Source: Motilibacteraceae bacterium (GTDB taxonomy: Bacteria; Actinomycetota; Actinomycetes; Motilibacterales; Motilibacteraceae). Taken from it: a stretch of DNA of 64,000 nt. The stretch lies in NCBI GenBank assembly GCA_051954955.1, contig JBQCHF010000072.1:13319-77318 (forward strand). The letters are read 5' to 3'. The notes beneath the pieces were generated by a model, which saw only the letters and a program-made list of their open reading frames with translations, did no database searches and was not told the origin of the DNA. Made by a program: the position numbers and the translations under genes. Positions 1-64,000 of the stretch are shown here, piece by piece (position 1 is the first letter of the stretch; every line of letters starts with the position of its first letter).

Positions 1-1011
1 GGGGTCCAGGCGCAGAGACTTGGCGACCTCGCGGGCCACCTCGAGCGCGACGGGCCCGTCGCCGACCACGGCGAGCACCTCGCCGGCGCCGGTCGGTGCG
101 GCCGGGGCCGTGGGCAGCACGGCCTCGATGGCGCGGGTGAGGCCGCCGACCAGGCCGTCGGCGCCGTCCAGCTCGACGTCCGCGGCCAGCTCGCGGGGCA
201 GCCCGAGCGAGGTGAGCCGGCGCAGCAGGCCGCCGAAGAGCTCCTCCGGGGCGACCGACGACGCGGGCTCGGCGACGACCGTCGACGCCGTCTCCGACGC
301 GGTGTCGGACTGGACGATCACCGCGGGGGCACTGTCCATCGCGCTCGCTGCCGTGACGTCCTCCGACGTCTCGTCGGAGAAGGAGGCGGCCGGCTCCTCC
401 CGGCGCGCCGGGCGCACCACGTTCCCGAGCTCGCTCGGCGCGATCGGCGCCGGCACGAACGGGCGCGCGTGGCTGAGCGGGCGCACGACCGGCTCGGGCT
501 CCGGCAGGACCGCCGGTGCGAGCAGCTCCGGCAGTGCGGCCGGCAGGTCGGTGGGGGCGGAGGGACTGCCGGCGGTGCGGGCGATCCCGGCCAGCACCGC
601 GGCGAAGTCGGGCCGCTCGGTGGAGATCGGACCCTCCGCCGGCGCGGGGGGCGTGGGCGGGGTCAGCGTGGCCGCGGTTGCGGCCGGCATCGCGAAGGCG
701 GCCTCCGCGGCGTCGATGGCGGCCGCGAGGTCGAGCAGCGAGGTGGGCGACGCGGGACTCTCGACGGCCGCTGCCGTCGCCTGCCTGGTTGGCGCGGCAG
801 CAGCGGCTATCTCCGACGCGTCGTCGGAGGAGGATGACGGGGCGTCGACCTCCACCGTCACCTCGAAGCGCTCGCGGGCGAAGAACCCGGCGAAGCCGCC
901 GCTGCGCACCTTCTCCGCGGACACGATGCGGGCGCCCGCCCCGTGCTCGGTCCGCACGCGGTCCAGCAGCACGGCGATGTCAGGACCCTCAAGCAACAGC
1001 CGCGTGGGCAC
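1..1011 (-). CDS. FlhF-like flagellar protein, N-terminal 337 codons (3' end lies beyond the left window edge)
   Basis: Absent from the ORF track because it runs off the edge. Manual minus-strand translation from GTG at 1011 stays in frame to position 1. It reads VPTRLLLEGPDIAVLLDRVRTEHGAGARIVSAEKVRSGGFAGFFARERFEVTVEV..., which fits the FlhF N-terminal (B) domain pattern. An Ala/Pro-rich linker follows, then ...GEVLAVVGDGPVALEVAREVAKSLRLDP at the edge. It sits directly after flhA, as in Bacillus and spirochaete fla operons, and its start overlaps the flhA 3' end by 23 nt. Confidence 0.45.
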   Translation of the reverse strand, partial: MPTRLLLEGPDIAVLLDRVRTEHGAGARIVSAEKVRSGGFAGFFARERFEVTVEVDAPSSSSDDASEIAAAAAPTRQATAAAVESPASPTSLLDLAAAIDAAEAAFAMPAATAATLTPPTPPAPAEGPISTERPDFAAVLAGIARTAGSPSAPTDLPAALPELLAPAVLPEPEPVVRPLSHARPFVPAPIAPSELGNVVRPARREEPAASFSDETSEDVTAASAMDSAPAVIVQSDTASETASTVVAEPASSVAPEELFGGLLRRLTSLGLPRELAADVELDGADGLVGGLTRAIEAVLPTAPAAPTGAGEVLAVVGDGPVALEVAREVAKSLRLDP

Positions 1012-3055
1012 GCGTCACCACTCCGATCGTGTCGATGTCGACGCCGTTGGACACCTCGCCGTAGGCGAGGACGGGCAGGCGGGGCAGCGTGGTCGCGACC
1101 AGCCGGCGCAGCGCGGGGCGCACCTGCGGGGAGCAGACCAGCACGGGGGTACGGCCGGCGCGCTCGCCGTCGTCGTGGGCGCGGGCGACGTCGCCGACGA
1201 TCGCCTCCATGCGCTCGGCGTCCAGCAGCAGGAACGAGCCGTTGTCGCTGGGGCGCAGCGACTCCAGCAGGCCCTGCTCCACGCGCGGGTCCAGGGTGAT
1301 GACGGCGAGGCGGCCGTCCACGACGTAGGGGGCGCAGATGGCGGCGCCGAGCGTGGCGCGCACCGCCTCGACCAGGCCCTCGTGGTCGGTGGAGGTGCGC
1401 GCGCGCAGGCTCATCGCCTCGAAGATGCGGACCAGGTCGCGGATCGCGACCTGCTCGTCCAGCAGCGACTGCAGCACCCGCTGCACCTCGCCGAGGCTGA
1501 GCGCGGACGGGGTGAGCTCCTCCACCACCGAGGGGTGGGTGCGCTTGACCAGGTCGGCGAGCACCCGCACGTCCTCGCGGCCGAGCAGGTCGGCGGCGTG
1601 GCTGCGCACCACCTCGGCCAGGTGCGTGGTGAGCACCGAGGCACGGTCCACGACGGTGGCGCCGGACAGCTCGGCCTGGTGGCGCAGCTCGGCCGGCACC
1701 CAGCGGGCCGGGAGGCCGAAGACTGGTTCGCGGGTCGGGCGGCCGGGGAGCACCTCGAGGTCGTCGCCGATGGCGAGCACCATCCCCGGCGGGGCCTCGC
1801 CGCGCGCCACCTCCACGCCGTTGACCCGCACCGCGTAGCTGGACAGCGGCAGCTCGAGGTCGTCGCGGGTGCGCACCAGCGGCAGCAGCAGGCCGAGGTC
1901 GAGGGCGACCTTGCGGCGCAGCGCGCGGATGCGGTCGAGCAGGTCCCCGCCGCTGGAGCTGTCCACGAGGTCGAGCAGGTCGGGGGCGAGCTCGAGGCCG
2001 AGCGGGTCCACCCGCATCTGCTCGGCCAGCGTCTCCGGAGAGTCCGGGCCGGCGATGGCCGGCAGCGCATCCGCTGTCTCCGACACCTCGTCGGAGGGGT
2101 TCGGGATGCGCGCGGCGATGAGCAGCACGGCGCCGCCGACGAGCAGGAACGGCAGCTTGGGCAGACCGGGGATGAGGCACAGCGCCACCGCCGCCCCGCC
2201 GCCCAGGCGCAGCGCGTGCTTCTGCGCGCCGAACTGGCGCAGGATGTCCCCGGCCATGTCGCCCTGGGTGGTGGACCGGGTGACGATGAGACCGGTGGAG
2301 ACCGACAGCAGCAGCGCGGGGATCTGCGAGACCAGGCCGTCGCCCACCGAGAGCAGGCTGTAGGTCGTGACGGCCTCGCCGATGGGCATGTGCTTCTGCA
2401 CGACGCCGACCACGAACCCACCGATGAGGTTCACCGCGGTGATGACGATGGCCGCGATCGCGTCGCCCTTCACGAACTTGCTCGCGCCGTCCATCGCGCC
2501 GTAGAAGTCGGCCTCGGCGGCCACCTCGGCGCGCCGCTTGCGCGCCTCGTCCTCGTCGATGAGCCCGGCGTTGAGGTCGGCGTCGATCGCCATCTGCTTG
2601 CCGGGCATGGCGTCCAGGGTGAACCGGGCGCCGACCTCGGCCACGCGGCCGGCACCGTTGGTGATGACCAGGAACTGGATGATCACCAGGATCAGGAAGA
2701 TGACCAGGCCGATGACCAGCGAGCCGCCGACGACGAAGTGCCCGAAGGCGTCGATGACCTTGCCGGCGTAGCCGTCGCGCAGCACCAGCCGGGTGGCGCT
2801 CACGTTGAGCGCGAGCCGGAACAGGGTCGCGACCAGCAGCAGCGAGGGGAACACCGCGAAGTCGAGCGGGCGGTGGACGTACATGCTCACCAGCAGGATG
2901 AGCAGGCCGGCGGTCACGTTGACCGCGAGCAGCATGTCCAGCACCGGCGTCGGCAGCGGCACGACCATCATCACGACGATCGCGACGACGGCCGCGGGGA
3001 TGCCGAACCGGCTCAGCCGGGCTCCGGCACCGGTCGGCTCAGGAGCAGCTGCCAT
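989..3055 (-). CDS. flhA: Flagellar export gate protein FlhA
   Basis: Track ORF 989..3181. I place the start at ATG 3055 (MAAAPEPTGAG...), because the 42 upstream codons are Arg-rich junk. The polytopic N-domain carries a FHIPEP-type sequence (NGAGRVAEVGARFTLDAMPGKQMAIDADLNAG). A large cytoplasmic C-domain follows. Confidence 0.95.
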   Translation of the reverse strand: MAAAPEPTGAGARLSRFGIPAAVVAIVVMMVVPLPTPVLDMLLAVNVTAGLLILLVSMYVHRPLDFAVFPSLLLVATLFRLALNVSATRLVLRDGYAGKVIDAFGHFVVGGSLVIGLVIFLILVIIQFLVITNGAGRVAEVGARFTLDAMPGKQMAIDADLNAGLIDEDEARKRRAEVAAEADFYGAMDGASKFVKGDAIAAIVITAVNLIGGFVVGVVQKHMPIGEAVTTYSLLSVGDGLVSQIPALLLSVSTGLIVTRSTTQGDMAGDILRQFGAQKHALRLGGGAAVALCLIPGLPKLPFLLVGGAVLLIAARIPNPSDEVSETADALPAIAGPDSPETLAEQMRVDPLGLELAPDLLDLVDSSSGGDLLDRIRALRRKVALDLGLLLPLVRTRDDLELPLSSYAVRVNGVEVARGEAPPGMVLAIGDDLEVLPGRPTREPVFGLPARWVPAELRHQAELSGATVVDRASVLTTHLAEVVRSHAADLLGREDVRVLADLVKRTHPSVVEELTPSALSLGEVQRVLQSLLDEQVAIRDLVRIFEAMSLRARTSTDHEGLVEAVRATLGAAICAPYVVDGRLAVITLDPRVEQGLLESLRPSDNGSFLLLDAERMEAIVGDVARAHDDGERAGRTPVLVCSPQVRPALRRLVATTLPRLPVLAYGEVSNGVDIDTIGVVTRAHAAVA

Positions 3056-3258
3056 GGAGTGCGCACCGTCCGCAGGGTTGTCGGTCGGGGAGGGTCCCCC
3101 GGTCTGGCGGGTGGGGTGGCGAGCAGTCCGTGCCCGCCGGTGCGCCGTCCTGGCACCTCCTTCTTCGGCCGCGCCGATCACGACCTGAGCGGTGAGATGG
3201 GTGGAAGTGACCGTCCAGCTGCGGTTGTATCGGGGCAGAACCGGGCGAGGGAGCGGGG

Positions 3259-3598
3259 ATGAGCGAGCACGAGCTGGGCCGGGACGACGTCAAGGCGGCG
3301 CTGGCCGCACGCCGGGAGCTCGGGCCGGACTACGACGACGCCGTCGCCGACGCGCTGGGGGCCCCGGGTGGAGGCGGCGCTCGAGGCCCGCGGCAAGTCC
3401 CTGTCCAAGGCCGGCAAGGAGGCCAAGGCGAGCCAGGAGCGCGCCCTCGGGGTGGCGCTGGGCAGCCTCGGCATCGGCGTCCCGCTCACCGCCATCGCCG
3501 GGGGCATCACCGGCCTGCCCGGCATCGTCACCGCCTGGGCGGGCATCGCCGTCGTCAACGTCGCCTACGCGTGGGGTCAGTGCCAGCACCGTCACTGA
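3259..3598 (+). pseudogene. Small membrane protein gene on the opposite strand, with the reading frame broken at a G5C4G3 run (true frameshift or sequencing error)
   Basis: High-GC3 coding signal runs in frame 1 from ATG 3259 (MSEHELGRDDVKAALAARRELGPDYDDAVADALG). Around 3357-3368 it switches to frame 2 (VEAALEARGKSLSKAGKEAKASQERALGVALGSLGIGVPLTAIAGGITGLPGIVTAWAGIAVVNVAYAWGQCQHRH, stop at 3598). After the switch, frame 1 loses its GC3 bias and reads as Gly/Arg junk. The track lists only the pieces 3259.. and 3368..3598. Confidence 0.55.
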
Positions 3599-3630
3599 CG
3601 CCACTCCCAGCCCGTCGGTCGGCCCTGCCC

Positions 3631-4740
3631 TCAGCGGCGGGCGAGCGTCCGCTCGGGCGGGAGCCGGTGGGTGCCCGAGGCCACCCCGCGGGCCTTGAGC
3701 GACATGATGAAGGCGAGCACGCGGGCGACGGCGGCGTAGAGGTCGGCGGGGATCTCGTCGCCGAGGTCGCAGGCGCGGTGCAGGGCGCGGGCCAGCGGCA
3801 CGTCCTGCACCAGGGGCACCCGGTGCTCGGCGGCCCGTTCGCGGATCTTCGCGGCCACGGTCCCGGCCCCCTTGGCCACCACCCGCGGGGCGCCCTTGGA
3901 CGGGTCGTACCGCAGGGCCACCGCCACGTGGGTCGGGTTGACCAGGACGACGTCGGCCGTGGCGACGTCGGACATCATCCGGTTGCGGCTCATGGCCAGC
4001 TGCCGGGAGCGGATCTGGCCCTTGACGTGCGGGTCGCCCTCGGACTGGCGGGCCTCCTCCTTGATCTCCTGCTTGGTCATCCGCAGCTGCTTGTCCAGCC
4101 GACGGCGCTGATAGGCGTAGTCGGCCGCGCCCATCACCAGGCCGGCCAGCGCGACGTCGCGGACCAGGCGGAGCACCGCGTCGCCGGCGGTGGCCAGCAC
4201 CGAGGACAGCGGCAGCGGGCCGGTGCCGACCAGCTGGGGCACCAGGTCGCGGCAGGTGCGGTAGACCAGGAAGGCGATCACGGTGCTCTTCGCGACGGCC
4301 TTCACCGCCTCCCACATCGCGTGCGGGCCGGCCATCCGCTTGATGCCGTTCACCGGGTTCAGGTTCTTCAGCTGGGGTTTGAGGTTCTTGGTCGCCACGT
4401 GCACGCCACCCTGCGCCGCGCCGATCGCGAACGCGGTCACGGCCAGGGCGAGGCCCAGCGGCAGGATGCCCCACACCAGGGCGCGGGCCCCGGCCGCGCC
4501 CACTGAGGCCAGCGAGGACACCTCCGGGTCCGCGACCGCCTGCGGCCAGCGGCCCACCAACGCCACCAGCTCCTGGCCCGCGTGGCTGAAGCCGATCTTG
4601 GCCACCACCGACGCGACGAGCACCAGCGTCCAGGCCCCCAGGTCCTGGGTGCGGGCGACCCGCCCCTCCTTGCGCGCCTCCTTCAGGCGCTTGGGAGTGG
4701 GCTTCTCGGTCTTCTCACCGCCGCCACCGCCGCCGCTCAC
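3631..4740 (-). CDS. flhB: Flagellar export switch protein FlhB
   Basis: The N-terminus reads EKTEKPTPKRLKEARKEGRVARTQDL. Four TM segments follow. The C-domain reads ...DPSKGAPRVVAKGAGTVAAKIRERAAEHRVPLVQDVPLARAL, which is typical of the FlhB/YscU family. Confidence 0.95.
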   Translation of the reverse strand: MSGGGGGGEKTEKPTPKRLKEARKEGRVARTQDLGAWTLVLVASVVAKIGFSHAGQELVALVGRWPQAVADPEVSSLASVGAAGARALVWGILPLGLALAVTAFAIGAAQGGVHVATKNLKPQLKNLNPVNGIKRMAGPHAMWEAVKAVAKSTVIAFLVYRTCRDLVPQLVGTGPLPLSSVLATAGDAVLRLVRDVALAGLVMGAADYAYQRRRLDKQLRMTKQEIKEEARQSEGDPHVKGQIRSRQLAMSRNRMMSDVATADVVLVNPTHVAVALRYDPSKGAPRVVAKGAGTVAAKIRERAAEHRVPLVQDVPLARALHRACDLGDEIPADLYAAVARVLAFIMSLKARGVASGTHRLPPERTLARR

Positions 4741-4757
4741 CGCTCACCTCCCACGGC

Positions 4758-5537
4758 TCAGCCACCGCCCAGCGCGGCCGCGGCCCGGGTGGCGGTGTCG
4801 ACCAGGTCGGTGACCACGCCGGGCAGCAGCGGGAAGGTGAGGCCGACCAGCAGCAGGGTGAGGCCGATCTTCACCGGGAAGCCGATGGAGAGGGCGTTGA
4901 GCGAGGGCGCCACCCGGGTGAGCAGGCCCAGGCCGAGGTCGGCGATGAAGAGCACGGCCACCAGGGGGGCGGCGATCTGCAGCGCCGACACGAAGAAGTG
5001 ACCCAGGCCGGTCGTCAGCACGGTGCCGAGCCGACCCAGGTCGATGCCGCCGTCCAGCGGGATCGCGTCGTAGGAGGACAGGAAGCCGCGGACCACCAGC
5101 AGGTGCCCGCCGGTGGCGAACAGCAGCACGGTGGCCAGCATCTGGTGCAGCCGGCCGAACACCGACGACTGGGCCAGCGACAGCGGGTCGTAGGCCGCAG
5201 CGAGGGTGAAGCCGCCGAACAGGTCGATCAGGTCGCCGGCCGCCTGCACCGCGGCGAAGACCAGGTAGGTGATGAATCCGAGCGCGGTGCCGACGACCAC
5301 CTGCACCACCACCGCCCCGGCGAACGCGCCGAGGTCCAGGCTCGGGACCTGCCCGGCCAGCCGCGGCACCACCGGTAGCGCGAGCGCCGCCGCCATCGCC
5401 CCCTTGGCCGCGCCGGGGATCGCCCGGGTGCTGAACGGCGGGCAGATGACCAGCCAGGCCGCGGTGCGCACCGTCGCCAGCAGCAGGGCGACGAGCGAGC
5501 CGGTGGCCAGCTCGAGGTTCATGTGCTCAGCCCGCAC
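4758..5537 (-). CDS. fliR: Flagellar export apparatus protein FliR
   Basis: Polytopic membrane protein following fliQ (LVALLLATVRTAAWLVICPPFS...). GTG 5537 overlaps fliQ by 11 nt. An alternative ATG at 5522 lies 4 nt after the fliQ stop. Confidence 0.9.
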   Translation of the reverse strand: MRAEHMNLELATGSLVALLLATVRTAAWLVICPPFSTRAIPGAAKGAMAAALALPVVPRLAGQVPSLDLGAFAGAVVVQVVVGTALGFITYLVFAAVQAAGDLIDLFGGFTLAAAYDPLSLAQSSVFGRLHQMLATVLLFATGGHLLVVRGFLSSYDAIPLDGGIDLGRLGTVLTTGLGHFFVSALQIAAPLVAVLFIADLGLGLLTRVAPSLNALSIGFPVKIGLTLLLVGLTFPLLPGVVTDLVDTATRAAAALGGG

Positions 5538-5802
5538 CGAGCAGCTTGGGCAGCTGCGTGAACAGGTCCTGGGTGAACGACACCAGCGTGTGCAGCATCC
5601 AGTTGCCGGTGAGGAGGATCGCGAGCCCGACGGCGATCGCCTTGGGCACGAAGGAGAGCGTGACCTCCTGGATCTGCGTCACCGACTGGAACAGCGAGAT
5701 CCCGAAGCCCACCACGAGCGCGGTGAGCAGCATCGGGGCGCACAGCTTGGCCGCCACCAGCATGGCCTGCAGGCCGATCTGCAGGACGTCGCCGTCAGTC
5801 AT
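5527..5802 (-). CDS. fliQ: Flagellar export apparatus protein FliQ
   Basis: 91 aa and two TM segments. Sequence: LQAMLVAAKLCAPMLLTALVVGFGISLFQSVTQIQEVTLSFVPKAIAV. Confidence 0.95.
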   Translation of the reverse strand: MTDGDVLQIGLQAMLVAAKLCAPMLLTALVVGFGISLFQSVTQIQEVTLSFVPKAIAVGLAILLTGNWMLHTLVSFTQDLFTQLPKLLGAG

Positions 5803-5811
5803 CTCGGCCCC

Positions 5812-6684
5812 CTACCGGTAGCTCTGCACGAGGGAGGTGACGACCAGACCCCAGCCGTCGACGAGCACGAAGAGCAGCAGCTTGAACGGCAGCGACACCA
5901 TGACCGGCGGCAGCATCATCATGCCCAGCGACATCAGCGACGCCGAGACGACGATGTCGATGACCAGGAACGGCACGAAGATGACGAAGCCGATGATGAA
6001 CGCGGCCTTGAGCTCGCTGAGCATGAAGGCCGGGATGAGCGTGGTGAGCGGCACGTCGTCGCGGGTGGCCGGCAGGTCGCGGTCGGCCGCCTTGGTGATG
6101 AGCGCCAGCTCCTCCTTGCGGGTGTGATCCAGCATGAAGGTCTTGAGCGGCTTGGAGCCTGCGTCGAAGGCCTGCGACGCCGTCACCGTGCCCTTGAGGT
6201 AGGGCTGCACGCCCTGGCTGTTCACCTGCGCCAGAACCGGGCCCATGATGAACAGCGAGAGGAACATCGCCAGGCCCACGAGCACCTGGTTCGGCGGGGT
6301 GCCCTGCAGGCCCAGCGCGTTGCGGGTCAGCCCGAGCACCACCACGATCTTCGTGAAGCTGGTGGTCATGAGCAGCAGTGCCGGGGCCACCGAGAGCAGG
6401 GTGACCGCCAGGATCACCGCGACCGAGCTGCTCGGCTTGCCGTTCACGCCGTTGATGTCCACGGTGACGGTGCCACTGCCGGTGGGCGCGGCCGGCGACG
6501 TCGGCTGCACCGGCGCGGTCGGCGCGCCGGGCGCCGCGCCGACCTGCGAGGTCACCGACAGGTTGTAGGAGGAGGCGGTCGCCGCCTGCGCGGGCGACGC
6601 CAGGGCCGCCGTGGTCACCGCGACCCCGCCACCCAGGGACAGTGCGAGCACCGTGCCGGCGACCAGCCTGCGGGCGCGCGTCAT
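5812..6684 (-). CDS. fliP: Flagellar export apparatus protein FliP, with signal peptide and an unusually long Pro/Ala/Thr linker
   Basis: The C-terminal 230 aa are canonical FliP (LLLMTTSFTKIVVVLGLTRNALGLQGTPPNQVLVGLAMFLSLFIMGPV...). The track ORF extends to 7107, but those 141 upstream codons are Gly/Arg junk overlapping fliO. I start at ATG 6684 (MTRARRLVAGTVLALSLGGGVAVTTAALASPAQA). Confidence 0.9.
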   Translation of the reverse strand: MTRARRLVAGTVLALSLGGGVAVTTAALASPAQAATASSYNLSVTSQVGAAPGAPTAPVQPTSPAAPTGSGTVTVDINGVNGKPSSSVAVILAVTLLSVAPALLLMTTSFTKIVVVLGLTRNALGLQGTPPNQVLVGLAMFLSLFIMGPVLAQVNSQGVQPYLKGTVTASQAFDAGSKPLKTFMLDHTRKEELALITKAADRDLPATRDDVPLTTLIPAFMLSELKAAFIIGFVIFVPFLVIDIVVSASLMSLGMMMLPPVMVSLPFKLLLFVLVDGWGLVVTSLVQSYR

Positions 6685-6722
6685 CGAGGCCGGGCGCTCG
6701 CTCCGGCCGGGGGACCCCACGA

Positions 6723-7169
6723 TCAGCCCTTCCGCACGCTGCGCTCGCGCAGCACCTCGACGGCCTGCCGCCACGTGCCGGGCGAGAGGACCGAGCCGGC
6801 CAGCGGTCCGCTGGTGGCGCCGGCCGCGGCCGGCGAGGCCACGCCGGCGCTCCCGGCGGACAGCTCCACCACCGGCTCGCGGCGCTCCACCGGGGCCGGT
6901 CGAGCCGTGGCCGCCTCCACCGCGAGCGGGTCGGCCGCGCCCAGCAGGCTCACCGAGTGCTCGGTCACCCCGAGCACCAGGACGTCGCCGGCGACCTTGA
7001 CCACCGCGACCGAGGAGCCCTTGCCCAGCGGTGCCCGGCTGACCACCTCGACGACGCCGGCGGACCGGCCGGCGCCCCGCGACTGCAGCACCCGGGCCGC
7101 CACCCACATCACGCCGAGGACGGCGATCAGGGACAGCGTGACCCGGATGGCCAGGGCGGCCCCGTTCAC
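6723..7169 (-). CDS. fliO: FliO/FliZ-type flagellar biosynthesis protein
   Basis: Single N-terminal TM ([17 protein letters not shown]), followed by [35 protein letters not shown], a FliO-type motif. Position between fliN and fliP. 4-nt overlap with the fliN stop. Confidence 0.7.
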
Positions 7170-7939
7170 GCGGCCCCCGCCACGCCGGCGGCGCCGTTGG
7201 CGTTCGGGCCGACGATCTCGGTGATCCGGATACCGAAGTCCTCGTCCACCACGACGACCTCGCCGCGGGCGATCAGCGTGCCGTTCACCAGCAGGTCGGC
7301 GGGGCTACCGGCGGCCCGGTCCAGCTCCACCACCGCGCCGGGCGAGAGCGAGAGCAGCTCGCGGACGGTCATCCGGGTGCGGCCGAGCTCGACCGTCACC
7401 TCCATCTCGACGTCGCGCAGCAGCTCCAGGCCGTTGGCCCGCATCTGCGCGGGCACGGTCGGGCCGGCGGCCACCGCGGCCGAGGTCGCCGCGATGACGA
7501 CGGTGGCGACCACCGACGCGTCGTCGGAGACGAGCGGCGCCAGGTGCGCGCCCGGCTCGCCGAGCACGCTCTCCAGGGCCACCTCGAGCGGCAGCTCGGC
7601 GGCGCGCTCCACGCTGGTGCCCAGCGCCGCGGCCGCGGCGTCCAGGGCCGGCTGCACGGCGGCGGCCACGTCCAGCTCGCCCAGCGGGCTGGAGCGCAGC
7701 GCCTCCACCAGGTCGGCAGCGACGACGACCACCAGCTGCCCTTCCACCGGGCTGCCGGGGGCGACCCCGAGCCGGGCGACCACGGCCGCCCCGGGAGTCT
7801 CGGGCAGGGGCACCTCGGCGTCGACGGCCACCGGGGCGACGTCGGCGGCGGTGAGCGCCACCGGCACCGGCAGGGCCGCGGCCAGGGCGGCCACCGCGGG
7901 CCGCAGGTCGGGGACGACGGGCTTGGCGAGCTGGCTCAT
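7166..7939 (-). CDS. fliN: Flagellar motor switch protein FliN, long form with a FliY-like N-terminal extension
   Basis: C-terminal SpoA domain: [73 protein letters not shown]. Start ATG 7939 forms an ATGA overlap with the fliM stop. The rest of track ORF 7166..8920 is out-of-frame read-through. Confidence 0.9.
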
Positions 7940-8931
7940 GACTGGCTCTCTCCCAGGGGTTCGTCGACGACCAGGCAGGCGAGCCGCTTGCCCTTGGCTC
8001 CGGCCACGGCGTGGGCGAAGGTGACGTCGGCCGCGGTGACGGCGAGGGGTGCGGAGACGGGGTGGTCCAGGCCGATGACGTCGCCGACGGCGAGCCCGAC
8101 CAGGGCCTGCGGGGTGAGCGGGGTGGCGCGGAAGCGGACCGCGACGTCCACCGGGACCTCCTGCAGCCGCTCGGCGACCGCGCGCCCGGCGGCGGCGCGG
8201 GCAGCCCGCTCGCGCTCGCTGGTGACGCCGTGGCCGAGGGCGATCTCCAGCAGCGGGAACACGCCGTTGAAGGGCAGGCACACGGTGGCGACGCACTCGT
8301 CGCGGCCCACGTGCAGGTCGAAGCTGGCCACGATGACGACGTCGGCGGCGGAGGCGGCCTGAGCGAACTGTGGGTTGTACTCGATGCTGGTGACCTCGGG
8401 CTGCACCCGGGTGACCGGCTCGAAGGCGTAGCGCAGCTCGCCCAGCACCCGGAGCACCAGGCTCTTGAGCAGCGTCGACTCGATGTCCGAGAGCGGCCGG
8501 GTCGGCTGGTCCGGCGCCCCCGGGCCGCCGAGCATGTGGTCCACGCTCGTCATCGCGCTGGACACCGAGAACTCCAGCACGCCCGCGCCGACGATCGGCT
8601 CGAGGGAGAGGATGTGCATCAGCGTGGGGTTGGACAGCGTGCCGACGTACTCGTCGTAGGTCTGCTGCTCGATACTGACCAGCGACACCTGGGCCAGCGC
8701 GCGCAGGCTCGTCGTGAGCACGGTGGTCCACTGCCGGGCGAACGTCTCGAAGACGATCTGCAGGGCGCGGACATGCTCGCGCGAGAGCTTGGTCGGGCGA
8801 CGGAAGTCGTACGGCTGAGGACCGTTGCCGCGCGAGCGCCGCCCGACGCGATGACGGGAGGCGCGCGCGGACCCGTCCGGGGTGGCGGCAGCGGCCGGCG
8901 CGTCGATGCTCACGACGCACCGGATCGGCAC
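7936..8931 (-). CDS. fliM: Flagellar motor switch protein FliM
   Basis: Sequence: [57 protein letters not shown]... A C-terminal SpoA-like segment is present. The start is uncertain (GTG 8931 or GTG 8913). Confidence 0.9.
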
Positions 8932-8950
8932 TACGGCGGACCGGATGAGG

Positions 8951-8972
8951 AAAAGGGGCGGACCGGGCCGCC
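8951..8972 (-). terminator. Weak GC hairpin plus TTTT in the 108-nt fliL-fliM gap (possible attenuator)
   Basis: Minus-sense sequence is GGCGG-cccggt-CCGCC followed by CCTTTTCC. A T4 run stands out in this GC-rich context. The stem is only 5 bp. Confidence 0.25.
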
Positions 8973-9039
8973 TGCTGGCCCGTCCGTGACGGTGGGTGAC
9001 GGCGGAGGGAGCGAGCCCCCCGCCCCGCTCACCGCAGGG

Positions 9040-9486
9040 TCACTGGGTGACGAACTGGGTGAAGTACACCCCCATCACGTCGCCCTCGTAGGCCTTGTCG
9101 ACCTGCTCGCCGAGCTGCTGCTTGAGCTTCTCCCGTGCCGTGGCGCTGCCCAGCTCAGCCACCTTACGGCCGCTGAACAGGTCGATGGCGAGGTCGAGGG
9201 CATGGCTGCCGTCGGGCGCCTCCTTGGCGGCCTTGGTCGCCTGCAGGGCCAGCCCGAGCTTGAGGTAGTGGCCGTCGGCGAGGTTGAGGGTGATCGGGTC
9301 CAGCGCGATGACCGCGCCGGGCACGGGCTTCGCCGGCCCGGACGGCTTGAGGAAGAAGAAGTAGCCGGCGCCCAGCACCGCGACGAGCAGCACCGCGATG
9401 ACGAGCAGCTTCTTCTTGCCGCCCTTCTTCGTCTCCTCGGCACCCTCCTCGGGGGCTTCGGTCTTCTCCTTGGTGGCAGTGGCCAT
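9040..9486 (-). CDS. fliL: Flagellar basal-body-associated protein FliL
   Basis: Lys-rich N-terminus and a single TM (LLVIAVLLVAVLGAGYFFF). Then ALDPITLNLADGHYLKLGLALQ...VYFTQFVTQ, a typical FliL pattern. Confidence 0.85.
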   Translation of the reverse strand: MATATKEKTEAPEEGAEETKKGGKKKLLVIAVLLVAVLGAGYFFFLKPSGPAKPVPGAVIALDPITLNLADGHYLKLGLALQATKAAKEAPDGSHALDLAIDLFSGRKVAELGSATAREKLKQQLGEQVDKAYEGDVMGVYFTQFVTQ

Positions 9487-9501
9487 GACGACCTCCTCTC
9501 G

Positions 9502-10404
9502 TCAGCCGGCGGCCGACGTCGGCGCGATCTTGGGAAGCAGCGCCCGGTCCTCGGGCGGCAGCGTGGACAGGACGGTGATCTCGACCCGGCGGTTGACCCG
9601 GTTGGCGACCTCGCCAGTGCCGGGGATGAGCGGGCGCTGGTCGGCGTAGCCGGTGGCGGAGAGCCGGTGCGCCGCCACGCCGTCGACGATGAGGGTGCGG
9701 ACCACGGTGACGGCTCGGGCCGAGCTGAGCTCCCACTCGGTGGGGAAGTACTTGGGCTTCACGGGCACCAGGTTGGTGTGGCCGTCGACCGCGATGTCGT
9801 TGGGCAGCTTGGTCAGCACCGGCGAGACCACCGCGAGCACCTTCGCGCCCAGGGGCGAGAGCTCGGCGCGGTCGGCGGCGAACACCACCTCGTCGGTGAT
9901 GACGCTGACCACCAGGCCGCGCTCGTCGTAGCGGTACTCCGCGGTGTCCTTGAGCCCGGCCTTGGCCAGGGCCGCCTGCAGGTCCTTGCGGACCTGCTCG
10001 AGGTTCTTGACCTCCTGCTCGACCCGCTGGCGCTGCGCGTCGGCCTGCGCGCTCTTGTACTGGCTGACCGCCGCCGACTGCTTGGCGTCCCCCTGAGCCG
10101 GGTCCTTCGGCTGGGAGGCGGCGGCGCCGATCTCGAACGCGCCGGGAGCGATGGCGTCGGCGTTGATGGCGCTCTGGCCGCCGTCGTTGACGATGACCGG
10201 GGCGCCAAAGCCCTGGGCCAGGCCGTCCTTGAGCGCCTTGAACTTGTGCTGGTCCACCTGGCTGATCGCGAACAGCACGATGAACAGCACCATGAGCAGG
10301 GTGATCATGTCCGCGTAGGTGACCAGCCAGCGCTCGTGGTTCTCGTGCTCCTCCTCGTGACCCGCGCGCTTCTTGCGCGGGCGGGCGGCCGCGTGCGTGG
10401 CCAT
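9502..10404 (-). CDS. motB: Flagellar stator protein MotB (OmpA-like peptidoglycan-binding C-domain)
   Basis: I start at ATG 10404 (MATHAAARPRKKRAGHEEEHENHERWLVTYADMITLLMVLFIVLFAIS), which includes the conserved plug/TM region with Asp. The C-terminus reads ...VDGHTNLVPV...WELSSARAVTVVRTL...GYADQRPL...NRRVEI. Track ORF codons upstream of 10404 overlap motA out of frame. Confidence 0.9.
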   Translation of the reverse strand: MATHAAARPRKKRAGHEEEHENHERWLVTYADMITLLMVLFIVLFAISQVDQHKFKALKDGLAQGFGAPVIVNDGGQSAINADAIAPGAFEIGAAASQPKDPAQGDAKQSAAVSQYKSAQADAQRQRVEQEVKNLEQVRKDLQAALAKAGLKDTAEYRYDERGLVVSVITDEVVFAADRAELSPLGAKVLAVVSPVLTKLPNDIAVDGHTNLVPVKPKYFPTEWELSSARAVTVVRTLIVDGVAAHRLSATGYADQRPLIPGTGEVANRVNRRVEITVLSTLPPEDRALLPKIAPTSAAG

Positions 10405-10406
10405 GC

Positions 10407-11174
10407 TCAGGCCGCCTTCTTGGCCGGCTCGGCAGGGGGCAGCAGCGACCGGAGCTTCTGCGCCACCAGCCGCGGGTTGCTGCCGGCCTGGATCGCCATG
10501 ATCCCCTCGATGACCAGCTCCATCGAGTGCGACTCGAGCTCGCTGATCCGCGCGATCCGCTTGCCCAGCGGGAGCCACATGATGTTGGCGGTCATGACGC
10601 CCCACAGGGTGGCGACGAAGGCGCCGGCGATGAGGTGGCCGAGCTTGTCCGGCTCGCTGAGGTTCTCCAGCACGTGGACCAGGCCGAGGACGGTGCCGAT
10701 GATGCCGATCGTGGGGGCGTAACCACCCATGTCGGCGAAGAACTTGGACGCGTTCTTGTCCACGCCCTTCTTCGCGCTCAGCTCGGCCTCGAGGATCTCG
10801 CGCAGCTCCTCGGGGTCGGTGCCGTCGATGGCCAGCTCGAGGCCGCGCTTGAGGAACGGGTCGGTCACGTCGCGGGCGGCGTCCTCCAGGGCCAGCAGGC
10901 CCTCACGGCGGGCGCGCTCGGCGAGGGAGACCACGGTGGCGACGATCTCGTCCGGCGGGGCCGGCTTGGCCATGACGAAGCGCTGCAGGCCCTTGAGGGT
11001 GCCCAGCGTGTCGGGCAGCGTGCTGCCGGCCATGGCGGCGCCGAAGGTGCCGAGGAAGACCAGGACGATCGGCGGGATCAGGATGATGCCCATCGGGTTG
11101 CCGCCCTCGAGGATCATCGACCCGAAGATCCCCGCGAAGGCCATGCCGATGCCGGCGAGCGTTGCCGGATCCAC
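10407..11174 (-). CDS. motA: Flagellar stator protein MotA
   Basis: Sequence: MDPATLAGIGMAFAGIFGSMILEGGNPMGIIL... and ...GGYAPTIGIIGTVLGLVHVLENL...GAFVATLWGVMTANIMWLPL. This matches the MotA/TolQ/ExbB family. Confidence 0.95.
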   Translation of the reverse strand: MDPATLAGIGMAFAGIFGSMILEGGNPMGIILIPPIVLVFLGTFGAAMAGSTLPDTLGTLKGLQRFVMAKPAPPDEIVATVVSLAERARREGLLALEDAARDVTDPFLKRGLELAIDGTDPEELREILEAELSAKKGVDKNASKFFADMGGYAPTIGIIGTVLGLVHVLENLSEPDKLGHLIAGAFVATLWGVMTANIMWLPLGKRIARISELESHSMELVIEGIMAIQAGSNPRLVAQKLRSLLPPAEPAKKAA

Positions 11175-11177
11175 GGT

Positions 11178-11477
11178 TCAGCCCTCCCAGCGGTGGTGCA
11201 ACGGCACCACGGTCGCGGCACTGTCCGGGGGTGGCGCTGCCGCGAGGTGCGGCGGCGGGGTCTCACCCGCCAGCTCCCGCTCGAGCAGGTAAGAGCGAGC
11301 CACGACCGAGGCGCGGAAGTCGCGCACCCGCTCCATGATCTCCTCGACCGGCTCCTGCACGACGTACTTGGTGCCGTCGACGAGCGTGACCACGGTGTCG
11401 GGGGTGCTCTCAGCGCGCTCCACCAGGTCCGGGTTCACGGCGAAAGCCGCCCCGTTCAGGCGCGTCAGAAGAATCAC
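11178..11477 (-). CDS. flbD: Flagellar protein FlbD
   Basis: GTG 11477 gives VILLTRLNGAAFAVNPDLVERAESTPDTVVTLVDGTKYVVQEPVEEIMERVRDF, a close match to the FlbD family pattern (MI.LTRLNG..F.LN.DLIE.IE.TPDTVITL..G.KY.V.ES.EEV). Position upstream of motA, as in spirochaetes and Firmicutes. The upstream part of track ORF 11178..11696 is an artefact of the palindrome. Confidence 0.8.
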   Translation of the reverse strand: MILLTRLNGAAFAVNPDLVERAESTPDTVVTLVDGTKYVVQEPVEEIMERVRDFRASVVARSYLLERELAGETPPPHLAAAPPPDSAATVVPLHHRWEG

Positions 11478-11640
11478 GTCAATCCGTCCCTGGATCGATT
11501 CGTCGAGGCCGATCCGTCGGCCCTGTACACCGACGATCGGTAGGAGGAGGCCCTGACTGAGCAACTGGGGCCGGTCCCGGCCCCTCGTCACCCGTTCGGG
11601 TGTGCAGGCCGCGTCGCCGCGACGTCGATGCGGCGGAATT

Positions 11641-11691
11641 GGGTGAGGGGCACCCCGTGCCAAACCTATTGGCACAGGGTGCCCCTCACCC
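11641..11691 (-). terminator. Long stem-loop (23 positions, 5-nt loop) 45 nt downstream of the flgE stop; attenuator, terminator or mRNA stabiliser
   Basis: Plus-strand sequence: GGGTGAGGGGCACCCCGTGCCAA-accta-TTGGCACAGGGTGCCCCTCACCC. The single non-Watson-Crick position is C.A on the plus strand. It becomes a G.U wobble in the minus-sense (operon-sense) RNA. No U-tract follows. Confidence 0.6.
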
Positions 11692-11733
11692 AACACGGAC
11701 GATCTTCGTCCAGCCTCAAGCCGCGGTCAGTGC

Positions 11734-12936
11734 TCAGCGCTTCATATTGACGAGGTCCTGGAGAATCTCGTCGCTGGCGGTGATGACCCGCGAGTTCGCC
11801 TGGAAGCCGCGCTGGGCCACGATGAGGTTGGTGAACTCCTGGGCGAGGTCCACGTTGCTCATCTCCAGCGCGCCGGAGCTGAGCAGGCCGCGTCCTCCCG
11901 AGCCGGCGGTGCCCAGCTGCGGGGTGCCGCTGTTCACCGTGTTCCGGTACATCGAGGAGCCCACCTTCTCCAGGCCCGGCGGGTTGTTGAAGCTGGCCAG
12001 GGCGATCTGCGCCAGCGGCTGCTTGAGGCCGTTGGAGAAGACGCCGACCAGCGTGCCGTCGGGCGAGAGCGAGAACGCCTGCAGCGAACCCATCCCCGAG
12101 CCGCTCTGCGAGAGCGCGGCCACGGTGTTGTCGCCGCCGTAGCTGGAGAGCCCGGAGATGTCGACGTTCACGCTGCCCCAGGGAGCGGTCACCGCGGCCG
12201 GGCTCGCCGTCGTCAGCTTCCCGCTGGTGTCGAAGGCGAGGGGGACGGTGGTGGCCGAGCCGCCGTCGATCGACGTTGCGAGCGACCAGGTGACGGGGTC
12301 GGTCGGCGTCGCGCCGGGGGTCGGGGTGAACGTGTAGGAGAGCTGGTGCGAGGTCCCCTGCGGGTCGTAGACCGTGATAGAGGAGACGATCGGGTCTTTT
12401 GCTCCGGCAGGGAGGTTTCCGCCCACCGCCGCGGCATCGGTCGCCTTCGGCGCCAGCAGCGTCCCGATCGGCAGGCGCACGTCGCCGGCCGAGGCGTTGG
12501 TGTTGATGACGCCGTTCGCCGCGGTCCAACCCTGCACCACCGCGCCCTCGGGCGAGACCAGCCGGCCGTCGCTGTCGAAGTTGAAGGCGCCGGCACGGGT
12601 GTAGAGGTTCTCCGCGCCCTGGCGGACGGTGAAGAAGCCGTCGCCCTGGATCATCAGGTCGGTGGTGCGCCCGGTGGTCTGCGCGGCGCCCTGGCCGAAG
12701 TTGGTGTTGACGCCGGCCAGCCGCACGCCCAGACCCACCTGGGCCGGGTTGGTGCCGCCCAGGCCCGCCTGGGGAGCACCGGCGCCCTTGAGCAGCTGGC
12801 TCAGGGTGTCCTCGAAGACGGTCTGGCTCGACTTGAAGCCGACGGTGTTGACGTTGGCGATGTTGTTGCCGGTGACGTCCATCATCGTCTGGTGCTGGCG
12901 GAGGCCGCTGATCCCACTGAACAGCGAACGCAGCAT
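11734..12936 (-). CDS. flgE: Flagellar hook protein FlgE
   Basis: N-terminus MLRSLFSGISGLRQHQTMMDVTGNNIANVNTVGFK. C-terminus ALEMSNVDLAQEFTNLIVAQRGFQANSRVITASDEILQDLVNMKR. Both are canonical rod/hook termini. Confidence 0.95.
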   Translation of the reverse strand: MLRSLFSGISGLRQHQTMMDVTGNNIANVNTVGFKSSQTVFEDTLSQLLKGAGAPQAGLGGTNPAQVGLGVRLAGVNTNFGQGAAQTTGRTTDLMIQGDGFFTVRQGAENLYTRAGAFNFDSDGRLVSPEGAVVQGWTAANGVINTNASAGDVRLPIGTLLAPKATDAAAVGGNLPAGAKDPIVSSITVYDPQGTSHQLSYTFTPTPGATPTDPVTWSLATSIDGGSATTVPLAFDTSGKLTTASPAAVTAPWGSVNVDISGLSSYGGDNTVAALSQSGSGMGSLQAFSLSPDGTLVGVFSNGLKQPLAQIALASFNNPPGLEKVGSSMYRNTVNSGTPQLGTAGSGGRGLLSSGALEMSNVDLAQEFTNLIVAQRGFQANSRVITASDEILQDLVNMKR

Positions 12937-13009
12937 GGAGTTCTCCTGGAGGAAGAGGCCCGCGGAAGGCGGGTAGGACGGTCGGGGACGGTGGGCCGGA
13001 GGCCCTCTG

Positions 13010-13483
13010 TCAGCTGCTTCGGACCTCCGTGACCGAGCCGACAGTCACGTCGTCGCCGGTGGCACCCGCGGGGGCGCCCACCGGCAGGACGTGGAGGGAA
13101 GCGCCCGCGGTGCCCAAACGCACCGAGGCGACGGTTCCGGTCTTCGTCGAGCCGTCCGTGGCCGTGTAGTCGACCGTCTTGCCGATCAGCGAGTTGGTGC
13201 CGAGCAGGTTCTGCCCCGCCACCATCTCGGTCATCGCCTTGGCGATGTCGTCGAGCTTCTCGACGCTGTTGAGTTGCGCCGTCTGCGCGATGAACTCCGA
13301 GCCCTGCACGGGGTTCATCGGGTCCTGGTACTTCATCTGCGCCACCAGGAGCTTGAGGAACACGTCCTTGCCCATGGCGCTGTTGTCCGCCGACTTCGCC
13401 GACGACGCGGACGCCTGCTGCCCGGAGAGCGCGGAGGCGACCGTGCTCACCGGAGCGGTGGGGATCGGCGTCGGGCTGGTCAT
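13010..13483 (-). CDS. flgD: Hook assembly/capping protein FlgD
   Basis: Sequence: MGKDVFLKLLVAQMKYQDPMNPVQGSEFIAQTAQLNSVEKL...LIGKTVDY. Confidence 0.9.
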   Translation of the reverse strand: MTSPTPIPTAPVSTVASALSGQQASASSAKSADNSAMGKDVFLKLLVAQMKYQDPMNPVQGSEFIAQTAQLNSVEKLDDIAKAMTEMVAGQNLLGTNSLIGKTVDYTATDGSTKTGTVASVRLGTAGASLHVLPVGAPAGATGDDVTVGSVTEVRSS

Positions 13484-13541
13484 GCGCTGGCCTCCTGGCG
13501 TGAAGCGGGGTGATCGGGACGACGGATGGAATAAGTCGTCA

Positions 13542-15056
13542 TCACACGTGCAGGTCCAAGGACCTGCCCCCTCCTGACCATCGACCGGAGGGTCCCTGAA
13601 CCAAAGAATCCTCAGACTGTGCTTGCCGACCGAGCGATCCCCAAGCCGGCGCCGAAGAGCGGCCCGATGTGTCCGACCGACCGTCGGAGAAGCCTGAGGC
13701 GCCGGCCCACGAGGGCTGGCCGCCGGAGCCGGGTAGGTCCGAGCGGACGTCGAGCCGGCCGGTGGTCACACCGGCGTCCTCCAGCACCCGCCGCAGGTCC
13801 GGCAGGGCAGCACGCAGGGCGTCCCGCCCAGCCTCGCTGCTCCCGGCGAGTGCGAGGTCCAGCTGGCCGTGGTGCAGCTGCACGGTGAGCCGCACGGGGC
13901 CGATCTCGTCGGGGGTGAGCGTGACGACGACGCGGTGGGTGCCGTCCACGCCCCGGCGGTAGACCGCGGCCACCTGGGGCAGCAGCTGCGCGGCGGTGGC
14001 CGCCGGAGCCGGCGGAGCGGGCTGGGCCGGGGTGGCCGCCGCGGCCGGCTGCGTGGCCGGCGTGGTCAGTGGCTGCGCCGCGCCGGGGGTCAGGGCACTC
14101 ACCGGGACGCCGGTGTCGCTGGTGCCAGCACCTGCCTGGGCCGGTTCGATCGTGTTCGCTGCCGGGGCACCGGGTGCCGCTGCTGACGTCGCCGGGGCAA
14201 CCGGCAGGGTGGTGGCGGCGTCGGCGCCATCCTGACCGTCCCCGCTGGCTGCGTGCCTGTCGGTGGCGGTCGCGCCGCGCGATCCGGTCCGCGAGGGCGT
14301 GCCGGCGGCCGTGGGTGAGCTGGGCGCAGCCGGGATAGCCGGGGAGGCGGGAGTGGCGGGGGTCGCCGGCGTGGCCGGAGTCCCGGGGGTGGCCCCGGTG
14401 CTCGCCACGGCCGGCTTCGCACCTTCGGCGCCGTGAGCGGCCGCGGCAGGGGTGGCCGGAGCCCCCGCAGGGGCGCCGACCGGGCCGGGGGCACCGACAG
14501 CGGTGACGCCATCCGCGGCCGGCGTCGACGCAGCGGTCCCGCCGGCGACTGCGGGGGTTCCACCCGCGATGGCCGTGCCGGCGGCTGCGACGACCGGCTG
14601 ACCGGCTGCCATCGCGGCTGCAGCCGGGTCCGGCACCGCAGCGGCGGCAGCGCCGGGCTGGCCCGGTGCTCCGCCCGCCGCGGAGGCGTCGGCGGGCATG
14701 GCGGCGTCAGCGCCGGCGGACCCCTGCGACCGGTCCGACTCGTCGTCGTGGTGGTCGGCCCGCGCGTGAGCCTCAGAGCGCGAGGCAGCGTGCGCGTCCC
14801 GCCCCGGGCGCTCAGCACGCCGGGAGCGGTCCGTGCGGTCTGTGCGGTCAGTGCGATCAGGGCGCTCGGCTCGCTCGGCGGCCCCTCGCTCGCTCCGGTC
14901 GTCGCGGTCGCGGCCGGAGACGGGGCTGTCCTGCTGGGCGCGGTCCAGGTGGTCGGCGAACGCGTCGGGGCGCTCCGCACCGTCACTGCGAGGCGAGCGC
15001 TCCGGCGAACGGGCGGGGGCCGTCGGTGCAGGGGCCAGAGCGGGGAGGGCGGTCAT
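13542..15056 (-). CDS. fliK: Hook-length control protein FliK (Ala/Pro-rich ruler plus C-terminal Flg_hook domain)
   Basis: Start ATG 15056 forms an ATGA overlap with the preceding gene's stop. The C-terminus reads GTHRVVVTLTPDEIGPVRLTVQLHHGQLDLALAGSSEAGRDALRAALPDLRRVLEDAGV, the FliK C-domain pattern. The middle is low-complexity A/P/T. The N-terminal 463 codons of track ORF 13542..16445 are out-of-frame read-through. Confidence 0.75.
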   Translation of the reverse strand: MTALPALAPAPTAPARSPERSPRSDGAERPDAFADHLDRAQQDSPVSGRDRDDRSERGAAERAERPDRTDRTDRTDRSRRAERPGRDAHAASRSEAHARADHHDDESDRSQGSAGADAAMPADASAAGGAPGQPGAAAAAVPDPAAAAMAAGQPVVAAAGTAIAGGTPAVAGGTAASTPAADGVTAVGAPGPVGAPAGAPATPAAAAHGAEGAKPAVASTGATPGTPATPATPATPASPAIPAAPSSPTAAGTPSRTGSRGATATDRHAASGDGQDGADAATTLPVAPATSAAAPGAPAANTIEPAQAGAGTSDTGVPVSALTPGAAQPLTTPATQPAAAATPAQPAPPAPAATAAQLLPQVAAVYRRGVDGTHRVVVTLTPDEIGPVRLTVQLHHGQLDLALAGSSEAGRDALRAALPDLRRVLEDAGVTTGRLDVRSDLPGSGGQPSWAGASGFSDGRSDTSGRSSAPAWGSLGRQAQSEDSLVQGPSGRWSGGGRSLDLHV

Positions 15057-16144
15057 GCGGGGCTCCTTCCAGCGAGGGAGAGGACCTTGCTGACGTAGGC
15101 CTGGGTCTCGGGGTAGGGCGGAATGCCGCCAGCCTGCTTCACCGCGCCGGAGCCGGCGTTGTAGGCGGCCAGCGCGAGGTCGGTGCGGCCGCCGAACTCC
15201 TTCTGGAGCGAGGCGAGCAGGCGGGCCGCGCCGGCGATGGCTTGGTCCGGCTGCATCGGATCGACGCCAAGGGTGCGGGCGGTGGCCGGCATGAGCTGCA
15301 TGAGTCCCTGCGCCCCGGCCGGGCTGACCGCGTCGGCACGGAACCCGGACTCGGTCTGGGCCACGGCCGTCAGCAGCTGCAGCGGGACGCCGGTGGCGGC
15401 GGAGGCGGCGCGGAACGAAGCGGCGTACGGCGCCGCGTCGGCCGGGAGCCCGGCTGCCGCGGAGGAGGCGCTCGCCCAGGCGGGCATCGAGGCGGCCTGC
15501 TGGACGACGGTGCCGCCGCTGCTGGCCACACCGTCGGGGGTGTCCGGGGCGACCCGCCGGATGGCCAGCACGCCCGAGGGAACCGTGACGACGTCGACGT
15601 TCTTGCCCGGACGGGGCGCCTGCACCATGCGGTTGTCGCCGAGGTAGATGCCGACGTGGTCGATGCCGGGCTGCTTGGTGCCGTTGTCGAAGAACAGCAG
15701 GTCGCCGGGCTGGGCGGCGGCCAGGGACGGCACGGCGACGCCGGCGCGGGCCTGGTCCGCGGCCACCCGGGGCAGCGGCACGCCGAGCTGGCGGTAGACG
15801 ACCTGCACCAGGCCGGAGCAGTCCAGCCCGGTGCGCGGGTCGGTGCCGCCCCAGACGTAGGGGACGCCGACGTAGCTGGTCGCCAGGTCCGCGGCCCGGC
15901 GGCCGACGCTCGCACCGCTGGTGGTCAGAGCCGGAGTCGGGGAGGTGCCGCCCAGCGCGAGCGCGTCGGTGGCGGCGGACAGGTCGGTGCCGAAGTCGCC
16001 CGTCGTCGCCAGCGCGGCCGAGCTCTCCGACACGCTGTCGGAGGAAGGCGGGACGACGCTGGGGCCGGCCAGGAACCCGAAGCGGGACTGGATGGCGGCG
16101 ATGCGGCTCTGCACGTCGGCGACGGCCGGGAAGGACATGCTCAT
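15053..16144 (-). CDS. Bifunctional peptidoglycan hydrolase: NlpC/P60 endopeptidase domain plus SLT lytic transglycosylase domain
   Basis: Start ATG 16144 forms an ATGA overlap with the fliJ stop. P60 motifs: YVWGGTDPRTGLDCSGLVQVVY...DLLFF...IDHVGIYLGDNRMVQAP. SLT motifs: AVAQTESGFRADAVSPAGAQGLMQLMPATA...LALAAYNAGSGAV. Confidence 0.85.
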   Translation of the reverse strand: MSMSFPAVADVQSRIAAIQSRFGFLAGPSVVPPSSDSVSESSAALATTGDFGTDLSAATDALALGGTSPTPALTTSGASVGRRAADLATSYVGVPYVWGGTDPRTGLDCSGLVQVVYRQLGVPLPRVAADQARAGVAVPSLAAAQPGDLLFFDNGTKQPGIDHVGIYLGDNRMVQAPRPGKNVDVVTVPSGVLAIRRVAPDTPDGVASSGGTVVQQAASMPAWASASSAAAGLPADAAPYAASFRAASAATGVPLQLLTAVAQTESGFRADAVSPAGAQGLMQLMPATARTLGVDPMQPDQAIAGAARLLASLQKEFGGRTDLALAAYNAGSGAVKQAGGIPPYPETQAYVSKVLSLAGRSPA

Positions 16145-16584
16145 CGCGCACCCTCCGGGCCACTCGAGCCATTCGGACGGCGGTAGCTGGCCCGCTCGTC
16201 GAGCTCGCGCTGCTCCGCGCGCTCGTCCTCGAGGCGCACAGCCTCGGCGTGCCGTTCGGCCAGCCGCTCCACACCGCGAGCCGCCGCGCGGGCCGCCGAC
16301 CACTGGTCCAGTGCACCGGCCACGCCGGCCTCGCGCTCGCGCCGCGCGGTACGGGCCGCGGCGGCGTCGTGGGCCAGGGACAGGCGGGCGCTCGTGGTGG
16401 CGACCCAGTCCACGTAGGTGGCGCTCTCCGGGGCCACCCCGCCATCCAGGCGAACCTCCAGCTCCTGCTCGCGCTGCACGGCGAGCGCCAGCTCGGCGCG
16501 GGCGGCGGCCACCGCGGCGGCGGCCTTGTCCTCCTGCACCTTGCGCACGCGCAGCACGGCGGCCAGCGGGAACCTGCGGTTCAT
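16141..16584 (-). CDS. fliJ: Flagellar export chaperone/stalk protein FliJ
   Basis: Start ATG 16584 forms an ATGA overlap with the fliI stop. Sequence MNRRFPLAAVLRVRKVQEDKAAAAVAAARAEL... is coiled-coil, and position and size are typical of FliJ. Confidence 0.7.
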   Translation of the reverse strand: MNRRFPLAAVLRVRKVQEDKAAAAVAAARAELALAVQREQELEVRLDGGVAPESATYVDWVATTSARLSLAHDAAAARTARREREAGVAGALDQWSAARAAARGVERLAERHAEAVRLEDERAEQRELDERASYRRPNGSSGPEGAR

Positions 16585-17918
16585 GCGGCGACCCCGAGCG
16601 GTCCGCGGCCGAGCAGCTCGCCGAGGTGGTTCCACGCCGACGCCGCGTCGGAGCGCTCGTCGAGGTCCTGGCGGAGGAAGCCGTCGATCTGCTGGCGGAG
16701 CATGACCGCGCGGTCGACGTCGGGGTTGGTGCCGGCGGCGTAGGCGCCGATCTCGAGCAGCTCGCGGGCGTCGCGGTGCGCGGCCATCAGCCGGCGCAGC
16801 TCGACGGCGGCCTCGCGCTGCGGGCGCGAGGTGACCGCGTTGGCGACCCGGGAGACCGACTCGAGCACGTCGATGCTCGGGAAGTGCCCGGCGGTGGCCA
16901 GCCGGCGGGTGAGCACGACGTGGCCGTCGAGGATCGAGCGGGCGGCGTCGCCGATGGGCTCGTTGTGGTCGTCGCCCTCCACCAGCACCGTGTAGATGCC
17001 GGTGATGCTGCCGCGCTCCCCCGGCCCGGCCCGCTCGAGCAGCTTGGGCAGCAGGGCGAACGTGCTCGGCGGGTAGCCGCGGGTGGCCGGCGGCTCGCCG
17101 GCCGAGAGGCCCACCTCGCGCTGAGCCATGGCCATGCGGGTGAGCGAATCCATCATCAGGACGACGTCGCGGCCCTCGTCACGGAACCACTCGGCGATGC
17201 GGGTGGCCACGAACGCGGCGCGCAGGCGCACCAGCGGCGGCTCGTCCGAGGTGGCCACGACGACGACGGAGCGGGCCAGGCCCTCCGGGCCGAGGTCGTT
17301 CTCGAGGAACTCACGCACCTCGCGGCCACGCTCGCCGACCAGGGCGATGACGGACACCTCGGCGTTCGTGCCCCGCGCGATCATCGAGAGCAGGCTCGAC
17401 TTCCCGACGCCGGAGCCGGCGAACACGCCGATGCGCTGGCCGCGGCCGACCGGGATCAGCGAGTCCATCGCGCGCACCCCGACCGACAGCTGACGCTCAA
17501 CCCGACCGCGCAGCAGCGGGTTGGGCGCGCTGGCGTCGACCGGCACGGTGGGTAGCCCGTCCAGCGCCGGGCCGCCGTCGATCGGGCGGCCCAGGCCGTC
17601 GAGCACACGACCCCGAAGTGCCTCTCCTACGGAGACTCGGAGAGCAGAACCGGTTGCGAGCACCGGAAGACCAGCGCGGATGCCGCTGACCGGACCGATC
17701 GGCTGGCAGGCCAGGCCCTCCGGCGTCACCGCGACCACCTCGGCGGCGATGTCACCATCCGGGGCCTTGACCTGGACCAGGTGCCCGACGGCCGCGTGCA
17801 GCCCGCGCACGGTCACGGTGAGGCCGACGACGCCGGTCACCTGGCCGGTGACGAGCGGGGCGGCGGCGCTCAGGGCGCGGTCGAGCCCGGGGAGGTAGCG
17901 GGAGGTGGCGGTGCTCAC
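16581..17918 (-). CDS. fliI: Flagellum-specific ATPase FliI
   Basis: Walker A is GQRIGVFAGSGVGKSSLL. Walker B region is DVVLMMDSLTRMAMAQREV. Overall F1/T3SS ATPase family. Confidence 0.97.
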   Translation of the reverse strand: MSTATSRYLPGLDRALSAAAPLVTGQVTGVVGLTVTVRGLHAAVGHLVQVKAPDGDIAAEVVAVTPEGLACQPIGPVSGIRAGLPVLATGSALRVSVGEALRGRVLDGLGRPIDGGPALDGLPTVPVDASAPNPLLRGRVERQLSVGVRAMDSLIPVGRGQRIGVFAGSGVGKSSLLSMIARGTNAEVSVIALVGERGREVREFLENDLGPEGLARSVVVVATSDEPPLVRLRAAFVATRIAEWFRDEGRDVVLMMDSLTRMAMAQREVGLSAGEPPATRGYPPSTFALLPKLLERAGPGERGSITGIYTVLVEGDDHNEPIGDAARSILDGHVVLTRRLATAGHFPSIDVLESVSRVANAVTSRPQREAAVELRRLMAAHRDARELLEIGAYAAGTNPDVDRAVMLRQQIDGFLRQDLDERSDAASAWNHLGELLGRGPLGVAA

Positions 17919-18652
17919 GGCAGCAGCACCTCCCGGGCCCGCTGCAGCGCGGTCTCCAGCCGAGCGTCCACCCGGGTGGCGTCGCAGTCCGCGACGGCGC
18001 TGCCGGGGCCGACCGACGGGTCGGCGGCGAGCACCACCTCCCGACCGTCGACCAGCAGCTCCGACGACCGGTCGGAGGTCCCGACGAGGGCGGCGTGGTC
18101 GGCCGGGTTGAGCCGCACCAGCACGCGTGACCCCTCGGGGGCCAGGTCGAGCGCGCGCCGCAGCGCGGCCCGGCCGGGCTCGGGGTCCAGGGCCACCTCA
18201 CGGCCGAGCACCGCGGCGGCCAGCGCCAGCGCAGCCTCCACGACGGCGTCGCGCACCTCCTCGGCCTGCGGGAGGGCGCGGCGCTCCAGCTCACCGGCCG
18301 CGCGTACCACCGCGTCCATCGCGCGGTGGAAGGACAGGCTGCGCGATGCCTCGGTGGCCTCCTGGGCGGCGGCCAGCGCGGCGGCGCGCTGCGCGGCGTC
18401 GGCGAGGGCGGCCGCCTGCCCGGCCGCCCAGCCCTCGGCGTAGCCCTGGGCGCGGGCAGCGGTGCGGACCTCCTCGGCCGCCTCCTCGAAGGCGGCCTCC
18501 AGACGCGGGTCGGCCAGCCGCGGGTCCAGCCGCACCGAGCCGTCGGCCGCGCGGAGGAACCGGCTGTGTCGCAGGTCGGCGTCGAGCCGGGCCGGGGCGA
18601 AGGCGGCCGCTGCCGCCCCGCGCAGCACCGGCGCCTCAGGCGACGAACTCAT
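17915..18652 (-). CDS. fliH: Flagellar assembly protein FliH
   Basis: I start at ATG 18652 (MSSSPEAP...), which overlaps the fliG 3' end by 17 nt. The Ala/Glu-rich coiled coil includes GYAEGWAAGQAAA, and the C-terminus reads ...RVLVRLNPADHAAL...VDARLETALQRAREVL. There is a 4-nt overlap with the fliI start. Confidence 0.75.
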   Translation of the reverse strand: MSSSPEAPVLRGAAAAAFAPARLDADLRHSRFLRAADGSVRLDPRLADPRLEAAFEEAAEEVRTAARAQGYAEGWAAGQAAALADAAQRAAALAAAQEATEASRSLSFHRAMDAVVRAAGELERRALPQAEEVRDAVVEAALALAAAVLGREVALDPEPGRAALRRALDLAPEGSRVLVRLNPADHAALVGTSDRSSELLVDGREVVLAADPSVGPGSAVADCDATRVDARLETALQRAREVLLP

Positions 18653-19649
18653 CGTCCGACCCGCGACGCACGACCAGCTGACCGGCCTCCTCCAGGCCAC
18701 GGATGGCCTGGACGATCTTCATCTGCGACTCCTCGACGGTGCGCAGGCGCACCGGGCCGAGCATCTCGATCTCGTCGGCGAGGTTCTCCGCCGCGCGCTC
18801 GGACAGGTTGCGCATGACCTTCTCGCGCACGTCTTCGCGCACGCCCTTGAGCGCGGTGGCCAGGTCCGCGGTCTCGACCTGGCGCAGGACCAGCTGCACG
18901 CCGCGGTCGTCGAGGCTCACGATGTCCTCGAACATGAACATGCGGCTGCGGACCTCTTCGGCCAGCGCCGGGTCGCGGCCCTCGAGTCCCTCGAGGATGA
19001 GCCGCTCGGTGGCGCGGTCGCTGCGGTTGATGATCTCGACCAGCGGGGTGAGGCCGCCGATCTCGGACAGGTCCGCCGGCTGCAGCACCGAGGAGAGCTT
19101 GCGCTCCAGCGTCCGCTCCACCTGTTTGATGATGTCCGGCGAGGTGCGGTCCATCACCGCGATGCGGTGCGCGACGTCGGCCTGCAGCTCCGGGGCGAGC
19201 CCGGACAGGATGGTGGAGGCCTGGTCCGCGGTCATGTGCGCCAGCACCAGCGCGATGGTCTGCGGGTGCTCGTCCTGCAGGAAGGACAGCACCTGGCGCG
19301 GATCGGCGCGGTGCAGGAACTGGAACGGCATCTCCATCACCGCAGCGGAGAGCCGGCCGAGGATCTCCCCGGCGCGGCCCTCACCGAGGCTGGCCTCGAG
19401 GACCTCCTGGGCGAAACCGAAGCCACCCTGCCCGACGTAGCGCCGGGCGGTGAGGAGCTGGTGGAACTCGGTGACGACCTCGTCGGCCTCGGTGGGGTCG
19501 AGCTGCTGCAGCCGCACGATCTCGGCCATCAGCTCCTCGACCTCGGACTCGCGCATCTCCGCGAGCACCTTGGTGGTGGCCTCGCGGCCCATCTGCACGA
19601 GCAGGATCGCGGCCTTGCGCACGCCGCTCCCGGTCATGGTGCCGGCCAT
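18636..19649 (-). CDS. fliG: Flagellar motor switch protein FliG
   Basis: Sequence: GVRKAAILLVQMGREATTKVLAEMRESEVEELMAEI...MPFQFL...VETADLATALKGVREDVREKVMRNLSERAAENLADEIEMLGPVRL. Confidence 0.95.
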   Translation of the reverse strand: MAGTMTGSGVRKAAILLVQMGREATTKVLAEMRESEVEELMAEIVRLQQLDPTEADEVVTEFHQLLTARRYVGQGGFGFAQEVLEASLGEGRAGEILGRLSAAVMEMPFQFLHRADPRQVLSFLQDEHPQTIALVLAHMTADQASTILSGLAPELQADVAHRIAVMDRTSPDIIKQVERTLERKLSSVLQPADLSEIGGLTPLVEIINRSDRATERLILEGLEGRDPALAEEVRSRMFMFEDIVSLDDRGVQLVLRQVETADLATALKGVREDVREKVMRNLSERAAENLADEIEMLGPVRLRTVEESQMKIVQAIRGLEEAGQLVVRRGSDDEFVA

Positions 19650-19652
19650 GGC

Positions 19653-21275
19653 TCAGCCCCTCCGGTCCGCGAGCCAGCCGCGCAGGAGCTGCGCGACCTC
19701 CTCCGGCTGCTGCTGCACCAGCTGGCCGATCTCGTCACGGGCCAAGGCGGCCAGCTGCGCAGCCGGGTCCGGCGCCGGGGCCGGGTCGAGCGCCGCGATG
19801 GCGACGTTGCCGGTGCCGGTCAGCTCGCCGGCCGGCTGGACGTTGGCCAGCTCCAGGCTGCGCTGGAGGGCCTCGATCTGCAGCCGCTCCTCCGGGCTCA
19901 GGGCGGGCGCCTTGCGGCGCTTGCGGCCGGCGAGCAGGGCGTAGAGGACCACCAGCACGACCAGGCCGACCAGGCCGCCGGTCTTGATCAGCGACATCCG
20001 CGACGCCGTCTGCTCCGCCTTCTTGGCCTCGGCCAGCTGGGTCTGGGCGTCCTTCTCCGCGCTCTGGTCGAACGGCATCCGGCTGACCTGGATGGTGTCG
20101 CCACGGCTGGCGGTGATGCCGGCCGCGCTGGCCACCAGGGCCTGCACCTGGGCCGGGTCGATGGTGCCGGCGGTACGGGTGTCCAGCAGCACCGCCACGT
20201 TGAGCTTGCGCACCGTGCCGGGGGCGGACTTGCGCTGCTCCACCACCTTGCCGACGGCGTTGTTCACCGTGGCCGAGTCCTTCTGGTAGGTGTTCGCGCC
20301 CGGGGTGGCGCTGCCGGCCGGCACGGAGATGTTGTCCGGGCCGAGCACGCCGCCGACAGCCGTTCCGCCGGCACCGGACCACTTCTCGGTCGTCGTGCTG
20401 CTGGCCACCGGCGGCACGGTCTTGTCGTAGACGTACTTCTCGGTGGTGGTGTCGGTGCTGTCGTAGTCGAGGTCGGCGGTGAGGCGGACCACGCTGTGGC
20501 CAGGGCCGACGACGCGGTCGAGCATGTCCTGCAGGGACTGGCTCATCCGGTCCTCGTAGGACCGGGTCTGGTCGCCGCGGGTGTCCGCGCCGGCGCCACC
20601 GGCGGTGCCCTGGGCGGAGAGCACGCGGCCCTTGCCGTCGGCCACGGTCACCATGTCCGGCGTCAGGCCCGGCACGCTGGAGGCGACCAGGTTGGTCACC
20701 GCCTGCACCTGCTGGCTGGTCAGGTCCTGCCCGGCCTTGGTCCGCACCAGCACCGACGCCGTGGGCTTGTCGCTCTCCTTGGTGAAGACGTCCTTCTGCG
20801 GGATGGCGAGGTTCACCACCGCGGCGTCGACGCCCTGGATCGACTGGATCGTCTTGGCCAGCTCGCCTTCCAGGGCCCGCTGGTAGGCCACCTGCTGCTG
20901 GAACTGCGAGGACGTCATGCCCTGCTTGTCCAGCAGCGCCCAGCTGGAGGAGTCGCTGGCCGGCAGACCCTGCCCGCTCATCTGCAGCCGGACGCCGTCC
21001 ACCTGCCCCTGCGGCACCAGGATGGTCGAGCCGCCGTTGGCCAGCTTGTAGGGCGTGCCGGCGCTGTTGAGCTTGTCCACGATCGCCGAGGCGTCCGAGG
21101 CCGCGAGGTTGGAGAACAGCGGCGCGTAGGTGGGCGTGGAGGCCCAGCGGTTGAACAACAGCGCCCCGAGCGCTAGGCCGATCACCGCGAGCACGGTGAC
21201 GACCTTCTGGCCGAGGGTGAAGTCTCCGAAGGTGCGGCCGGCCCGCCGGGCCGCGCCGAGCAGGTTCTGGCCCAT
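19653..21275 (-). CDS. fliF: Flagellar MS-ring protein FliF
   Basis: N-terminal TM, then a YscJ/FliF domain (YAPLFSNLAASDASAIVDKLNSAGTPYKLANGGSTILVPQGQV), a second TM near the C-terminus, and a FliG-binding tail. Confidence 0.95.
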   Translation of the reverse strand: MGQNLLGAARRAGRTFGDFTLGQKVVTVLAVIGLALGALLFNRWASTPTYAPLFSNLAASDASAIVDKLNSAGTPYKLANGGSTILVPQGQVDGVRLQMSGQGLPASDSSSWALLDKQGMTSSQFQQQVAYQRALEGELAKTIQSIQGVDAAVVNLAIPQKDVFTKESDKPTASVLVRTKAGQDLTSQQVQAVTNLVASSVPGLTPDMVTVADGKGRVLSAQGTAGGAGADTRGDQTRSYEDRMSQSLQDMLDRVVGPGHSVVRLTADLDYDSTDTTTEKYVYDKTVPPVASSTTTEKWSGAGGTAVGGVLGPDNISVPAGSATPGANTYQKDSATVNNAVGKVVEQRKSAPGTVRKLNVAVLLDTRTAGTIDPAQVQALVASAAGITASRGDTIQVSRMPFDQSAEKDAQTQLAEAKKAEQTASRMSLIKTGGLVGLVVLVVLYALLAGRKRRKAPALSPEERLQIEALQRSLELANVQPAGELTGTGNVAIAALDPAPAPDPAAQLAALARDEIGQLVQQQPEEVAQLLRGWLADRRG

Positions 21276-21592
21276 CAGATCTGCATCCGCATGATCTCGT
21301 TGAACGCGTCGACGGCCTTGTTGCGCAGGGTCACCGCGAGGTCGGTGGCCAGCTGCGCCTGGGTCGCCGCGATCGTGTAGTCGTGGACGTCCTTGAGGTC
21401 GCCGGTGGCGGCCTGCACCGCGAGGGTGTCCGCGTTGGCCTGGGTGGCCTGCAGGCTGTCGACACCCTTGGCCAGAATGCTGGCGAAGTCGGCACCCCCG
21501 GCGCCGTTCACGTTCTGGGCCTGCTGCACCGGCGCGGCCGCGGCCAGCGGCGCCACCGGGGCGATCGGCAGGCTGATCGGCGAGATGCTCAC
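21275..21592 (-). CDS. fliE: Flagellar hook-basal body protein FliE
   Basis: 105 aa. Sequence: [70 protein letters not shown]. Confidence 0.85.
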
Positions 21593-21999
21593 GCGCCCCT
21601 CCCGAGCTGGATCGCGGACGTGTAGGCCTCCTGGGCCGCCTTGACGACCTGCAGGTTCGCCTCGTAGCCGCGCTGGGCCATGATCAGCTGGGTCATCTGG
21701 GACCCGAGGTCGATGTCCGGCAACCTCACGTTGCCATCCTTGTCGGCCAGCGGGTTCTGCGGGTCGTAGACCACCCGGCCCTGGGCCGAGCCGAGCTTCA
21801 CCCCGGCGACGTCGACACCGCCGTCGCCGCTGCCGTACTCGCGGGCCTGGGCGACGACGTAGCGGGCCTGGAAGGCGTTCTCATTGGTCGGCTTGACGGT
21901 GTTGATGTTGGCGATGTTGTCCGAGACCGCGTCGAGCCACTTGCGGTAGACGGTCACGCCGCTCGCGCTGATCCCCAGCGCCCCGAAGAGGCCGCTCAC
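21589..21999 (-). CDS. flgC: Flagellar proximal rod protein FlgC
   Basis: Sequence: [24 protein letters not shown]...[25 protein letters not shown]. Confidence 0.95.
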
Positions 22000-22355
22000 G
22001 AGGTCCTCATCGCCGAACGGAGCACCGAGAACTGGTTGTCCATCGCCCGCAGCGCCAGCTGATAGCGCATCCCGGTGTCGATGTTGGACAGCGTCTCCTC
22101 GTCGAGGTTGACGTTGTTACCGTCCTCGCGGGTGGGCTCCAGCGAGCGGGCCACCGACGGCGCCACCGCAGGGCTCTGGCCGCTCGCGACGGCGTCCTTG
22201 AGGGCGGACTCGAACTGGACCTTGCCGGCCAGGAACCCGGGAGTCTGGATGTTGGCGATGTTGTCGGCAATGGTGCGCTGCCGCATGGCCAGACCGTTGA
22301 GCGCGCTGTGCAGCGCGACGGTCGTCACGTCATCGAACACGAAGGAACTCGCCAC
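21996..22355 (-). CDS. flgB: Flagellar proximal rod protein FlgB
   Basis: Sequence: LNGLAMRQRTIADNIANIQTPGF...NNVNLDEETLSNIDTGMRYQLALRAMDNQF. First gene of the long co-directional operon. Confidence 0.9.
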   Translation of the reverse strand: MASSFVFDDVTTVALHSALNGLAMRQRTIADNIANIQTPGFLAGKVQFESALKDAVASGQSPAVAPSVARSLEPTREDGNNVNLDEETLSNIDTGMRYQLALRAMDNQFSVLRSAMRTS

Positions 22356-22427
22356 CAGTTCGTCGGAGGTGCCGAAAAGGGGTCCGCCGAATCCGTGGCG
22401 GGTGCGAGCGATCCGTGCTCAGTGTGT

Positions 22428-22454
22428 TGATCGGCCGGGCCGGTCAGGATCTGA
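22428..22454 (-). promoter_or_regulatory. Candidate sigma-28 (FliA)-type promoter of the flgB operon
   Basis: Minus-strand sequence is TCAG-atcctgaccggcccg-GCCGATCA, 73 nt upstream of the flgB start. The same 4-mer, the same 15-nt spacer and the same GCCGA core occur upstream of fliC and flgN. The enteric/Bacillus consensus is TAAA-N15-GCCGATAA. Confidence 0.5.
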
Positions 22455-22483
22455 AGCAGACCAACCGGTGTACCGGGATGGAT

Positions 22484-23596
22484 TCAGCCGGCGAGCAGAG
22501 CGAGGTCCTCGCTCACGTCGATGCCCCGGCGCGCCGCCTCGTCCAGAGCCACCCTGGCCGCGCAGGCATCGCCGAGGACTGCTCGGGCCAGCGCCAAAGA
22601 GCGCCAGGCCGCTCCACTTCCCCAGCGTCTGCCGGAAGCATCGATCAACTCATCCACGGAGACGCAGCCCTCGAGAATCGTCGCTCCCTCGACCGCCGCT
22701 CCCGCGAGCACCATCGCCTGACCGCGCAGGTGGTCGCAGTAGGCGGCCTGCACCCCGTGCTCGCGCAGGTGCTCGGTGAGGGCCAGGACGAGGTCGTGCT
22801 CACCCGCCCCTATCAGCAGCCGAGCCATGAAGTCCGCGGCGGACAGTCCGGGGAGCCCCTCGGGGTCGAGCGCCTGCGCCTGTCCGAGGACCTCCAGAGC
22901 CTGCTGCCGGCGGCCGGCGGCGATGAGCGAACGCCCCAGATCGAGCAACAGCGCGGCTCGTCGACGCGGAGGTGCCTGCTCGGGAAGGTTCTCCAGCTCG
23001 ACCGCCAAGAGCTCGGCATTCCGCAGACCCTTCGCCTCGTCGTCAGCGGGGTTCGCGTAGCCATGGTGAACGAGCATCCCTACCTCGGGCGGCAGCAAGG
23101 GCCCAGAGGCCAGTTCGCCATGCACGTCGACGAGCTGTTCATGAGCGGCGCCCGCGTAACGCATCTCGCCTGGGCGGTAGAGCCGTGAGGACTCGATGGT
23201 CCAGCCCTCTCGCCCAGATCCCTCTGCTGCGACATTGCGAACCAGGAGTCGCGGGGCGACATTGGCGGGCTGCCCGCTCAGTGCGGTCCGCAGGGCATTG
23301 CCGTCGGATACCAGTTCCTCGTCGGCATCCACCACGAGGACCCATTCGACAGGATGCTTCTGCGCAGCCAGCGCAGCCGCGGCGTTTCGTGCCGCCGAGA
23401 AGTCGTCCGTCCAGGGGACGTCCACGACGGTCGCCCCGGCCCGCGAGGCCAGCTCACAGGAGCTGTCCGAGGAGCCCGTGTCGGCCACGACCACGGCATC
23501 ACAGGCCTTGAGCAGGGGGGGCAGGGACCGTGGAAGGGTCGCCTCCTCGTCCTTGACGATGAGCACGGCCACCAGGGACGCCATGGAAGTGCTCAC
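22484..23596 (-). CDS. Family-2 (GT-A) glycosyltransferase with a C-terminal helical/TPR-like domain; candidate flagellin glycosyltransferase
   Basis: GT2 signature: VAVLIVKDEEATLPRSLPPLLKACDAVVVADTGSSDSSCELASRAGATVVDVPWTDDFSAARNAAAALA...WVLVVDADEEL (DxD). The C-terminal half is Ala/Leu-rich helical repeats. GTG 23596 forms a GTGA overlap with the upstream stop; an alternative ATG is at 23584. Many non-GC third positions compared with neighbouring genes. Confidence 0.75.
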   Translation of the reverse strand: MSTSMASLVAVLIVKDEEATLPRSLPPLLKACDAVVVADTGSSDSSCELASRAGATVVDVPWTDDFSAARNAAAALAAQKHPVEWVLVVDADEELVSDGNALRTALSGQPANVAPRLLVRNVAAEGSGREGWTIESSRLYRPGEMRYAGAAHEQLVDVHGELASGPLLPPEVGMLVHHGYANPADDEAKGLRNAELLAVELENLPEQAPPRRRAALLLDLGRSLIAAGRRQQALEVLGQAQALDPEGLPGLSAADFMARLLIGAGEHDLVLALTEHLREHGVQAAYCDHLRGQAMVLAGAAVEGATILEGCVSVDELIDASGRRWGSGAAWRSLALARAVLGDACAARVALDEAARRGIDVSEDLALLAG

Positions 23597-23916
23597 AAGC
23601 TGGCGTCGACGTAGACGGGGATCTCTCGGCGTGCACCCGAGCCGAGCTGCCGGACGTAGGCCGCGTGGCGACGGTTGCCCAGCATCGTGTGGGCGATCTC
23701 CGCAGACACGGCGAGCTGGCGGTCGAGGATGTCGCGAGCGCGCTCGAGGAGGTGCGACGGCAGCGGACCGGGCAGCTGCGGAGGGATCCACTGCGGCTGC
23801 TGCAGCGGAGGTTCCAGCGGGTCGTGGCCCCGCAGCAGGGCCTCGGCGCGGTCGACCTCCAGCTCGAGCTCGTCGAGCGCGGCGACCCAGGCCGCGTGGA
23901 AGTCGGCCGAGCTCAC
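23593..23916 (-). CDS. Hypothetical 107-aa helical protein of the flagellar late operon
   Basis: GTG 23916 lies 2 nt after the fliS stop, and the gene's own stop overlaps the GT start. Sequence: VSSADFHAAWVAALDELELEVDRAEALL...LLERARDILDRQLAVSAEIAHTML... I recognise no family. The upstream part of the track ORF (to 24015) overlaps fliS. Confidence 0.55.
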   Translation of the reverse strand: MSSADFHAAWVAALDELELEVDRAEALLRGHDPLEPPLQQPQWIPPQLPGPLPSHLLERARDILDRQLAVSAEIAHTMLGNRRHAAYVRQLGSGARREIPVYVDASL

Positions 23917-23917
23917 G

Positions 23918-24316
23918 TCAGGCTCCCGACCCCTCGGCGGCGACCTGCCGAGCTGCCTCATGCCAAGCGTCACGCAGAGGCTCGACAAGGGCACGGCAGG
24001 CCGACGTCGCGGCAAGGTCGTTCTGCACGTTCGCGCGGATCAGCTCGGTGTGGAGGAAAGTGTAGATCGATGCGAGCGCGGGCCCGCCCTCCCAAAGCTC
24101 GGGTCGGAGCCCGTCCTGCAGCGCGATGACGATGTCCTGCGCGTGGACCAGCTGATCGTTGGCCTTCTCCCGATCCCCTGCCTGCTGTGCCAGCTCGGCG
24201 CGCTCGAGGTCGAGCACGAGGCGGTCGTAGAGCATGGTCAGCAGCTTGGCAGGGGAAGCCGTTGTCACGCCGGAGCTGACGTATCGAGCTCGTAGGGCTG
24301 TCCCGTTCACGGTCAC
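23918..24316 (-). CDS. fliS: Flagellin-specific export chaperone FliS
   Basis: Sequence: ASPAKLLTMLYDRLVLDLERAE...KANDQLVHAQDIVIALQDGL...GGPALASIYTFLHTELIRANVQND. Confidence 0.9.
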   Translation of the reverse strand: MTVNGTALRARYVSSGVTTASPAKLLTMLYDRLVLDLERAELAQQAGDREKANDQLVHAQDIVIALQDGLRPELWEGGPALASIYTFLHTELIRANVQNDLAATSACRALVEPLRDAWHEAARQVAAEGSGA

Positions 24317-24334
24317 GCCTTTCCTCTCACCTTG

Positions 24335-25654
24335 TCAGCCCGTAGGTAGGGACGCGATCTGGCCGGCCAGCCAGTTGCCCTGGTCCTTGAGCTTGCCGAG
24401 GGCGACCTCGAGATTGCTGAACTGCAGCTGGAGCGCCTGCTGACGCTGGGTCAGCCGCACGTCCCAGTTCGAGATCTGGTCGTTGAGGTCGCGGATATCG
24501 GAATTTCGGCCGTTGATGGCCGTCGTGATGGAACCGGTCACCGAGTCAGTGGCCTTCGTCGCGATGCTCGTGAAGGACGTTGCGAGCGACTGCACGGTCG
24601 ACTGAGCCTTCGCCGGATCGGTGGCGTAGAGGTCGAGGAACTTCTGCCGGTCGAAGGTGACGTTCCCGTCCCGGTCGACTGAGAGACCGGCCAGGGAGGA
24701 GCCACCGGCGCTCGACGTCCCGGGGGCGCCCGCGATGGACTGTGCGATGAGCCGGACGCCGAGATCACCGTTGAGCGGCGCCCCGCTCTTGGTCGCGCTG
24801 TTCCAAGCGGTCTGGTTGGTGATCTCCTTGGTTGCCGCGTTCGCGGCGGTGACCATCGCCTGGACCTTGTCCGCGAGGGCACCTGGGTCGGTCGCGACGG
24901 TGACCGTGCTCGTCACCCCCGCCGCACCGACAGTGAAGCTCGTGCCCTGCAGGACGTCGGAGAAGGTGTTGGTGGACGAGGTCACCTGGTAGCCAACGGC
25001 TCCGGTGCCGGTCCCGCCGATGCTCAGGACGGCGTCGCTGCCGCCCACAGCGCGCTGGTAGGAGCCGAGCGCACCGAGGGAGAGGGCGGAACCGCCGGTG
25101 AAATCGCTCGCCGCCCCTGTGCTGCCCGCGGTCAACGACAGGTGGTAAAGACCGTCGCTCGTCTTGACTGCGGAGGCACGCACAGAAAGCCCGGCGTTGT
25201 TGATGGAGGAAACCACGTCGTTCAGGGAGGAACCCGTCACGGTCACGGTGCCCGGGCTCGCCCCAGCGAAGGTGATGGTGTCTCCGGCATTCCATACGGC
25301 AGCTGTCGGGTCGGCGACGCCTCCAGTGCTGATCCCGCTCTCCGCAGCGGCCACCGCATCGACGTGGAACGTGAGGGACCCCGGGGTCGCGGACGACGTC
25401 GACGCCACCGTGACGGAGCTGTCGCTGCTGGTGCCCTTGGCCGCGACGAAGCCGCCGACGGCCGTGAGGGCCTCCGCCGCAGTCTGCAGCGCCGAGAGCC
25501 GGCTGTTCACCGACTGGTAGCTCGACACCGCCTGCTGAGCCGCCGAGACCTTGGCCTTCAGCGCTGTCTGCGGGGCCGCTTCCACCTGCATGAGCTGGGA
25601 GATCAGCTGCGAGGTGTTGAGGCCGGAGACGAGCCCGTCGACGCTCGTGCTCAT
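24335..25654 (-). CDS. fliD: Flagellar filament cap protein FliD
   Basis: N-terminus VDGLVSGLNTSQLISQLMQVEAAPQTALKAKVSAAQQAVSSYQSVNSRLSAL. C-terminus ...ISNWDVRLTQRQQALQLQFSNLEVALGKLKDQGNWL. Confidence 0.9.
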   Translation of the reverse strand: MSTSVDGLVSGLNTSQLISQLMQVEAAPQTALKAKVSAAQQAVSSYQSVNSRLSALQTAAEALTAVGGFVAAKGTSSDSSVTVASTSSATPGSLTFHVDAVAAAESGISTGGVADPTAAVWNAGDTITFAGASPGTVTVTGSSLNDVVSSINNAGLSVRASAVKTSDGLYHLSLTAGSTGAASDFTGGSALSLGALGSYQRAVGGSDAVLSIGGTGTGAVGYQVTSSTNTFSDVLQGTSFTVGAAGVTSTVTVATDPGALADKVQAMVTAANAATKEITNQTAWNSATKSGAPLNGDLGVRLIAQSIAGAPGTSSAGGSSLAGLSVDRDGNVTFDRQKFLDLYATDPAKAQSTVQSLATSFTSIATKATDSVTGSITTAINGRNSDIRDLNDQISNWDVRLTQRQQALQLQFSNLEVALGKLKDQGNWLAGQIASLPTG

Positions 25655-26007
25655 GAACGCTGTTCTCCTCGCTCGAGCCCAAGGCGCGTGCGCGCCAGGC
25701 TCGCCTCGATCGCTCGAACCACCTGCTCTGGCGGAAGCTGGAGCAGCGTCTGCCCGGTCTCGGGATCTAGCACCGAGGTGACGGGGAGACCGTCCCGCTG
25801 CTCGATCCGCACCGCCATGCTCGGCCGTACGGCAGCCTCCAGCCGCACGCGAATCGCGGCTCGCTGGTGCTGCTCGACCGGCACGTCTCTCCCGTCGGCG
25901 GCCGGCCGCTCGACCTGAGGAACGGGGGGGCGCGGGAACGTGGGTCGTGCGGCTGCGCGCGCATTCTCGATCGGTTGTGACACGGATGGAACCTGCACGT
26001 GCGACAC
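25651..26007 (-). CDS. flaG: FlaG-family flagellar protein
   Basis: The C-terminal half, VRIEQRDGLPVTSVLDPETGQTLLQLPPEQVVRAIE, matches the FlaG pattern (...D.etgEvirQiPpEe.l). GTG 25998 is the more likely start, because GAAGGAGG sits about 9 nt upstream. Confidence 0.7.
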   Translation of the reverse strand: MSHVQVPSVSQPIENARAAARPTFPRPPVPQVERPAADGRDVPVEQHQRAAIRVRLEAAVRPSMAVRIEQRDGLPVTSVLDPETGQTLLQLPPEQVVRAIEASLARTRLGLERGEQRS

Positions 26008-26023
26008 CTCCTTCGACGCGTGC

Positions 26024-26053
26024 GGGGCGGCCGGCTGGTGCCGACCGCCCCGA
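26024..26053 (-). terminator. Hairpin 20 nt downstream of the fliC stop (flagellin terminator/attenuator)
   Basis: Plus-strand sequence: CGGGGCGGCCGG-ctggtg-CCGACCGCCCCG. This is a 12-position stem. Its one C.A position becomes a G.U wobble in minus-sense RNA. No U-tract follows, and the flaG SD follows immediately. Confidence 0.55.
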
Positions 26054-26073
26054 CGTGCGCCCTACGGCGTGGC

Positions 26074-26958
26074 CTAGCGGAGCAGGGACAGCACGCCCTG
26101 CGGCGCCTGGTTCGCCTGCGCGAGCATGGCCGTGCCGGCCTGCGACAGGATCTGCGACCTGGTGAAGCTCACCATCTCCGACGCCATGTCGGTGTCACGG
26201 ATCCGGCTCTCCGACGCCGACAGGTTCTCGACGGCGACGTTGAGGTTGTTGATCGTGTGCTCGAACCGGTTCTGCGAGGCACCGAGCTTCGCACGGACGG
26301 TGGAGACGTCCTTGATGGCCTCGTCGATCTGGGTGATCGCAGACTGAGCACCCGTCGTAGAGGTCAGGGCCAGGCCCGACGTCTTCAGGCCCGCCGAGTC
26401 GAAGCCCGAGATCGCAGTGGCACCAGTGGCGGCGGTGAAGCCAGTGATCATGCCGCTGGCACCACTCGTGACGTCGATCGTGATCTGGTCGTTCGTGGTG
26501 TTGTTGGCGCCGACCTGGAAGGTGCCCTTGTAGTTGCCGTCCAGCAGCTTGGTGCCGCCGAACGCCGTGGTCTTGGCGATGCGGTCGAGCTCCTTGTTCA
26601 GCTCCTGGAACTCGGTGTCCGCGGCGGCCTGGGCGGTGGAGTCCTGCGAGCCGGAGTTCGCCGCCTGCACGGACAGGTCGCGCATGCGCTGGAGGATGCT
26701 GGTGGTCTCGTTGAGCGCACCTTCAGCGGTCTGAGCGACCGAGATGCCGTCCTGGGCGTTGCGGACGGCGACCTTGAGGCCACCGATCTGCGAGCGCAGA
26801 CCCTCGGACACCGAGAGGCCGGCCGCGTCGTCGGCGGCACGGTTGATGCGGAAGCCGCTGGACAGCTTCTCCAGGGACTTCTCCATCTGGCCCTGCGTCA
26901 CCGACAGGTTCCGGTAGGCGTTGAAGGCCGCGATGTTCTGGTTGATGCGGAGACCCAT
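26074..26958 (-). CDS. fliC: Flagellin
   Basis: N-terminus [59 protein letters not shown]-terminus ...[35 protein letters not shown]. The variable domain is short and Ser/Thr/Gly-rich. 294 aa. Confidence 0.97.
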
Positions 26959-26963
26959 GATGA

Positions 26964-27007
26964 TCCTCCTTGAATCGGGTCCGTTGCTCCCGGGCCGTCC
27001 GTGGCCC
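26964..27007 (-). promoter_or_regulatory. fliC 5' leader with three GGA motifs; candidate CsrA binding sites
   Basis: Minus-sense leader: GGGCC-ACGGAC-GGCCC (5-bp stem with GGA in a hexaloop, 27007..26992). Then CGGG-AGCAACGGA-CCCG (second ACGGAC, 26984..26979). Then CAAGGAGGA, the SD at 26970..26964, 5 nt before the ATG. Confidence 0.45.
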
Positions 27008-27018
27008 GTTCGCTCTGA

Positions 27019-27045
27019 CAGTCGGCGCCTGGTCCAGGCGCCTGA
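27019..27045 (-). promoter_or_regulatory. Candidate sigma-28 (FliA)-type promoter of fliC
   Basis: Minus-strand sequence is TCAG-gcgcctggaccaggc-GCCGACTG, 61 nt upstream of the fliC ATG and 11 nt after the fliA stop. The spacer consists of a 9-bp perfect inverted repeat (27024..27042). Confidence 0.5.
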
Positions 27046-27055
27046 GGGGGAAGCT

Positions 27056-27955
27056 CTACGCCGAGCGGGTGATCGTCGCGAGGGCGACGCTGCCCATGTC
27101 GACCGGGCGGGCCGACAGGCGGGTGCGGAAGTCGCTGTGCGAGGCGACGGCGGCGAAGTAGGCCTCGCGCCGGCGGGTGGCGCAGCCGTCGGGGCGACCG
27201 ACCGGCTGGACCAGCTCGGGCTCCAGCGCGGAGTTCATGCCGTCGCGCAGCAGGCTCAGGGCCTCGGCCCGCATCTGGGAGACGCGGGACTCGGTGACGC
27301 CGAGCTCGACCGCGATCTCCGCCATCGGCCGCTCCTCGAAGAAGTAGCGGACGACGACGGTGCGCAGGCGCTCAGGCAGCACCGCGATGGCGTCGTGCAG
27401 GTAGCCGATCTTCTCGTTGAGCAGCAGGCGCTCGTCCGGGCTCTCGTCGCCGACCGGAGCGACCTCGTCCAGCGCGGAGGGGTCGGCGAAGCCCTGCAGG
27501 CTCAGCACGACGGCGCGCTGCACGTCCTCCTCCACCGACTCCACCTCGCCGACGGCGACGCCCAGGTGGGCGGCGATCTCCTCGGCGGTGGGGGTGCGGC
27601 CCAGGACACCGGCCAGCGCCTCGATGGCGGCGTCGCGGCGGCGGGCCTTGGAGCGGACCGAGCGACTGGCCCAGTCGTGGCTGCGCAGCTCGTCGATGAG
27701 GGCGCCGCGGATGCGGGTGCTGGCGAACCGACCGAACGGCACCCCGCGCTCGGGGTCGAAGCCGCGGGCGGCCTGGGCCAGGGCGGCGAGGCCGGCCGAC
27801 ATCAGCTCGTCGCGGCTCACGTGGGCCGGGACGCGGCCGATCATCTCGGAGACGAGGTAGCCGACCAGCGGCAGGTTCGTCGTCACGAGCTCCTCCTCGA
27901 CGCCCCGGTCGACGGGGCGGCGGGGGGCCGGGATGGGCATCGGCGTCACGGTCAT
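27056..27955 (-). CDS. fliA: Flagellar alternative sigma factor, FliA/WhiG (sigma-28) family, with a C-terminal extension of about 55 aa
   Basis: Region 2: [12 protein letters not shown]...[43 protein letters not shown]. Region 3: EEIAAHLGV. Region 4: [49 protein letters not shown] further 55 aa of unrecognised sequence follow. Confidence 0.9.
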
Positions 27956-28133
27956 GGGGATCCCCTCGGCCGATTGGTGGCCTCGAGTTGAGCCCCCGGA
28001 GTGAAAACGGCTAGGGGTGGCTAGTCCCCTCGGTCCCGATGGCCCGGGCCCTCTGGGTCCAAAGACCTAGACGACCGGTGCACGCGGACAGGTCGGTGCC
28101 CGATTGCGACATGAATCGGTGGCACGAGACGGC

Positions 28134-28160
28134 TCAGAAGCCAGCCGCTCCAGCCGACAG
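28134..28160 (+). promoter_or_regulatory. Candidate sigma-28 (FliA)-type promoter of the flgN-flgK-flgL-fliW operon
   Basis: Plus-strand sequence is TCAG-aagccagccgctcca-GCCGACAG, 75 nt upstream of the flgN ATG. Confidence 0.5.
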
Positions 28161-28234
28161 GTGGTCAGACAGCAGCTCGGTGGGACCGCAGGCAGCGGCA
28201 GCTCACCCGGAAGCGGAAGAGAGGTGCACGACCC

Positions 28235-28717
28235 ATGGGACTGGCTGAGGTGTCGAGCGTCCTCTGGCGTGAGCGGGAGCTGCTCGAGCTGCTCCTGTTC
28301 AAGCTCGAGGAGGAGCAGCTCGTCCTGACGTCGGGGCGCACCCGCTGGCTGGCGCGCGCCACCAAGGAGGTCGAGGTCGTCCTGGAGGAGATCCGCCGCG
28401 CCGAAGTGCTGCGGGCCGCCGAGGTCGACGCCCTGGGCGTCGCGCTCGGCCTCGGAGCCTCCCCGAGCCTCTCCAGGCTCGCTGACTCCGTGGACGAGCC
28501 CTGGTCGTCGATGCTCCAGCAGCACCGGCAGGCCTTCCTCACCATGACCGCCGAGATCACGGCGCTGGCCGAGTCGAACCGCGACCTGCTCACCGCCGGC
28601 GCCCGCGCCACCCGCGAAGCGCTGCTCTCGCTCACCGACGGCGCCGAGACGTACACGCCGGGCGGCGCGACGGTCAGCGTCGGCTCGCGCCACCGGCTGC
28701 TGGACCAGGCCCTGTGA
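28235..28717 (+). CDS. flgN: FlgN-family flagellar export chaperone
   Basis: Sequence LAEVSSVLWRERELLELLLFKLEEEQLVLTSGRTRWLARATKEVEVVLEEIRRAEVLRA... is helical. Position immediately upstream of flgK-flgL. Confidence 0.7.
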   Translation: MGLAEVSSVLWRERELLELLLFKLEEEQLVLTSGRTRWLARATKEVEVVLEEIRRAEVLRAAEVDALGVALGLGASPSLSRLADSVDEPWSSMLQQHRQAFLTMTAEITALAESNRDLLTAGARATREALLSLTDGAETYTPGGATVSVGSRHRLLDQAL

Positions 28718-28724
28718 GCCGCGC

Positions 28725-30125
28725 GTGAGCACCTTCTCCGGGCTGTCCACCGCCCTCTCCGCTCTGTACGCCCAGCGCCGCGGCCTGGACGTGACCGGCC
28801 AGAACATCGCCAACGCCAACACCGAGGGCTACTCCCGCCAGCGGGTGGACCTGCAGTCCGTCGGCGCACCGGTCACCCCGGCCATCTGGTCGGTCTACAG
28901 CGGCGCTGGCCAGGGCGTCGATGTCAGCGGGGTCCAGCGCCTGCGGGACGCCTTCCTGGAGCTGCGCGGCCAGACCGAGCACGGACGACTCTCCTACTTC
29001 CAGGGCGTGGACGCCGTCTACGGCCAGATCGAGCAGTCACTGGGCGAGCCCAGCGACACCGGCATCCAGTCCCAGCTGTCCGACTTCTGGGCCGGCTGGC
29101 ACGACGTGGCGAACGCCCCTGGCGACCCTGCAGCCCGCAGCCAGCTTCTTCAGCGCGCCCAGACCCTGACCGACGGCCTGAACAAGGCGGCTGACTCGCT
29201 CTCCACCCAGTGGGGGCAGCTGCGCGAGCAGCTCGGGACGACCCTCAGCGACGTCAACAGCGTGGCGGCGAACGTCGCTGACCTGAACCAGGCCATCCTC
29301 CGGGCCGACCAGGCCGGCCTGCCGGACAGCGAGCTGAAGGACCAGCGGGACGGCCTGGTGATGAAGCTGGCCGACGCCGTCGGCGGCCGAGTGGTCTACG
29401 GGGACAACGGTGTCGCCGATGTGTACCTCGGTGGGACCGCGCTGGTCCGCGGCTCGACCTCGCTGAAGCTGCAGGTCTCCGGCGCCTCCGACCTCCAGTC
29501 GCAGTCGACAGACCCCGTCCGCATCACGTGGGCCAAGGACGGATCCCCTGCCGACGTGACGACCGGCTCGGCCGCTGCGCTGGCCCAGGGCCTGACGACC
29601 ACGGTCCCGAGCACCCTCGCCTCGCTGGACTCCGTCGCCGCCGCGGTGGTCACCCGCGTGAATGCGCTCCACACCGGCGGATTCGACCTTGCCGGGAACC
29701 CGGGCGCTGATTTCTTCGACCCGGCAGGAACGACCGCGGCCGGCATCCGGCTCAACCCTGCGCTCACGGACCACCCCGAGCTGGTGGCGGCCTCCGGGAC
29801 CGCCGGCGCCACCCTCGACGCCAGCCAGGCCGACGCGTTGGCGCGCCTCGGCACTGACCCGACCGGTCCGGACTCGACCTACCGCCAGGTCATCGTCGAC
29901 CTCGGGGTGCAGGCGCAGACGGCCACGCGCCGGGCTGCGATCCAGTCCGACGTCACCAGCCAGGTCGACGCCGCGCGCGACGCGCAGTCCGGCGTCAACT
30001 TGGACGAAGAGATGATCAATATGGTGCAGTACCAGCACGCCTACGAGGGGGCGGCGCGCCTCATGACGGCGGTCGACCAGACCCTCGACACGCTCATCCA
30101 CAACACCGGACTCGTGGGGCGGTGA
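28725..30125 (+). CDS. flgK: Hook-associated protein 1 FlgK
   Basis: N-terminus STFSGLSTALSALYAQRRGLDVTGQNIANANTEGYSRQRV. C-terminus VNLDEEMINMVQYQHAYEGAARLMTAVDQTLDTLI. Confidence 0.95.
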   Translation: MSTFSGLSTALSALYAQRRGLDVTGQNIANANTEGYSRQRVDLQSVGAPVTPAIWSVYSGAGQGVDVSGVQRLRDAFLELRGQTEHGRLSYFQGVDAVYGQIEQSLGEPSDTGIQSQLSDFWAGWHDVANAPGDPAARSQLLQRAQTLTDGLNKAADSLSTQWGQLREQLGTTLSDVNSVAANVADLNQAILRADQAGLPDSELKDQRDGLVMKLADAVGGRVVYGDNGVADVYLGGTALVRGSTSLKLQVSGASDLQSQSTDPVRITWAKDGSPADVTTGSAAALAQGLTTTVPSTLASLDSVAAAVVTRVNALHTGGFDLAGNPGADFFDPAGTTAAGIRLNPALTDHPELVAASGTAGATLDASQADALARLGTDPTGPDSTYRQVIVDLGVQAQTATRRAAIQSDVTSQVDAARDAQSGVNLDEEMINMVQYQHAYEGAARLMTAVDQTLDTLIHNTGLVGR

Positions 30126-30129
30126 CCGC

Positions 30130-31017
30130 GTGACGACGTTTCGGATCACTCAGCGCTCGGTGGGCGAGCGGACCCTCGCCGGGCTTCAGACGAACCTCGC
30201 GCGGATGGGCAAGCTCCAGGAGCAGCTCTCCAGCGGCAAACTGATCTCCAAGCCGTCGGACGATCCCACGGGAACGGTGTCGGCGCTGCAGATCCGCTCG
30301 CAGGTCCGCACCCAGCAGCAGTGGTCGCGCAACGCCTCCGACGGCGTGGGTTGGCTCAACACCACCGACACGACGCTCACCGGGATGCTCGGCGAGGTCC
30401 GGCGCGTCCGCGAGCTCGCCCTCCAGGGCGCCAACAGCGGCGCCGCCGGCCAGGACGCCCGCGAGGCGATGGCAGCCGAGGTGGACAAGATCAAGGAGTC
30501 GTTGATCAGCGACGCGAACACGCGGTACCTGGACCGTCCCATCTTCGGCGGGACGACCGGGGGTACCGCTGCGTACGCCTCCGACGGGACCTTCCTCGGG
30601 CAAACCGCAGGCGTCTACCGCACGGCGGGAGACGGCGCCCCGGTGCGGATCGACGTCACCGGCCCCGAGGTGTTCGGCAGCGGCGCGAGTTCTCTGTTCG
30701 CCGTCGTCCAGCAGGTGTCCGACGACCTCCGCAACAACCCAGCCAGCCTCAGCAACGACCTGGGGGCGATCGACGGCGCCATGAAGAACCTCACGAACAG
30801 GCTCTCCGACGTCGGAGCGCGGTCGAACCGGCTGGACACCATGCGCCAGGCCGCCGAAGACGCTGCGGGGAGCCTCACGAACCACCTCGCCGACGTCGAG
30901 TCGATCGACCTTCCGGCCACCGTCGTACAACTTCAGCTGCAGCAGACGGCGTACCAGGCTGCGCTGGGCGCAACCAGCCGGGTCGTGACGCCGTCCCTGA
31001 TCGACTTCCTCAGGTGA
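30130..31017 (+). CDS. flgL: Hook-associated protein 3 FlgL
   Basis: Flagellin-like termini: RITQRSVGERTLAGLQTNLARMGKLQEQLSSGKLISKPSDDP... and ...DLPATVVQLQLQQTAYQAALGATSRVVTPSLIDFLR. Confidence 0.9.
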   Translation: MTTFRITQRSVGERTLAGLQTNLARMGKLQEQLSSGKLISKPSDDPTGTVSALQIRSQVRTQQQWSRNASDGVGWLNTTDTTLTGMLGEVRRVRELALQGANSGAAGQDAREAMAAEVDKIKESLISDANTRYLDRPIFGGTTGGTAAYASDGTFLGQTAGVYRTAGDGAPVRIDVTGPEVFGSGASSLFAVVQQVSDDLRNNPASLSNDLGAIDGAMKNLTNRLSDVGARSNRLDTMRQAAEDAAGSLTNHLADVESIDLPATVVQLQLQQTAYQAALGATSRVVTPSLIDFLR

Positions 31018-31046
31018 CCCTGCACATGTGCCCCGGCGCACCCGAG

Positions 31047-31457
31047 ATGGTGAAGGATGGGCGCGTGACGAAGGAGCAGGACCTACCAGTCATCGACCTC
31101 GTGTCTCCCATCGCCGGCTTCCCCGAGCACCGGCGGTTCGTGCTGGTACAGCTGGACGATGCGGGTCTCCTGTCGGCCCTCCGGTCCGTCGACGACCCGG
31201 ACCTGCGCTTCCTGGTCGTCCCTCCGGCGCCGTTCTTCCCCGGGTACGAGCCAGAGATCGACGACGAGTGGGCCGAGCGCCTACAGCTGCGCCGCCAGGA
31301 CGAGGCGCTCGTGCTGATCATCGTCACCCCCGGCCCCACCGCCGCGGACTCCACCGCCAACCTCTTGGCCCCGGTCGTCGTGAACACCCGGACCCGGGTC
31401 GCGGCGCAGGTGCTGCTCGAGGGCAACCTTCCCCTGAAGGCCCCCCTCGCCGCGTGA
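31047..31457 (+). CDS. fliW: Flagellar assembly factor FliW (flagellin-binding CsrA antagonist)
   Basis: Sequence: IDLVSPIAGFPEHRRFVLVQLDDAGLLSALRSVDDPDLRFLVVPPAPFFPGYEPEIDDEWAERLQL...LVLIIVTPG...TANLLAPVVVNTRTRVAAQVLL. This fits the FliW family pattern. The start is ATG 31047, or GTG 31065 with GAAGGA upstream. The rest of track ORF 30321..31457 is out-of-frame over flgL. Confidence 0.8.
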   Translation: MVKDGRVTKEQDLPVIDLVSPIAGFPEHRRFVLVQLDDAGLLSALRSVDDPDLRFLVVPPAPFFPGYEPEIDDEWAERLQLRRQDEALVLIIVTPGPTAADSTANLLAPVVVNTRTRVAAQVLLEGNLPLKAPLAA

Positions 31458-31567
31458 AGGCGCGGCCCTCGATCCGGCCGATGAGAACGCCACGCGAGGC
31501 ATGCTTCGCGAATAGGCTGGGCGGAACGCCCGGTGGACATGGGCGCACCCATGGAAGGGGCCCGCCA

Positions 31568-31849
31568 GTGCTCGTCCTCAGTCGCCGCGCCGGCGAGAGC
31601 ATCGTGGTCGGCGACGACGTCGTCGTTACCGTGCTCGAGGTGAGGAGCGACGTCGTCCGGATCGGCATCGACGCCCCCCGCTCCGTTCGTGTGCACCGCG
31701 AAGAGGTCTACCGGGAGCTGCAGGCCGCGAACCAGGCCGCGGCGAGCAGCGTCGGACCGTCCGACGAGGCGCTCGTCCAGGCTATCCACTCGCTGCTGCC
31801 CCCGACGGCCCGGGTATCGGAGCCCCCCCTCCCTCCCGCCGCCGACTGA
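31568..31849 (+). CDS. csrA: Carbon storage regulator CsrA (RNA-binding translational repressor), long C-terminal tail
   Basis: GTG 31568 is preceded by GGAAGGGG. Sequence VLVLSRRAGESIVVGDDVVVTVLEVRSDVVRIGIDAPRSVRVHREEVYRELQAAN compares well with E. coli [55 protein letters not shown]. A Pro-rich tail of about 38 aa follows. Hidden inside track ORF 31028..31849. Confidence 0.85.
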   Translation: MLVLSRRAGESIVVGDDVVVTVLEVRSDVVRIGIDAPRSVRVHREEVYRELQAANQAAASSVGPSDEALVQAIHSLLPPTARVSEPPLPPAAD

Positions 31850-31913
31850 CCGCCCCGAAGGCTCGCCACCGCCCGGCTGCTGCCGATAGGTCGTGCGAGG
31901 TCTGGGAGGTCAC

Positions 31914-34073
31914 ATGGTCCATCAACCCGTCACGGTCGCCGTGCAGGTCGGCAACGATCCGGCCGCGACCCGCTCGATGCTCGACGCGGTCCTCGGACAG
32001 CTCGGCGTGCGTGACGAGCTCATCCTGCTGTGCCCGCAGAACGAGCGCACGACGCCCTGGCGGTCGAGCAGGGCACGGATCGTCGTCTTCGACGGGTCCG
32101 GCCCCGACGCGGCGACCCGGGCAGCGCTGGAGGCGGCACAGCACGACCGCGTGCTGGTCACCTGCGACGACGTGATCTTCAGCCACCGCCTGGTGGAGCG
32201 ACTCGCTCACGCCCTCGACAGCGACCCTGCCCTGGTGGCCGTCGGCCCGCTGGCGCCACACGTCAACGGCATCCAGCGGGTGGACCTGCCCGACGACGTC
32301 GCCGGCGACCTGCGCGCCCTGCGCCGCTGGATGAGCGAGGTGGGGCGCGGCGCAGGCGACTCGGTTCTGCCGGCGCGCCGGCTGGATCCCGTGTGCCTGC
32401 TCCTGCGTCGCGAGGGTGCGTCCCTCACGGCCCCCGGCCTCGGCCCGGTTGGGTCCCTGGCGGTCGTGCCCGGGGCGGTAGTCGCACATTTGGAGTCCGA
32501 GGGCTGCGCACGCGCCCTGGCCGCTGACGACCCCCTGCTCAGCCTCTGCATGATCGTCAAGGACGAGGAGGCGAGCATCCTCGACACCATCGAGAGCGCG
32601 CGGCGCATCGTCGACGAGGTCATCGTGTACGACACAGGCTCTCGGGACCGCACCAGGGACCTGGCGCGGGAGGCGGGAGCCCACGTCGTGGAGGGGTTCT
32701 GGAACAACCACTTCGCCGAGGCGCGGAATCGGGCCGCGGAGCACGTCCGCACCCCGTGGATGCTGGTCCTGGACGCGGACGAGACCCTCACCGTCGACAA
32801 CCCTGCCGCCCTTCGAGCCTTCCTGCGCAGGACGACGTGCGACGCTCTCCTCGTGGGCGTCCGCAACACCCACGACCTGGGTGGGGTGAGCCTCGAGAAC
32901 TGGAGCGTCCGGGTGATGCGCCCGATGGCGGCGCGGTACGTCAACCCCCTGCACGAGCAGGTCGTCCACTCCATGACCGGCGAACAGATCGATCTACTGC
33001 AGACACGTTATGACGACCTTCGCGTCGAGCACGTCGGCTACCGGCGCCAGCGGATGGAGGATCGGGACAAGACCCGGCGCAACTACGAGATCGCGATCAG
33101 CGGGCTCGCAGCGGCGAGAACGTCCGGGTCCGTCGGCGTGCTGATGGATGCCCTGGTCAACGCCGGCCGCTCCGCGACCGGCACTGAGCAGCTGTGCCGG
33201 GAGGCGCTCACCTTCCTCGAAGAGGCGTGGAAGCACTTCACCGAGACGAATCAGTACAGCGGCACGGCCTCTCTCGGGGCCTACACCGCCGCCATGCATT
33301 CCATCGTTCTGGGCGAGATGGAGGCCGCCGCCACGTGGCGGGACCGGTTCCGCAGAGCCTCGGGGAACGAGTCCGAGGCCGTCGTCATCGATGCCAACAT
33401 CGCCGCCCGCTCGGGAGAGACACAGCGAGCCATCGAGCTGCTCGAGAGCCTGCCGGAGACCTACCTGGGCAGCATGGGTCGGCTCACCCCCCGGGCCCAT
33501 CTCCTTCCCACGGTGCTCGGCTGGCGGCTCTCATGCGGCCTGCCCACCGAGGTCACGGTCCGAGAGATGGTGCGAGGCGACGTCCCGCTGGTCGACCTCG
33601 ACCTGCTCTTGTCAGCGTTCGACGGCAGCAGTTCCGCCCTGGCGGAGGTGCTCACGTCCACACCTGCTCCGACCCTGCTCCGCTCGGTCTGCGGACAGGC
33701 GATCAGCCACCCTCAGGGGGGCGAGCTCCTCCGCAGCCTGCACGAGGCCGCACCCACCGAGCTTGCGCCCGTCGCGGCAGCCGCGAACCTTCCAGCGAAC
33801 GACCTCTCCCTCGAGGCCGCCGTCTACTGGTCCCTGGCCCTGCGGGCGGTCGGCCACGCCGAAGAGTGCCCGCTGCGCAAGATCCGGGACGGAGACCAGC
33901 CGTCGCGAGCAGCGGTCGCCTGCGCCGTCCTCGCCGACGCCTGCTCGGACGAGGAGTCCTGGAAGCTTCTCCCGGAGAAGCTGGGAGATGTTCCGAGCGA
34001 GGACGAGCACGAGGTCGTCGGGCTCCTCCAGACTTTCGCACCGCGAGTGGCGGACGCCGTGGTCTCCGCCTGA
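31914..34073 (+). CDS. Large glycosyltransferase with two tandem GT2 (GT-A) domains and a C-terminal helical domain; candidate flagellin glycosyltransferase
   Basis: ATG 31914 is preceded by GGGAGG; the track start GTG 31893 is also possible. Domain 1: VTVAVQVGNDP...VLVTCDDVIF. Domain 2: LSLCMIVKDEEASILDTIESARRIVDEVIVYDTGSRDRTRDLAREAGAHVVEGFWNNHFAEARNRAAEH...WMLVLDADETL. Domain 2 is clearly paralogous to the GT at 22484..23596. About 330 aa of helical sequence follow. Confidence 0.75.
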   Translation: MVHQPVTVAVQVGNDPAATRSMLDAVLGQLGVRDELILLCPQNERTTPWRSSRARIVVFDGSGPDAATRAALEAAQHDRVLVTCDDVIFSHRLVERLAHALDSDPALVAVGPLAPHVNGIQRVDLPDDVAGDLRALRRWMSEVGRGAGDSVLPARRLDPVCLLLRREGASLTAPGLGPVGSLAVVPGAVVAHLESEGCARALAADDPLLSLCMIVKDEEASILDTIESARRIVDEVIVYDTGSRDRTRDLAREAGAHVVEGFWNNHFAEARNRAAEHVRTPWMLVLDADETLTVDNPAALRAFLRRTTCDALLVGVRNTHDLGGVSLENWSVRVMRPMAARYVNPLHEQVVHSMTGEQIDLLQTRYDDLRVEHVGYRRQRMEDRDKTRRNYEIAISGLAAARTSGSVGVLMDALVNAGRSATGTEQLCREALTFLEEAWKHFTETNQYSGTASLGAYTAAMHSIVLGEMEAAATWRDRFRRASGNESEAVVIDANIAARSGETQRAIELLESLPETYLGSMGRLTPRAHLLPTVLGWRLSCGLPTEVTVREMVRGDVPLVDLDLLLSAFDGSSSALAEVLTSTPAPTLLRSVCGQAISHPQGGELLRSLHEAAPTELAPVAAAANLPANDLSLEAAVYWSLALRAVGHAEECPLRKIRDGDQPSRAAVACAVLADACSDEESWKLLPEKLGDVPSEDEHEVVGLLQTFAPRVADAVVSA

Positions 34074-34087
34074 GGTCCGCCGTCTCA

Positions 34088-34137
34088 CCGAACGCAGTGG
34101 GCCCCTGTCACTCCAGGAGTGACAGGGGCCCGTTCGG
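34088..34137. terminator. Bidirectional terminator hairpin between convergent genes (the GT gene and the last che gene)
   Basis: GGGCCCCTGTCACTCC-a-GGAGTGACAGGGGCCC is a 16-bp perfect inverted repeat at 34099..34131. It is extended by CCGAAC/GTTCGG arms across a 5-nt bulge. Confidence 0.65.
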
Positions 34138-34169
34138 CGTGAGCCAAGCCACGGCTCGACCGGCAGCGC

Positions 34170-34661
34170 TCAGACCAGCACGACCGCCAGCTTCCCCGTC
34201 CCGTACCCGCCGATCTCGACGGACAGGTCCAACCGCCGGCCGATGGACCGCAGCGCGGCACTCACGTCGGCCGGCGGGATGTCGCCGGGGGCGTGCAGGG
34301 CGTAGAGCTTGGTGTGCACGTGGCCCGGCAGGTTGAACAGCGCGGACACGATGTTGAGGACCTCGTAGAGGTTGTCCCGCACCATGGGCGAGAGCTCGCG
34401 GTCCTCGACGCACGCCTCCGCGCCGCCCTTCGGGATCAGCCCGATCGAGGCGCCGGCGAACGCCGACAGCGGCAGGTCGCAGGCGACCAGCGCGCAGGTG
34501 CGCAGGGTGTCGTCCACGTAGACGGCGACGGAGACGAGCTCCTTCTCGCCGGGCACGAGCGGGTCGCACGGGGCGACCTCGACGTCGCGGCCGAGCAGCT
34601 CCTCGAGCATGTCCCGCACCGCCTTGGGGTGCGGCAGCGTGGTGGCAGCAGCCGTGGTCAT
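34170..34661 (-). CDS. CheX/CheC-class CheY-P phosphatase-like protein (second copy, divergent)
   Basis: The sequence contains DNLYEVLN. This fits the D/S-X3-E-X2-N active-site motif of the CheC/CheX/FliY phosphatase family, with a Pro 22 residues after the Asn. It is the last gene of the che operon. Assignment rests on this motif and on context only. Confidence 0.5.
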   Translation of the reverse strand: MTTAAATTLPHPKAVRDMLEELLGRDVEVAPCDPLVPGEKELVSVAVYVDDTLRTCALVACDLPLSAFAGASIGLIPKGGAEACVEDRELSPMVRDNLYEVLNIVSALFNLPGHVHTKLYALHAPGDIPPADVSAALRSIGRRLDLSVEIGGYGTGKLAVVLV

Positions 34662-34668
34662 CGGTCGA

Positions 34669-35031
34669 TCACCCCAGCACCGGGGTCAGGGCCTCGCGGA
34701 ACGTCTCCGCGGTGAACGGCTTGGCGATGAGGAACAGCGCACCGGCGGCCTCGGCCTTCTCCCGCATGTCCGGAGAGCCCTCCGAGGTGACGAAGCCGAA
34801 CGGCACCTGCTCGCCGCGGGCGCGAAGCGCCTGCAGCAGCTCCAGGCCGCTCATCTCGGGCATGTTCCAGTCCGAGAGCACCAGGTCCGGCGCCTCGGCC
34901 CCGACGACGTCCAGGGCCACGCGACCGTTCTCGGCCTCCACCAGGTCGTGGCCGTCATAGCCCGCCTGGCGCAGCGTGCGGGTGACGATCTGCCGCATCA
35001 CGCGGGAGTCGTCGGCGATGAGGATCTTCAC
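34669..35031 (-). CDS. cheY: Chemotaxis response regulator CheY (copy 1)
   Basis: GTG 35031 forms a GTGA overlap with the cheX stop. Sequence: VKILIADDSRVMRQIVTRTLRQAGY...DLVLSDWNMPEMSGLELLQALR...FVTSEGS...FLIAKPFT. Single receiver domain. Confidence 0.9.
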   Translation of the reverse strand: MKILIADDSRVMRQIVTRTLRQAGYDGHDLVEAENGRVALDVVGAEAPDLVLSDWNMPEMSGLELLQALRARGEQVPFGFVTSEGSPDMREKAEAAGALFLIAKPFTAETFREALTPVLG

Positions 35032-35537
35032 TGCGCGGTCCCTTCCAGGCCTTCTTGCACGTTCTCGGGCTCCCGCGACCACACGGTGAGCTGCACGGGT
35101 TCCCCCCGCCAGGACAGCGATCCGCTGGCGACCAGCGCCGCGGTCTCGGGCAGCACCGACGCGGCCGCCGGCACGCCGCCGACGGCGACCTCCGGCAGGG
35201 ACAGCGACGACGGCCCGGGCACGATGCTCTTCACGCTGCCGCCGACGATGTTCGTGAACTCCCCCACCGCGTCCAGGCAGTCGGCCTCGACGACCTGGTC
35301 CGGGGTGAACATCGCGCGGGCCAGCGCCTCGGCGGCCGAACGGCTCAGCCCGACGACGACGTCGCCGGCCCAGCCGCCGCTGACCACCACGTGCCCGGTG
35401 AAGTCCACCTCGGCCACCACCGGCTGCTCGTCGAGCGGGCCGTCCTCGTCCGGCACCACGGAGGCCCAGGACTCCTGGCCGATCCCGACCAGGTCCTCGT
35501 CGCTCACGACGGGCTGTAGGACATCGGCGCTGCTCAT
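35028..35537 (-). CDS. cheX: CheY-P phosphatase CheX
   Basis: ATG 35537 overlaps the upstream stop by 1 nt. The sequence contains DAVGEFTNIVGGSVKS...LSLP. This is the D-X3-E-X2-N motif and the downstream Pro typical of CheX. 169 aa. Confidence 0.75.
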   Translation of the reverse strand: MSSADVLQPVVSDEDLVGIGQESWASVVPDEDGPLDEQPVVAEVDFTGHVVVSGGWAGDVVVGLSRSAAEALARAMFTPDQVVEADCLDAVGEFTNIVGGSVKSIVPGPSSLSLPEVAVGGVPAAASVLPETAALVASGSLSWRGEPVQLTVWSREPENVQEGLEGTAQ

Positions 35538-35917
35538 CAGGACACCCCCTGCGGGGTGAGGCCGAGCAGGGCGAGTTTGTCGGCGATGGCGTCCGGCGTG
35601 AACGGCTTGATGACGTACTCGTGGGCGCCGGCCGCGAGCGCGCGCACGATCTGCGTGTGCTCGCTCTCGGTCGTCACCATCATGAGCGTCACGTCGCGCC
35701 ACTCCGGGCGGGACCGGACCTCGCTGATGAAGGACAGTCCGTCCATCACCGGCATGTTCCAGTCGACCAGAGCCACCTCCGGCAGCGGCCCGGACTCCAT
35801 CGCCGCCAGCGCCTCCTGGCCGTCGCCCGCCTCGGCCACGGTGAACCCGAGGCCGGTGACGATGCGGCGCAGGATGCTTCGCATGGCGCGCGAGTCGTCG
35901 ACGACGAGTGCGTGCAT
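35537..35917 (-). CDS. cheY: Chemotaxis response regulator CheY (copy 2)
   Basis: ATG 35917 overlaps the cheR stop. Sequence: MHALVVDDSRAMRSILRRIVTGLGF...VALVDWNMPVMDGLSFISEVR...MMVTTESE...YVIKPFT. Confidence 0.9.
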   Translation of the reverse strand: MHALVVDDSRAMRSILRRIVTGLGFTVAEAGDGQEALAAMESGPLPEVALVDWNMPVMDGLSFISEVRSRPEWRDVTLMMVTTESEHTQIVRALAAGAHEYVIKPFTPDAIADKLALLGLTPQGVS

Positions 35918-36741
35918 CACCGCTCCTTGCTCCGGTAGACGACCGATCCCGCAGAGGAGACCGGGGTGTAGCCGTCGACGACCCCCAGGGTCGTCTCGGC
36001 GGCGCCGAGGAGCAGGTAGCCCCCGGGCCGCAGGACACCGCGCACCTGCTCGAGGATGCGGCGCTTGACCTCGACGTCGAAGTAGATGAGGACGTTGCGC
36101 AGCAGCACGACGTCGAACAGCGGCCGCGGTGGCCACCGGCCGATGAGGTTGAGCTCCTCGAACCGGCAGCGGTCGCGCAGCTTCTGCGTCACCCGGAAGT
36201 CGCGGCCCTCGCGCTCCATGTACTTCACCAGCAGCGGCGCCGGCAGCCCGCGGTTCACCTCCAGGCCGGAGTAGCGCGCCTCACGGGCCTTGGCCACCAC
36301 CTCGGTGGACAGGTCGGTGCCGAGCAGGTCCACGCTCCAGGTGGCCAGCTGCGGGAACTCGGTGTCGAGCAGCATGGCTACGCTGTAGAGCTCCTGCCCG
36401 GTTGAGGACGCCGCCGACCAGATCCGCAGCGAGCGGGTGACGGCGTTGCGCTCCAGCACGTCGGGCAGGATCACGTTCTTGAGGGCCTCGAACGGGTGCA
36501 CGTCGCGGAACCACGACGTCTCGTTCGTGGTCATCGCCTCGACGACCTTGTTCTCCAGCGTGCGGTCGCGGGTGCGCCGCAGCTGCTCGACCAGGCCGCC
36601 GATGCCCGGCAGCCCCAGGTCGCGGGCCAGCGGCGCGAGCCGCGACTCCACCAGGTAGGACTTCTCCGGTGCCAGCACGATCGCCGACCGCTCGCCGACC
36701 AGCGTGCTGATGTAGGTGAAGTCCGCCGTCTCGACACTCAT
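35917..36741 (-). CDS. cheR: Chemotaxis protein methyltransferase CheR
   Basis: ATG 36741 forms an ATGA overlap with the cheB stop. Sequence: TNETSWFRDVHPFEAL...LRIWSAASSTGQELYSVAMLL...GTDLS...ARYSGLEVNRGLP...FDVVLLRNVLIYFD. Confidence 0.93.
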   Translation of the reverse strand: MSVETADFTYISTLVGERSAIVLAPEKSYLVESRLAPLARDLGLPGIGGLVEQLRRTRDRTLENKVVEAMTTNETSWFRDVHPFEALKNVILPDVLERNAVTRSLRIWSAASSTGQELYSVAMLLDTEFPQLATWSVDLLGTDLSTEVVAKAREARYSGLEVNRGLPAPLLVKYMEREGRDFRVTQKLRDRCRFEELNLIGRWPPRPLFDVVLLRNVLIYFDVEVKRRILEQVRGVLRPGGYLLLGAAETTLGVVDGYTPVSSAGSVVYRSKER

Positions 36742-37937
36742 CGGGCTCCTCCGAGATGAACAGCAGGAACCCCCGCACCGGCCGGGCGCACCCCGGCCGC
36801 ACCAGCAGGAACAGCACCGGCGACGCCGCTCAGCGAGCCGGCGGCGGCACGCGCGGCGGTCGCCCGCCGGGTCACCGCCTCGGCCACCTGGTCCAGCGGC
36901 AGCACCTCGTCGGCGAAGCCTGCCCGGGCGACGAACCCGGGCATCCCCCACACCACCGACGTCTCCTCGTCCTGGGCGAGCACCCGGCCCCCCTGGCCGA
37001 GCACGACCTCGCAGCCCTGCAGGCCGTCCTTGCCCATCCCGGTCAGCACCACGGCCAGCACGCCGCTCCCCCACACCGACGCGGCGGCGCGGAAGGTGAC
37101 GTCCACGGCCGGCCGGCAGGAGTTCTCCGGCTCGGCGTCGGAGAGGGTGAGCACCACCTGGGTGCCCCGGCGCACCGGCACCAGGTGCGAACCGCCCGGC
37201 GCGATGTAGACGTGGCCGCGCCGGACGACGTCGCCCTCGGCGGCCTCGACGACCGTGAGCGCGCACTGCGCGTCCAGCCGCTCGGCCAGCATCCGGGTGA
37301 ACACCGGCGGCATGTGCTGCACCACGACCACCGGCACCGGCAGCGAGGCCGGCAGCGCCGGCAGCACCTCGGCCAGCGCGTTCGGGCCACCGGTGGAGAC
37401 ACCGACCACCACCACGTCCACCGGGGACGGGCGCCCGGAGGGGCGCAGCGCAGCAGGCGCGACGGGCGCGGCCACCGCGGGCTTCGGGGCCGACGGGCGC
37501 AGCCGGCGCTGGTTGCGCTGCCCCCAGGCACGCACGAGCGGCAGCAGGGTGTCGCGGACGACGCCCATCGCCTCCTCGCGGCTGCCGGTGTTGGAGGGCT
37601 TGGTGACGTAGTCGTTCGCGCCCTTGGCCAGCGCGTCCAGCGTGGCGGTCGCCCCGCGCTCGGTGAGGGTGCTGAACATGATGACCGGCAGGTCCGGCCA
37701 GCGACGCCGCAGCTGGTCCAGCGTGGCCAGGCCGTCCAGGCCGGGCATCTCCACGTCCAGCGTCACCACGTCCGGGTTCAGCTGCTCGATCCGCTGCAGC
37801 GCCTGGTGGCCGTCGGACGCCGTGCCGACCACCTCGACGTCGTCGGCGGCGTCCAGCACGCCTGCCACGAGCCGGCGGACGACGACGGTGTCGTCGACCA
37901 CGAGGGCCCGGACGGGCGGCGTGGGCGCGAGAGCCAT
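36738..37937 (-). CDS. cheB: Chemotaxis methylesterase/response regulator CheB
   Basis: Receiver domain (RALVVDDTVVVRRLV...DVVTLDVEMPGLDGL) plus esterase domain (VVVGVSTGGPNAL...VVVQHMP...LTGMGKDGL). An Ala/Gly-rich C-terminal tail of about 45 aa follows. Confidence 0.93.
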   Translation of the reverse strand: MALAPTPPVRALVVDDTVVVRRLVAGVLDAADDVEVVGTASDGHQALQRIEQLNPDVVTLDVEMPGLDGLATLDQLRRRWPDLPVIMFSTLTERGATATLDALAKGANDYVTKPSNTGSREEAMGVVRDTLLPLVRAWGQRNQRRLRPSAPKPAVAAPVAPAALRPSGRPSPVDVVVVGVSTGGPNALAEVLPALPASLPVPVVVVQHMPPVFTRMLAERLDAQCALTVVEAAEGDVVRRGHVYIAPGGSHLVPVRRGTQVVLTLSDAEPENSCRPAVDVTFRAAASVWGSGVLAVVLTGMGKDGLQGCEVVLGQGGRVLAQDEETSVVWGMPGFVARAGFADEVLPLDQVAEAVTRRATAARAAAGSLSGVAGAVPAGAAGVRPAGAGVPAVHLGGAR

Positions 37938-37957
37938 GGGAGCTCCAGACGAGGTGA

Positions 37958-38027
37958 GAAAGCGGGAAGGAAAAGGGGTTTCTTCGCCCGGCGGCGCCGA
38001 CGACCGTGAAGGGGCGGCGCCGCCGGG
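37958..38027 (-). terminator. Hairpin plus T-rich tract between mcp and cheB (intrinsic terminator/attenuator inside the che cluster)
   Basis: In minus sense there is a 13-bp GC stem, CCCGGCGGCGCCG...CGGCGCCGCCGGG (38027..37987, 15-nt loop). It is followed by CGAAGAAACCCCTTTTCCTTCCCGCTTTCTC, an unusually T-rich stretch for this sequence. Confidence 0.55.
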
Positions 38028-38052
38028 GAAGCTCGACCGAAGTGTCGGCCGA

Positions 38053-40173
38053 TCAGATCCGGAAGTGACCGATCCGGGTCTGCAGCTCGGCCGCCATCGT
38101 GGCCAGCTCGCTGGCCGCGCGCTGGGTGTCCTCGGCGCCGCGGCTGGTCGACTGCGCGGTCTCGGCCACGACGACGACTCCGGCGGAGATCTCGTTGCTG
38201 CCGGTGGCTGCCTCGGTCACGTTGCGGGCGATCTCGTTGGTGGTGGCGGTCTGCTCCTCCACCGCACCGGCGATGGTGGTCTGGATGCCCGAGATCTGGT
38301 CGATGATCGAGGAGATCTCGCCGATGGCGTCGACGGCACCGCGGGTGTCGCCCTGGATCGCCTCGATCTTCTGCGAGATGTCCTCGGTGGCCTTGGCGGT
38401 CTCCTTGGCCAGCTCCTTGACCTCGTTGGCGACCACGGCGAAGCCCTTGCCGGCCTCACCGGCGCGCGCGGCCTCGATGGTGGCGTTGAGGGCGAGCAGG
38501 TTGGTCTGCTGGGCGATCGAGGTGATCACCTTGATGACCTTGCCGATCTCGGCCGAGGACTCACCCAGGCTGCCCACCGTGGTGGTGGCGTTGCCGGCCA
38601 CCTGCACCGCGGTGGAGGCGACGGACGCGGCGTCCTGCGCGTTCTTGGCGATCTCGCGGATGCTCGCGGTCATCTCCTCGGCGGCCGAGGCCACGGTCTG
38701 GATGTTCGCGCTCACCTGCTCCGCCGCCGCCGACGACGACGTCGCCCGCTCCAGCGTCTGCCCGGCGTTCACGCCCATCTGCTGGCTCACCGCGGCCAGC
38801 TCCTCGCTGGCCGCGGCCAGCGACTGCGCGGTCTGGCCGAGCTCGCCCACCGTCTCGCGCAGGCTGGCGAAGAACACCGTGAGGCCCTCGCCCAGCTGCC
38901 CGACGGCGTCGGCGCCGGAGACGCCCACCTCGCGGGTCAGGTCGCCGTCGGCGGCCGCACGCACCACGTCGAGGATCTGGTCGACCTTGCCGCGCAGCTC
39001 CGCGGCCGCCTCGGCCTCGGCCTGCGCCTTGGCCAGCCGCTCCAGCGTCTGGCCGACCAGGCGGCCGACGTTGCGCAGCGCGTCCAAGCGGCCCTCGCTC
39101 GGCTGCAGCCGCTCCAGGGCGAAGAAGTCCATGGTGCCGACGACCTGGCCGTCCATGAGGATCGGGAACGCGATCCCGCTCTTCACGCCCACCTTCAGCG
39201 CGATGGGGGCCCGCACGCAGTCGGTGATCTCGGCCAGGTCCGGGGTGAAGAACAGGTCCCGGTTGCGCCACGCGCGGCCGGACAGGCCCACGCCCTCCTT
39301 GAAGGACGCGGTGAGGGTGACCCGGCGGAACTCCTCGCCGGCGTCGCCGGACTCCACCTGGTAGTGCAGGGCCAGGTCGGCCGGGTCGACGGTCCAGTAG
39401 GAGCCGTAGACCCACCCGAAGGCGTCGCGCACCGTGTCCAGAGCGATCTGGGCGGCCTGCTCCCGCGAGGTGGCCGACGAGAGGGCGCTGAGCACCCGAT
39501 TCACCGCGGCGGTGTCCGCCGCGGCCTCGGCCTGGTGCTCGGCGTCCAGCAGCCGCTCGAAGGTCTGGCCGACCAGCTTGCCGACGTTGCGCAGCGCCTC
39601 CAGCCGGTTCTCGCTCGGCTCCAGCCGCTGCAGGGCGAAGAAGTCCATCGTGCCGACGACCTCGCCGTGCACGAGGATCGGGAAGCAGACGCCGGACTTC
39701 ACGCCCACCTTGAGCGCGATCGGGGCCCGCACGCAGTCGGTGATCTCGGCCAGGTCCGGGGTGAAGACCAGGTCGTGGTTCTTCCACGCCCGCCCGGACA
39801 GGCCCACGCCCTCGCGGAACGAGGCGGAGAGGGTGACCTGCCGGAACTCCTCGCCGGCGTCGCCGGACTCCACGACGTAGTGCAGCGCGTTGTCGGCCTG
39901 CTCGACCTTCCAGTAGGAGCCGTAGGCCCAGCCGAAGGCGTCGCGGACGGTGTCCAGCGCGATCTGCGCGGCTTGAGCGGAGCTGGTGGCCTTGGTGAGC
40001 GCACCGACCACGCGGGCCAGCGCTGCGGAGTCGGCGACGGCGTCCGCAGCCACCTGCTGCAGACGCAACCGCTCGGCGCCGTCGTCGGGCACCGACGCGG
40101 CGGGGACGTCGGCGGGCTTGCGGCGGGGTCGCGGGGCGCTCTTGGCGGCGGGGGTCTCGGGGGCGATGGTCAC
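38053..40173 (-). CDS. Cytoplasmic methyl-accepting chemotaxis protein with two tandem GAF-like sensor domains
   Basis: GTG 40173 forms a GTGA overlap with the cheW stop. I see no hydrophobic TM segment anywhere. Two repeats of about 150 aa are present (see repeat feature). The C-terminal MA signalling domain carries the invariant hairpin [37 protein letters not shown]. Confidence 0.9.
39031..40002 (-). repeat. Intragenic tandem duplication, period 516 bp (two GAF-like domains of the MCP)
   Basis: Copy 1 is 39547..40002 and copy 2 is 39031..39486. At DNA level, for example, CTTCACGCCCACCTT(C/G)AGCGCGAT(G/C)GGGGCCCGCACGCAGTCGGTGATCTCGGCCAGGTCCGGGGTGAAGA occurs at 39181 and 39697. At protein level: [19 protein letters not shown]...[93 protein letters not shown]. 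Confidence 0.9.
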
Positions 40174-40652
40174 GACAGGGCTCCTTCAGGGGTGCGCTCG
40201 GGCGAGCGCGAGGGGTCGACGGCGACAGCGCGGGCGGTGTCCAGCACGAGCAGGAGCCGTCCGGGGAGCTTGTAGGTGGCCGCGAGCAGCTCGCGGGCCG
40301 GGCCACGCAGGGTGGGCGGGACGTCCTCGCGGTCGGCGGGGTCGGCCTCCACCACGTCGCCGATCTCGTCGACGAGCAGGCTCACCGGCTCCTCGCCGCT
40401 GCGCACGACGACGTTCATCGGCAGGTCGTCGCGGGCGGGGAGCCCGAGGCGACGGCGCAGGTCGATCGCGGTGACGATCTGCCCGCGCAGGTTGATCAGC
40501 CCGCGCACCACCGACGGGGCGAGCGGCACCTCGGTCATCTCCTGGTAGCGGATGACCTCCTGGACCTCCATCACGTCGACGCCGAAGTAGAGGTCGTCGA
40601 CCCAGAAGGTGCAGTACTGGCCGCTGGGCTGGGAGCTGTTGCTAGGCGGCAC
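40170..40652 (-). CDS. cheW: Chemotaxis coupling protein CheW
   Basis: GTG 40652 has AGGAGG 6 nt upstream and overlaps the cheA 3' end by 11 nt. Sequence: [59 protein letters not shown]. The track ORF upstream of 40652 is read-through inside cheA. Confidence 0.9.
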
Positions 40653-43167
40653 CGGCCACCTCCTGGTCCTCGCTGGAGCTGTGGCTGGTGGGCGCGGCGG
40701 CTGCCGTGGCCCGGGGGGTGGAGCGGGGGCGCACCGCCGCGGTGACGGCGTCGACGTCGAGCAGGTCGGTGACCCGGCCCTGCACCACGGCCGAACCGAG
40801 CACCCCGGCCGCGCGGCCGACGTCGGAGAGCACCAGGTGCTCCTCGGCGATGTCGAGGATTTCCTCGACGACCAGGCCGACGGCGTCCGCGCCCGTGCCG
40901 TGCACGACGACCGGCAGCAGCCGGTTGACGTCAGCCTCATCCGACGAGCTGTAGGACTGGTTGCCGAGCGCGCGGGACAGGTGCACCAGCGGGAGCAGGC
41001 TGCCGCGGTACTGCACGACCTCCCGCCCGCCGGCGCGCTCGATGTCCTGGGCCGGCACCTCCTCCAGCCGGGAGACCGAGGACAGCGGCACGGCCAGCCG
41101 GCTGCCGCCGGCGGCGACGACCAGCAGCGTGGTCAGCTCGTCGTCCAGCGCCGCGTCGTCGGCGAGGGCGCTGGAGCCGGAACCGGCGGCCGAGCGCAGC
41201 GCGTGCGACTCGGCGGCCAGGCCCATCACGTCCAGGATCAGCGCGACCTTGCCGTCGCCCATGATCGTGGCGCCGGCGAACACCGACAGGTGCTTGAGCT
41301 GGCGGCCCAGCGGCTTGACCACGATCTCCTGGGTGTCGCTCACCTCGTCCACCACCAGCCCGAACGGGGCGTCGCCGGCCTGCAGCACGACCACGTTCAC
41401 CGCGCGGTCCTCGCCGGCGCCCGACTCCTCCGACGAGGCGTCGGAGACCGTCTTGGGGCGGCCGAGGACGTCGCCGAGGTGCACCAGCGGGAGCAGCTGG
41501 CCGCGCAGCCGGAACACCGGCGCCCCGGCCACATGCTCGATGCCGGTGCGGGCCGCCTCGCCCTCCAGGCGCACCAGCTCGAGCAGGCTGGCCTGCGGGA
41601 TGGCGTAGCGGTCGCCCCCCTGGCCCACCACGAGCGCGGGGATGATCGCCAGCGTGAGCGGGATCTTCACCCGCACCGTGGTGCCCTGCCCGACGGCGCT
41701 GGACAGGTCGACCGTGCCACCGATCTTCTCGATGTTGGTCCGCACGACGTCCATGCCGACGCCGCGGCCGGACACGTTGGTCACCGCGGCGGCGGTGGAG
41801 AAGCCGGGCTGGAAGATGAGGTCGAGCACGTCGCGCTGGCTCATCCGGGCCAGCTGCTCCGGGCCGACCAGGCCGCGCTCGACCGCCTTGGCGCCGACCT
41901 TGGCCGGGTCGATGCCGCCGCCGTCGTCGGAGACCTCCACGACCACCTGGCCACCCTCGTGGAACGAGCGCAGCGTCAGGGTGCCCTGCGCGGGCTTGCC
42001 CTTGGCCACCCGCTCGGCGGGGGTCTCGATGCCGTGGTCGACGCTGTTGCGCACCAGGTGGGTCAGCGGGTCCTTGACCGCCTCGAGCAGGGTCTTGTCC
42101 AGCTCGGTCTCGCGGCCCTCCATCACCAGGCGGACCTGCTTGCCGCACTGGTGGCCGAGGTCGCGCACGACCCGCGGCATCTTCTGCCAGATGTGGTCGA
42201 TCGGCTGCATGCGCGTCTTCATGACGCCCTCCTGCAGCTCGCTCGCGATCAGGTTGAGACGCTGCGAGGCGCGCACCAGGTCCACCTGGGTGGCCAGCAT
42301 GCTGGTGTGCTGCAGGATCTGGTTGCGGGTGAGCACCAGCTCCCCGACCAGCCGCATGAGGGCGTCGAGCAGGTCCACGTCCACGCGAATGGTGGAGTCG
42401 GCCACGCTGCGCCGGGTCTGCTGCTCGGCCTGCTGGGTGAGCGCGGCCTCGACCTCGGCCGGCTCGGCGGTGCCCGCCTCCACCAGCAGCTCGCCGATCG
42501 GACGCTCGTCGCCGCGCAGCTGCTCGGCCACGGCCTCGGCCACGGCCTCCGGCGTCGCCGCCCCGCTCTCCACGAGGATCTCGCCGAGCCGGGCCGGCTG
42601 CTCCGGCACCGGGTGGGCGACGACCTCCGCCTCGGGTGCCGCCTCCTGCACCGGGGGCACGACCGCGAGCGGGACCACCGGCGCAACCGGCTCGGCGACG
42701 TCGACGTCGACGACGTCGACGTCGCTGGTCGCGGTGGCGTCCACGCAGGCGTCTGCGTCCTCGTCCTCTGCCGGCGCCGGCTGGTCCTCGAGCACCGCGC
42801 TGATGGCGGCGACGACGTCCTCGATGGCCGCGTCGCCCTCTCCGCCGGTCTGCTCGATGACGGCCAGCAGCCCGCGGACGGTGTCGACCATCCGCAGCAG
42901 GACGTCGGTGCGGATGGGGGTCAGCTCCAGCGCGCCGTCGCGCAGCTTGGACAGCAGGTTCTCGCCCACGTGGGTGACCGCCTCGAGCTTGCCGAAGGCG
43001 AGGAACCCGCTGGTGCCCTTGATCGTGTGGATCGTGCGGAAGATGCTGGACAGCCGCTCGCGCGAGCCGGGGTCCTGCTCGAGCGCGACGAGGTCGCGGT
43101 CGAGCTGGTCCAGGTTCTCGTGGCTCTCCACGAGGAACTCCTGGACGATCTCGTCCATCTCGTCCAC
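40642..43167 (-). CDS. cheA: Chemotaxis histidine kinase CheA with two C-terminal CheW-like (P5) domains
   Basis: P1 HPt: LSSIFRTIHTIKGTSGFLAF. P3/P4: IRVDVDLLDALMRLVGELVLTRN...THLVRNSVDHGIE...DDGGGID...GRGVGMDVV. Two CheW-like segments follow (VNVVVLQAGDAPFGLVVDEVSDTQEIVVKPL... and LLVVAAGGSRLAVPLSSVSRLEEV...VGLVVEEILDIAE). Confidence 0.95.
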   Translation of the reverse strand: MDEMDEIVQEFLVESHENLDQLDRDLVALEQDPGSRERLSSIFRTIHTIKGTSGFLAFGKLEAVTHVGENLLSKLRDGALELTPIRTDVLLRMVDTVRGLLAVIEQTGGEGDAAIEDVVAAISAVLEDQPAPAEDEDADACVDATATSDVDVVDVDVAEPVAPVVPLAVVPPVQEAAPEAEVVAHPVPEQPARLGEILVESGAATPEAVAEAVAEQLRGDERPIGELLVEAGTAEPAEVEAALTQQAEQQTRRSVADSTIRVDVDLLDALMRLVGELVLTRNQILQHTSMLATQVDLVRASQRLNLIASELQEGVMKTRMQPIDHIWQKMPRVVRDLGHQCGKQVRLVMEGRETELDKTLLEAVKDPLTHLVRNSVDHGIETPAERVAKGKPAQGTLTLRSFHEGGQVVVEVSDDGGGIDPAKVGAKAVERGLVGPEQLARMSQRDVLDLIFQPGFSTAAAVTNVSGRGVGMDVVRTNIEKIGGTVDLSSAVGQGTTVRVKIPLTLAIIPALVVGQGGDRYAIPQASLLELVRLEGEAARTGIEHVAGAPVFRLRGQLLPLVHLGDVLGRPKTVSDASSEESGAGEDRAVNVVVLQAGDAPFGLVVDEVSDTQEIVVKPLGRQLKHLSVFAGATIMGDGKVALILDVMGLAAESHALRSAAGSGSSALADDAALDDELTTLLVVAAGGSRLAVPLSSVSRLEEVPAQDIERAGGREVVQYRGSLLPLVHLSRALGNQSYSSSDEADVNRLLPVVVHGTGADAVGLVVEEILDIAEEHLVLSDVGRAAGVLGSAVVQGRVTDLLDVDAVTAAVRPRSTPRATAAAAPTSHSSSEDQEVAGAA

Positions 43168-43222
43168 GTCGCACCCTCCCTGGCGCTCCGCGCGGCACTA
43201 CCTCAGGTCCGCTGCGACCGCA

Positions 43223-43249
43223 ACATCGACGCACTGCGAGAGCACTTGA
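43223..43249 (-). promoter_or_regulatory. Weaker sigma-28-like box upstream of cheA
   Basis: Minus-strand sequence is TCAA-gtgctctcgcagtgc-GTCGATGT, about 55 nt upstream of the cheA ATG. The spacing is correct and the CGAT core is present, but the -10 deviates (GTCGA rather than GCCGA). Confidence 0.3.
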
Positions 43250-43343
43250 GCGGCCGAAGGTCCCTGGTCATGTCTGCGTCGCAGGAGTTGGGGGGTGCTC
43301 CTGGGACAGGCCGGGCGCTCTGCCCGGGAGGGCCGCAAACACG

Positions 43344-43380
43344 CGAAGGCGCCGCACCCGGGACGGGTGCGGCGCCTTCG
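43344..43380 (-). terminator. Perfect 17-bp hairpin downstream of bldC; marks the boundary between the core genes and the che operon
   Basis: CGAAGGCGCCGCACCCG-gga-CGGGTGCGGCGCCTTCG. The minus-sense downstream sequence is CGTGTTTGCGG. It lies 84 nt after the bldC stop. Confidence 0.7.
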
Positions 43381-43463
43381 TCGTCTGTGCGCTGACAGCG
43401 CTGGTGCGGAGGGTCGAGCAGAGGTGGCCCGGTCCGGGCCCGTCCGCTCGCCGGACGCTGGCG

Positions 43464-43670
43464 TCAGCCGGCGTCGCGCTGCTGCGGGATCCCCGCGAGC
43501 AGGGCGCGGACCTCGGTCTCGCGGTAGCGGCGGTGGCCGCCCAGTGTCCGGATCGAGGTCAGCTTGCCGGCCTTGGCCCAGCGCGTGACGGTCTTGGGGT
43601 CTACCCGGAACATCGAGGCGACCTCAGCCGGCGTGAGCAGCGGCTCGGTGTCAGGGGTGCGCGAGCTCAT
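43464..43670 (-). CDS. bldC: BldC, small MerR-like/excisionase-type DNA-binding developmental regulator
   Basis: 68 aa: MSSRTPDTEPLLTPAEVASMFRVDPKTVTRWAKAGKLTSIRTLGGHRRYRETEVRALLAGIPQQRDAG. By my recollection this is nearly identical to Streptomyces BldC. It is the only real part of track ORF 43464..44927. Confidence 0.9.
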   Translation of the reverse strand: MSSRTPDTEPLLTPAEVASMFRVDPKTVTRWAKAGKLTSIRTLGGHRRYRETEVRALLAGIPQQRDAG

Positions 43671-44028
43671 GGATGGGCCTCCTTGGCATGAACCGACCAA
43701 CTCAGGTCGGCTCCCTGCCCCCATGGTGGCCGTTGACGCGATTGTCCGGAATGGCACGACGGGACCATTCCTCGGGTGGTCGGACCGGGCTAGTCGCCAC
43801 GGACCAGGTCCCGGGGGTCCTAGTGCACGCACACCAGACGGGTCGGGACCCACGGCGCAGGAGGCCGCATGCCGGAGGAGAGCGGCGCCGACGGCGCACG
43901 GGGCGGACGTGCGGGCCGGGTGCCAGGGAGGGGACGGGACGGGGGAGCCACCGGGAGGAACTGTCCCGGGAACGGGACCCCAGGCCGTCACCCGGATGGG
44001 CGAACCCGCTGCAGACGGGGGGACGGCC

Positions 44029-44880
44029 TCAGCTGGCCGAGGCCAGCGCCTCGAGCGGACGCCAGCGCTCCAGCAGCTGCTCGTAGGCGCCCAGCGCCCC
44101 GGCCTCATCGCCGGCGGAGAGCGCCGCCAGCCCCCGGGCGACCTCGGCGGCGGAGCGGTCCTGCACCAGCGCCTCGTCGGGCAGGAGGTCCACCAGCCCG
44201 GCGTAGTCGAGCTCCACGACCGCGCGCGGGTGGAACTCCTCCAGCCAGCGCGCGAGGTCCTCGACCTCGATCGCGAGGTCGCTGCCCGGCAGGGCACCGC
44301 GCACCGCGCGCAGGGCGTGCGCGGCCCGGCGGCGGGCAGCGGACATCGGCGTGCGGTAGGAGAGGCGCCGGGCGTCGCCCAGCAGAAGCTCGCGCTCGGC
44401 GTCCTCCACCAGCACGAACCAGGTGACCGGCACGTGCCATGCGGCGTCGCGGACGTGCACGGGGGCCAGCCGGGGCGGGCCCACCTGCGCCCGCAGGGCG
44501 GGCGGGACGGCCGCGGCCAGCAGCGGCGCGGGCAGCTCCTCCTGGGCGCGGGCCAGGGCATGGGTGACCCGCAGCTCGAGGTCCCAGGGGCAGACGCAGG
44601 TGATGCCGTCGACGTCGAGGACGTAGGCGCCGCGCTCGCCGTCGTCCTCGGGCAGGCGAGGAGGGGTGGCCAGCACCGCCGTGAACGCGACCCGGCGCTC
44701 GGCCACGTCCACGCCGAGGTGGTCCTTCCGGGCCCGGCCGGCCCGCGCGGCCCAGCGGCTGCGCTCGGGCTCCTCCCAGGCGGCCAGCGGCTCGTAGACC
44801 CGCAGCTGGGCGACGGCCGGCAGGCCCCGCACCGGCACGCGTCGCTGCTCGCCCTCGCCGCGCCCCTGGGTGCCTGCCAC
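44029..44880 (-). CDS. Conserved hypothetical protein (the bldC-vdh neighbourhood gene)
   Basis: 283-aa ORF with coherent composition and high GC3 (LRVYEPLAAWEEPERSRW...VLDVDGITCVCPWDLELRV...VVELDYAGLVDLLPDE). I recall no family name. Confidence 0.6.
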   Translation of the reverse strand: MAGTQGRGEGEQRRVPVRGLPAVAQLRVYEPLAAWEEPERSRWAARAGRARKDHLGVDVAERRVAFTAVLATPPRLPEDDGERGAYVLDVDGITCVCPWDLELRVTHALARAQEELPAPLLAAAVPPALRAQVGPPRLAPVHVRDAAWHVPVTWFVLVEDAERELLLGDARRLSYRTPMSAARRRAAHALRAVRGALPGSDLAIEVEDLARWLEEFHPRAVVELDYAGLVDLLPDEALVQDRSAAEVARGLAALSAGDEAGALGAYEQLLERWRPLEALASAS

Positions 44881-45022
44881 GCACCCATCGTGGCACGCGG
44901 CCCGGCGGCGGCGCCCTGCCCGGCCACCGCTGCACGATGCGCCGGCCCCTGTCTAGGCTTCCCTCGTCAACGACGACACCCGCCGCCACAACCCGGCGGC
45001 CCCTTCGAGCGGAGTCACCACC

Positions 45023-46120
45023 GTGACCAGCAGCGACTCGGGCGTCTTCGGCCGGCACGCGTCCGGCCACACCCACGAGCAGGTCGTGTTCTGCCACGAC
45101 CCCGGCAGCGGCCTGCGCGCCATCATCGCCATCTACTCCACCGCGCTCGGCCCGGCCCTGGGCGGCACGCGGTTCCACCCCTACGCCTCCGAGGACGCGG
45201 CGCTCGCCGACGTCCTGGACCTGGCCAAGGGGATGGCCTACAAGAACGCCCTCGCCGGGCTGGACCACGGCGGCGGCAAGGCGGTGATCATCGGCGACCC
45301 GGCCACCGACAAGACCGAGGCCCTGCTGCGCGCCTACGGCCGCTTCGTCGAGTCCCTCGGCGGCCGCTACGTGACCGCGTGCGACGTCGGCACCTACGTG
45401 CAGGACATGGACGTCGTCGGCCGGGAGACCCGCTGGGCCACCGGCCGCTCGGAGGCCAACGGCGGCGCAGGCGACTCCTCGGTGCTCACCGCGTGGGGCG
45501 TCTTCCAGGGCATGCGCGCCTCCGCCGCGCACGCCTGGGGCAGCCCGAGCCTGTCCGGCCGCACCGTCGGCATCGAGGGCGTGGGCAAGGTGGGCCACCA
45601 CCTGGTCGAGCACCTGCTCGAGGACGGCGCCACCGTGGTCGTCACCGACGTCGACGAGGCCGCGCTGGACCGGGTGCGCACCGCGCACCCCGAGGTGGAG
45701 GTGCTCGACTCCACCGCCGACCTGGTGCGCGCGGACCTCGACGTCTACTCCCCGTGCGCGCTGGGCCACGCCCTCACCGACGACGTCGTGCAGGTGCTGC
45801 GCGCCAAGGTCGTCTGCGGCGCCGCCAACAACCAGCTGGCGCACCCCGGGGTGGAGAAGGCGCTGGCTGACCGCGGCGTGCTCTACGCCCCGGACTACGT
45901 GGTGAACGCCGGCGGGGTGATTCAGGTGGCCGACGAGCTGCACGGCCCGTCGTTCGCCCGGGCCAAGGCGCAGGCCACGAGGATCTTCGACACCACCGCC
46001 GCCATCCTGGCCCGCGCTGACGCCGACGGGGTGCCGCCCGCGGTGGCTGCGGACCGGCTGGCCGAGCAGCGGATGGCCGAGGTCGGCCGGCTGCGCGGGA
46101 TCCTGCTGCCGAAGGGCTGA
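45023..46120 (+). CDS. vdh: Leu/Val/Phe dehydrogenase family (valine dehydrogenase-like)
   Basis: Sequence: [64 protein letters not shown]. The catalytic Lys motif is present, and the Rossmann motif is [12 protein letters not shown]. Confidence 0.88.
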
Positions 46121-46160
46121 CAGCCTCCGTCACCCGACCGGCCCATCGCCTGACCGTCTG

Positions 46161-46210
46161 CGTGAGGGGTCCCCTGACCTGCTTCTTCGCGCGTCGGGGG
46201 TCCCCTCACG
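46161..46210 (+). terminator. Hairpin downstream of vdh
   Basis: CGTGAGGGGTCCCCTGAC-(14 nt)-GTCGGGGGTCCCCTCACG. The stem has 18 positions, with one U.U mismatch and one U.G wobble in plus sense. It begins 41 nt after the vdh stop. Confidence 0.5.
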
Positions 46211-46359
46211 GCGTCCGGGCGGCCCGGCGTCGGCAGGACCTTGCGCGAACGTGCCGGAACAGGCTCGCGCCCTGTACCGTTGGGCGCACGAGACGAACGT
46301 GGACTACCCGGGGCCGCCTTGCGCCGGCCGTCCCGATGACCGCATGAGGGGGTCGAGCC

Positions 46360-46575
46360 CTGGGGCGCGGCCGCGCGAAGGCCAAGCAGACGAAGGTCGC
46401 CCGGGAGCTGAAGTACCACACTCCCAGCACCGACCTCACCGCGCTGCAGCGTGAGTTGGCGGGCACTCCGACGACCTCTCCCAAGGTCGTGGAGGACGAG
46501 CCCGACGACGAGTACGACGCGTACTCCTACGAGGACGAGGACGAGGACGACGGCCCCTGGGCCTCGTCCCGCTGA
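46360..46575 (+). CDS. DUF3073-family small acidic protein, apparently initiating at CTG
   Basis: Missing from the ORF track. Manual translation gives (CTG)GRGRAKAKQTKVARELKYHTPSTDLTALQRELAGTPTTSPKVVEDEPDDEYDAYSYEDEDEDDGPWASSR, with a stop at 46573-46575. The conserved family N-terminus is MGRGRAKAKQTKVAR. An in-frame TGA lies at 46345-46347, and no ATG/GTG/TTG occurs between it and the GRGRAK codons. AGGGGG sits 7 nt upstream of the CTG. Confidence 0.7.
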   Translation: MGRGRAKAKQTKVARELKYHTPSTDLTALQRELAGTPTTSPKVVEDEPDDEYDAYSYEDEDEDDGPWASSR

Positions 46576-46763
46576 CGTCCTCCCACGCGGGCACCGATCA
46601 CTTCACGGCAGGAGCCGGGACGCCGACAGGCAGTCCCGGCTCCGTCGTCTGCCATGCCGGGGTGGGCCCGGGTCGCAATGATCACGCTCCCGTGATCGAT
46701 GCATGCTTCCCTCGCCCGATCGGCGCAGGTGAGCATGGAACTGTGGTGGGGAGCGCGGCTGGC

Positions 46764-47843
46764 TCAGGCCTGGTGGTCGCCCTCGAGCCGCACCGTGCCG
46801 CCGGGCAGCCCGGCGTCGACGTCGGGCTCGACGACCTCGCCGAGCACCCAGGCCGGCACCCCGCGCGCGGCGAGCACCCGCAGCGCCTCGTCGGCCTCTC
46901 CGGCGGCCACCACCGCGACCATGCCCACGCCCATGTTCAGGGTGCGCTCGAGCTCCTCGCGGGCCACCCCGCCCAGCTCCCCCACCGCGGCGAACACCGG
47001 CGCCGGGGTCCAGGTGGAGCGCTGCAGCCGCACCGCCAGGGAGCCGGGGACCACCCGGGCCAGGTTGGCGGCCAGCCCGCCGCCGGTGACGTGGCTGAAG
47101 CCGTGCACCTCGACGGCGTCGATCAGCGCCAGGCAGTCCAGCGAGTAGATCCGGGTCGGCTCGAGCAGCTCCTCGCCGAGAGTGCGCCCGAACTCGGGCA
47201 CCTGCCGGTCCAGCGACCAGCCGGCGACGTCGAAGAACACGTGTCGCGCCAGCGAGTAGCCGTTGGAGTGCAGGCCGGAGGCGGCCATGGCCACCACCAC
47301 GTCGCCGGCCCGCAGCCGGTCCGCACCGAGCAGCCGGTCGGCCTCCACCACGCCGGTGCCGGCGCCCGCGACGTCGTACTCGTCCGGGGCGAGCAGGCCG
47401 GGGTGCTCGGCGGTCTCGCCGCCGATGAGGGCGCAGCCGGCGCGCACGCAGCCCTCGGCGATGCCCTTGACGACGGCGGCAACCTTCTCCGGCACCACCT
47501 TGCCGGTGGCGATGTAGTCGGTCATGAACAGCGGCTCGGCCCCGCACACGACGAGGTCGTCCACGACCATGCCGACCAGGTCGATGCCGATGGTGTCGTG
47601 CACGTCCATCCGCCGGGCGACGTCGACCTTGGTGCCCACGCCGTCGGTGGAGGTGGCCAGCAGCGGGCGGCGGTAGCGGGTGAGCGCGGAGGCATCGAAG
47701 AGGCCGGCGAAGCCGCCGAGGCCGCCCAGCACCTCCGGGCGCTGGGCCTTGGCGACCCACTGCTTCATCAGCTCGACGGCGCGGTCGCCGGCCTCGATGT
47801 CGACGCCGGCGGCGGCGTAGGTGGCACCGGCAGGGCTGGTCAT
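46764..47843 (-). CDS. purM: Phosphoribosylformylglycinamidine cyclo-ligase (AIR synthetase) PurM
   Basis: Sequence: YAAAGVDIEAGDRAVELMK...GGLGGFAGLFD...LLATSTDGVGTKV...DLVGMVVDDLVVCGAEPLFMTDY...SGLHSNGYSL. ATG 47843, or GTG 47870 (GTGA overlap with the purF stop). The rest of track ORF 46764..49115 is read-through across purF. Confidence 0.93.
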   Translation of the reverse strand: MTSPAGATYAAAGVDIEAGDRAVELMKQWVAKAQRPEVLGGLGGFAGLFDASALTRYRRPLLATSTDGVGTKVDVARRMDVHDTIGIDLVGMVVDDLVVCGAEPLFMTDYIATGKVVPEKVAAVVKGIAEGCVRAGCALIGGETAEHPGLLAPDEYDVAGAGTGVVEADRLLGADRLRAGDVVVAMAASGLHSNGYSLARHVFFDVAGWSLDRQVPEFGRTLGEELLEPTRIYSLDCLALIDAVEVHGFSHVTGGGLAANLARVVPGSLAVRLQRSTWTPAPVFAAVGELGGVAREELERTLNMGVGMVAVVAAGEADEALRVLAARGVPAWVLGEVVEPDVDAGLPGGTVRLEGDHQA

Positions 47844-47866
47844 GGCGCCGGGCGCCTGCGGCGCGG

Positions 47867-49423
47867 TCACGGGCGACGCAGCGCGTCGCTCGCGCCGCCG
47901 GCCGCCGGGGAGGTGGACACCCCGTCCGGGCCGGTGACCACCGCCTTCTCCAGCCCCTCGAGCAGGTGCTTGCCGAGCAGCTCGGGCTCGGGCAGCGGCA
48001 CCGGGTAGACGCCGTCGAAGCACGCCTTGCACAGGTTGTCCGCGGGCTGCTCGGAGGCGGCCACCAGGTCCTCGAGCTCGACGTAGGCGAGGGAGTCGGC
48101 GCCGATGGAGGCGCAGATCTCGTCCACGCTCAGCCCGTTGGCGACCAGCTCGGCGGGGCTGGCGAAGTCGATGCCGTAGAAGCACGGCCACTTGACCGGC
48201 GGGCTGGAGATGCGCACGTGCACCTCGGCCGCGCCGGCCTCGCGCAGCATCCGCACCAGGGCGCGCTGGGTGTTGCCGCGCACGATCGAGTCGTCGACGA
48301 CGACCAGCCGCTTGCCGGTGATGACGTCGCGCAGCGGGTTGAGCTTGAGCCGGATGCCCAGCTGCCGGATGGTCTGGCTGGGCTGGATGAAGGTCCGGCC
48401 CACGTAGGAGTTCTTGACCAGGCCGACGCCGTAGGGGATGCCGCTGCCCTGGGCGTAACCGATGGCTGCGGGGGTGCCGGACTCGGGCACCGGGATGACC
48501 AGGTCGGCCTCCACCGGCAAGGTGGAGGCAAGCCGTCGGCCGATCTCGACCCGGGCCGCGTGCACGCTGCGGCCGGCGATCTTGGTGTCCGGGCGGGCGA
48601 GGTAGACGTACTCGAACAGGCAGCCCTTGGGCTGCTTCTCGGCGAAGGTGCGGGTGCGCAGCCCGTGCTCGTCGACGGCGACGATCTCGCCGGGCTCGAC
48701 CTCGCGGACGAAGGAGGCGCCGACGATGTCCAGCGCGGCGGTCTCGCTGGCCACCACCCAGCCGCGCTCGAGCTTGCCGAGCACCAGCGGTCGGATCCCC
48801 TGCGGGTCGCGCGCGGCGTAGAGGGTGGTCTCGTCCATGAAGACCAGCGAGAACGCGCCCTTGACCTGAGGCAGCACCTCGGCGGCCGCGGCCTCCAGCG
48901 AGAGGTCGGGGTAGCTGGCCAGCAGCGCGGTGAGCAGGTCGGTGTCGTTGGTGGCGCCCATGGCGTTCCCCGCGGAGAACGGCATCTCCCCGCTCAGCTC
49001 GCGGCGGGAGGCGGCCAGCGCGGCCAGCTCGTGGGTGTTGGTGAGGTTGCCGTTGTGGCCCAGGGCGATCGACCCGGTGGCGGTGGCCCGAAAGGTCGGC
49101 TGGGCGTTCTCCCACACGCTGGAGCCGGTGGTGGAGTAGCGCGCGTGCCCGATGGCCACGTGCCCCTTCAGCGCGGCCAGGTGGGACTCGTCGAACACCT
49201 GCGAGACCAGGCCCATGTCCTTATAGACCAGGATCTGCGAGCCGTTGCTGGTGGCGATGCCGGCCGACTCCTGCCCGCGGTGCTGCAGTGCGTAGAGGCC
49301 GAAGTAGGTGAGCTTGGCGACCTCCTCGCCGGGGGCCCAGACGCCGAAGACCCCGCAGGCGTCCTGCGGGCCCTTCTCGCCGGGGAGGAGGTCGTGGGTC
49401 AGCCGACCGTCGCCGCGGGTCAC
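47867..49423 (-). CDS. purF: Amidophosphoribosyltransferase PurF
   Basis: N-terminal nucleophile context: ACGVFGVWAPGEE...YALQHRGQESAGI. PRTase motif: RLVVVDDSIVRGNT. Confidence 0.95.
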   Translation of the reverse strand: MTRGDGRLTHDLLPGEKGPQDACGVFGVWAPGEEVAKLTYFGLYALQHRGQESAGIATSNGSQILVYKDMGLVSQVFDESHLAALKGHVAIGHARYSTTGSSVWENAQPTFRATATGSIALGHNGNLTNTHELAALAASRRELSGEMPFSAGNAMGATNDTDLLTALLASYPDLSLEAAAAEVLPQVKGAFSLVFMDETTLYAARDPQGIRPLVLGKLERGWVVASETAALDIVGASFVREVEPGEIVAVDEHGLRTRTFAEKQPKGCLFEYVYLARPDTKIAGRSVHAARVEIGRRLASTLPVEADLVIPVPESGTPAAIGYAQGSGIPYGVGLVKNSYVGRTFIQPSQTIRQLGIRLKLNPLRDVITGKRLVVVDDSIVRGNTQRALVRMLREAGAAEVHVRISSPPVKWPCFYGIDFASPAELVANGLSVDEICASIGADSLAYVELEDLVAASEQPADNLCKACFDGVYPVPLPEPELLGKHLLEGLEKAVVTGPDGVSTSPAAGGASDALRRP

Positions 49424-49447
49424 GGGGGAAGTCTACGGGCCGCTCGG

Positions 49448-49912
49448 CTAGGGAGCGGGCGGGCGTCCGCCGGCTGAGCGCTCCTCGGCCCGCAGCTCGG
49501 CCTGCACCTCGGCCTGCACCGCCCGGCGCTCGGCCTCGTTCTCGTCTGCGTGCTCGTCCGGATCGTCGGTCTCCGGCATCGCAGCGACCGCCGGCGGGAC
49601 CGGCTGCTGCGGCTGCTGCGGCTGCTGGTCGACGACACCTGCCGGCTCCCGCCGGTCGGCCCGGGCGTCGAGCACCGACGCGGCCACGCCGGACAGCAGG
49701 GCGCCGGCGCTGCCGAGCACCAGCACGAGGTAGAGGGCGACCTGGTGGCGCGAGTAGCCGCCGGCCGGCGAGGCGGTCAGGGTCAGCAGGAGCGCGACGA
49801 CGACCCCGGCTGCCGCGCCGGTGCCGATCCAGGCGCCGAAGCGGGGACGGCGGGGCGCCCCTCCGGTCGTTGCCCGCTGTCGCGCCGCCTGCTGCGCTGG
49901 CTTGTCGCCCAC
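49448..49912 (-). CDS. Hypothetical membrane protein with a (QQP)3 repeat and an acidic tail
   Basis: Two predicted TM helices (WIGTGAAAGVVVALLLTLTA and VALYLVLVLGSAGALLSGVAASVL). A 9-bp x3 repeat CGGCTGCTG lies at about 49596-49625. No family recognised. Confidence 0.45.
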   Translation of the reverse strand: MGDKPAQQAARQRATTGGAPRRPRFGAWIGTGAAAGVVVALLLTLTASPAGGYSRHQVALYLVLVLGSAGALLSGVAASVLDARADRREPAGVVDQQPQQPQQPVPPAVAAMPETDDPDEHADENEAERRAVQAEVQAELRAEERSAGGRPPAP

Positions 49913-49989
49913 GCTTCGACGGTACCCGGCCCCGTCTCAGGCGGCGCGCCGGCGAGGTCCGTCGGCCGGGCGCCGGGTCAGGTCGCCGA

Positions 49990-50790
49990 TCAGAGCCGAC
50001 CGCCGCCCTCGCTGCCGGAGAGCTTCTGCGCGGCCCAGATCGGGATGACCGAGAGCACCACGAGCAGGGCGGCCACCACGTTGATCACCGGCGCCTGGTT
50101 GGGCCGGAACAGGTTGTTGAAGATCCAGATCGGCAGGGTCTGGATGCCGGGGGCGATGGTGAACGTCGTGACGACGATCTCGTCGAAGCTGAGCGCGAAG
50201 GCGAGCAGGCCACCGGCCAGCAGGGCCGAGCGCAGCTGCGGGAAGGTGACCAGCCGGAAGGTCTGGAAGGTGTCGGCGCCGAGGTCGGCCGAGGCCTCCT
50301 CCAGCGTCGTCCCGGTCCGCCGCAGCCGGGCGAGCACGTTGTTGTAGACCACCACGATGCAGAAGGTCGCGTGGCCGATGACGACGGTGAGGTAGCCGAA
50401 CGGGACTCCGCCGTAGGTGAAGGCCGAGTTCAGCGCGATGCCGGTCACGATGCCGGGCAGCGCGATCGGCAGGATCACCAGGAACGACACCGTCTCCCGG
50501 CCGAAGAACCGGTAGCGCTGCACGGCGAACGCGGCCATGGTGCCGAGCACCAGGGCGATCGCGGTGGCCCCCAGGCCCACCTCGACGCTGGTGAGCAGCG
50601 CGTCGCGCGCCCCGGCGTTGCCGAGGGTGCGCCGCCACCACTCGAGGGTGAAGCCGCTCGGCGGCCAGCCGAAGGTCTTGGAGGTGTTGAACGAGTTGAC
50701 CAGCACGACCAGCAGGGGCACGTAGACCACCGCCAGGCCGAGCGCCATCGCGGCGGTCAGGGCGGCCCGCGCCCGGCGCGAGAGCGTCAT
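49990..50790 (-). CDS. ABC transporter permease, PotC-like (polyamine-type importer)
   Basis: Six TM segments. The N-terminal region reads VYVPLLVVLVNSFNTSKTFGWPPSGFTLEWW. EAA-loop region: EEASADLGADTFQTFRLVTFPQL. Confidence 0.8.
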   Translation of the reverse strand: MTLSRRARAALTAAMALGLAVVYVPLLVVLVNSFNTSKTFGWPPSGFTLEWWRRTLGNAGARDALLTSVEVGLGATAIALVLGTMAAFAVQRYRFFGRETVSFLVILPIALPGIVTGIALNSAFTYGGVPFGYLTVVIGHATFCIVVVYNNVLARLRRTGTTLEEASADLGADTFQTFRLVTFPQLRSALLAGGLLAFALSFDEIVVTTFTIAPGIQTLPIWIFNNLFRPNQAPVINVVAALLVVLSVIPIWAAQKLSGSEGGGRL

Positions 50791-50818
50791 CGGATCTCCT
50801 CGCTCGCGAAAGGTGCCG

Positions 50819-51817
50819 TCACAGGTTCTCCAGGGCGCCGGTCCGCTTGACCAGGACCAGGTAGAGGATCACCACGATCACCGGGAAGAACGCGGCCGCG
50901 GCGGCGAAGGGGAGGTTGTTGGCCACGCCGATGTTGTCGTAGATGACGTTGGCGAACAGCTGGGTCTTGCCACCGACGATCTTCACCGCGATGTAGTCGC
51001 CGAGGGACAGCGAGAACGTGAAGATCGAGCCGGCCACGAGGGACGGGAACACCAGCGGCAGGACGACCGAGCGGACCGTCCGCCCGGCCGGGGCGCCGAG
51101 GTCGCTGGAGGCCTCCAGCAGGGAGTTCGGCAACCGCTCCAGGCCGGCGTAGACCGGCAGCACCATGTACGGCAGCCACAGGTACGCGAGCGTGAGGGTG
51201 GTGCCGGTCAGGCCGTAGCCGGGGCCGCTGAGCCCCAGCGGGGCGAGCGCCCAGTTCAGGACGCCGTCGCCGGCGAGCATCGTGCGCCAGGCATAGGCCT
51301 TGACCAGGTAGCTCGCCCACAGCGGGGTGAGGATGGCCGCCACCAGCAGCTTCTGCGCGCGCGGGCTGGCCACCTTCGCCATGTAGAACGCCATCGGCAG
51401 CGCGATGAGGCCGTCGACGAGCGTGACCAGCGCGGCCACGCCGAGGCTGCGCAACGCGACGGTCCGGTACACGTCCTGGGTGACCAGCGTCTTGACGTTG
51501 TCCAGCGTCGGGACCCTGATGAGCGACCCGGTGAAGGAGTCCACGCTCCAGAACGCGGTGGCCAGCATGACGGCCAGCGAGCCCAGGTAGGCCACGACCA
51601 GCCAGAGCATCGGCGCGCTCAGCAGCCCCGTGAGCCGTGCCCGCGGGGCGCGGTGCAGGAACGCCGAGAGGCGGGCGACGGCCTGTGGTCGGCGACTGCT
51701 GCCGGTGACGGCGGTCGGCGTCGCGCTGGTCACCCTCGCTCCTCTCCTACGTGCTGTCGTTGGTGCGCTCGTCGCCGTGGACGCAGCCGGCGTGGCCCCA
51801 CCACGGGGTGGGGCCAC
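50819..51817 (-). CDS. ABC transporter permease, PotB-like
   Basis: EAA loop: LEASSDLGAPAGRTVRSVVLPL. Polytopic membrane protein. The N-terminal roughly 45 codons of the ORF are Arg/Thr-rich, so the true start is uncertain. Confidence 0.8.
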   Translation of the reverse strand: MAPPRGGATPAASTATSAPTTARRRGARVTSATPTAVTGSSRRPQAVARLSAFLHRAPRARLTGLLSAPMLWLVVAYLGSLAVMLATAFWSVDSFTGSLIRVPTLDNVKTLVTQDVYRTVALRSLGVAALVTLVDGLIALPMAFYMAKVASPRAQKLLVAAILTPLWASYLVKAYAWRTMLAGDGVLNWALAPLGLSGPGYGLTGTTLTLAYLWLPYMVLPVYAGLERLPNSLLEASSDLGAPAGRTVRSVVLPLVFPSLVAGSIFTFSLSLGDYIAVKIVGGKTQLFANVIYDNIGVANNLPFAAAAAFFPVIVVILYLVLVKRTGALENL

Positions 51818-51835
51818 GACGACGGCAGTCTCGGC

Positions 51836-53038
51836 TCAGCCCTTGATCTCGGTCCAGGCCTGGGTCCAGGCGGCGTAGTCCTTGCACACCGCGCCACGGG
51901 CGTCGCCGCAGTCCTTGGTGGGCGTGGTCCAGTACGAGATCCGGTCGGCGTAGGCCTTGTCCAGGGCGTGGTAGACGTCGCAGTGCGTCTTGTCCGCGGT
52001 CTCCTTGCAGGCCAGCGTCTGCGCCGGGGCCTCACCGAACCACTCGGCCACCTGGGCGTTCACCTTGGGGCTGATGATCCAGTCCATCCACTTGTACATG
52101 CAGTTCGGGTGCTGCGCCTTGGCCGCGATCATCCAGGTGTCCGACCAGCCGGTCGCCCCCTCCTTCGGGACGGTGCTCTCCACCTTGGCCTTGCCGCCGG
52201 CGTTGACCAGGTTGTCGTTCACCTGCCACTCGCTGCCGACCACCGTGTCGCCGCTCTCCAGCGCCTGCACGGCCTTGGTGTAGTCCGACCAGTACTCGCC
52301 GACGACGCCCTTCTGCTGCTTGAGCAGATCCACAGCCGCCTGGAACTGCTTGTCGTCCAGCTCGTACGGGTCGGTGATCTTCAGTTCGGGCTTGGTGGCC
52401 TTGAGGTAGAGCGCCGCGTCGGCGATGTAGATCGGCGAGTCGTAGGCGGTCACCTTGCCCTTGTAGGGGCTGTTGGGGTCGAAGACCACGCTCCACGAGT
52501 CCGGAGCCGGAGACACCTTGTCCGGCCGCCAGGTGAGGACGTTGGCGCCCCAGCCGTGCGGGATGCCGTACATCTTCCCGTCGACCGAGTTCCAGGGCCG
52601 GTTCTTGAGGAAGTCCGACACGGTCTTGTAGTTCGGCACCAGGTCGGTGTTCACCGGCGCGACGTCGCCGCCGTAGATGAGGCGCAGGGTGGCGTCACCG
52701 GAGGCCGACACCCCGTCGTACTGGCCCGTCTTCATGAGGGTCACCATCTCGTCGGACGTGTTGCCGATCTTGACGTTGACCTTGCAGCCGGTGCTCTGCT
52801 CGAACGGGGTGACCCAGTCCACCTTCGGGTCGTTGCTGCCGTTCTCCGCGTAGCCCGCCCACGCGATGATGTTGAGCTGCCCCTCGCCGGCGCCGACGGA
52901 GGTGGCGGCCGCGATCGCCGGCGGCTTGGCGCGACCGCTGGTCGAGGCGGTCTTGCCGCCGCTGGACGAGCCGCATCCGGCAAGGGCGAGCGCCGCGGCG
53001 GCGAGGGCCGCGGTCACCCCGAGTGGCGTGGCACGCAT
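51836..53038 (-). CDS. ABC transporter substrate-binding lipoprotein, PotD/PotF family
   Basis: Lipobox: LALAGCGSSSG. Sequence: LNIIAWAGYAENG...WVTPFEQSTGCKVNVKIGNTSDEMVTLMKTGQYDGVSASGD. Confidence 0.8.
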   Translation of the reverse strand: MRATPLGVTAALAAAALALAGCGSSSGGKTASTSGRAKPPAIAAATSVGAGEGQLNIIAWAGYAENGSNDPKVDWVTPFEQSTGCKVNVKIGNTSDEMVTLMKTGQYDGVSASGDATLRLIYGGDVAPVNTDLVPNYKTVSDFLKNRPWNSVDGKMYGIPHGWGANVLTWRPDKVSPAPDSWSVVFDPNSPYKGKVTAYDSPIYIADAALYLKATKPELKITDPYELDDKQFQAAVDLLKQQKGVVGEYWSDYTKAVQALESGDTVVGSEWQVNDNLVNAGGKAKVESTVPKEGATGWSDTWMIAAKAQHPNCMYKWMDWIISPKVNAQVAEWFGEAPAQTLACKETADKTHCDVYHALDKAYADRISYWTTPTKDCGDARGAVCKDYAAWTQAWTEIKG

Positions 53039-53126
53039 GAGGACTCCTTCGTCGGTCAGGGGAAGTGCGCCAGGGAGTGGACGGGAAGGCCGGTCGGGCC
53101 TGATCCACAGGGGTCAGGAGGCAGGG

Positions 53127-54248
53127 TCAGGAGGCAGCGGCCCCGGCGGGGGCCGGCACCTCGTAGACGTGGTCGTGCTGGAAGAGCAGCCGCACCTGCC
53201 GGCCGCGCAGGGCAGCGACGTCACCGGAGGACGTCGCGAGGTTCTGCTGCAGCGCCACCAGCTCGCCGCCCGCCGCCAGCGCGACGACGAACCGGGTGGC
53301 CGACCCGACGTAGACGACCTCGCGCACCACGCCGTCGGCGGCCAGCTCGCCCGCTGCCGGCTGCGCGCCCGGGTCGGCCAGGCGGATCTTCTCCGGGCGC
53401 ACGCTGAAGGTCCCCGGCCGGCCGAGGACCGCCCGGGCGGCGTCGCCGCGCACCAGGTTGGAGGTGCCGACGAAGCCGGCGACGAACTCGCTGGCCGGGT
53501 GCTCGTAGACCTCGGCGGGAGTGCCCACCTGCTCGATCCGACCGCGGGCGAACACCGCGATCCGGTCGCTCATGGTGAGCGCCTCCTCCTGGTCGTGCGT
53601 CACGAAGACGAACGTGATGCCGACCTCGCGCTGGATCCCCTTGAGCTCCACCTGCATCTGCTCGCGCAGCTTGAGGTCGAGCGCACCGAGCGGCTCGTCC
53701 AGCAGCAGCACGCGCGGGCGGTTGACCAGGGCGCGGGCGAGCGCCACCCGCTGGCGCTGCCCTCCGGAGAGCTGGCTGGGCCGCCGGTCGCCGTAGCCCT
53801 CCAGGCGCACCGAGGCCAGGGCCTCGGCGGCGCGGCGCCGGCGCTCGTCGCCCTTGACCCCCTTCACCCGCAGGCCGTACTCGACGTTCGCCTGCACGCT
53901 CATGTGCGGGCAGAGGGCGTAGTCCTGGAACACGGTGTTGACGTCGCGCTCGAACGGCGCCGCCCGGGTGACGTCCTGCCCGTCCAGCAGCACCGAGCCC
54001 GACGTCGGCAGCTCGAACCCGGCGATCATCCGCAGGACGGTCGTCTTGCCGGACCCCGAGGGGCCCAGCAGCGTGAGGAACTCGCCCTCGTGGACGTCGA
54101 GGTCCACTCCGTCCACCGCGTGCACGGCGTTCTCGCCCGAGCCGAAGGTCTTGCGCAGCGCGCGCAGCGCCACCGCGACGGACCCGGCCGCCCGACGGTC
54201 GGTCGCCGCCGGCGATCCCTCGGTCGCCACCTCGAGCCCCTGCTCCAC
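53127..54248 (-). CDS. ABC transporter ATP-binding protein, PotA-like
   Basis: Walker A is [11 protein letters not shown]. Signature is [15 protein letters not shown]. Walker B is [13 protein letters not shown]-terminal TOBE-like domain is present. Confidence 0.9.
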
Positions 54249-54333
54249 CGCACCTCCCGCTGCTGCCCCGACCCGTCGTCTCGTCGTCGGCGGCGACGGA
54301 CCGACCTACCGTCACGGCTGGACGGTGGCCGAA

Positions 54334-54351
54334 ACATATGGATTCATATGT
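54334..54351. promoter_or_regulatory. AT-rich inverted repeat ACATATG-gatt-CATATGT in the divergent region between the ABC operon and the gntR gene; candidate GntR-family operator
   Basis: The 7-bp arms are perfect. This is the only AT-rich patch in the 213-nt divergent region. It fits the loose GntR-family operator pattern (GT-Nx-AC palindromes). Confidence 0.4.
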
Positions 54352-54461
54352 CAGAGCGCAAGACGGGGTCGCGGGTCGATACGGTCCCGTGACCGCACCG
54401 GGCGCAGGGACGGTCGCGAGGAGCAGGGCTCGGACGGGCACGACCGGGAGAGGGGGCGGCG

Positions 54462-55238
54462 GTGGAGCTGGGGCACCGGTCCCCGTCGCGGGCGCGGGCC
54501 ACCGTCTTCGCTCCCTTGGAAGCGGCCGGCCGGGTGGAGCTGGTGAGTCGGCGCCTCACCGACGCGATCGCCCTGGGCCTGCTCCGCGACGGCGAGCAGC
54601 TGCCCAGCGAGGCCGAACTGGCTGCCTCGCTCGGCGTGGCCACCGTGACGGTGCGCGAGGCCCTCTCGGCGTTGCGCCAGCAGGGCCTGGTCGAGACCCG
54701 GCGCGGGCGCGGCGGCGGCAGCTTCGTGCGCTCGCCGGACGATCCGGCAGCCGCCCTGCTCCGCTCACGGCTGGAGGAGCTCAGCCTGAGCGAGCTGCGG
54801 GACCTGTGCGACCACTACGCCGCGATCGCCGGCGCGGCCGCCCGCCTGGCCGCCGACCGCGCGGCGGAGGACGAGATCGACCGGCTGCGCGCGGCGGCCG
54901 AGGCGATGGACCGCGCCGTCGACGCCGGTCAGCGGCGCAGAGCCGAGGGCACCTTCCACATCGAGGTCGTGGCAGCCGCGCAGTCCGCCCGGCTGACCCG
55001 CGAGGAGATCCGGCTCCAGAACGAGGTCGGCCCGCTGCTGTGGCTGGCCAGCGGTGACGGCACCGTCGGCAAGGCGGCGTTCACCCAGCACCTCGAGGTG
55101 ACGCGGCTCATCGGCGACGGCGACGGCGACGGCGCGCGGGCGGCCACGGAGGAGCACGTGGGCGCCGCGCTCACCCGGCTGACCGCTTTGCACCGTTCGC
55201 TCAGCAGGGCGCGCCGCTCCGGGGGGACGGGCCGGTGA
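54462..55238 (+). CDS. GntR/FadR-family transcriptional regulator (wHTH plus FCD domain)
   Basis: Sequence: VSRRLTDAIALGLLRDGEQLPSEAELAASLGVATVTVREALSALRQQGLVETRRGRGGGSFV. A helical C-domain follows. Confidence 0.85.
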   Translation: MELGHRSPSRARATVFAPLEAAGRVELVSRRLTDAIALGLLRDGEQLPSEAELAASLGVATVTVREALSALRQQGLVETRRGRGGGSFVRSPDDPAAALLRSRLEELSLSELRDLCDHYAAIAGAAARLAADRAAEDEIDRLRAAAEAMDRAVDAGQRRRAEGTFHIEVVAAAQSARLTREEIRLQNEVGPLLWLASGDGTVGKAAFTQHLEVTRLIGDGDGDGARAATEEHVGAALTRLTALHRSLSRARRSGGTGR

Positions 55239-55266
55239 GCCGGGAGTACCGTCGCTCCGCTGGGCC

Positions 55267-56037
55267 GTGCTGACCGGGCGAGGAGGTGGGGCCGTGCCGC
55301 TCGTCGACGCCGACGCCGCTGCCGTCCTCGTGCAGCAGGTGCTCGCCCTGGCCGCCCAGGTGTTCGCCGGCGTCGACGCGCTCCGGCTGGCCACCGTGGA
55401 CGCCTTCACCGGTGCGCTGCCCGCACGGCCGGATCGCGCCGGGCTGGCCGGGCTCGAGCCGCTGGCCCGTCTCGCACTCACCACGCCGGACGAGCTGGTG
55501 GTCGGCGCGGGCTTCGTGGCCGCCCCGGGGTCGCTCGCCGACGCCGAGCACTGGCTGGAGTGGTGGACCCGCGGCGACGTCGTCGACGGCGGGGTGCGGG
55601 TGGACCGGCTCGCGGTCGTCACCGACCCGGCGGCCCCGGACTTCCGCGACTGGACCACGCTGCCCTGGTACTCCGTGCCGGAGCAGACCGGCTCGCGGCA
55701 CGTGACCGGTCCCTACGTCGACTACCTCTGCACCGACGACTACACGCTCACCTTCACCACACCGGTGCTCGTCGACGGTCGGTTCGTGGGCGTTACCGGC
55801 GCCGACGTCTACGCGCGCACAGTGGAACGTCGCCTGAGCGAGGCCCTGCGGGACGTGCCCGAGCCGGCGGTCATCGTGAACGCGCAGGGCCGGGTGGTGG
55901 CCGGCAACGAGGACGCGCCGGTCACCGGCGATCTGCTGCGCCAGGTGGCGGGGGCCTGGTCCGGCGTCGCCCCCACCGAGGGGCTGCGGCTGCACCGCTG
56001 CGGCGACCTCCCGCTGGCCGTCGCCGTCGGCGTCTGA
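55267..56037 (+). CDS. Cache/PDC-like sensor-fold protein (no output domain visible)
   Basis: Sequence: WYSVPEQTGSRHVTGPYVDYLCTDDYTLTFTTPVLVDGRFVGVTGADV. This resembles the Cache-domain core. GTG 55294, with GGAGG 7 nt upstream, is the more likely start. Confidence 0.5.
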   Translation: MLTGRGGGAVPLVDADAAAVLVQQVLALAAQVFAGVDALRLATVDAFTGALPARPDRAGLAGLEPLARLALTTPDELVVGAGFVAAPGSLADAEHWLEWWTRGDVVDGGVRVDRLAVVTDPAAPDFRDWTTLPWYSVPEQTGSRHVTGPYVDYLCTDDYTLTFTTPVLVDGRFVGVTGADVYARTVERRLSEALRDVPEPAVIVNAQGRVVAGNEDAPVTGDLLRQVAGAWSGVAPTEGLRLHRCGDLPLAVAVGV

Positions 56038-56057
56038 GCAGCCCTACCGTGGCGGCC

Positions 56058-56297
56058 ATGTGCCGCAGCATCCAGACCCTCCGCCCCCCGTTCGTCGACG
56101 AGGCCACCGACGAGCAGGTCCGCGCGGCGGCCCTGCAGTACGTCCGAAAGATCAGCGGGTTCCGCGCGCCCAGCCGGGCCAACGCGCAGGCGTTCGAGGC
56201 GGCCGTGGACGCGGTGGCCGCCGCCACCGCGGAGCTGCTGGCGTCGTTGGAGGTGCGACCGGCGCCGGTGCGCGCGGCGGAGGCTGCCGGGGGGTGA
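56058..56297 (+). CDS. DUF2277-family small protein
   Basis: Sequence: MCRSIQTLRPPFVDEATDEQVRAAALQYVRKISGFRAPSRANAQAFEAAVDAVAAATAELL. This matches the family pattern MCRNI.TL...P.T.EEI.AAALQYVRK.SG. Hidden in track ORF 55560..56297. Confidence 0.7.
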   Translation: MCRSIQTLRPPFVDEATDEQVRAAALQYVRKISGFRAPSRANAQAFEAAVDAVAAATAELLASLEVRPAPVRAAEAAGG

Positions 56298-56741
56298 CGT
56301 CCGGCCCGTCCATGACCGATGTGCGCACACAGGGTGCCGCCTGGGGGCGGCGTGTCGGAGCCTGGAAGGTGAGACACGCCGAGGTCCGGGCTGGGGGTGT
56401 GTGCGCAATTCGGACTCTGCTCGGAGGAACAAGAGCAGGGCACCATGCCGAGGGCGAGTCGAGCTGGCCGGGTGCGGGCGTGCGCCGGCCGAAGGACGCT
56501 GATGACGGGGCGGACCAGCATTGGGCACGTCATGCGACCGGCGGCGGCTCGAGTGGAAGGCTGATGTGCGACGCGCCGGCGTGTCGTGCGACAACCGTCC
56601 ACTCGACGGCGGCAAGACCGGCGGCCGGCCGCGCGACCGCACCCTCCGCTCGCTCCGCCCGTCACCAGCGCCTTCGATGTCCAGGAGCAGGAGCGCAGCC
56701 GGACCGTGAAGCTGCCGAAGGGGCGTCCCGCCCTAGGCAAG

Positions 56742-56781
56742 TACTCGCCCACCCAGCCGAATTTCCCTCGGCGGGCGAGTA
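56742..56781 (-). terminator. Hairpin immediately downstream of the monooxygenase stop
   Basis: Minus-sense sequence: TACTCGCCC(gccgag)-ggaaattc-(ggctgggt)GGGCGAGTA. The outer stem is 9 bp and perfect, and the inner pairing is partial. Confidence 0.45.
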
Positions 56782-56785
56782 AAGA

Positions 56786-58336
56786 TCACGGCCCCGTGCT
56801 CGTTCCGGACGGGACTGGCGGGGCCACTCGCGCGAAGCGCAGCTCGGGGTCGTCGACGCGGCCCTCGCGCAGCAGCTTGCGGTCGGCGAGGTGGTCCATC
56901 GTGGTGCGCCACGGCGACCGCTCGCCCTGGCGGGGCAGCTCGTGCACCGAGCGCTGGATGTAGCCGGCGCCGAAGTCGAGGAACGGGCGGGTCGGCATGG
57001 ACGCATCGGCGGGCACCGGCGTGCAGACGTCGAAGCCGTGGGCGTCCATGTGGGCCAGCAGGCGGCAGAAGTGCTCGCACAGCAGGCCGACCTTCAGCGT
57101 CCAGGAGGCGTTGGTGTAGCCGACGGCGTAGGCGAAGTTCGGGACGCCGGAGAGCATCATCCCCTTGTAGGCGAACGTGTCCGGCAGGTTCACCGGCACG
57201 CCGTCGACGCTGAGCGTCGCGCCGCCGAAGGGCTGCAGCACCAGGCCGGTGGCCGTGACGACGATGTCGGCCTCGAGCTCCCGGCCGGACTCCAGCCGCA
57301 CGCCCGTCGCGGTGAAGGTGGCGATCCGGTCGGTGACGACGGAGGCGGTCCCCTGCCGGATGGCGCGGAACAGGTCGCCGCCGGGCACGGTGCACAGGCG
57401 CTGGTCCCACGGGTCGTACGGCGGGTTGAAGTGCTCGTCCACCGGATAGCCGCCGGGCAGCATCGAGGTGTTGATCTTCCGGATGAGCCGTCGGGCGGCC
57501 TGCGGGTGCCGCTGGCAGAAGCGGTAGATCGCCCGCTGCTGCGCGATGTTCTTGCGCCGGCTGAGGGCGTGGCCGCGCTCGTCGCCGAGGTACTTCTTGA
57601 GCATGGTGGCGACGGGGTCCTTGCGCGGCACCGGCAGCACGTAGGTGGGCGTGCGCTGCAGCATGGTCACGTGCGCGGCGGTGCCCGCCATCGCGGGCAC
57701 GAGCGTGACGGCGGTCGCGCCGCTGCCGATGACCAGGACCCGCTTGCCGGCGTAGTCCAGGTCCTCGGGCCACTCCTGCGGGTGCACCACGGTGCCCTCG
57801 AAGGCCTCGATGCCCCGGAAGGCCGGGGTGTAGCCGCGGTCGTAGCGGTAGTAGCCGCCGGCGCAGAACAGCCAGCCGCACCGCAGGGACTGCTGCTCGC
57901 CGGTGTCGGTGCGCTCCACCTGCACGGTCCACTCCGCGGCGCTGGAGGACCACGACGCGCGCAGGACCCGATGGTGGTAGCGGATCCGGTCGGCCAGGCC
58001 GTTCTCGCGCACGGTCTCCTGCAGGTAGGCCAGGATCCGCGGCGCATCGGCGATCGCCGACTCGTCCCGCCACGGCTTGAACTCGTAGCCGAAGGTGTAG
58101 AGGTCCGAGTCCGAGCGGGCGCCCGGGTAGCGGAAGAGGTCCCAGGTGCCGCCCAGCGCGCCGCGCGCCTCCAGGATGGCGAAGGACTTCCCCGGCAGCG
58201 ACGTCGTCAGGTAGCGGGCGGCGCCGATCCCCGAGATCCCGGCGCCCACGATGAGCACGTCGAGCCGTTCGACGTCGTCGGGCCCGTCGTCCTGCCTGCC
58301 CTCGCCCGCCGCGGCCTGCGTGGAAGCTCTGCTCAC
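56786..58336 (-). CDS. Flavin-containing (Baeyer-Villiger-type) monooxygenase
   Basis: GTG 58336. FAD motif: DVLIVGAGISGIGAA. The sequence FxGxxxHxxxW-type FRGIEAFEGTVVHPQEW is present. NADPH motif: RVLVIGSGATAV. The track ORF upstream of 58336 overlaps the DUF1707 gene. Confidence 0.85.
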   Translation of the reverse strand: MSRASTQAAAGEGRQDDGPDDVERLDVLIVGAGISGIGAARYLTTSLPGKSFAILEARGALGGTWDLFRYPGARSDSDLYTFGYEFKPWRDESAIADAPRILAYLQETVRENGLADRIRYHHRVLRASWSSSAAEWTVQVERTDTGEQQSLRCGWLFCAGGYYRYDRGYTPAFRGIEAFEGTVVHPQEWPEDLDYAGKRVLVIGSGATAVTLVPAMAGTAAHVTMLQRTPTYVLPVPRKDPVATMLKKYLGDERGHALSRRKNIAQQRAIYRFCQRHPQAARRLIRKINTSMLPGGYPVDEHFNPPYDPWDQRLCTVPGGDLFRAIRQGTASVVTDRIATFTATGVRLESGRELEADIVVTATGLVLQPFGGATLSVDGVPVNLPDTFAYKGMMLSGVPNFAYAVGYTNASWTLKVGLLCEHFCRLLAHMDAHGFDVCTPVPADASMPTRPFLDFGAGYIQRSVHELPRQGERSPWRTTMDHLADRKLLREGRVDDPELRFARVAPPVPSGTSTGP

Positions 58337-58350
58337 CGCACGAGTGTGCG

Positions 58351-58752
58351 TCAGGGCCGGTAGGGCGGTCTCCCCGGCCCCCAGCCGTGCGTCCCGTGCC
58401 GGTGCCGGGCGAGCCTGGTCACCACCAGGACCAGCACCACCAGCGGCACCACCGGGCCGCCGTGCAGCGCCACCCCCACCACCAGGAAGGCGAGCAGCAC
58501 CAGCGGCAGGGGCCAGCGGGCCGGTGGGCGGCGCATGGCGGGCCGCGCCGCGGCCCACTCCTGCGCACGGAGGTCGGGCAGGTCGGCCAGCAGCGCGTCC
58601 AGGTCGGACTGGGTCCTGGCACGCAGCGCCGCCTCGGTGCGCTCCTCGTGCTCGAGGCGGGTGAGCCGGCCGTCGACGAAGTGGCGGCCGAGCAGGTCGA
58701 TCGTCGTGTCGCGCTCGGCGTCGCCGATGCGCAGGTCCCTGTACACAGTCAT
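58351..58752 (-). CDS. DUF1707 (SHOCT-like) domain membrane protein
   Basis: Sequence: LRIGDAERDTTIDLLGRHFVDGRLTRLEHEERTEAAL. Two TM segments follow. Confidence 0.75.
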   Translation of the reverse strand: MTVYRDLRIGDAERDTTIDLLGRHFVDGRLTRLEHEERTEAALRARTQSDLDALLADLPDLRAQEWAAARPAMRRPPARWPLPLVLLAFLVVGVALHGGPVVPLVVLVLVVTRLARHRHGTHGWGPGRPPYRP

Positions 58753-58780
58753 CGGTCCTGCCCTCTCCGATCAGCCACGG

Positions 58781-59500
58781 TCAGCCTGCGTCCTCGCGGC
58801 CGGTGTCGTCCTCGGCCAGCAGCCGGTAGAGCGCCCGCCGGGTCTCCACCAGCAGCCGCTCGGCCCGCTCGGCCTGCTCCGGGGTGCCGGCGGAGGCCAC
58901 CTGCATCACCGCTGCCATCACCTCGCCGGCCCGCTGGCGCAGCGCGGCGCCGATCTCGTCCTCGTCCGGCTGCTCCCAGGGGCGCAGCTGCTCCCAGGGC
59001 GCCTTGCCGGCGCTCGACGACTCCTGGCGCGCCACCTCCTGCCGCCCGGCGTCGGTGAGGGTGAAGACGCGCCGGCCGCCGCTCTCGGCCACCGTCACCA
59101 GCCCCTCGTCCTCGAGCTGCTGCAAGGTCGGGTAGACCGACCCCGGGCTGGGGCGCCACGCGCCGCGGCTGCGCTCGGCCAGCTCGGTGATGACCTGGTA
59201 GCCGTGCATGGGCTGCTCGGCGAGCAGCGCGAGCACCGCCGCCCGGACGTCGCCCTTGCGCTGGCGGGGACGTCGCGGGCCGCCACCGCCGGGGAAGCCC
59301 CAGCCGAACGGCGGCCCGCCCCACGGGGGTCCCGGACGACGGCCGCGGTGGCCACCCTCGTCATCCTGCCGATGCCCCATCTGGCCCAGCTGCCCCATCT
59401 GGCTCGTCCAGGCCGCCCACGCCGCGCGCCGCCAGCCGCCGGCGAACCCGCCGGGGCCGAAGCCGGGACATCCCGCCGCCGCATCCATCGTGCTCGCCAC
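58781..59500 (-). CDS. PadR-family transcriptional regulator with a Gly-rich N-terminal extension
   Basis: Sequence: KGDVRAAVLALLAEQPMHGYQVITELAERSRGAWRPSPGSVYPTLQQLEDEGLVT. The start is uncertain. Confidence 0.8.
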   Translation of the reverse strand: MASTMDAAAGCPGFGPGGFAGGWRRAAWAAWTSQMGQLGQMGHRQDDEGGHRGRRPGPPWGGPPFGWGFPGGGGPRRPRQRKGDVRAAVLALLAEQPMHGYQVITELAERSRGAWRPSPGSVYPTLQQLEDEGLVTVAESGGRRVFTLTDAGRQEVARQESSSAGKAPWEQLRPWEQPDEDEIGAALRQRAGEVMAAVMQVASAGTPEQAERAERLLVETRRALYRLLAEDDTGREDAG

Positions 59501-59530
59501 CCCTCACTGCGCCTGGTCCCGACACATCGA

Positions 59531-59540
59531 CGATATATCG
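59531..59540. promoter_or_regulatory. Perfect AT-rich palindrome CGATATATCG in the padR/ychJ divergent region (operator or -10 element)
   Basis: Read directly from the sequence. It is the only AT-rich element in the 85-nt gap. Confidence 0.25.
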
Positions 59541-59585
59541 GTGCCCACCAACGTCAAGGGTGTCCGCCTGGGCGATCATGGGTGG

Positions 59586-60002
59586 GTGGCACGACGCAGA
59601 CAGCCCCGACCAGCCGCCCAGCACCCGGCACCGGACACGGCCTGTCCCTGCGGCACCGGCGAGGCCTACGGCGCGTGCTGCGGCCCCGTGCTGGCCGGCG
59701 AGCCCGCGCCGACGCCCGAGCGGCTCATGCGCTCGCGCTACACGGCCTTCGCCGTCGGCGACGCCGAGCACCTGCTGGCCAGCTGGCACCCCTCCCGTCG
59801 CCCACGCTCGCTGGCCCTGGACCCGGACCTGCGCTGGACCGGGCTCACCGTGCTCGCCACCAGCGGTGGCTTCGGCGGGAGCGAGGGCACGGTGGAGTTC
59901 GAGGCGCGCTACGAGGAGGGCGGCCGGCCGGGCGCGCTGCACGAGAGGAGCCGGTTCGTGCGCGAGGACGCCCGCTGGTTCTACGTCGCGGCCGTCGGCT
60001 GA
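59586..60002 (+). CDS. YchJ-family protein (SEC-C metal-binding motif plus NTF2-like domain)
   Basis: Sequence: CPCGTGEAYGACCGPVLAGEPAPTPERLMRSRYTAFAVGDAEHLLASWHP. This compares with E. coli YchJ CPCGS...CC...APDPEHLMRSRYCAF. Start is GTG 59586 or GTG 59541. Confidence 0.75.
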   Translation: MARRRQPRPAAQHPAPDTACPCGTGEAYGACCGPVLAGEPAPTPERLMRSRYTAFAVGDAEHLLASWHPSRRPRSLALDPDLRWTGLTVLATSGGFGGSEGTVEFEARYEEGGRPGALHERSRFVREDARWFYVAAVG

Positions 60003-60106
60003 AGGGGGCGCAGCCAAACCCCACGCTCACAGCGGGCGCGTCGCTAGCGTGCGCTCGTGCGCGGACGTACGCGTACTCAGCACGCTCGAGGGGACCGGGG
60101 GACTCC

Positions 60107-60451
60107 ATGCCGACCTGCCCGCACTGCCATGCCTATGTCGAGGACGGCTACGCCACGTGCGGCAGCTGTGGGCGGCTGCTGCGCGAGGGCACCACGACGA
60201 CGTCGCCTCGCACGTCGGGTGAGTGGACCGACCTCGCCACCGACGCCGGCAACGTGGGCACCGTCCTGTCGTTCGTGGCATGGACCAGCCTGGTGCTGGG
60301 TGTGCTGGCCGCCTTCTTCCTCGCGGTGGGCGACCATCTCCTGGCCGGCGCCGCCACCGTGGTCTCCGCCATCGGCACCTGGTCGATGACCCTGCTCGGC
60401 TCGGTCGTGGCGCGCTACGTCTCCCTCCTCGCGCGGGAGCGCCGGGCCTGA
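60107..60451 (+). CDS. Zinc-ribbon (CxxC...CxxC) membrane protein, hypothetical
   Basis: Sequence MPTCPHCHAYVEDGYATCGSCG, followed by two TM helices. It is the last 114 codons of track ORF 58535..60451. Confidence 0.5.
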   Translation: MPTCPHCHAYVEDGYATCGSCGRLLREGTTTTSPRTSGEWTDLATDAGNVGTVLSFVAWTSLVLGVLAAFFLAVGDHLLAGAATVVSAIGTWSMTLLGSVVARYVSLLARERRA

Positions 60452-60461
60452 CCCGGCCCGC

Positions 60462-60839
60462 TCAGCCGGGCAGCAGCGGGAGCAGCGCGGCCAGGTCGGC
60501 GCGCTCCCCCGAGGCCGACACCCGGGCGGCCGATACCGCCTCGGCCCAGCCGACCCGGCCGGTGGCCAGGTCCAGCCAGGTGCGCGGGTCGGTCTCGACC
60601 ACGTTGGGCGGGGTGCCGCGGGTGTGCCGCGGCCCGGCGATGCACTGGGTGACGCCGTAGGGCGGCACCCGCACCTCCACGCTGCCGCCGGGGGAGCGCT
60701 CGGCCAGCTCCTCGAGCAGGAACCGGGTGGCGGTCTTGAGATCGGCCCGCAGCGGGTCGACGTCGGCGTCCAGGGCACCCAGGGCCCGCTCCAGCGCGGC
60801 GCGACCCTCGACCGGGTCGGTCCTGCGGCGCGCTGGCAC
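60462..60839 (-). CDS. Conserved hypothetical protein downstream of purL (sterol-carrier-like family, by recollection)
   Basis: GTG 60839. Sequence: ...[69 protein letters not shown]. The family assignment is tentative. Confidence 0.45.
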
Positions 60840-60856
60840 GGCTCTCCCCGGCCTCC

Positions 60857-63124
<2,268 letters not shown>

Positions 63125-63136
63125 TGCTCGCCTCTC

Positions 63137-64000
63137 CTACCAGATCCGGACGCGCCGGTCCGGCGCCAGCCACAGCCCGTCACCCTCGACCACGTCGAAC
63201 GCGGCGTAGAACTCGTCGAGGTTGCGCACCACGTTGCAGCGGAACTCTCCCGGCGCGTGCGGGTCGACCGAGAGCCGCCGGACGGCCTCCGCCTCGCGGG
63301 TCTTGGTGGCCCAGCACTGGGCCCAGCCCATGAAGAACCGCTGGTCGCCGGTGAGACCGTCGATGACCGGCGGCTCCTGGCCGGCCAGCGAGATGCGGTA
63401 GGCGCGGTAGGCGACGGTGAGGCCGCCGAGGTCGCCGATGTTCTCCCCGACCGTGAACGCGCCGTTGACGCGGTGGCCGGGCGCCTCGCGCGGCTCGAAC
63501 GTGTCGTACTGCGCGATGAGCGCCGCAGCCCGTTCCTCGAAGCGGGCCCGGTCCTCGTCGGTCCACCAGTCCGACAGGTTGCCGTCGCCGTCGTACTTGC
63601 TGCCCTGGTCGTCGAAGCCGTGGCCGATCTCGTGCCCGATCACCGCGCCGATGCCGCCGTAGTTGGCGGCGTCGTCGGCGTCGGCGTCGAAGAACGGCGG
63701 CTGCAGGATGGCCGCGGGGAAGACGATCTCGTTCATCCCCGGGTTGTAGTAGGCGTTGACCGTCTGCGGGGTCATGAACCACTCGCCACGGTCCACCGGG
63801 GAGCCGATCTTGCCCAGCTCGCGGTCGGTCTCGTGCGCGTTGGACCGCTGGACGTTGCCCAGCAGGTCGCCGCGCTCGATGACGAGTCCGACGTAGTCCT
63901 TCCACTCGTCGGGGTATCCGACCTTGGGCGTGAACTTGGCCAGCTTCTCCAGCGCGCGCTCGCGGGTGTCCGGGCTCATCCAGTCCAGGGCTGAGATGTC
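63137..64000 (-). CDS. M13-family zinc metallopeptidase (PepO/neprilysin-like), C-terminal 287 aa; 5' end beyond the window
   Basis: HExxH in GAVIGHEIGHGFDDQGSKYDGDGNL. Downstream GENIGDLGG. Typical C-terminus ...RVRIW. The frame is open to position 64000. Confidence 0.85.
   Translation of the reverse strand, partial: DISALDWMSPDTRERALEKLAKFTPKVGYPDEWKDYVGLVIERGDLLGNVQRSNAHETDRELGKIGSPVDRGEWFMTPQTVNAYYNPGMNEIVFPAAILQPPFFDADADDAANYGGIGAVIGHEIGHGFDDQGSKYDGDGNLSDWWTDEDRARFEERAAALIAQYDTFEPREAPGHRVNGAFTVGENIGDLGGLTVAYRAYRISLAGQEPPVIDGLTGDQRFFMGWAQCWATKTREAEAVRRLSVDPHAPGEFRCNVVRNLDEFYAAFDVVEGDGLWLAPDRRVRIW

Follow-up and report, generated by a model that had tools for sequence, protein, structure and literature searches.

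The motility genes of the analysed window, a stretch of 64 kb from a Motilibacteraceae genome, are preceded by boxes that are very probably promoters for the RNA polymerase holoenzyme of the FliA/WhiG1-type sigma-28 factor, whose gene lies at 27056-27955 of the same stretch. Their -35 element (C/T)TCA, 16-nt spacer, and -10 element GCCGA(T/C) correspond to the geometry of the canonical TAAA-N15-GCCGATAA promoter, and initiation would be expected 6-10 nt downstream of the latter element. The window would hold at least eight of these promoters, which together are predicted to drive all of its motility units, namely, flgB-flgE, flbD-motAB-fliL, fliM-flhB, flhA-(flhF-like), fliC, (flaG)-fliD-fliS-GT, flgN-flgKL-fliW-csrA, and cheA-cheW-mcp-cheBR-cheY-cheX-cheY. 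Since every motility unit has a predicted sigma-28-type promoter, a single sigma factor would serve early, late, and chemotaxis genes, and the regulon would be essentially flat and free of a transcriptional FlgM checkpoint, a situation reported for Actinoplanes missouriensis.

Predicted promoters of the motility units

The starting point was three boxes and the genes that follow them, the latter identified by Pfam matches:

22431..22455, minus strand: putative flgB promoter box, TTCA-N16-GCCGA(TCA), PWM score 20.5 bits
27022..27046, minus strand: putative fliC promoter box, CTCA-N16-GCCGA(CTG), 12.8 bits
28133..28157, plus strand: putative box of the flgN-flgK-flgL-fliW-csrA unit, CTCA-N16-GCCGA(CAG), 13.3 bits
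21996-22355, minus strand: flgB
26074-26958, minus strand: fliC
28235-28717, plus strand: flgN

The initial annotation had assigned these genes correctly and had described the boxes as identical copies of TCAG-N15-GCCGA. This pattern, with the spacers claimed, was recovered at 22431-22454 (minus, flgB), 27022-27045 (minus, fliC), and 28134-28157 (plus, flgN), and the reported leaders of 73, 61, and 75 nt agree within one nucleotide with the 72, 60, and 74 nt between the end of the 8-nt box and the start codon. However, the -35 element had been misplaced: as judged from the dyad analysis of orthologous upstream regions, the true motif is (C/T)TCA-N16-GCCGA, one base to the left, so that TCAG represents CTCA read one base rightward. 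The base following CTCA is preferentially G, with A at about a quarter of the sites. The three boxes share the pattern as originally written, but they are not identical outside it, since flgB has TTCA and not CTCA. The flgB GTG (22355), fliC ATG (26958), and flgN ATG (28235) lie 76, 64, and 78 nt, respectively, downstream of the -10 'A', and the fliC box starts 10 nt after the stop codon of the sigma gene, fliA. In the alignment with the near-identical locus L001, the flgB region is divergent 5' of the -35 element and near-identical from there on, whereas the fliC box has kept both cores, with changes in the spacer and at -10+1.

Five further boxes were identified in the window:

3165..3189, minus strand: putative flhA promoter box, CTCA-N16-GCCGA(AGA), 21.0 bits
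8925..8949, minus strand: putative fliM promoter box, CTCA-N16-GCCGA(TCC), 21.9 bits, the top score of the window
11537..11561, minus strand: putative box of the flbD-motA-motB-fliL unit, CTCA-N16-ACCGA(TCG), 13.8 bits
25895..25919, minus strand: box in the 5' part of a flaG-like ORF (25651-26007), CTCA-N16-GCCGA(CGG), 14.1 bits
43226..43250, minus strand: putative cheA operon promoter box, CTCA-N16-GTCGA(TGT), 12.3 bits

Two of these, at 3165-3188 (minus) and 25895-25918 (minus), are exact TCAG-N15-GCCGA matches that had been missed, and both are probably also functional, as the flhA promoter and as a site before fliD. The flhA box lies in the divergent gap between an opposite-strand ORF and the flhA ATG (3055); boxes occur in the flhB-flhA gap of the two closest metagenomic FlhA relatives (L081, 25.4 bits; L082, 21.3 bits) and are absent in relatives with a FlhA identity of 55% or less. 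The fliM box is located directly 3' of a terminator-like hairpin behind fliL, and an in-frame GTG (8913) only 12 nt past its -10 'A' suggests a near-leaderless fliM mRNA; the box was not found in L083, the single relative compared. The flbD GTG (11477) follows 60 nt after its box, which is downstream of the flgE hairpin, and the FlbD Pfam match begins at residue 1. The box at 25895..25919 precedes the fliD ATG by 241 nt and an in-frame GTG (ATG in L001) by 11 nt, and is a candidate promoter of (flaG)-fliD-fliS-orf-GT. It differs from L001 by one substitution with diverged flanks, and boxes about 200 nt before fliD are present in L012 (23.5 bits) and L019 (25.2 bits). The cheA box lies 59 nt before the cheA GTG (43167) and 3' of a hairpin of -42 kcal/mol, and cheA, cheW, MCP, cheB, cheR, cheY, and cheX were identified by Pfam. 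The core deviates at flgB (TTCA), flbD (ACCGA), and cheA (GTCGA), and the boxes of fliC, flgN, flbD, and cheA, with modest scores of 12-14 bits, are devoid of the upstream AA and of the T after GCCGA favoured by their orthologues.

The boxes are placed where breaks in the gene order require a promoter: they follow terminator-like hairpins behind flgE, behind fliL, and upstream of cheA, and at flhA the box occupies a divergent gap. The features concerned are:

3631..22355, minus strand: flgB-flgC-fliE-fliF-fliG-fliH-fliI-fliJ-fliK-flgD-flgE / flbD-motA-motB-fliL / fliM-fliN-fliO-fliP-fliQ-fliR-flhB (Pfam, gene map, hairpins)
11638..11694, minus strand: perfect 26-bp hairpin right behind the flgE stop codon, -57.9 kcal/mol, z -9
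3259..3598, plus strand: ORF of 113 aa between flhB and flhA, positive coding score

A single early operon of 21 kb had been proposed. This operon is interrupted by the flgE hairpin, the fliL hairpin, and the opposite-strand gene between flhB and flhA, which breaks flhA-flhB co-transcription, and it contains internal boxes before flbD, fliM, and flhA; it thus resolves into several units, with region 3631..22355 comprising at least three candidate ones. The flgE hairpin is likely a terminator or processing site that parts flgE from flbD, and the ORF at 3259..3598 had no match in protein family searches. Transcripts of the fliC/fliD unit could also extend into flgB, since no terminator is present in the flgB gap.

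Enrichment, spacing, and conservation of the motif

Compared with random sequence over the 64-kb window, exact TCAG-N15-GCCGA occurs 5 times against 1.4 expected, a count reached by 1 of 100 shuffles, and this excess is suggestive only. CTCA-N16-GCCGA is found 8 times against 1.34 expected, which none of 100 shuffles attained; three of these eight matches are random-looking and lie within coding sequence (22799+, 27816+, 51610-). A PWM trained exclusively on other genomes, the window being excluded, gave 8 matches above the threshold of 12 bits where 0.95 were expected, every one of them located sense-upstream of a motility gene (flgB, fliC, flgN, flbD-motAB, fliM, flhA, fliD with its site in the flaG-like ORF, and cheA). 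Non-coding positions no more than 150 nt sense-upstream of a called gene make up 3% of all strand-positions, and they contain at least seven of the eight (binomial P for 7 or more of 8, 1.5e-10). When the half-sites were scanned with a free spacer, N16 occurred 8 times (1.05 expected), as opposed to 0, 2, and 0 for N15, N17, and N18 (1.5, 1.5, and 0.95 expected).

A de novo dyad search in 64 orthologous upstream regions of related Actinomycetota, from which the near-identical L001 was left out, ranked CTCA-N16-GCCGA first; it occurs in 39 of these regions, compared with 92 of 6000 control segments. Other spacings between N12 and N20 were found in 0-3 of these regions each, and the dyad was absent from their antisense strand. 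Phylogenetic footprinting across Motilibacteraceae, Nocardioides, Marmoricola, and Dactylosporangium revealed a conserved box at flgB in 10-11 of 14, at fliC in 18 of 20, and at flgN in 18 of 20 orthologous loci, statistics that ignore kinship among lineages. No box precedes the operon-internal flgC, fliE, fliF, flgK, and flgL in the 12-21 loci searched. Footprinting, spacing and strand specificity, and the published WhiG1 consensus all support the proposal of the initial annotation that sigma-28/FliA-type promoters precede both early (flgB) and late (fliC, flgN-flgK-flgL) genes.

The sigma gene and the flagellar hierarchy

The presumed cognate sigma gene and its upstream region are:

27056..27955, minus strand: fliA/whiG1-type sigma-28 family sigma factor, 299 aa, Pfam sigma70 regions 2, 3, and 4
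27966..27992, minus strand: variant box before fliA, CTCA-N18-GCCGA(G)

The earlier assignment of this gene as FliA/WhiG-type is borne out by the Pfam regions, by TIGR02479 FliA_WhiG as the best NCBIfam model (183.1 bits, E 6e-54, just below the 189.6-bit cut-off), and by the closest solved structures, those of WhiG (6pfv) and FliA (9wsm, 6pmi, 1rp3). The fliA ATG (27955) lies 11 nt downstream of the -10 'A' of the variant box, which is kept as CTCAA-N17-nCCGAG(A) in Motilibacteraceae-like loci and as GTCAAG...GGCGATGA in Acidothermaceae-like loci. It is a candidate for a weak autoregulatory promoter with a leaderless mRNA or for a site of another sigma factor.

A flat FliA-driven flagellar regulon with no hook-completion checkpoint on transcription has already been reported for A. 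missouriensis, where FliA-type promoters are found at all 11 flagellar units and where flagellar transcript levels are unchanged in a fliQ mutant. Its WhiG1/FliA consensus CTCA-N16-17-GCCGAACT (Hashiguchi et al. 2020, Jang et al. 2016, as quoted in PMC12871210 and PMC13083903) shares with the window the -35 CTCA, the spacing, and the GCCGA core, and both systems have boxes before all flagellar units, early and late, no FlgM, and a sigma gene in the flagellar cluster. In contrast, GCCGA is followed by T/C and then G/A in the window and its relatives and by AACT in Actinoplanes, as quoted there; between fliC and flgN the window carries a single sigma gene, as opposed to the several TcrA-controlled paralogues of Actinoplanes; and the Motilibacteraceae host is, unlike Actinoplanes, no sporangium-forming genus, its promoters being predictions. 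The phylum-wide WhiG regulon prediction (-35 xT(C/A)Ax, -10 GCCGA, at most 200 bp upstream; Denis et al., mSystems 2026, PMC13595943) resembles the present analysis in search logic, multiple sites inside flagellar clusters, and chemotaxis targets, and reports WhiG autoregulation in some taxa. "Motilibacter" does not appear in the main text of its preprint, and the fliA N18 variant and the leader RNA hairpins of the window are not described in that study. For Actinomycetota, descriptions already exist of the consensus, of several sites per flagellar cluster, of the loss of FlgM, and of the missing transcriptional hook-basal-body checkpoint; with the consensus published for Actinoplanes, the window adds a well-supported but unexceptional case of a known regulon. 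FlgM was not found in family searches among the window ORFs tested; its absence and the non-classical hierarchy, both remarked on initially, agree with this literature.

The canonical sigma-28 promoter of Enterobacteria and Bacillus (Helmann 1991, cited in PMC8325347) has the same geometry (TCAx-N15-GCCGA in the window), -10 core, and flagellin and hook-associated-protein targets, but the window has TCA(G/A) instead of TAAA and a -10 element with no TAA tail, and FlgM, present in these canonical systems, was not found. Rod, hook, export-apparatus, and motor genes, class 2 in Enterobacteria (sigma-70 with FlhDC), would be among the targets of the window boxes as well. In B. subtilis, a sigma-28-type box likewise precedes the early operon, the upstream sigma-D promoter PD-3 of fla/che, which there accompanies a sigma-A promoter. 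By analogy, the flgB box could be real but only auxiliary, in which case early genes would depend mainly on a master regulator or a housekeeping-sigma promoter and the hierarchy would remain tiered. We consider this improbable, yet it is the most serious alternative: five flagellar units of A. missouriensis are additionally activated by TcrA, and none of 30 loci has a canonical N16 box before fliA, so that another factor would have to start the cascade. No sigma-A promoter was recognised in the window, but the scan used the E. coli consensus, which fits high-GC actinobacteria poorly, and degenerate housekeeping promoters would escape it. Against this alternative, the flgB box is within the best three of the window and conserved in most lineages, the 128 nt of the flgB gap show no TANNNT-type -10, FlgM was not found, and loss of the export apparatus leaves flagellar transcription as it is in A. 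missouriensis.

It is less probable still that the boxes are read by another sigma factor, either a FliA/WhiG paralogue encoded outside the 64 kb in view or a WhiG2-type factor that answers to RsiG and c-di-GMP. The regulons of the four WhiG1 paralogues of A. missouriensis overlap in part, and WhiG1 and WhiG2 promoters are alike, but the position between fliC and flgN, kept in 30 loci, is the typical WhiG1 setting, the ORFs scanned in the window included only one gene of sigma-28 type, and parsimony favours the factor encoded at 27056-27955. That the three boxes arose at random, the pattern being short and degenerate and the genome GC-rich, as the low (about 3.5-fold) excess of TCAG-N15-GCCGA, the shuffle that equals its count, and the coding matches might suggest, is refuted by cross-family conservation, the dyad counts, the exclusive N16 spacing, strand specificity, and placement before motility genes.

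Leader hairpins and FliW-CsrA

GGA-loop hairpins of the CsrA-binding type were observed in the fliC and flgB leaders, and fliW-csrA is located in the same cluster:

26992-27007, minus strand: fliC 5' leader hairpin GGGCC-ACGGAC-GGCCC with GGA in the loop, within leader 26964..27007
26964-26972, minus strand: AAGGAGGA at the fliC ribosome-binding site
22384..22420, minus strand: flgB 5' leader with two tandem AnGGA-loop hairpins, GAGC-ACGGATC-GCTC and CCGCC-ACGGATT-CGGCGG
31014-31457, plus strand: fliW (Pfam FliW, 3.7e-32)
31568-31849, plus strand: csrA (Pfam CsrA, 9e-25)

In an alignment of 17 leaders, the fliC stem has compensatory changes at 5 of 7 pairs and an invariant loop CACGGAnGG, and both the hairpin and AAGGAGGA are candidate CsrA sites. 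The flgB hairpins are kept in sequence in 11 of 11 flgB leaders with almost no covariation, match no Rfam family, and are absent from flgN leaders. More speculatively, FliW-CsrA acting on the fliC hairpin might set filament timing post-transcriptionally. The FliW-CsrA-Hag partner switch of B. subtilis is similar in its flagellin leader, with a GGA-loop hairpin and GGA at the ribosome-binding site, and in the gene order flgK-flgL-fliW-csrA; the window differs in having GGA hairpins also in the flgB leader, a sigma gene away from the early-operon end, and no FlgM. Here, fliW and csrA are the last genes of the flgN unit and lie 3' of flgL in nearly all syntenic loci.

Predicted promoter motif and its conservation

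The initial annotation had placed one TCAG-N15-GCCGA box each before flgB, fliC and flgN, and direct reading of the sequence bore out the position, strand and sequence of all three:

22454..22428 (-), flgB box: TCAG-atcctgaccggcccg-GCCGATCA
27045..27019 (-), fliC box: TCAG-gcgcctggaccaggc-GCCGACTG
28134..28160 (+), flgN box: TCAG-aagccagccgctcca-GCCGACAG

The genes in their surroundings were identified by Pfam, with the exception of one ORF:

21996-22355 (-), flgB
22484-23791 (-), GT2/TPR glycosyltransferase
neighbourhood of the boxes, fliS and fliD
near fliD and fliC, 118-aa ORF without family assignment in the first Pfam search
26074-26958 (-), fliC
27056-27955 (-), sigma-70-family protein with regions 2, 3 and 4
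28235-28717 (+), flgN; flgK and flgL were also found
31014-31457 (+), fliW, in the flgN unit
31568-31849 (+), csrA, closing the flgN unit

The window has a G+C content of 72%, and exact TCAG-N15-GCCGA occurs in it five times as compared to 1.4 expected occurrences, an excess that is only suggestive of something beyond chance. Loci around FliA homologues were therefore collected, one genome per species, in which the flgB, fliC and flgN orthologues were placed by tblastn. At 55-75% protein identity the intergenic regions are unalignable apart from the boxes, and by eye cCTCA(G/A)-N15-GCCGA(T) was seen before most of these orthologues. Every combination of a 4-mer, a spacer and a 5-mer was then counted in 64 orthologous upstream regions, excluding those of the near-identical relative L001, and in 6000 control segments. 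The top dyad was CTCA-N16-GCCGA, present in 39 of the 64 regions and in 92 of the 6000 controls; TCAG-N15-GCCGA was found in 28 regions and TCAA-N15-GCCGA in 11. The P values of this count ignore relatedness, but the spacing and strand controls have the same phylogeny: each other spacing from N12 to N20 gave 0 to 3 matches in the 64 regions, and the antisense strand gave none. As a negative control, no box was found before the operon-internal genes flgC, fliE, fliF, flgK or flgL (12-21 loci). The -10 half recognized in the initial annotation thus stands, but its -35 half, TCAG, was read in a shifted register, the true element being CTCA according to the dyad analysis.

In their bioRxiv preprint, Denis et al. 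quote the consensus CTCA-N16-17-GCCGAACT for WhiG1 and T(A/C)AA-N16-GCCGATAA for WhiG2 of Actinoplanes missouriensis, and the dyad obtained de novo is exactly the published WhiG1 consensus with its GCCGA core. The classical sigma-28 consensus, TAAA-N15-GCCGATAA as cited in PMC8325347, has the same geometry as TCA(G/A)-N15-GCCGA. A 36-nt position weight matrix (PWM), refined on sites from outside the window, has the consensus AAnncCTCA(G/a)g-N14-GCCGA(T)g(a/g)g, with every GCCGA position conserved at 88-98% among the orthologues. The AACT extension of the WhiG1 -10 element is absent from the window, where GCCGA is followed by TCA, CTG, CAG, AGA, TCC, TCG, CGG and TGT; the relatives favour GCCGA-T-G-(A/G)-G, which has only the GCCGA core in common with the WhiG1 consensus.

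Comparison with L001, a Motilibacteraceae MAG, revealed identities of 99% for FliA, 95% for FlgB, 84% for FliC and 100% for FlgN. In the gap before flgB, the sequences are near-identical only from the -35 element onwards, the part upstream of it being scrambled. The changes in the fliC box are limited to the spacer and position -10+1. The low value for FliC next to those for FliA and FlgN points to fast flagellin divergence or flagellin replacement between close relatives. The spacer of the fliC box (27026-27042, minus strand) also forms an 8-bp palindrome, GGCGCCTG-gac-CAGGCGCC, of -16 kcal/mol just past the fliA stop codon, which is not kept in L001.

Eight predicted sites and the division into transcription units

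Scanning the window with the PWM returned eight matches above 12 bits as compared to 0.95 expected. At least seven of them fall in non-coding sequence and face, in sense orientation, a called gene that starts within 150 nt, a class that makes up 3% of strand-positions (binomial P for at least 7 of 8, 1.5e-10). When the half-sites were scored with a free spacer, N16 again gave 8 matches (1.05 expected), whereas N15, N17 and N18 gave 0, 2 and 0 (1.5, 1.5 and 0.95 expected). Exact CTCA-N16-GCCGA occurs eight times (1.34 expected), a number reached in none of 100 shuffles. Among the exact occurrences, those at 22799(+), 27816(+) and 51610(-) are antisense or within coding sequence and were judged to be due to chance, as was an N17 match with CTCG at -35 inside flgE (12464-12498, minus strand). 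The boxes before flgB, fliC and flgN score 20.5, 12.8 and 13.3 bits, and the scan added five sites:

8919-8954 (-), fliM site: 21.9 bits, directly 3' of a terminator-like hairpin after fliL
3159-3194 (-), flhA site: 21.0 bits, in the divergent gap between flhA and ORF 3259-3598(+)
11531-11566 (-), flbD site: 13.8 bits, 54 nt before flbD and downstream of the flgE hairpin
25889-25924 (-), fliD-side site: 14.1 bits, in the 5' part of a weakly FlaG-like ORF
43220-43255 (-), cheA site: 12.3 bits, 53 nt before cheA, after a hairpin of -42 kcal/mol

The invariant CGA of the sigma-28 -10 element is present throughout: six of the eight N16 boxes carry GCCGA, and the CGA is retained in the flbD (ACCGA) and cheA (GTCGA) boxes. 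CTCA-N16, the -35 element of the WhiG1 consensus, is found in all boxes except that of flgB, which has TTCA. An in-frame GTG for fliM (8913) lies 12 nt past the -10 'A' of its box. The ATG of flhA is at 3055, with the FHIPEP match beginning at residue 26, and the Pfam FlbD match begins at residue 1 of flbD. The fliD-side box is preceded by a hairpin of -42 kcal/mol after fliC, and in L001 it differs by one change within heavily substituted flanks. An in-frame GTG/ATG in the same ORF (25884) shows the 11-12 nt box-to-start geometry of fliM and fliA.

The initial annotation had described a single early operon of 21 kb, which was not borne out. The flagellar run is split by hairpins and by an opposite-strand gene, with a box at each break, and it consequently comprises at least four units; the boxes are positioned exactly where new promoters are needed. 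One of the hairpins, at 11638-11694(-) after the flgE stop codon, is a perfect 26-bp inverted repeat (-57.9 kcal/mol, z -9) that has no U-tract and might act as a terminator or, alternatively, in processing or stabilising the RNA. The opposite-strand gene, at 3259-3598(+), breaks the export-gate operon between flhB and flhA; it encodes 113 aa with a hydrophobic C-terminal half and had no Pfam or NCBIfam match. The chemotaxis operon (34170-43167, minus strand) has the order cheA-cheW-MCP-cheB-cheR-cheY-cheX-cheY-orf163. Its sole MCP (38053-40173) contains two GAF domains, and no family match was obtained for its final ORF (34170-34661).

Conservation of the boxes other than those of flgB, fliC and flgN is uneven. 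A metagenome scan for internal boxes based on FlhA returned 80 loci, most of which came from other phyla because FlhA is so conserved; seven, L081-L087, were usable. In the two closest metagenomic FlhA relatives, the gap between flhB and flhA holds boxes that score 25.4 and 21.3 bits, whereas none is present in more distant relatives, where both genes abut. Two other homologous loci, L012 and L019, have strong boxes some 200 nt upstream of fliD. In L001, csrA is followed by a non-homologous gene with a 20.6-bit box (5999-6034) in front of it; the equivalent place in the window (about 31862-31890) has only CTCG-N16-GCCGATAGG.

The sigma factor and a candidate promoter of its own gene

The protein encoded at 27056-27955, annotated initially as a FliA/WhiG-type sigma factor, proved to be one. 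Its best NCBIfam model is TIGR02479 FliA_WhiG (183.1 bits, just below the cut-off of 189.6; E 6e-54), and its nearest relatives in the PDB are Streptomyces WhiG and FliA proteins. Its gene is located inside the flagellar cluster, between fliC and flgN, a location that is a WhiG1 trait according to Denis et al. (mSystems 2026, PMC13595943) and that makes it a candidate member of this clade, which is associated with flagellar clusters and has no RsiG partner. A cognate sigma factor is hence encoded in the window, the motif is enriched at a single spacing, and the boxes are located sense-upstream of flagellar and chemotaxis genes and are conserved at orthologous positions. Taken together, spacing, strand, conservation and sigma factor support the initial proposal of sigma-28/FliA promoters for early and late operons, and it is highly probable that the boxes function as FliA/WhiG1-dependent promoters.

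With the fixed-spacer PWM, no N16 box facing fliA was detected in any of 30 loci. The conclusion that fliA is not autoregulated was dropped after a MAFFT alignment revealed a conserved N18 variant, CTCA-N18-GCCGAG, at 27966-27992(-), the -10 'A' of which precedes the fliA ATG by 11 nt. Motilibacteraceae-like loci have conserved it in the form CTCAA-N17-nCCGAG(A), which corresponds to CTCA-N18, and Acidothermaceae-like loci have the related GTCAAG...GGCGATGA before fliA. This variant might serve fliA as a weak autoregulatory promoter, with a leaderless mRNA as its product, or be recognised by a different sigma factor.

In the Acidothermaceae-like loci (L016, 8743-12155; L009-L011, L014, L015, L032, L054, L066 and L069), fliA/whiG1 still has an FlgN-family gene (Pfam 9.6e-13) next to it in divergent orientation, and a box often precedes that gene. 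The genes flgK, flgL and fliC are not nearby, the neighbours being genes for GlnR, a GNAT acetyltransferase and ABC transporters, and in L016 an FlbD-domain gene and a PilZ gene are found downstream of fliA/whiG1. Might the FlgN-like protein of these loci be a partner of WhiG1?

Proposed regulon hierarchy and a candidate FliW-CsrA checkpoint

The most likely mechanism is that the FliA/WhiG1 holoenzyme would initiate at all eight sites, which would result in a flat regulon of rod, hook, export, motor, filament and chemotaxis genes. Such a regulon would differ from the three-tier hierarchy of enterobacteria, in which the anti-sigma factor FlgM couples sigma-28 activity to completion of the hook-basal body. 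The initial annotation had seen no flgM, and neither FlgM nor another anti-sigma family was detected among the window ORFs scanned with Pfam and NCBIfam, a set comprising the ORFs below 46 kb, save some already recognised as flagellar, and a small share of the stretch from 46 to 64 kb. A search for FlgM and RsiG among the unassigned window ORFs was equally negative. This absence agrees with the literature, but taken alone it is weak evidence because just 64 kb of the genome are in view. Furthermore, enterobacterial class 2 operons have no sigma-28 promoters and require a master regulator and sigma-70, whereas strong boxes precede flgB, fliM and flhA here, that of flgB being conserved among orthologues. 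No FlhDC-like gene was present among the window ORFs scanned, and a scan for sigma-70 promoters of the E. coli type found nothing, the E. coli consensus being uninformative for an actinobacterium with 72% G+C. The argument against a classical three-tier hierarchy is therefore supported, with FlgM not found among the ORFs scanned and boxes before early operons.

This interpretation is correct but not new, since the consensus, the sites within clusters, the loss of FlgM and the absence of a checkpoint have already been published. Denis et al. (PMC13595943) reported that WhiG1 homologues go with flagellar clusters, that predicted WhiG sites occur several times within these clusters, that chemotaxis genes are among the predicted targets, joined in some taxa by the whiG gene, and that nearly all actinobacterial flagellar clusters are without FlgM. 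For A. missouriensis, FliA1/FliA2-type promoters were reported to control the complete set of flagellar genes (11 units), and flagellar transcript levels were unchanged in a fliQ mutant, from which the authors concluded that no hook-basal-body checkpoint acts on transcription. The present data extend the WhiG1/FliA promoter consensus to a new family within the Actinomycetes, the Motilibacteraceae, by de novo motif discovery that was independent of the published consensus (the name Motilibacter is absent from the main text of the Denis et al. preprint). They also divide the flagellar and chemotaxis locus into about eight predicted transcription units, a map of use for annotation and experiment design, and add support to the notion that actinobacterial flagella are built without an FlgM-based transcriptional checkpoint. 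The concept itself is already in the literature; a new question, that of assembly sensing without FlgM, could arise only from the hairpins in the leader RNAs and from the variant box before fliA.

Both fliW and csrA are located 3' of flgL in nearly all syntenic loci. An ORF at 31028-31849, considered as a FliW-CsrA fusion of 273 aa, was rejected, since fliW and csrA are separate genes according to the gene map and Pfam. All 17 fliC leaders aligned (window 26964-27007, minus strand, and 16 other loci) have at their 5' end a hairpin whose CACGGAnGG loop is invariant and whose stem shows compensatory changes in five of seven pairs, and the ribosome-binding site of each is the GGA-rich AAGGAGGA or CAGGAGGGA. 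The CsrA sites of the B. subtilis hag leader have the same layout, a 5' hairpin loop and the ribosome-binding site. With fliW and csrA in the cluster and two GGA sites in the flagellin leader, this arrangement looks like a candidate FliW-CsrA-flagellin checkpoint of the Bacillus type.

Two tandem hairpins, GAGC-AnGGAnn-GCTC and GCC-GAnGGACC-GGC, directly follow the predicted start in all 11 flgB leaders aligned (window 22384-22420, minus strand, and the homologous loci L003, L017, L021, L038, L043, L068, L070, L073, L074 and L079), and such AnGGA hairpins are not present in flgN leaders. Covariation is seen in only one of eight pairs, so that the fold is predicted rather than proven. An Rfam scan of 21900-28600 with E up to 1 matched no family, and the leader hairpins are therefore not a described RNA family. 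Those of flgB are possible CsrA sites in the early-operon mRNA. Together with fliW-csrA and the fliC leader, they lead to the testable hypothesis of a FliW-CsrA checkpoint acting after transcription, and post-transcriptional control was suggested independently by the Actinoplanes group. A more comprehensive model is put forward tentatively and is rather unlikely to hold in full: FlgM-less Motilibacteraceae and neighbouring Actinomycetota would use a single WhiG1/FliA tier, with fliA itself on a leaderless N18 box, and FliW-CsrA would provide post-transcriptional coupling at the flagellin leader and at the GGA-loop hairpin pair of the flgB operon (rod, hook and export gate).

A survey in mBio 2023 reported the loss of FlgM, FlaG and FlhF in later actinobacterial classes. 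In contrast to the reported losses of FlaG and FlhF, ORF 25651-26007(-) is weakly FlaG-like (Pfam FlaG E 0.027, residues 71-101), and 1-972(-), downstream of flhA, has an FlhF-like N-terminus (TIGR03499, E 8e-8) in a gene that runs off the window. The cluster also contains two GT2 glycosyltransferase genes, one with TPR at 22484-23791(-) and one with an NTP-transferase domain at 31941-34073(+), and flagellin glycosylation is a possibility.

Follow-up and report, generated by a model that had tools for sequence, protein, structure and literature searches.

A probable FliW-CsrA-flagellin partner-switch module with a covarying flagellin leader in a Motilibacteraceae actinobacterium

The Hag-FliW-CsrA switch of Bacillus subtilis has been described in a series of studies (Yakhnin 2007; Mukherjee 2011, 2016; Altegoer 2016; Oshiro and Kearns 2019, 2020), in which hag is the established target of CsrA. 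In Campylobacter jejuni, the 5' untranslated region of flaA, with its stem-loops SL1 and SL2, forms a network with CsrA and FliW (Dugar 2016, PMC4894983), and CsrA binds several flagellar mRNAs besides that of flagellin, with flaG, flaB and flgI as additional targets (PMC4894983). The presence of CsrA and FliW in Actinobacteria is already on record (PMC4682653). For Kineococcus radiotolerans, Bagwell 2008 (PMC2587704) proposes that CsrA represses flagellin translation via a BS2-like Shine-Dalgarno (SD) site, in which 9 of 12 bases are identical to hag BS2, and places csrA inside the flagellar clusters of Nocardioides, Acidothermus and Leifsonia; the paper makes no mention of FliW, and an upstream hairpin, covariation and counterparts of the P2 helix and the flbD site described below do not figure in the passages considered. 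No experiment on the FliW-CsrA-flagellin loop in Actinobacteria was found in the literature, in agreement with the preliminary description of the locus, which called the system essentially uncharacterised in high-GC actinobacteria; these two precedents (PMC4682653 and PMC2587704) qualify that statement.

Here we analysed a 64-kb stretch of DNA (hereafter the window) from a bacterium of the Motilibacteraceae, and suggest, with a probability of roughly 0.8, that it carries a FliW-CsrA-flagellin partner-switch module of the kind known from B. subtilis and C. jejuni. The resemblance to hag put forward in the preliminary description is supported, as the proteins, the gene order, the promoter and the leader features are all present (Table 1). 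On the plus strand, fliW and csrA form the 3' end of the flgN-flgK-flgL operon, as had been described before and as Pfam (PF02623 and PF02599, respectively) and the neighbouring genes confirmed, and fliC is divergent from this operon. In B. subtilis, too, fliW and csrA are adjacent and end a late flagellar operon with flgK and flgL. The sigma factor gene upstream of fliC is presumed to encode a FliA/WhiG1-type protein, and its synteny with fliC is kept in the related loci (L001-L080). Both fliW and csrA adjoin the flagellin locus in 80/80 genomes examined. The order fliW-csrA, with a gap of 110 nt in the window, is common to most of the 80 loci; in some of them csrA is inverted or lies 0.3-3 kb off.

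Table 1. Positions in the window of the genes, promoters and RNA elements considered in this study.
Feature	Position	Strand	Basis	Detail
flbD-motA-motB-fliL-fliM operon	7936..11477	-	Pfam	
fliM	8931-7936	-	Pfam	
fliL	9486-9040	-	Pfam	
motB	10404-9502	-	Pfam	
motA	11174-10407	-	Pfam	
flbD	11477-11178	-	Pfam	
flbD leader hairpin 2	11479..11498	-		UCGAUC-C AGGGAC G-GAUUGA; loop = SD
flbD leader hairpin 1	11507..11522	-		GGCCG-ACGGAU-CGGCC, or 6 bp with CGGA tetraloop
flbD promoter, WhiG1-type	11536..11561	-	pattern scan	CTCA-N17-aCCGAT
fliC, flagellin	26074..26958	-	PF00669 E=1.4e-44, PF00700 E=2.3e-31	294 aa
P2, 3' strand	26951..26956	-	MFE fold and alignment	G of AUG + GGUCU (codons 2-3)
fliC SD	26964..26971	-		AAGGAGGA; ATG at 26958
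P2, 5' strand	26977..26982	-	MFE fold and alignment	GGACCC, conserved core GACYC
P1	26991..27008	-	MFE fold and comparison	CGGGCC 27008-27003, loop ACGGAC 27002-26997, GGCCCG 26996-26991
fliC promoter, WhiG1/FliA-type	27021..27046	-	pattern scan	CTCA (27046-27043)-N16-GCCGAC (27026-27021)
sigma-70-family sigma factor	27056..27955	-		regions 2, 3, 4; directly upstream of fliC
flgN-flgK-flgL-fliW(-csrA) promoter, WhiG1-type	28133..28158	+	pattern scan	CTCA-N16-GCCGAC
flgN	28235-28717	+	Pfam	
flgK	28725-30125	+	Pfam	
flgL	30130-31017	+	Pfam	
fliW	31047..31457 (start 31047 or 31065)	+	PF02623 E=2.9e-32	
csrA SD site	31550..31557	+		CATGGAAG, C-A-N-GGA-N-G match over SD; weak CCC/GGG hairpin
csrA	31568..31849	+	PF02599 E=9.3e-25, residues 1-52	93 aa
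cheA promoter	43250-43225	-	pattern scan	gTCGA variant

The window CsrA carries the PF02599 core together with the MLxLxRR and (V)HR(E/K)E motifs of the family, as its N-terminus reads MLVLSRR and VHREE, with R44, occupies residues 42-46; the earlier observation that this core is conserved relative to E. coli CsrA thus holds (1Y00, E=1.4e-16). The Pro-rich tail of about 38 aa that had been noted behind the core turned out to be composite. Only the last ~18 residues are Pro-rich, and residues 53-80 correspond to the conserved FliW-binding extension, so that the protein consists of the core (residues 1-52), N55, the extension to about residue 80 and a lineage-specific Pro-rich end, which is an addition relative to B. 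subtilis CsrA. The alignment with solved CsrA structures covers residues 1-57, and that with the FliW-bound Geobacillus CsrA (5DMB_D) reaches residue 64; the extension also aligns with the B. subtilis CsrA sequence. Across more than 60 actinobacterial CsrA proteins, the extension shares the pattern N(R/Q)AAAS-PS(D/E)DAV-ASLA, and N55 is at least 90% conserved. For fliW, the GTG at 31065, which has GAAGGA ahead of it, is more likely to be the start codon than 31047; the database copy of the protein has 130 aa. FliW aligns with chain A of 5DMB (E=2e-20) over the segment TANL..AP..Q, and its residues Q121, N105, A108 and F55, which are invariant among 29 relatives, take the positions of Q124, N108, A111 and F58 in B. 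subtilis FliW, the cluster that touches CsrA N55. The position of B. subtilis P26 is occupied by A23 in the window and mostly by Pro in the relatives. With N55 and the C-terminal extension, the window protein would fall into the FliW-regulated subclass of CsrA, and the invariant Gln and the contact cluster mark its putative partner as a FliW of the PF02623 family, both as in B. subtilis.

One contact known from B. subtilis is missing. The alignment places A120 of FliW and R41 of CsrA where B. subtilis has the K123/D41 salt bridge, which is needed there for allosteric inhibition and is reported to be confined to Bacillales. This absence raises the question of whether the loop is vestigial or rewired in the window, with FliW serving only as a flagellin chaperone and CsrA as a general regulator outside FliW control. 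The arrangement of csrA in many Nocardioidaceae, where a separate -10-like box directly precedes the ATG and the gene sometimes lies on the opposite strand, so that it would be uncoupled from fliW transcription, points in the same direction. Nevertheless, both the N55/Gln couple and the extension of CsrA have been retained throughout the group, and FliW antagonism operates in Campylobacter and Helicobacter despite the restriction of the salt bridge to Bacillales. As the bridge is reported to be conserved in Bacillales only, it would not define the wider partner-switch family, and we regard a vestigial or rewired loop as quite improbable.

A flagellar promoter was recognised by the pattern CTCA-N16-17-GCCGA within 200 nt upstream of a start codon, the transcription starts being predicted; this is the published WhiG1 consensus, and among its predicted targets flagellin and FlbD come up most often (PMC12871210). 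That study, which cites RNA-seq of Actinoplanes missouriensis, reports the same element ahead of flagellin and flbD, and differs from ours in dealing with transcription only, without CsrA or FliW. The window carries such promoters, or variants in the case of flbD (aCCGA) and cheA (gTCGA), at four transcripts (Table 1), and the sigma-28-type promoter of the flagellin gene is another likeness to B. subtilis. Among related loci, the pattern was found in 56/67 fliC and 52/78 flgN upstream regions, and it was also seen in metagenomic flbD leaders. Transcription of fliC is predicted to start at about 27013, giving a leader of ~55 nt, comparable to the 45 nt of C. jejuni flaA. The spacer of the fliC promoter contains a further GGA palindrome, GGCGCC-TGGACCA-GGCGCC (27041-27022), which probably lies outside the fliC mRNA.

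The hairpin P1 lies within ~5-10 nt of the predicted mRNA 5' end. The GGA hexaloop recognised earlier in this leader (GGA at 27000-26998) was found to be conserved with covariation, on a stem of 6 bp rather than the 5 bp first described. P1 was recovered by minimum free energy (MFE) folding, and RNAalifold found it unprompted in an alignment of 66 related leaders; this is the structure prediction that had been suggested as a check. P1 cells were paired in 89.7% of cases versus 73.6% in shuffles, and compensatory cells numbered 68 versus 20. The covariation score was 0.32-0.46 versus at most 0.12 with slid partners (in one alignment 0.321 versus at most 0.067), and 0/500 shuffles reached the score of P1; a gap-free alignment gave the same picture. 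For instance, pair 29-44 occurs as GC in 27, AU in 25 and UG in 4 leaders, and another pair as CG, UA or GC, with G-U tolerated. The stem is free to vary, from 5 to 7 bp, while neither the closing C-G pair nor the A-N-GGA-N form of the loop ever changes. Loops of the form C-ANGGAN-G on a stem of at least 6 bp occur 3 times in the window versus 0.43 expected from 200 dinucleotide shuffles. Single-leader folds gave modest z-scores (-1.8 and -1.4 for the fliC and flbD leaders, respectively).

The occurrence of P1 is selective. It is present in 57/67 related fliC leaders, against a background of 0.0058 P1-type hairpins per 100 nt, and in 0/78 flgN leaders, 52 of which have the same promoter pattern; it was found neither in the upstream regions of flgK, flgL, fliW, the sigma factor gene, fliD and fliS nor in cheA leaders, which have the same promoter type. 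Within the fliW-anchored loci, P1 is thus confined to fliC. As an inverted repeat at roughly +5 to +25 relative to a regulated promoter, P1 might alternatively be an operator bound as DNA by a dimeric transcription factor. We consider this highly improbable, because the half-sites vary in sequence and change in a compensatory way with G-U tolerated, and because what stays invariant is the asymmetric loop, which fits RNA pairing and not the reading of a DNA palindrome by a protein.

The core of P1, C-A-N-GGA-N-G, matches the CsrA consensus. SELEX reportedly yielded RUACARGGAUGU for CsrA, and the RsmE-hcnA complex A/U-CANGGANG-U/A; an invariant A-N-GGA-N loop closed by C-G is said to be the recognition pattern of both proteins. 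The invariant part of P1 is precisely this hexaloop with its C-G pair, although the consensus was defined with gammaproteobacterial proteins and may not be the specificity of the CsrA in the window. P1 is a candidate high-affinity CsrA site, like BS1 of hag or SL1 of flaA. The GGA of the fliC SD, also indicated in the preliminary description, lies 26 to 33 nt downstream of P1 and is predicted to serve as the second site for CsrA, in the manner of BS2 or SL2. In 65/68 leaders, an A-N-GGA is found no more than 25 nt from the start. Since a GGA is nearly unavoidable in an SD (AGGAGG), this second site carries little independent weight. With an upstream GGA hairpin and an SD site, the leader would have the two-site layout of hag; similarly, the two stem-loops of C. 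jejuni flaA carry ANGGA loops, the second over the ribosome-binding site, and compensatory changes back the structure of that leader as well.

A second ACGGAC (26984-26979) had been assigned to a weaker hairpin of its own. We rejected it as a conserved GGA site presented in a loop, as an alignment inspected by eye has GGA at this position in only about one third of the relatives, and its conserved part, GACYC, pairs with the start-codon region. It contributes the 5' strand of P2, a 5-bp helix of GACYC with the G of AUG and codon 2, which encloses the SD and the start codon. In the window, an upper stem GAUUC/GGAUC additionally presents AAGGA of the SD as a pentaloop. MFE folding and the alignment both recovered P2, and pair col58-87 is C-G in 32 leaders, U-A in 31 and unpaired in 1, with 9 state changes on the marker tree, ~7 of them C-G/U-A switches (Fitch parsimony). 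A P2-like helix was not found described for hag, and this closing of the second helix by pairing with the coding region, besides phylum and base composition, also separates the window from C. jejuni.

The position of P1 next to the 5' end, where it could act as a stabiliser against 5'-end-dependent RNases, and the pairing of the start codon in P2, which would lower initiation without any protein, suggest another reading: both helices may be CsrA-independent cis elements, with P2 as an initiation brake or a signal linking flagellin translation with the export gate and CsrA acting on other targets or on none in the flagellin mRNA. A stabiliser needs no fixed loop, however, and yet it is the loop and its closing pair that are invariant and the stem that is free. 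Leaders of flgN and cheA, which share the promoter type of fliC, moreover lack P1, and the invariable proximity of fliW and csrA to the flagellin locus likewise argues for CsrA. CsrA-independent elements are thus an unlikely explanation, albeit the least unlikely of the alternatives considered here, and we favour CsrA recognition of the leader.

The two-site signature of the fliC leader, a hairpin with a GGA loop plus a GGA-bearing SD, recurs in the window flbD leader, where the P1 model matches at 11504-11525 and the SD loop of hairpin 2 lies 9 nt ahead of the GTG at 11477. A model built from fliC P1 only placed 64/81 of its matches in 100-nt flbD leaders, which make up 1.5% of the searched space. 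CANGGANG stands 10-14 nt ahead of the start in 58/68 distinct metagenomic flbD leaders, not every one of which need come from an organism with csrA. The pattern of the flbD SD site, C-A-R-GGA-Y-GGA, again resembles the CsrA/RsmE consensus. These data establish conservation and make CsrA binding a prediction: in all likelihood, the flbD-motA-motB-fliL-fliM transcript is another mRNA that CsrA targets directly. If so, the additional target would be a stator/switch operon instead of flaG, flaB and flgI as in C. jejuni, and B. subtilis, with hag as its established target, would differ from the window in this respect. Autoregulation of csrA via CATGGAAG over its own SD is possible; this site is common only to the loci L006, L033, L013, L074 and L051.

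Covariation backs the RNA side of the proposed module, and the mechanistic steps below are drawn from the sequence and from other phyla. A WhiG1/FliA-type sigma factor would transcribe fliC to give the short leader, which would fold as P1 and P2. By analogy, a CsrA dimer would bridge the loop of P1 and the GGA of the SD, so that binding of the 30S subunit is blocked. FliW, whose gene would share the flgN operon transcript with csrA, would, judging from its contact residues, bind CsrA via N55/Q121 and the extension and thereby free the mRNA. Unexported flagellin in the cytoplasm may in turn capture FliW and set CsrA free, and flagellin translation would then track export, as in the analogous systems. 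Going further, it is attractive to speculate, tentatively and at slightly less than even odds, that in flagellated Actinobacteria this checkpoint gates two WhiG1-dependent late transcripts, those of flagellin and of flbD-motA-motB-fliL-fliM, by one operator design (GGA hexaloop hairpin plus GGA SD), that P2 both presents the SD to CsrA and acts as an intrinsic brake, and that csrA of the window clade is autoregulated via CANGGANG on its own SD.

Rfam gave no match on the fliC leader and none at gathering score in 26000-32500, with E up to 10. P1 and P2 form a compact conserved RNA motif absent from Rfam, which may help in the annotation of flagellin leaders. Among the modes of control by CsrA, the FliW-CsrA-flagellin loop is considered the ancestral one. 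The RNA side of this circuit seems as ancient as its protein side, with the two-site leader design now in a third major lineage and backed there by covariation. If the prediction for the stator/switch operon fails, the locus would be an ordinary member of the known system. If it is true, stator and switch synthesis, besides filament synthesis, would be licensed by flagellin export, and the checkpoint would widen from filament homeostasis to motor assembly.

Pfam searches agreed with the preliminary description on the identities of fliW and csrA (Table), which lie in a flagellar and chemotaxis cluster spanning positions 1 to ~44,000 of the window (G+C content ~72%). The nearest named homologues of the FliW and FlbD encoded here were those of a Motilibacteraceae MAG (84% and 91% identity, respectively). 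The start of fliW is more likely GTG 31065 than 31047, because a GAAGGA Shine-Dalgarno (SD) sequence is present there and the protein has a length of 130 aa in its database entry. The three GGA elements named for the fliC leader were all found in the minus-strand upstream sequence; the leader length proposed earlier, 61 nt, was close to the ~55 nt inferred here.

Table. Positions of the genes and leader elements (window numbering)
Feature	Position	Strand	Basis
flbD	GTG 11477 to 11178	minus	PF06289
flbD leader, two hairpins downstream of CTCA-N17-aCCGAT	11479-11561 region	minus	predicted fold
flbD hairpin 1, GGCCG-ACGGAU-CGGCC	11522-11507	minus	predicted fold
flbD hairpin 2, UCGAUC-C AGGGAC G-GAUUGA (loop = SD, start 9 nt on)	11498-11479	minus	predicted fold
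fliS	23918-24316	minus	Pfam
fliD	24335-25654	minus	Pfam
fliC (flagellin)	26074-26958	minus	Pfam
fliC start ATG	26958	minus	sequence read
fliC SD, AAGGAGGA	26971-26964	minus	sequence read
Middle ACGGAC of fliC leader	26984-26979	minus	sequence read
fliC hairpin P1, CGGGCC-ACGGAC-GGCCCG	27008-26991	minus	sequence read
fliC promoter, CTCA-N16-GCCGAC	27046-27043 (CTCA), 27026-27021 (GCCGAC)	minus	pattern scan
Sigma factor, sigma-70 family	27056-27955	minus	Pfam
flgN	28235-28717	plus	Pfam
flgK	28725-30125	plus	Pfam
flgL	30130-31017	plus	Pfam
fliW	31047-31457	plus	PF02623, E=2.9e-32
csrA	31568-31849	plus	PF02599, E=9.3e-25
Large glycosyltransferase-family protein, 720 aa, GT2 and NTP-transferase domains	31893 or 31914 to 34073	plus	Pfam

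Several neighbouring features deserve mention. Between csrA and the gene for the 720-aa protein, CTCG-N16-GCCGAT (31862-31916, plus strand) resembles a WhiG1 promoter that deviates at one position of its -35 element, and the protein may serve to modify flagellin and be expressed alongside the late genes. A G+C-rich inverted repeat without a U tract (GGGGCGG...CCGCCCC; 26008-26073, minus strand) lies 3' of the fliC stop codon and is likely a terminator or attenuator of fliC; beyond it, a 118-aa ORF without a Pfam match (26007-25651) occupies the flaG position. Directly upstream of the che cluster, a 68-aa HTH_17/MerR-type protein (MSSRTPDTEPLLTPAEVASMFRVDPKTVTRWAKAGKLTSIRTLGGHRRYRE...) is encoded at 43464-43670 (minus strand) and resembles the actinobacterial developmental regulator BldC.

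The promoter of fliC fits the WhiG1/FliA-type consensus CTCA-N16-17-GCCGA, which was reported for Actinoplanes and applied in a recent survey, where flagellin and FlbD were the commonest predicted WhiG1 targets (PMC12871210). Within the window, four genes have this pattern upstream, namely fliC, flgN (28133-28158), flbD (11561-11536) and cheA (43250-43225), and it was found upstream of 56 of 67 related fliC and 52 of 78 related flgN genes. The palindrome GGCGCC-TGGACCA-GGCGCC, considered as a third CsrA hairpin, occupies the spacer between CTCA and GCCGAC; as this spacer is upstream of the predicted transcription start, the palindrome is probably not part of the fliC mRNA and was rejected. The fliC leader had no match in an Rfam search of 26000-32500 (E up to 10).

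P1, the hairpin of the fliC leader that presents GGA in a hexaloop, was compared with chance and with related leaders. Counted over the full window, hairpins whose loop reads C-ANGGAN-G exceeded the expectation from dinucleotide shuffles, both with stems of at least 4 bp (8 vs 2.9±1.6) and of at least 6 bp (3 vs 0.43). Through FliW alignment, we gathered 80 actinobacterial loci, including those of Nocardioidaceae, Kineococcus, Actinokineospora and Sporichthyaceae; they have a common gene order, and the 68 fliC leaders taken from them all share one layout. Given 66 distinct leaders aligned with MAFFT, RNAalifold returned the 5-bp stem and hexaloop unprompted. In this alignment, 89.7% of cells were paired in P1 (73.6±1.1% in shuffles), six of the seven pairs had two-sided changes, compensatory cells numbered 68 (20 in shuffles), and the covariation score was 0.321, compared with at most 0.067 when partners were slid; none of 500 shuffles reached the observed values. 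A gap-free alignment of 22 nt gave 0.463 against at most 0.117. One pair, for instance, occurred as GC (27), AU (25) or UG (4), and another as CG (36), UA (9) or GC (6). While the stem changes, the closing C-G pair and the loop A-N-GGA-N are constant among the aligned leaders, and C-A-N-GGA-N-G is reportedly the core of the high-affinity site of CsrA/RsmE.

P1-type hairpins with stems of at least 4 bp were present in 57 of 67 fliC leaders. The flgN leader was rejected as a CsrA target, as neither such a hairpin nor a CANGGANG hairpin was found in any of the 78 flgN leaders, although 52 of them retain the same promoter pattern. Within the FliW-anchored loci, P1-type hairpins were not found upstream of flgK, flgL, fliW, the sigma factor gene, fliD or fliS either, and their background frequency was 0.0058 per 100 nt in 3.4 Mb of locus sequence. 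P1 is thus not a general feature of WhiG1-dependent transcripts.

The middle ACGGAC, previously assigned to a weaker GGA hairpin, did not hold up as a conserved GGA site, since by eye only about one third of the leaders have GGA at this place. What is nearly invariant between P1 and the SD is GACYC, which no GGA model explains and which pairs with the start region. The minimum free energy fold of the window's leader joins GGACCC (26982-26977) to the G of AUG and GGUCU (26956-26951), and an upper stem, GAUUC/GGAUC, holds the SD's AAGGA in a pentaloop. This second helix, P2, closes a loop of ~26 nt that holds the SD and the start codon. Its covariation was read from the leader alignment extended to +12 (P2 columns 54-59 and 86-91), in which P2 was paired in 89.7%. 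The key pair, formed by the fourth base of GACYC and the first base of codon 2, shows nearly perfect covariation: it was C-G in 32, U-A in 31, U-G in one and unpaired in one; that is, AUG-GGU (Gly) accompanies GACCC in 32 sequences, and AUG-AGU (Ser) accompanies GACUC in 31. When this pair was mapped by Fitch parsimony onto a neighbour-joining tree built from FlgL, FliW and the sigma factor, nine state changes were needed, ~7 of which were switches between C-G and U-A, so the signal does not reflect one inherited event. The main rival to a CsrA-based reading is that P1 and P2 act as a CsrA-independent stabiliser or translational brake, which would account for the stems but would not explain why the P1 loop is invariant or why sister transcripts lack the hairpin.

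The proteins themselves are consistent with regulation by CsrA and FliW. CsrA of the window has the VHREE segment noted before and aligned with solved CsrA structures over residues 1-57; its alignment with the CsrA of Geobacillus in complex with FliW (5DMB chain D) reaches residue 64. The length of its C-terminal tail (~40 aa) fits the ~38 aa claimed, but Pro enrichment is limited to the last part of the tail. Sixty-odd actinobacterial CsrAs, typically of 77-85 aa, have in common N55 and the extension N(R/Q)AAAS-PS(D/E)DAV-ASLA, which aligns with the tail of B. subtilis CsrA. The extra ~12 residues of the window's CsrA are a variable Pro-rich appendage, longer in some relatives. In B. subtilis, CsrA N55 and FliW Q124 form the invariant contact pair; Q121, N105, A108 and F55 of the window's FliW occupy positions matching the B. 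subtilis contact cluster and are invariant in 29 relatives. The salt bridge between FliW K123 and CsrA D41 of B. subtilis is absent, which is no argument against membership, because this bridge is confined to Bacillales according to its source paper.

A second candidate target is flbD, whose leader was also detected by the window-wide hairpin scan and which is followed by motA, motB, fliL and fliM in one operon. From 80 metagenomic flbD loci, we obtained 68 distinct leaders. Shared among these are a WhiG1-type promoter, a hairpin with GGA in its loop (in many cases GGGCC-ACGGAC-GGCCC) and an SD of unusual form, C-A-R-GGA-Y-GGA (CA[AG]GGA[CT]GGA); the two-hairpin GGA design is kept across most of them. 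CANGGANG lies 10-14 nt ahead of the start codon in 58 of the 68, and CANGGANGGA occurs in 52. A covariance model trained on fliC P1 only and run on these independent loci placed 64 of its 81 matches (E up to 10) in the flbD leaders of 100 nt, although they account for just 1.5% of the searched sequence. Matches within coding sequence were dismissed as chance, for example in fliL of one locus (L102), where GCCAAGGACGGC encodes AKDG. Weak matches recur ~1.56 kb upstream of flbD in four loci (L094, L114, L126 and L100), and their counterpart in the window (13146-13166, minus strand) sits inside the flgD coding region (GGCCACGGACGGCU); these probably reflect conservation of a peptide motif and not of an RNA site. 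Our literature search found no paper tying CsrA to flbD. Actinoplanes, Actinosynnema, Kineococcus and Geodermatophilus are recorded as positive for both CsrA and FliW (PMC4682653).

Other hairpins were weaker leads or decoys. Ahead of cheA (43167-40642, minus strand), the window's region 43171-43250 has a CTCA-N16-gTCGAT promoter and an SD enclosed as the loop of the hairpin GCGCC-AGGGAG-GGUGC. Nine other related cheA leaders keep this promoter and have a strong SD (GGAGG), but the hairpin was not found in them; cheA was rejected as a conserved CsrA target and is at best a weak, lineage-specific lead. A perfect 8-bp hairpin at the fliG/fliH junction (TCCAGGCC-ACGGAT-GGCCTGGA; 18691-18712, plus strand; 25.5 bits with the P1 model) is antisense to these minus-strand genes, so that the mRNA loop reads AUCCGU and contains no GGA. 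The csrA SD (31550-31557, plus strand) bears CATGGAAG, which fits C-A-N-GGA-N-G, forms part of a weak hairpin and is shared with five relatives (L006, L033, L013, L074 and L051), and clade-specific autoregulation by CsrA is possible. Most csrA genes of Nocardioidaceae have a -10-like box (TAGCGT, TAGGTT or TACCGT) 6-8 nt ahead of ATG and no SD (L003, L004, L010-L012, L014, L017 and many more), which suggests leaderless mRNAs from a promoter of their own. In L004, L005, L008, L011, L018, L019, L022 and other loci, csrA and fliW lie on opposite strands, 0.3-3 kb apart.

The CsrA-FliW pair is regarded as an ancestral flagellar component. Co-occurrence of the two proteins in Actinobacteria is on record (PMC4682653), and a 2008 genome paper proposed CsrA control of actinobacterial flagellin via a site like BS2, which overlies the SD of B. 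subtilis hag (PMC2587704). The locus therefore belongs to an already known kind of system, and the view of the actinobacterial system as uncharacterised is only partly right. Our literature search found no description of the covariation-supported P1, of a P2 helix that includes bases of codon 2, or of the like signature ahead of flbD-motAB. The nearest described analogue of the fliC leader is that of C. jejuni flaA, a 45-nt leader with a pair of stem-loops (SL1 and SL2) that have ANGGA loops, SL2 covering the RBS; its structure is likewise backed by compensatory changes (PMC4894983).

Sequence comparison and covariation support the gene identities, the conservation of the contact residues, the promoter pattern, selection on P1 and P2 as helices of the RNA, the fit of the P1 loop to the CsrA consensus and the parallel design of flbD. 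If the locus works as its counterparts in B. subtilis and C. jejuni do, a dimer of CsrA would span the P1 loop and the GGA of the SD and block initiation, binding of FliW to CsrA would lift this repression, and flagellin that is not exported would titrate FliW. We consider it probable, at roughly 0.8, that the locus operates as such a FliW-CsrA-flagellin partner switch.
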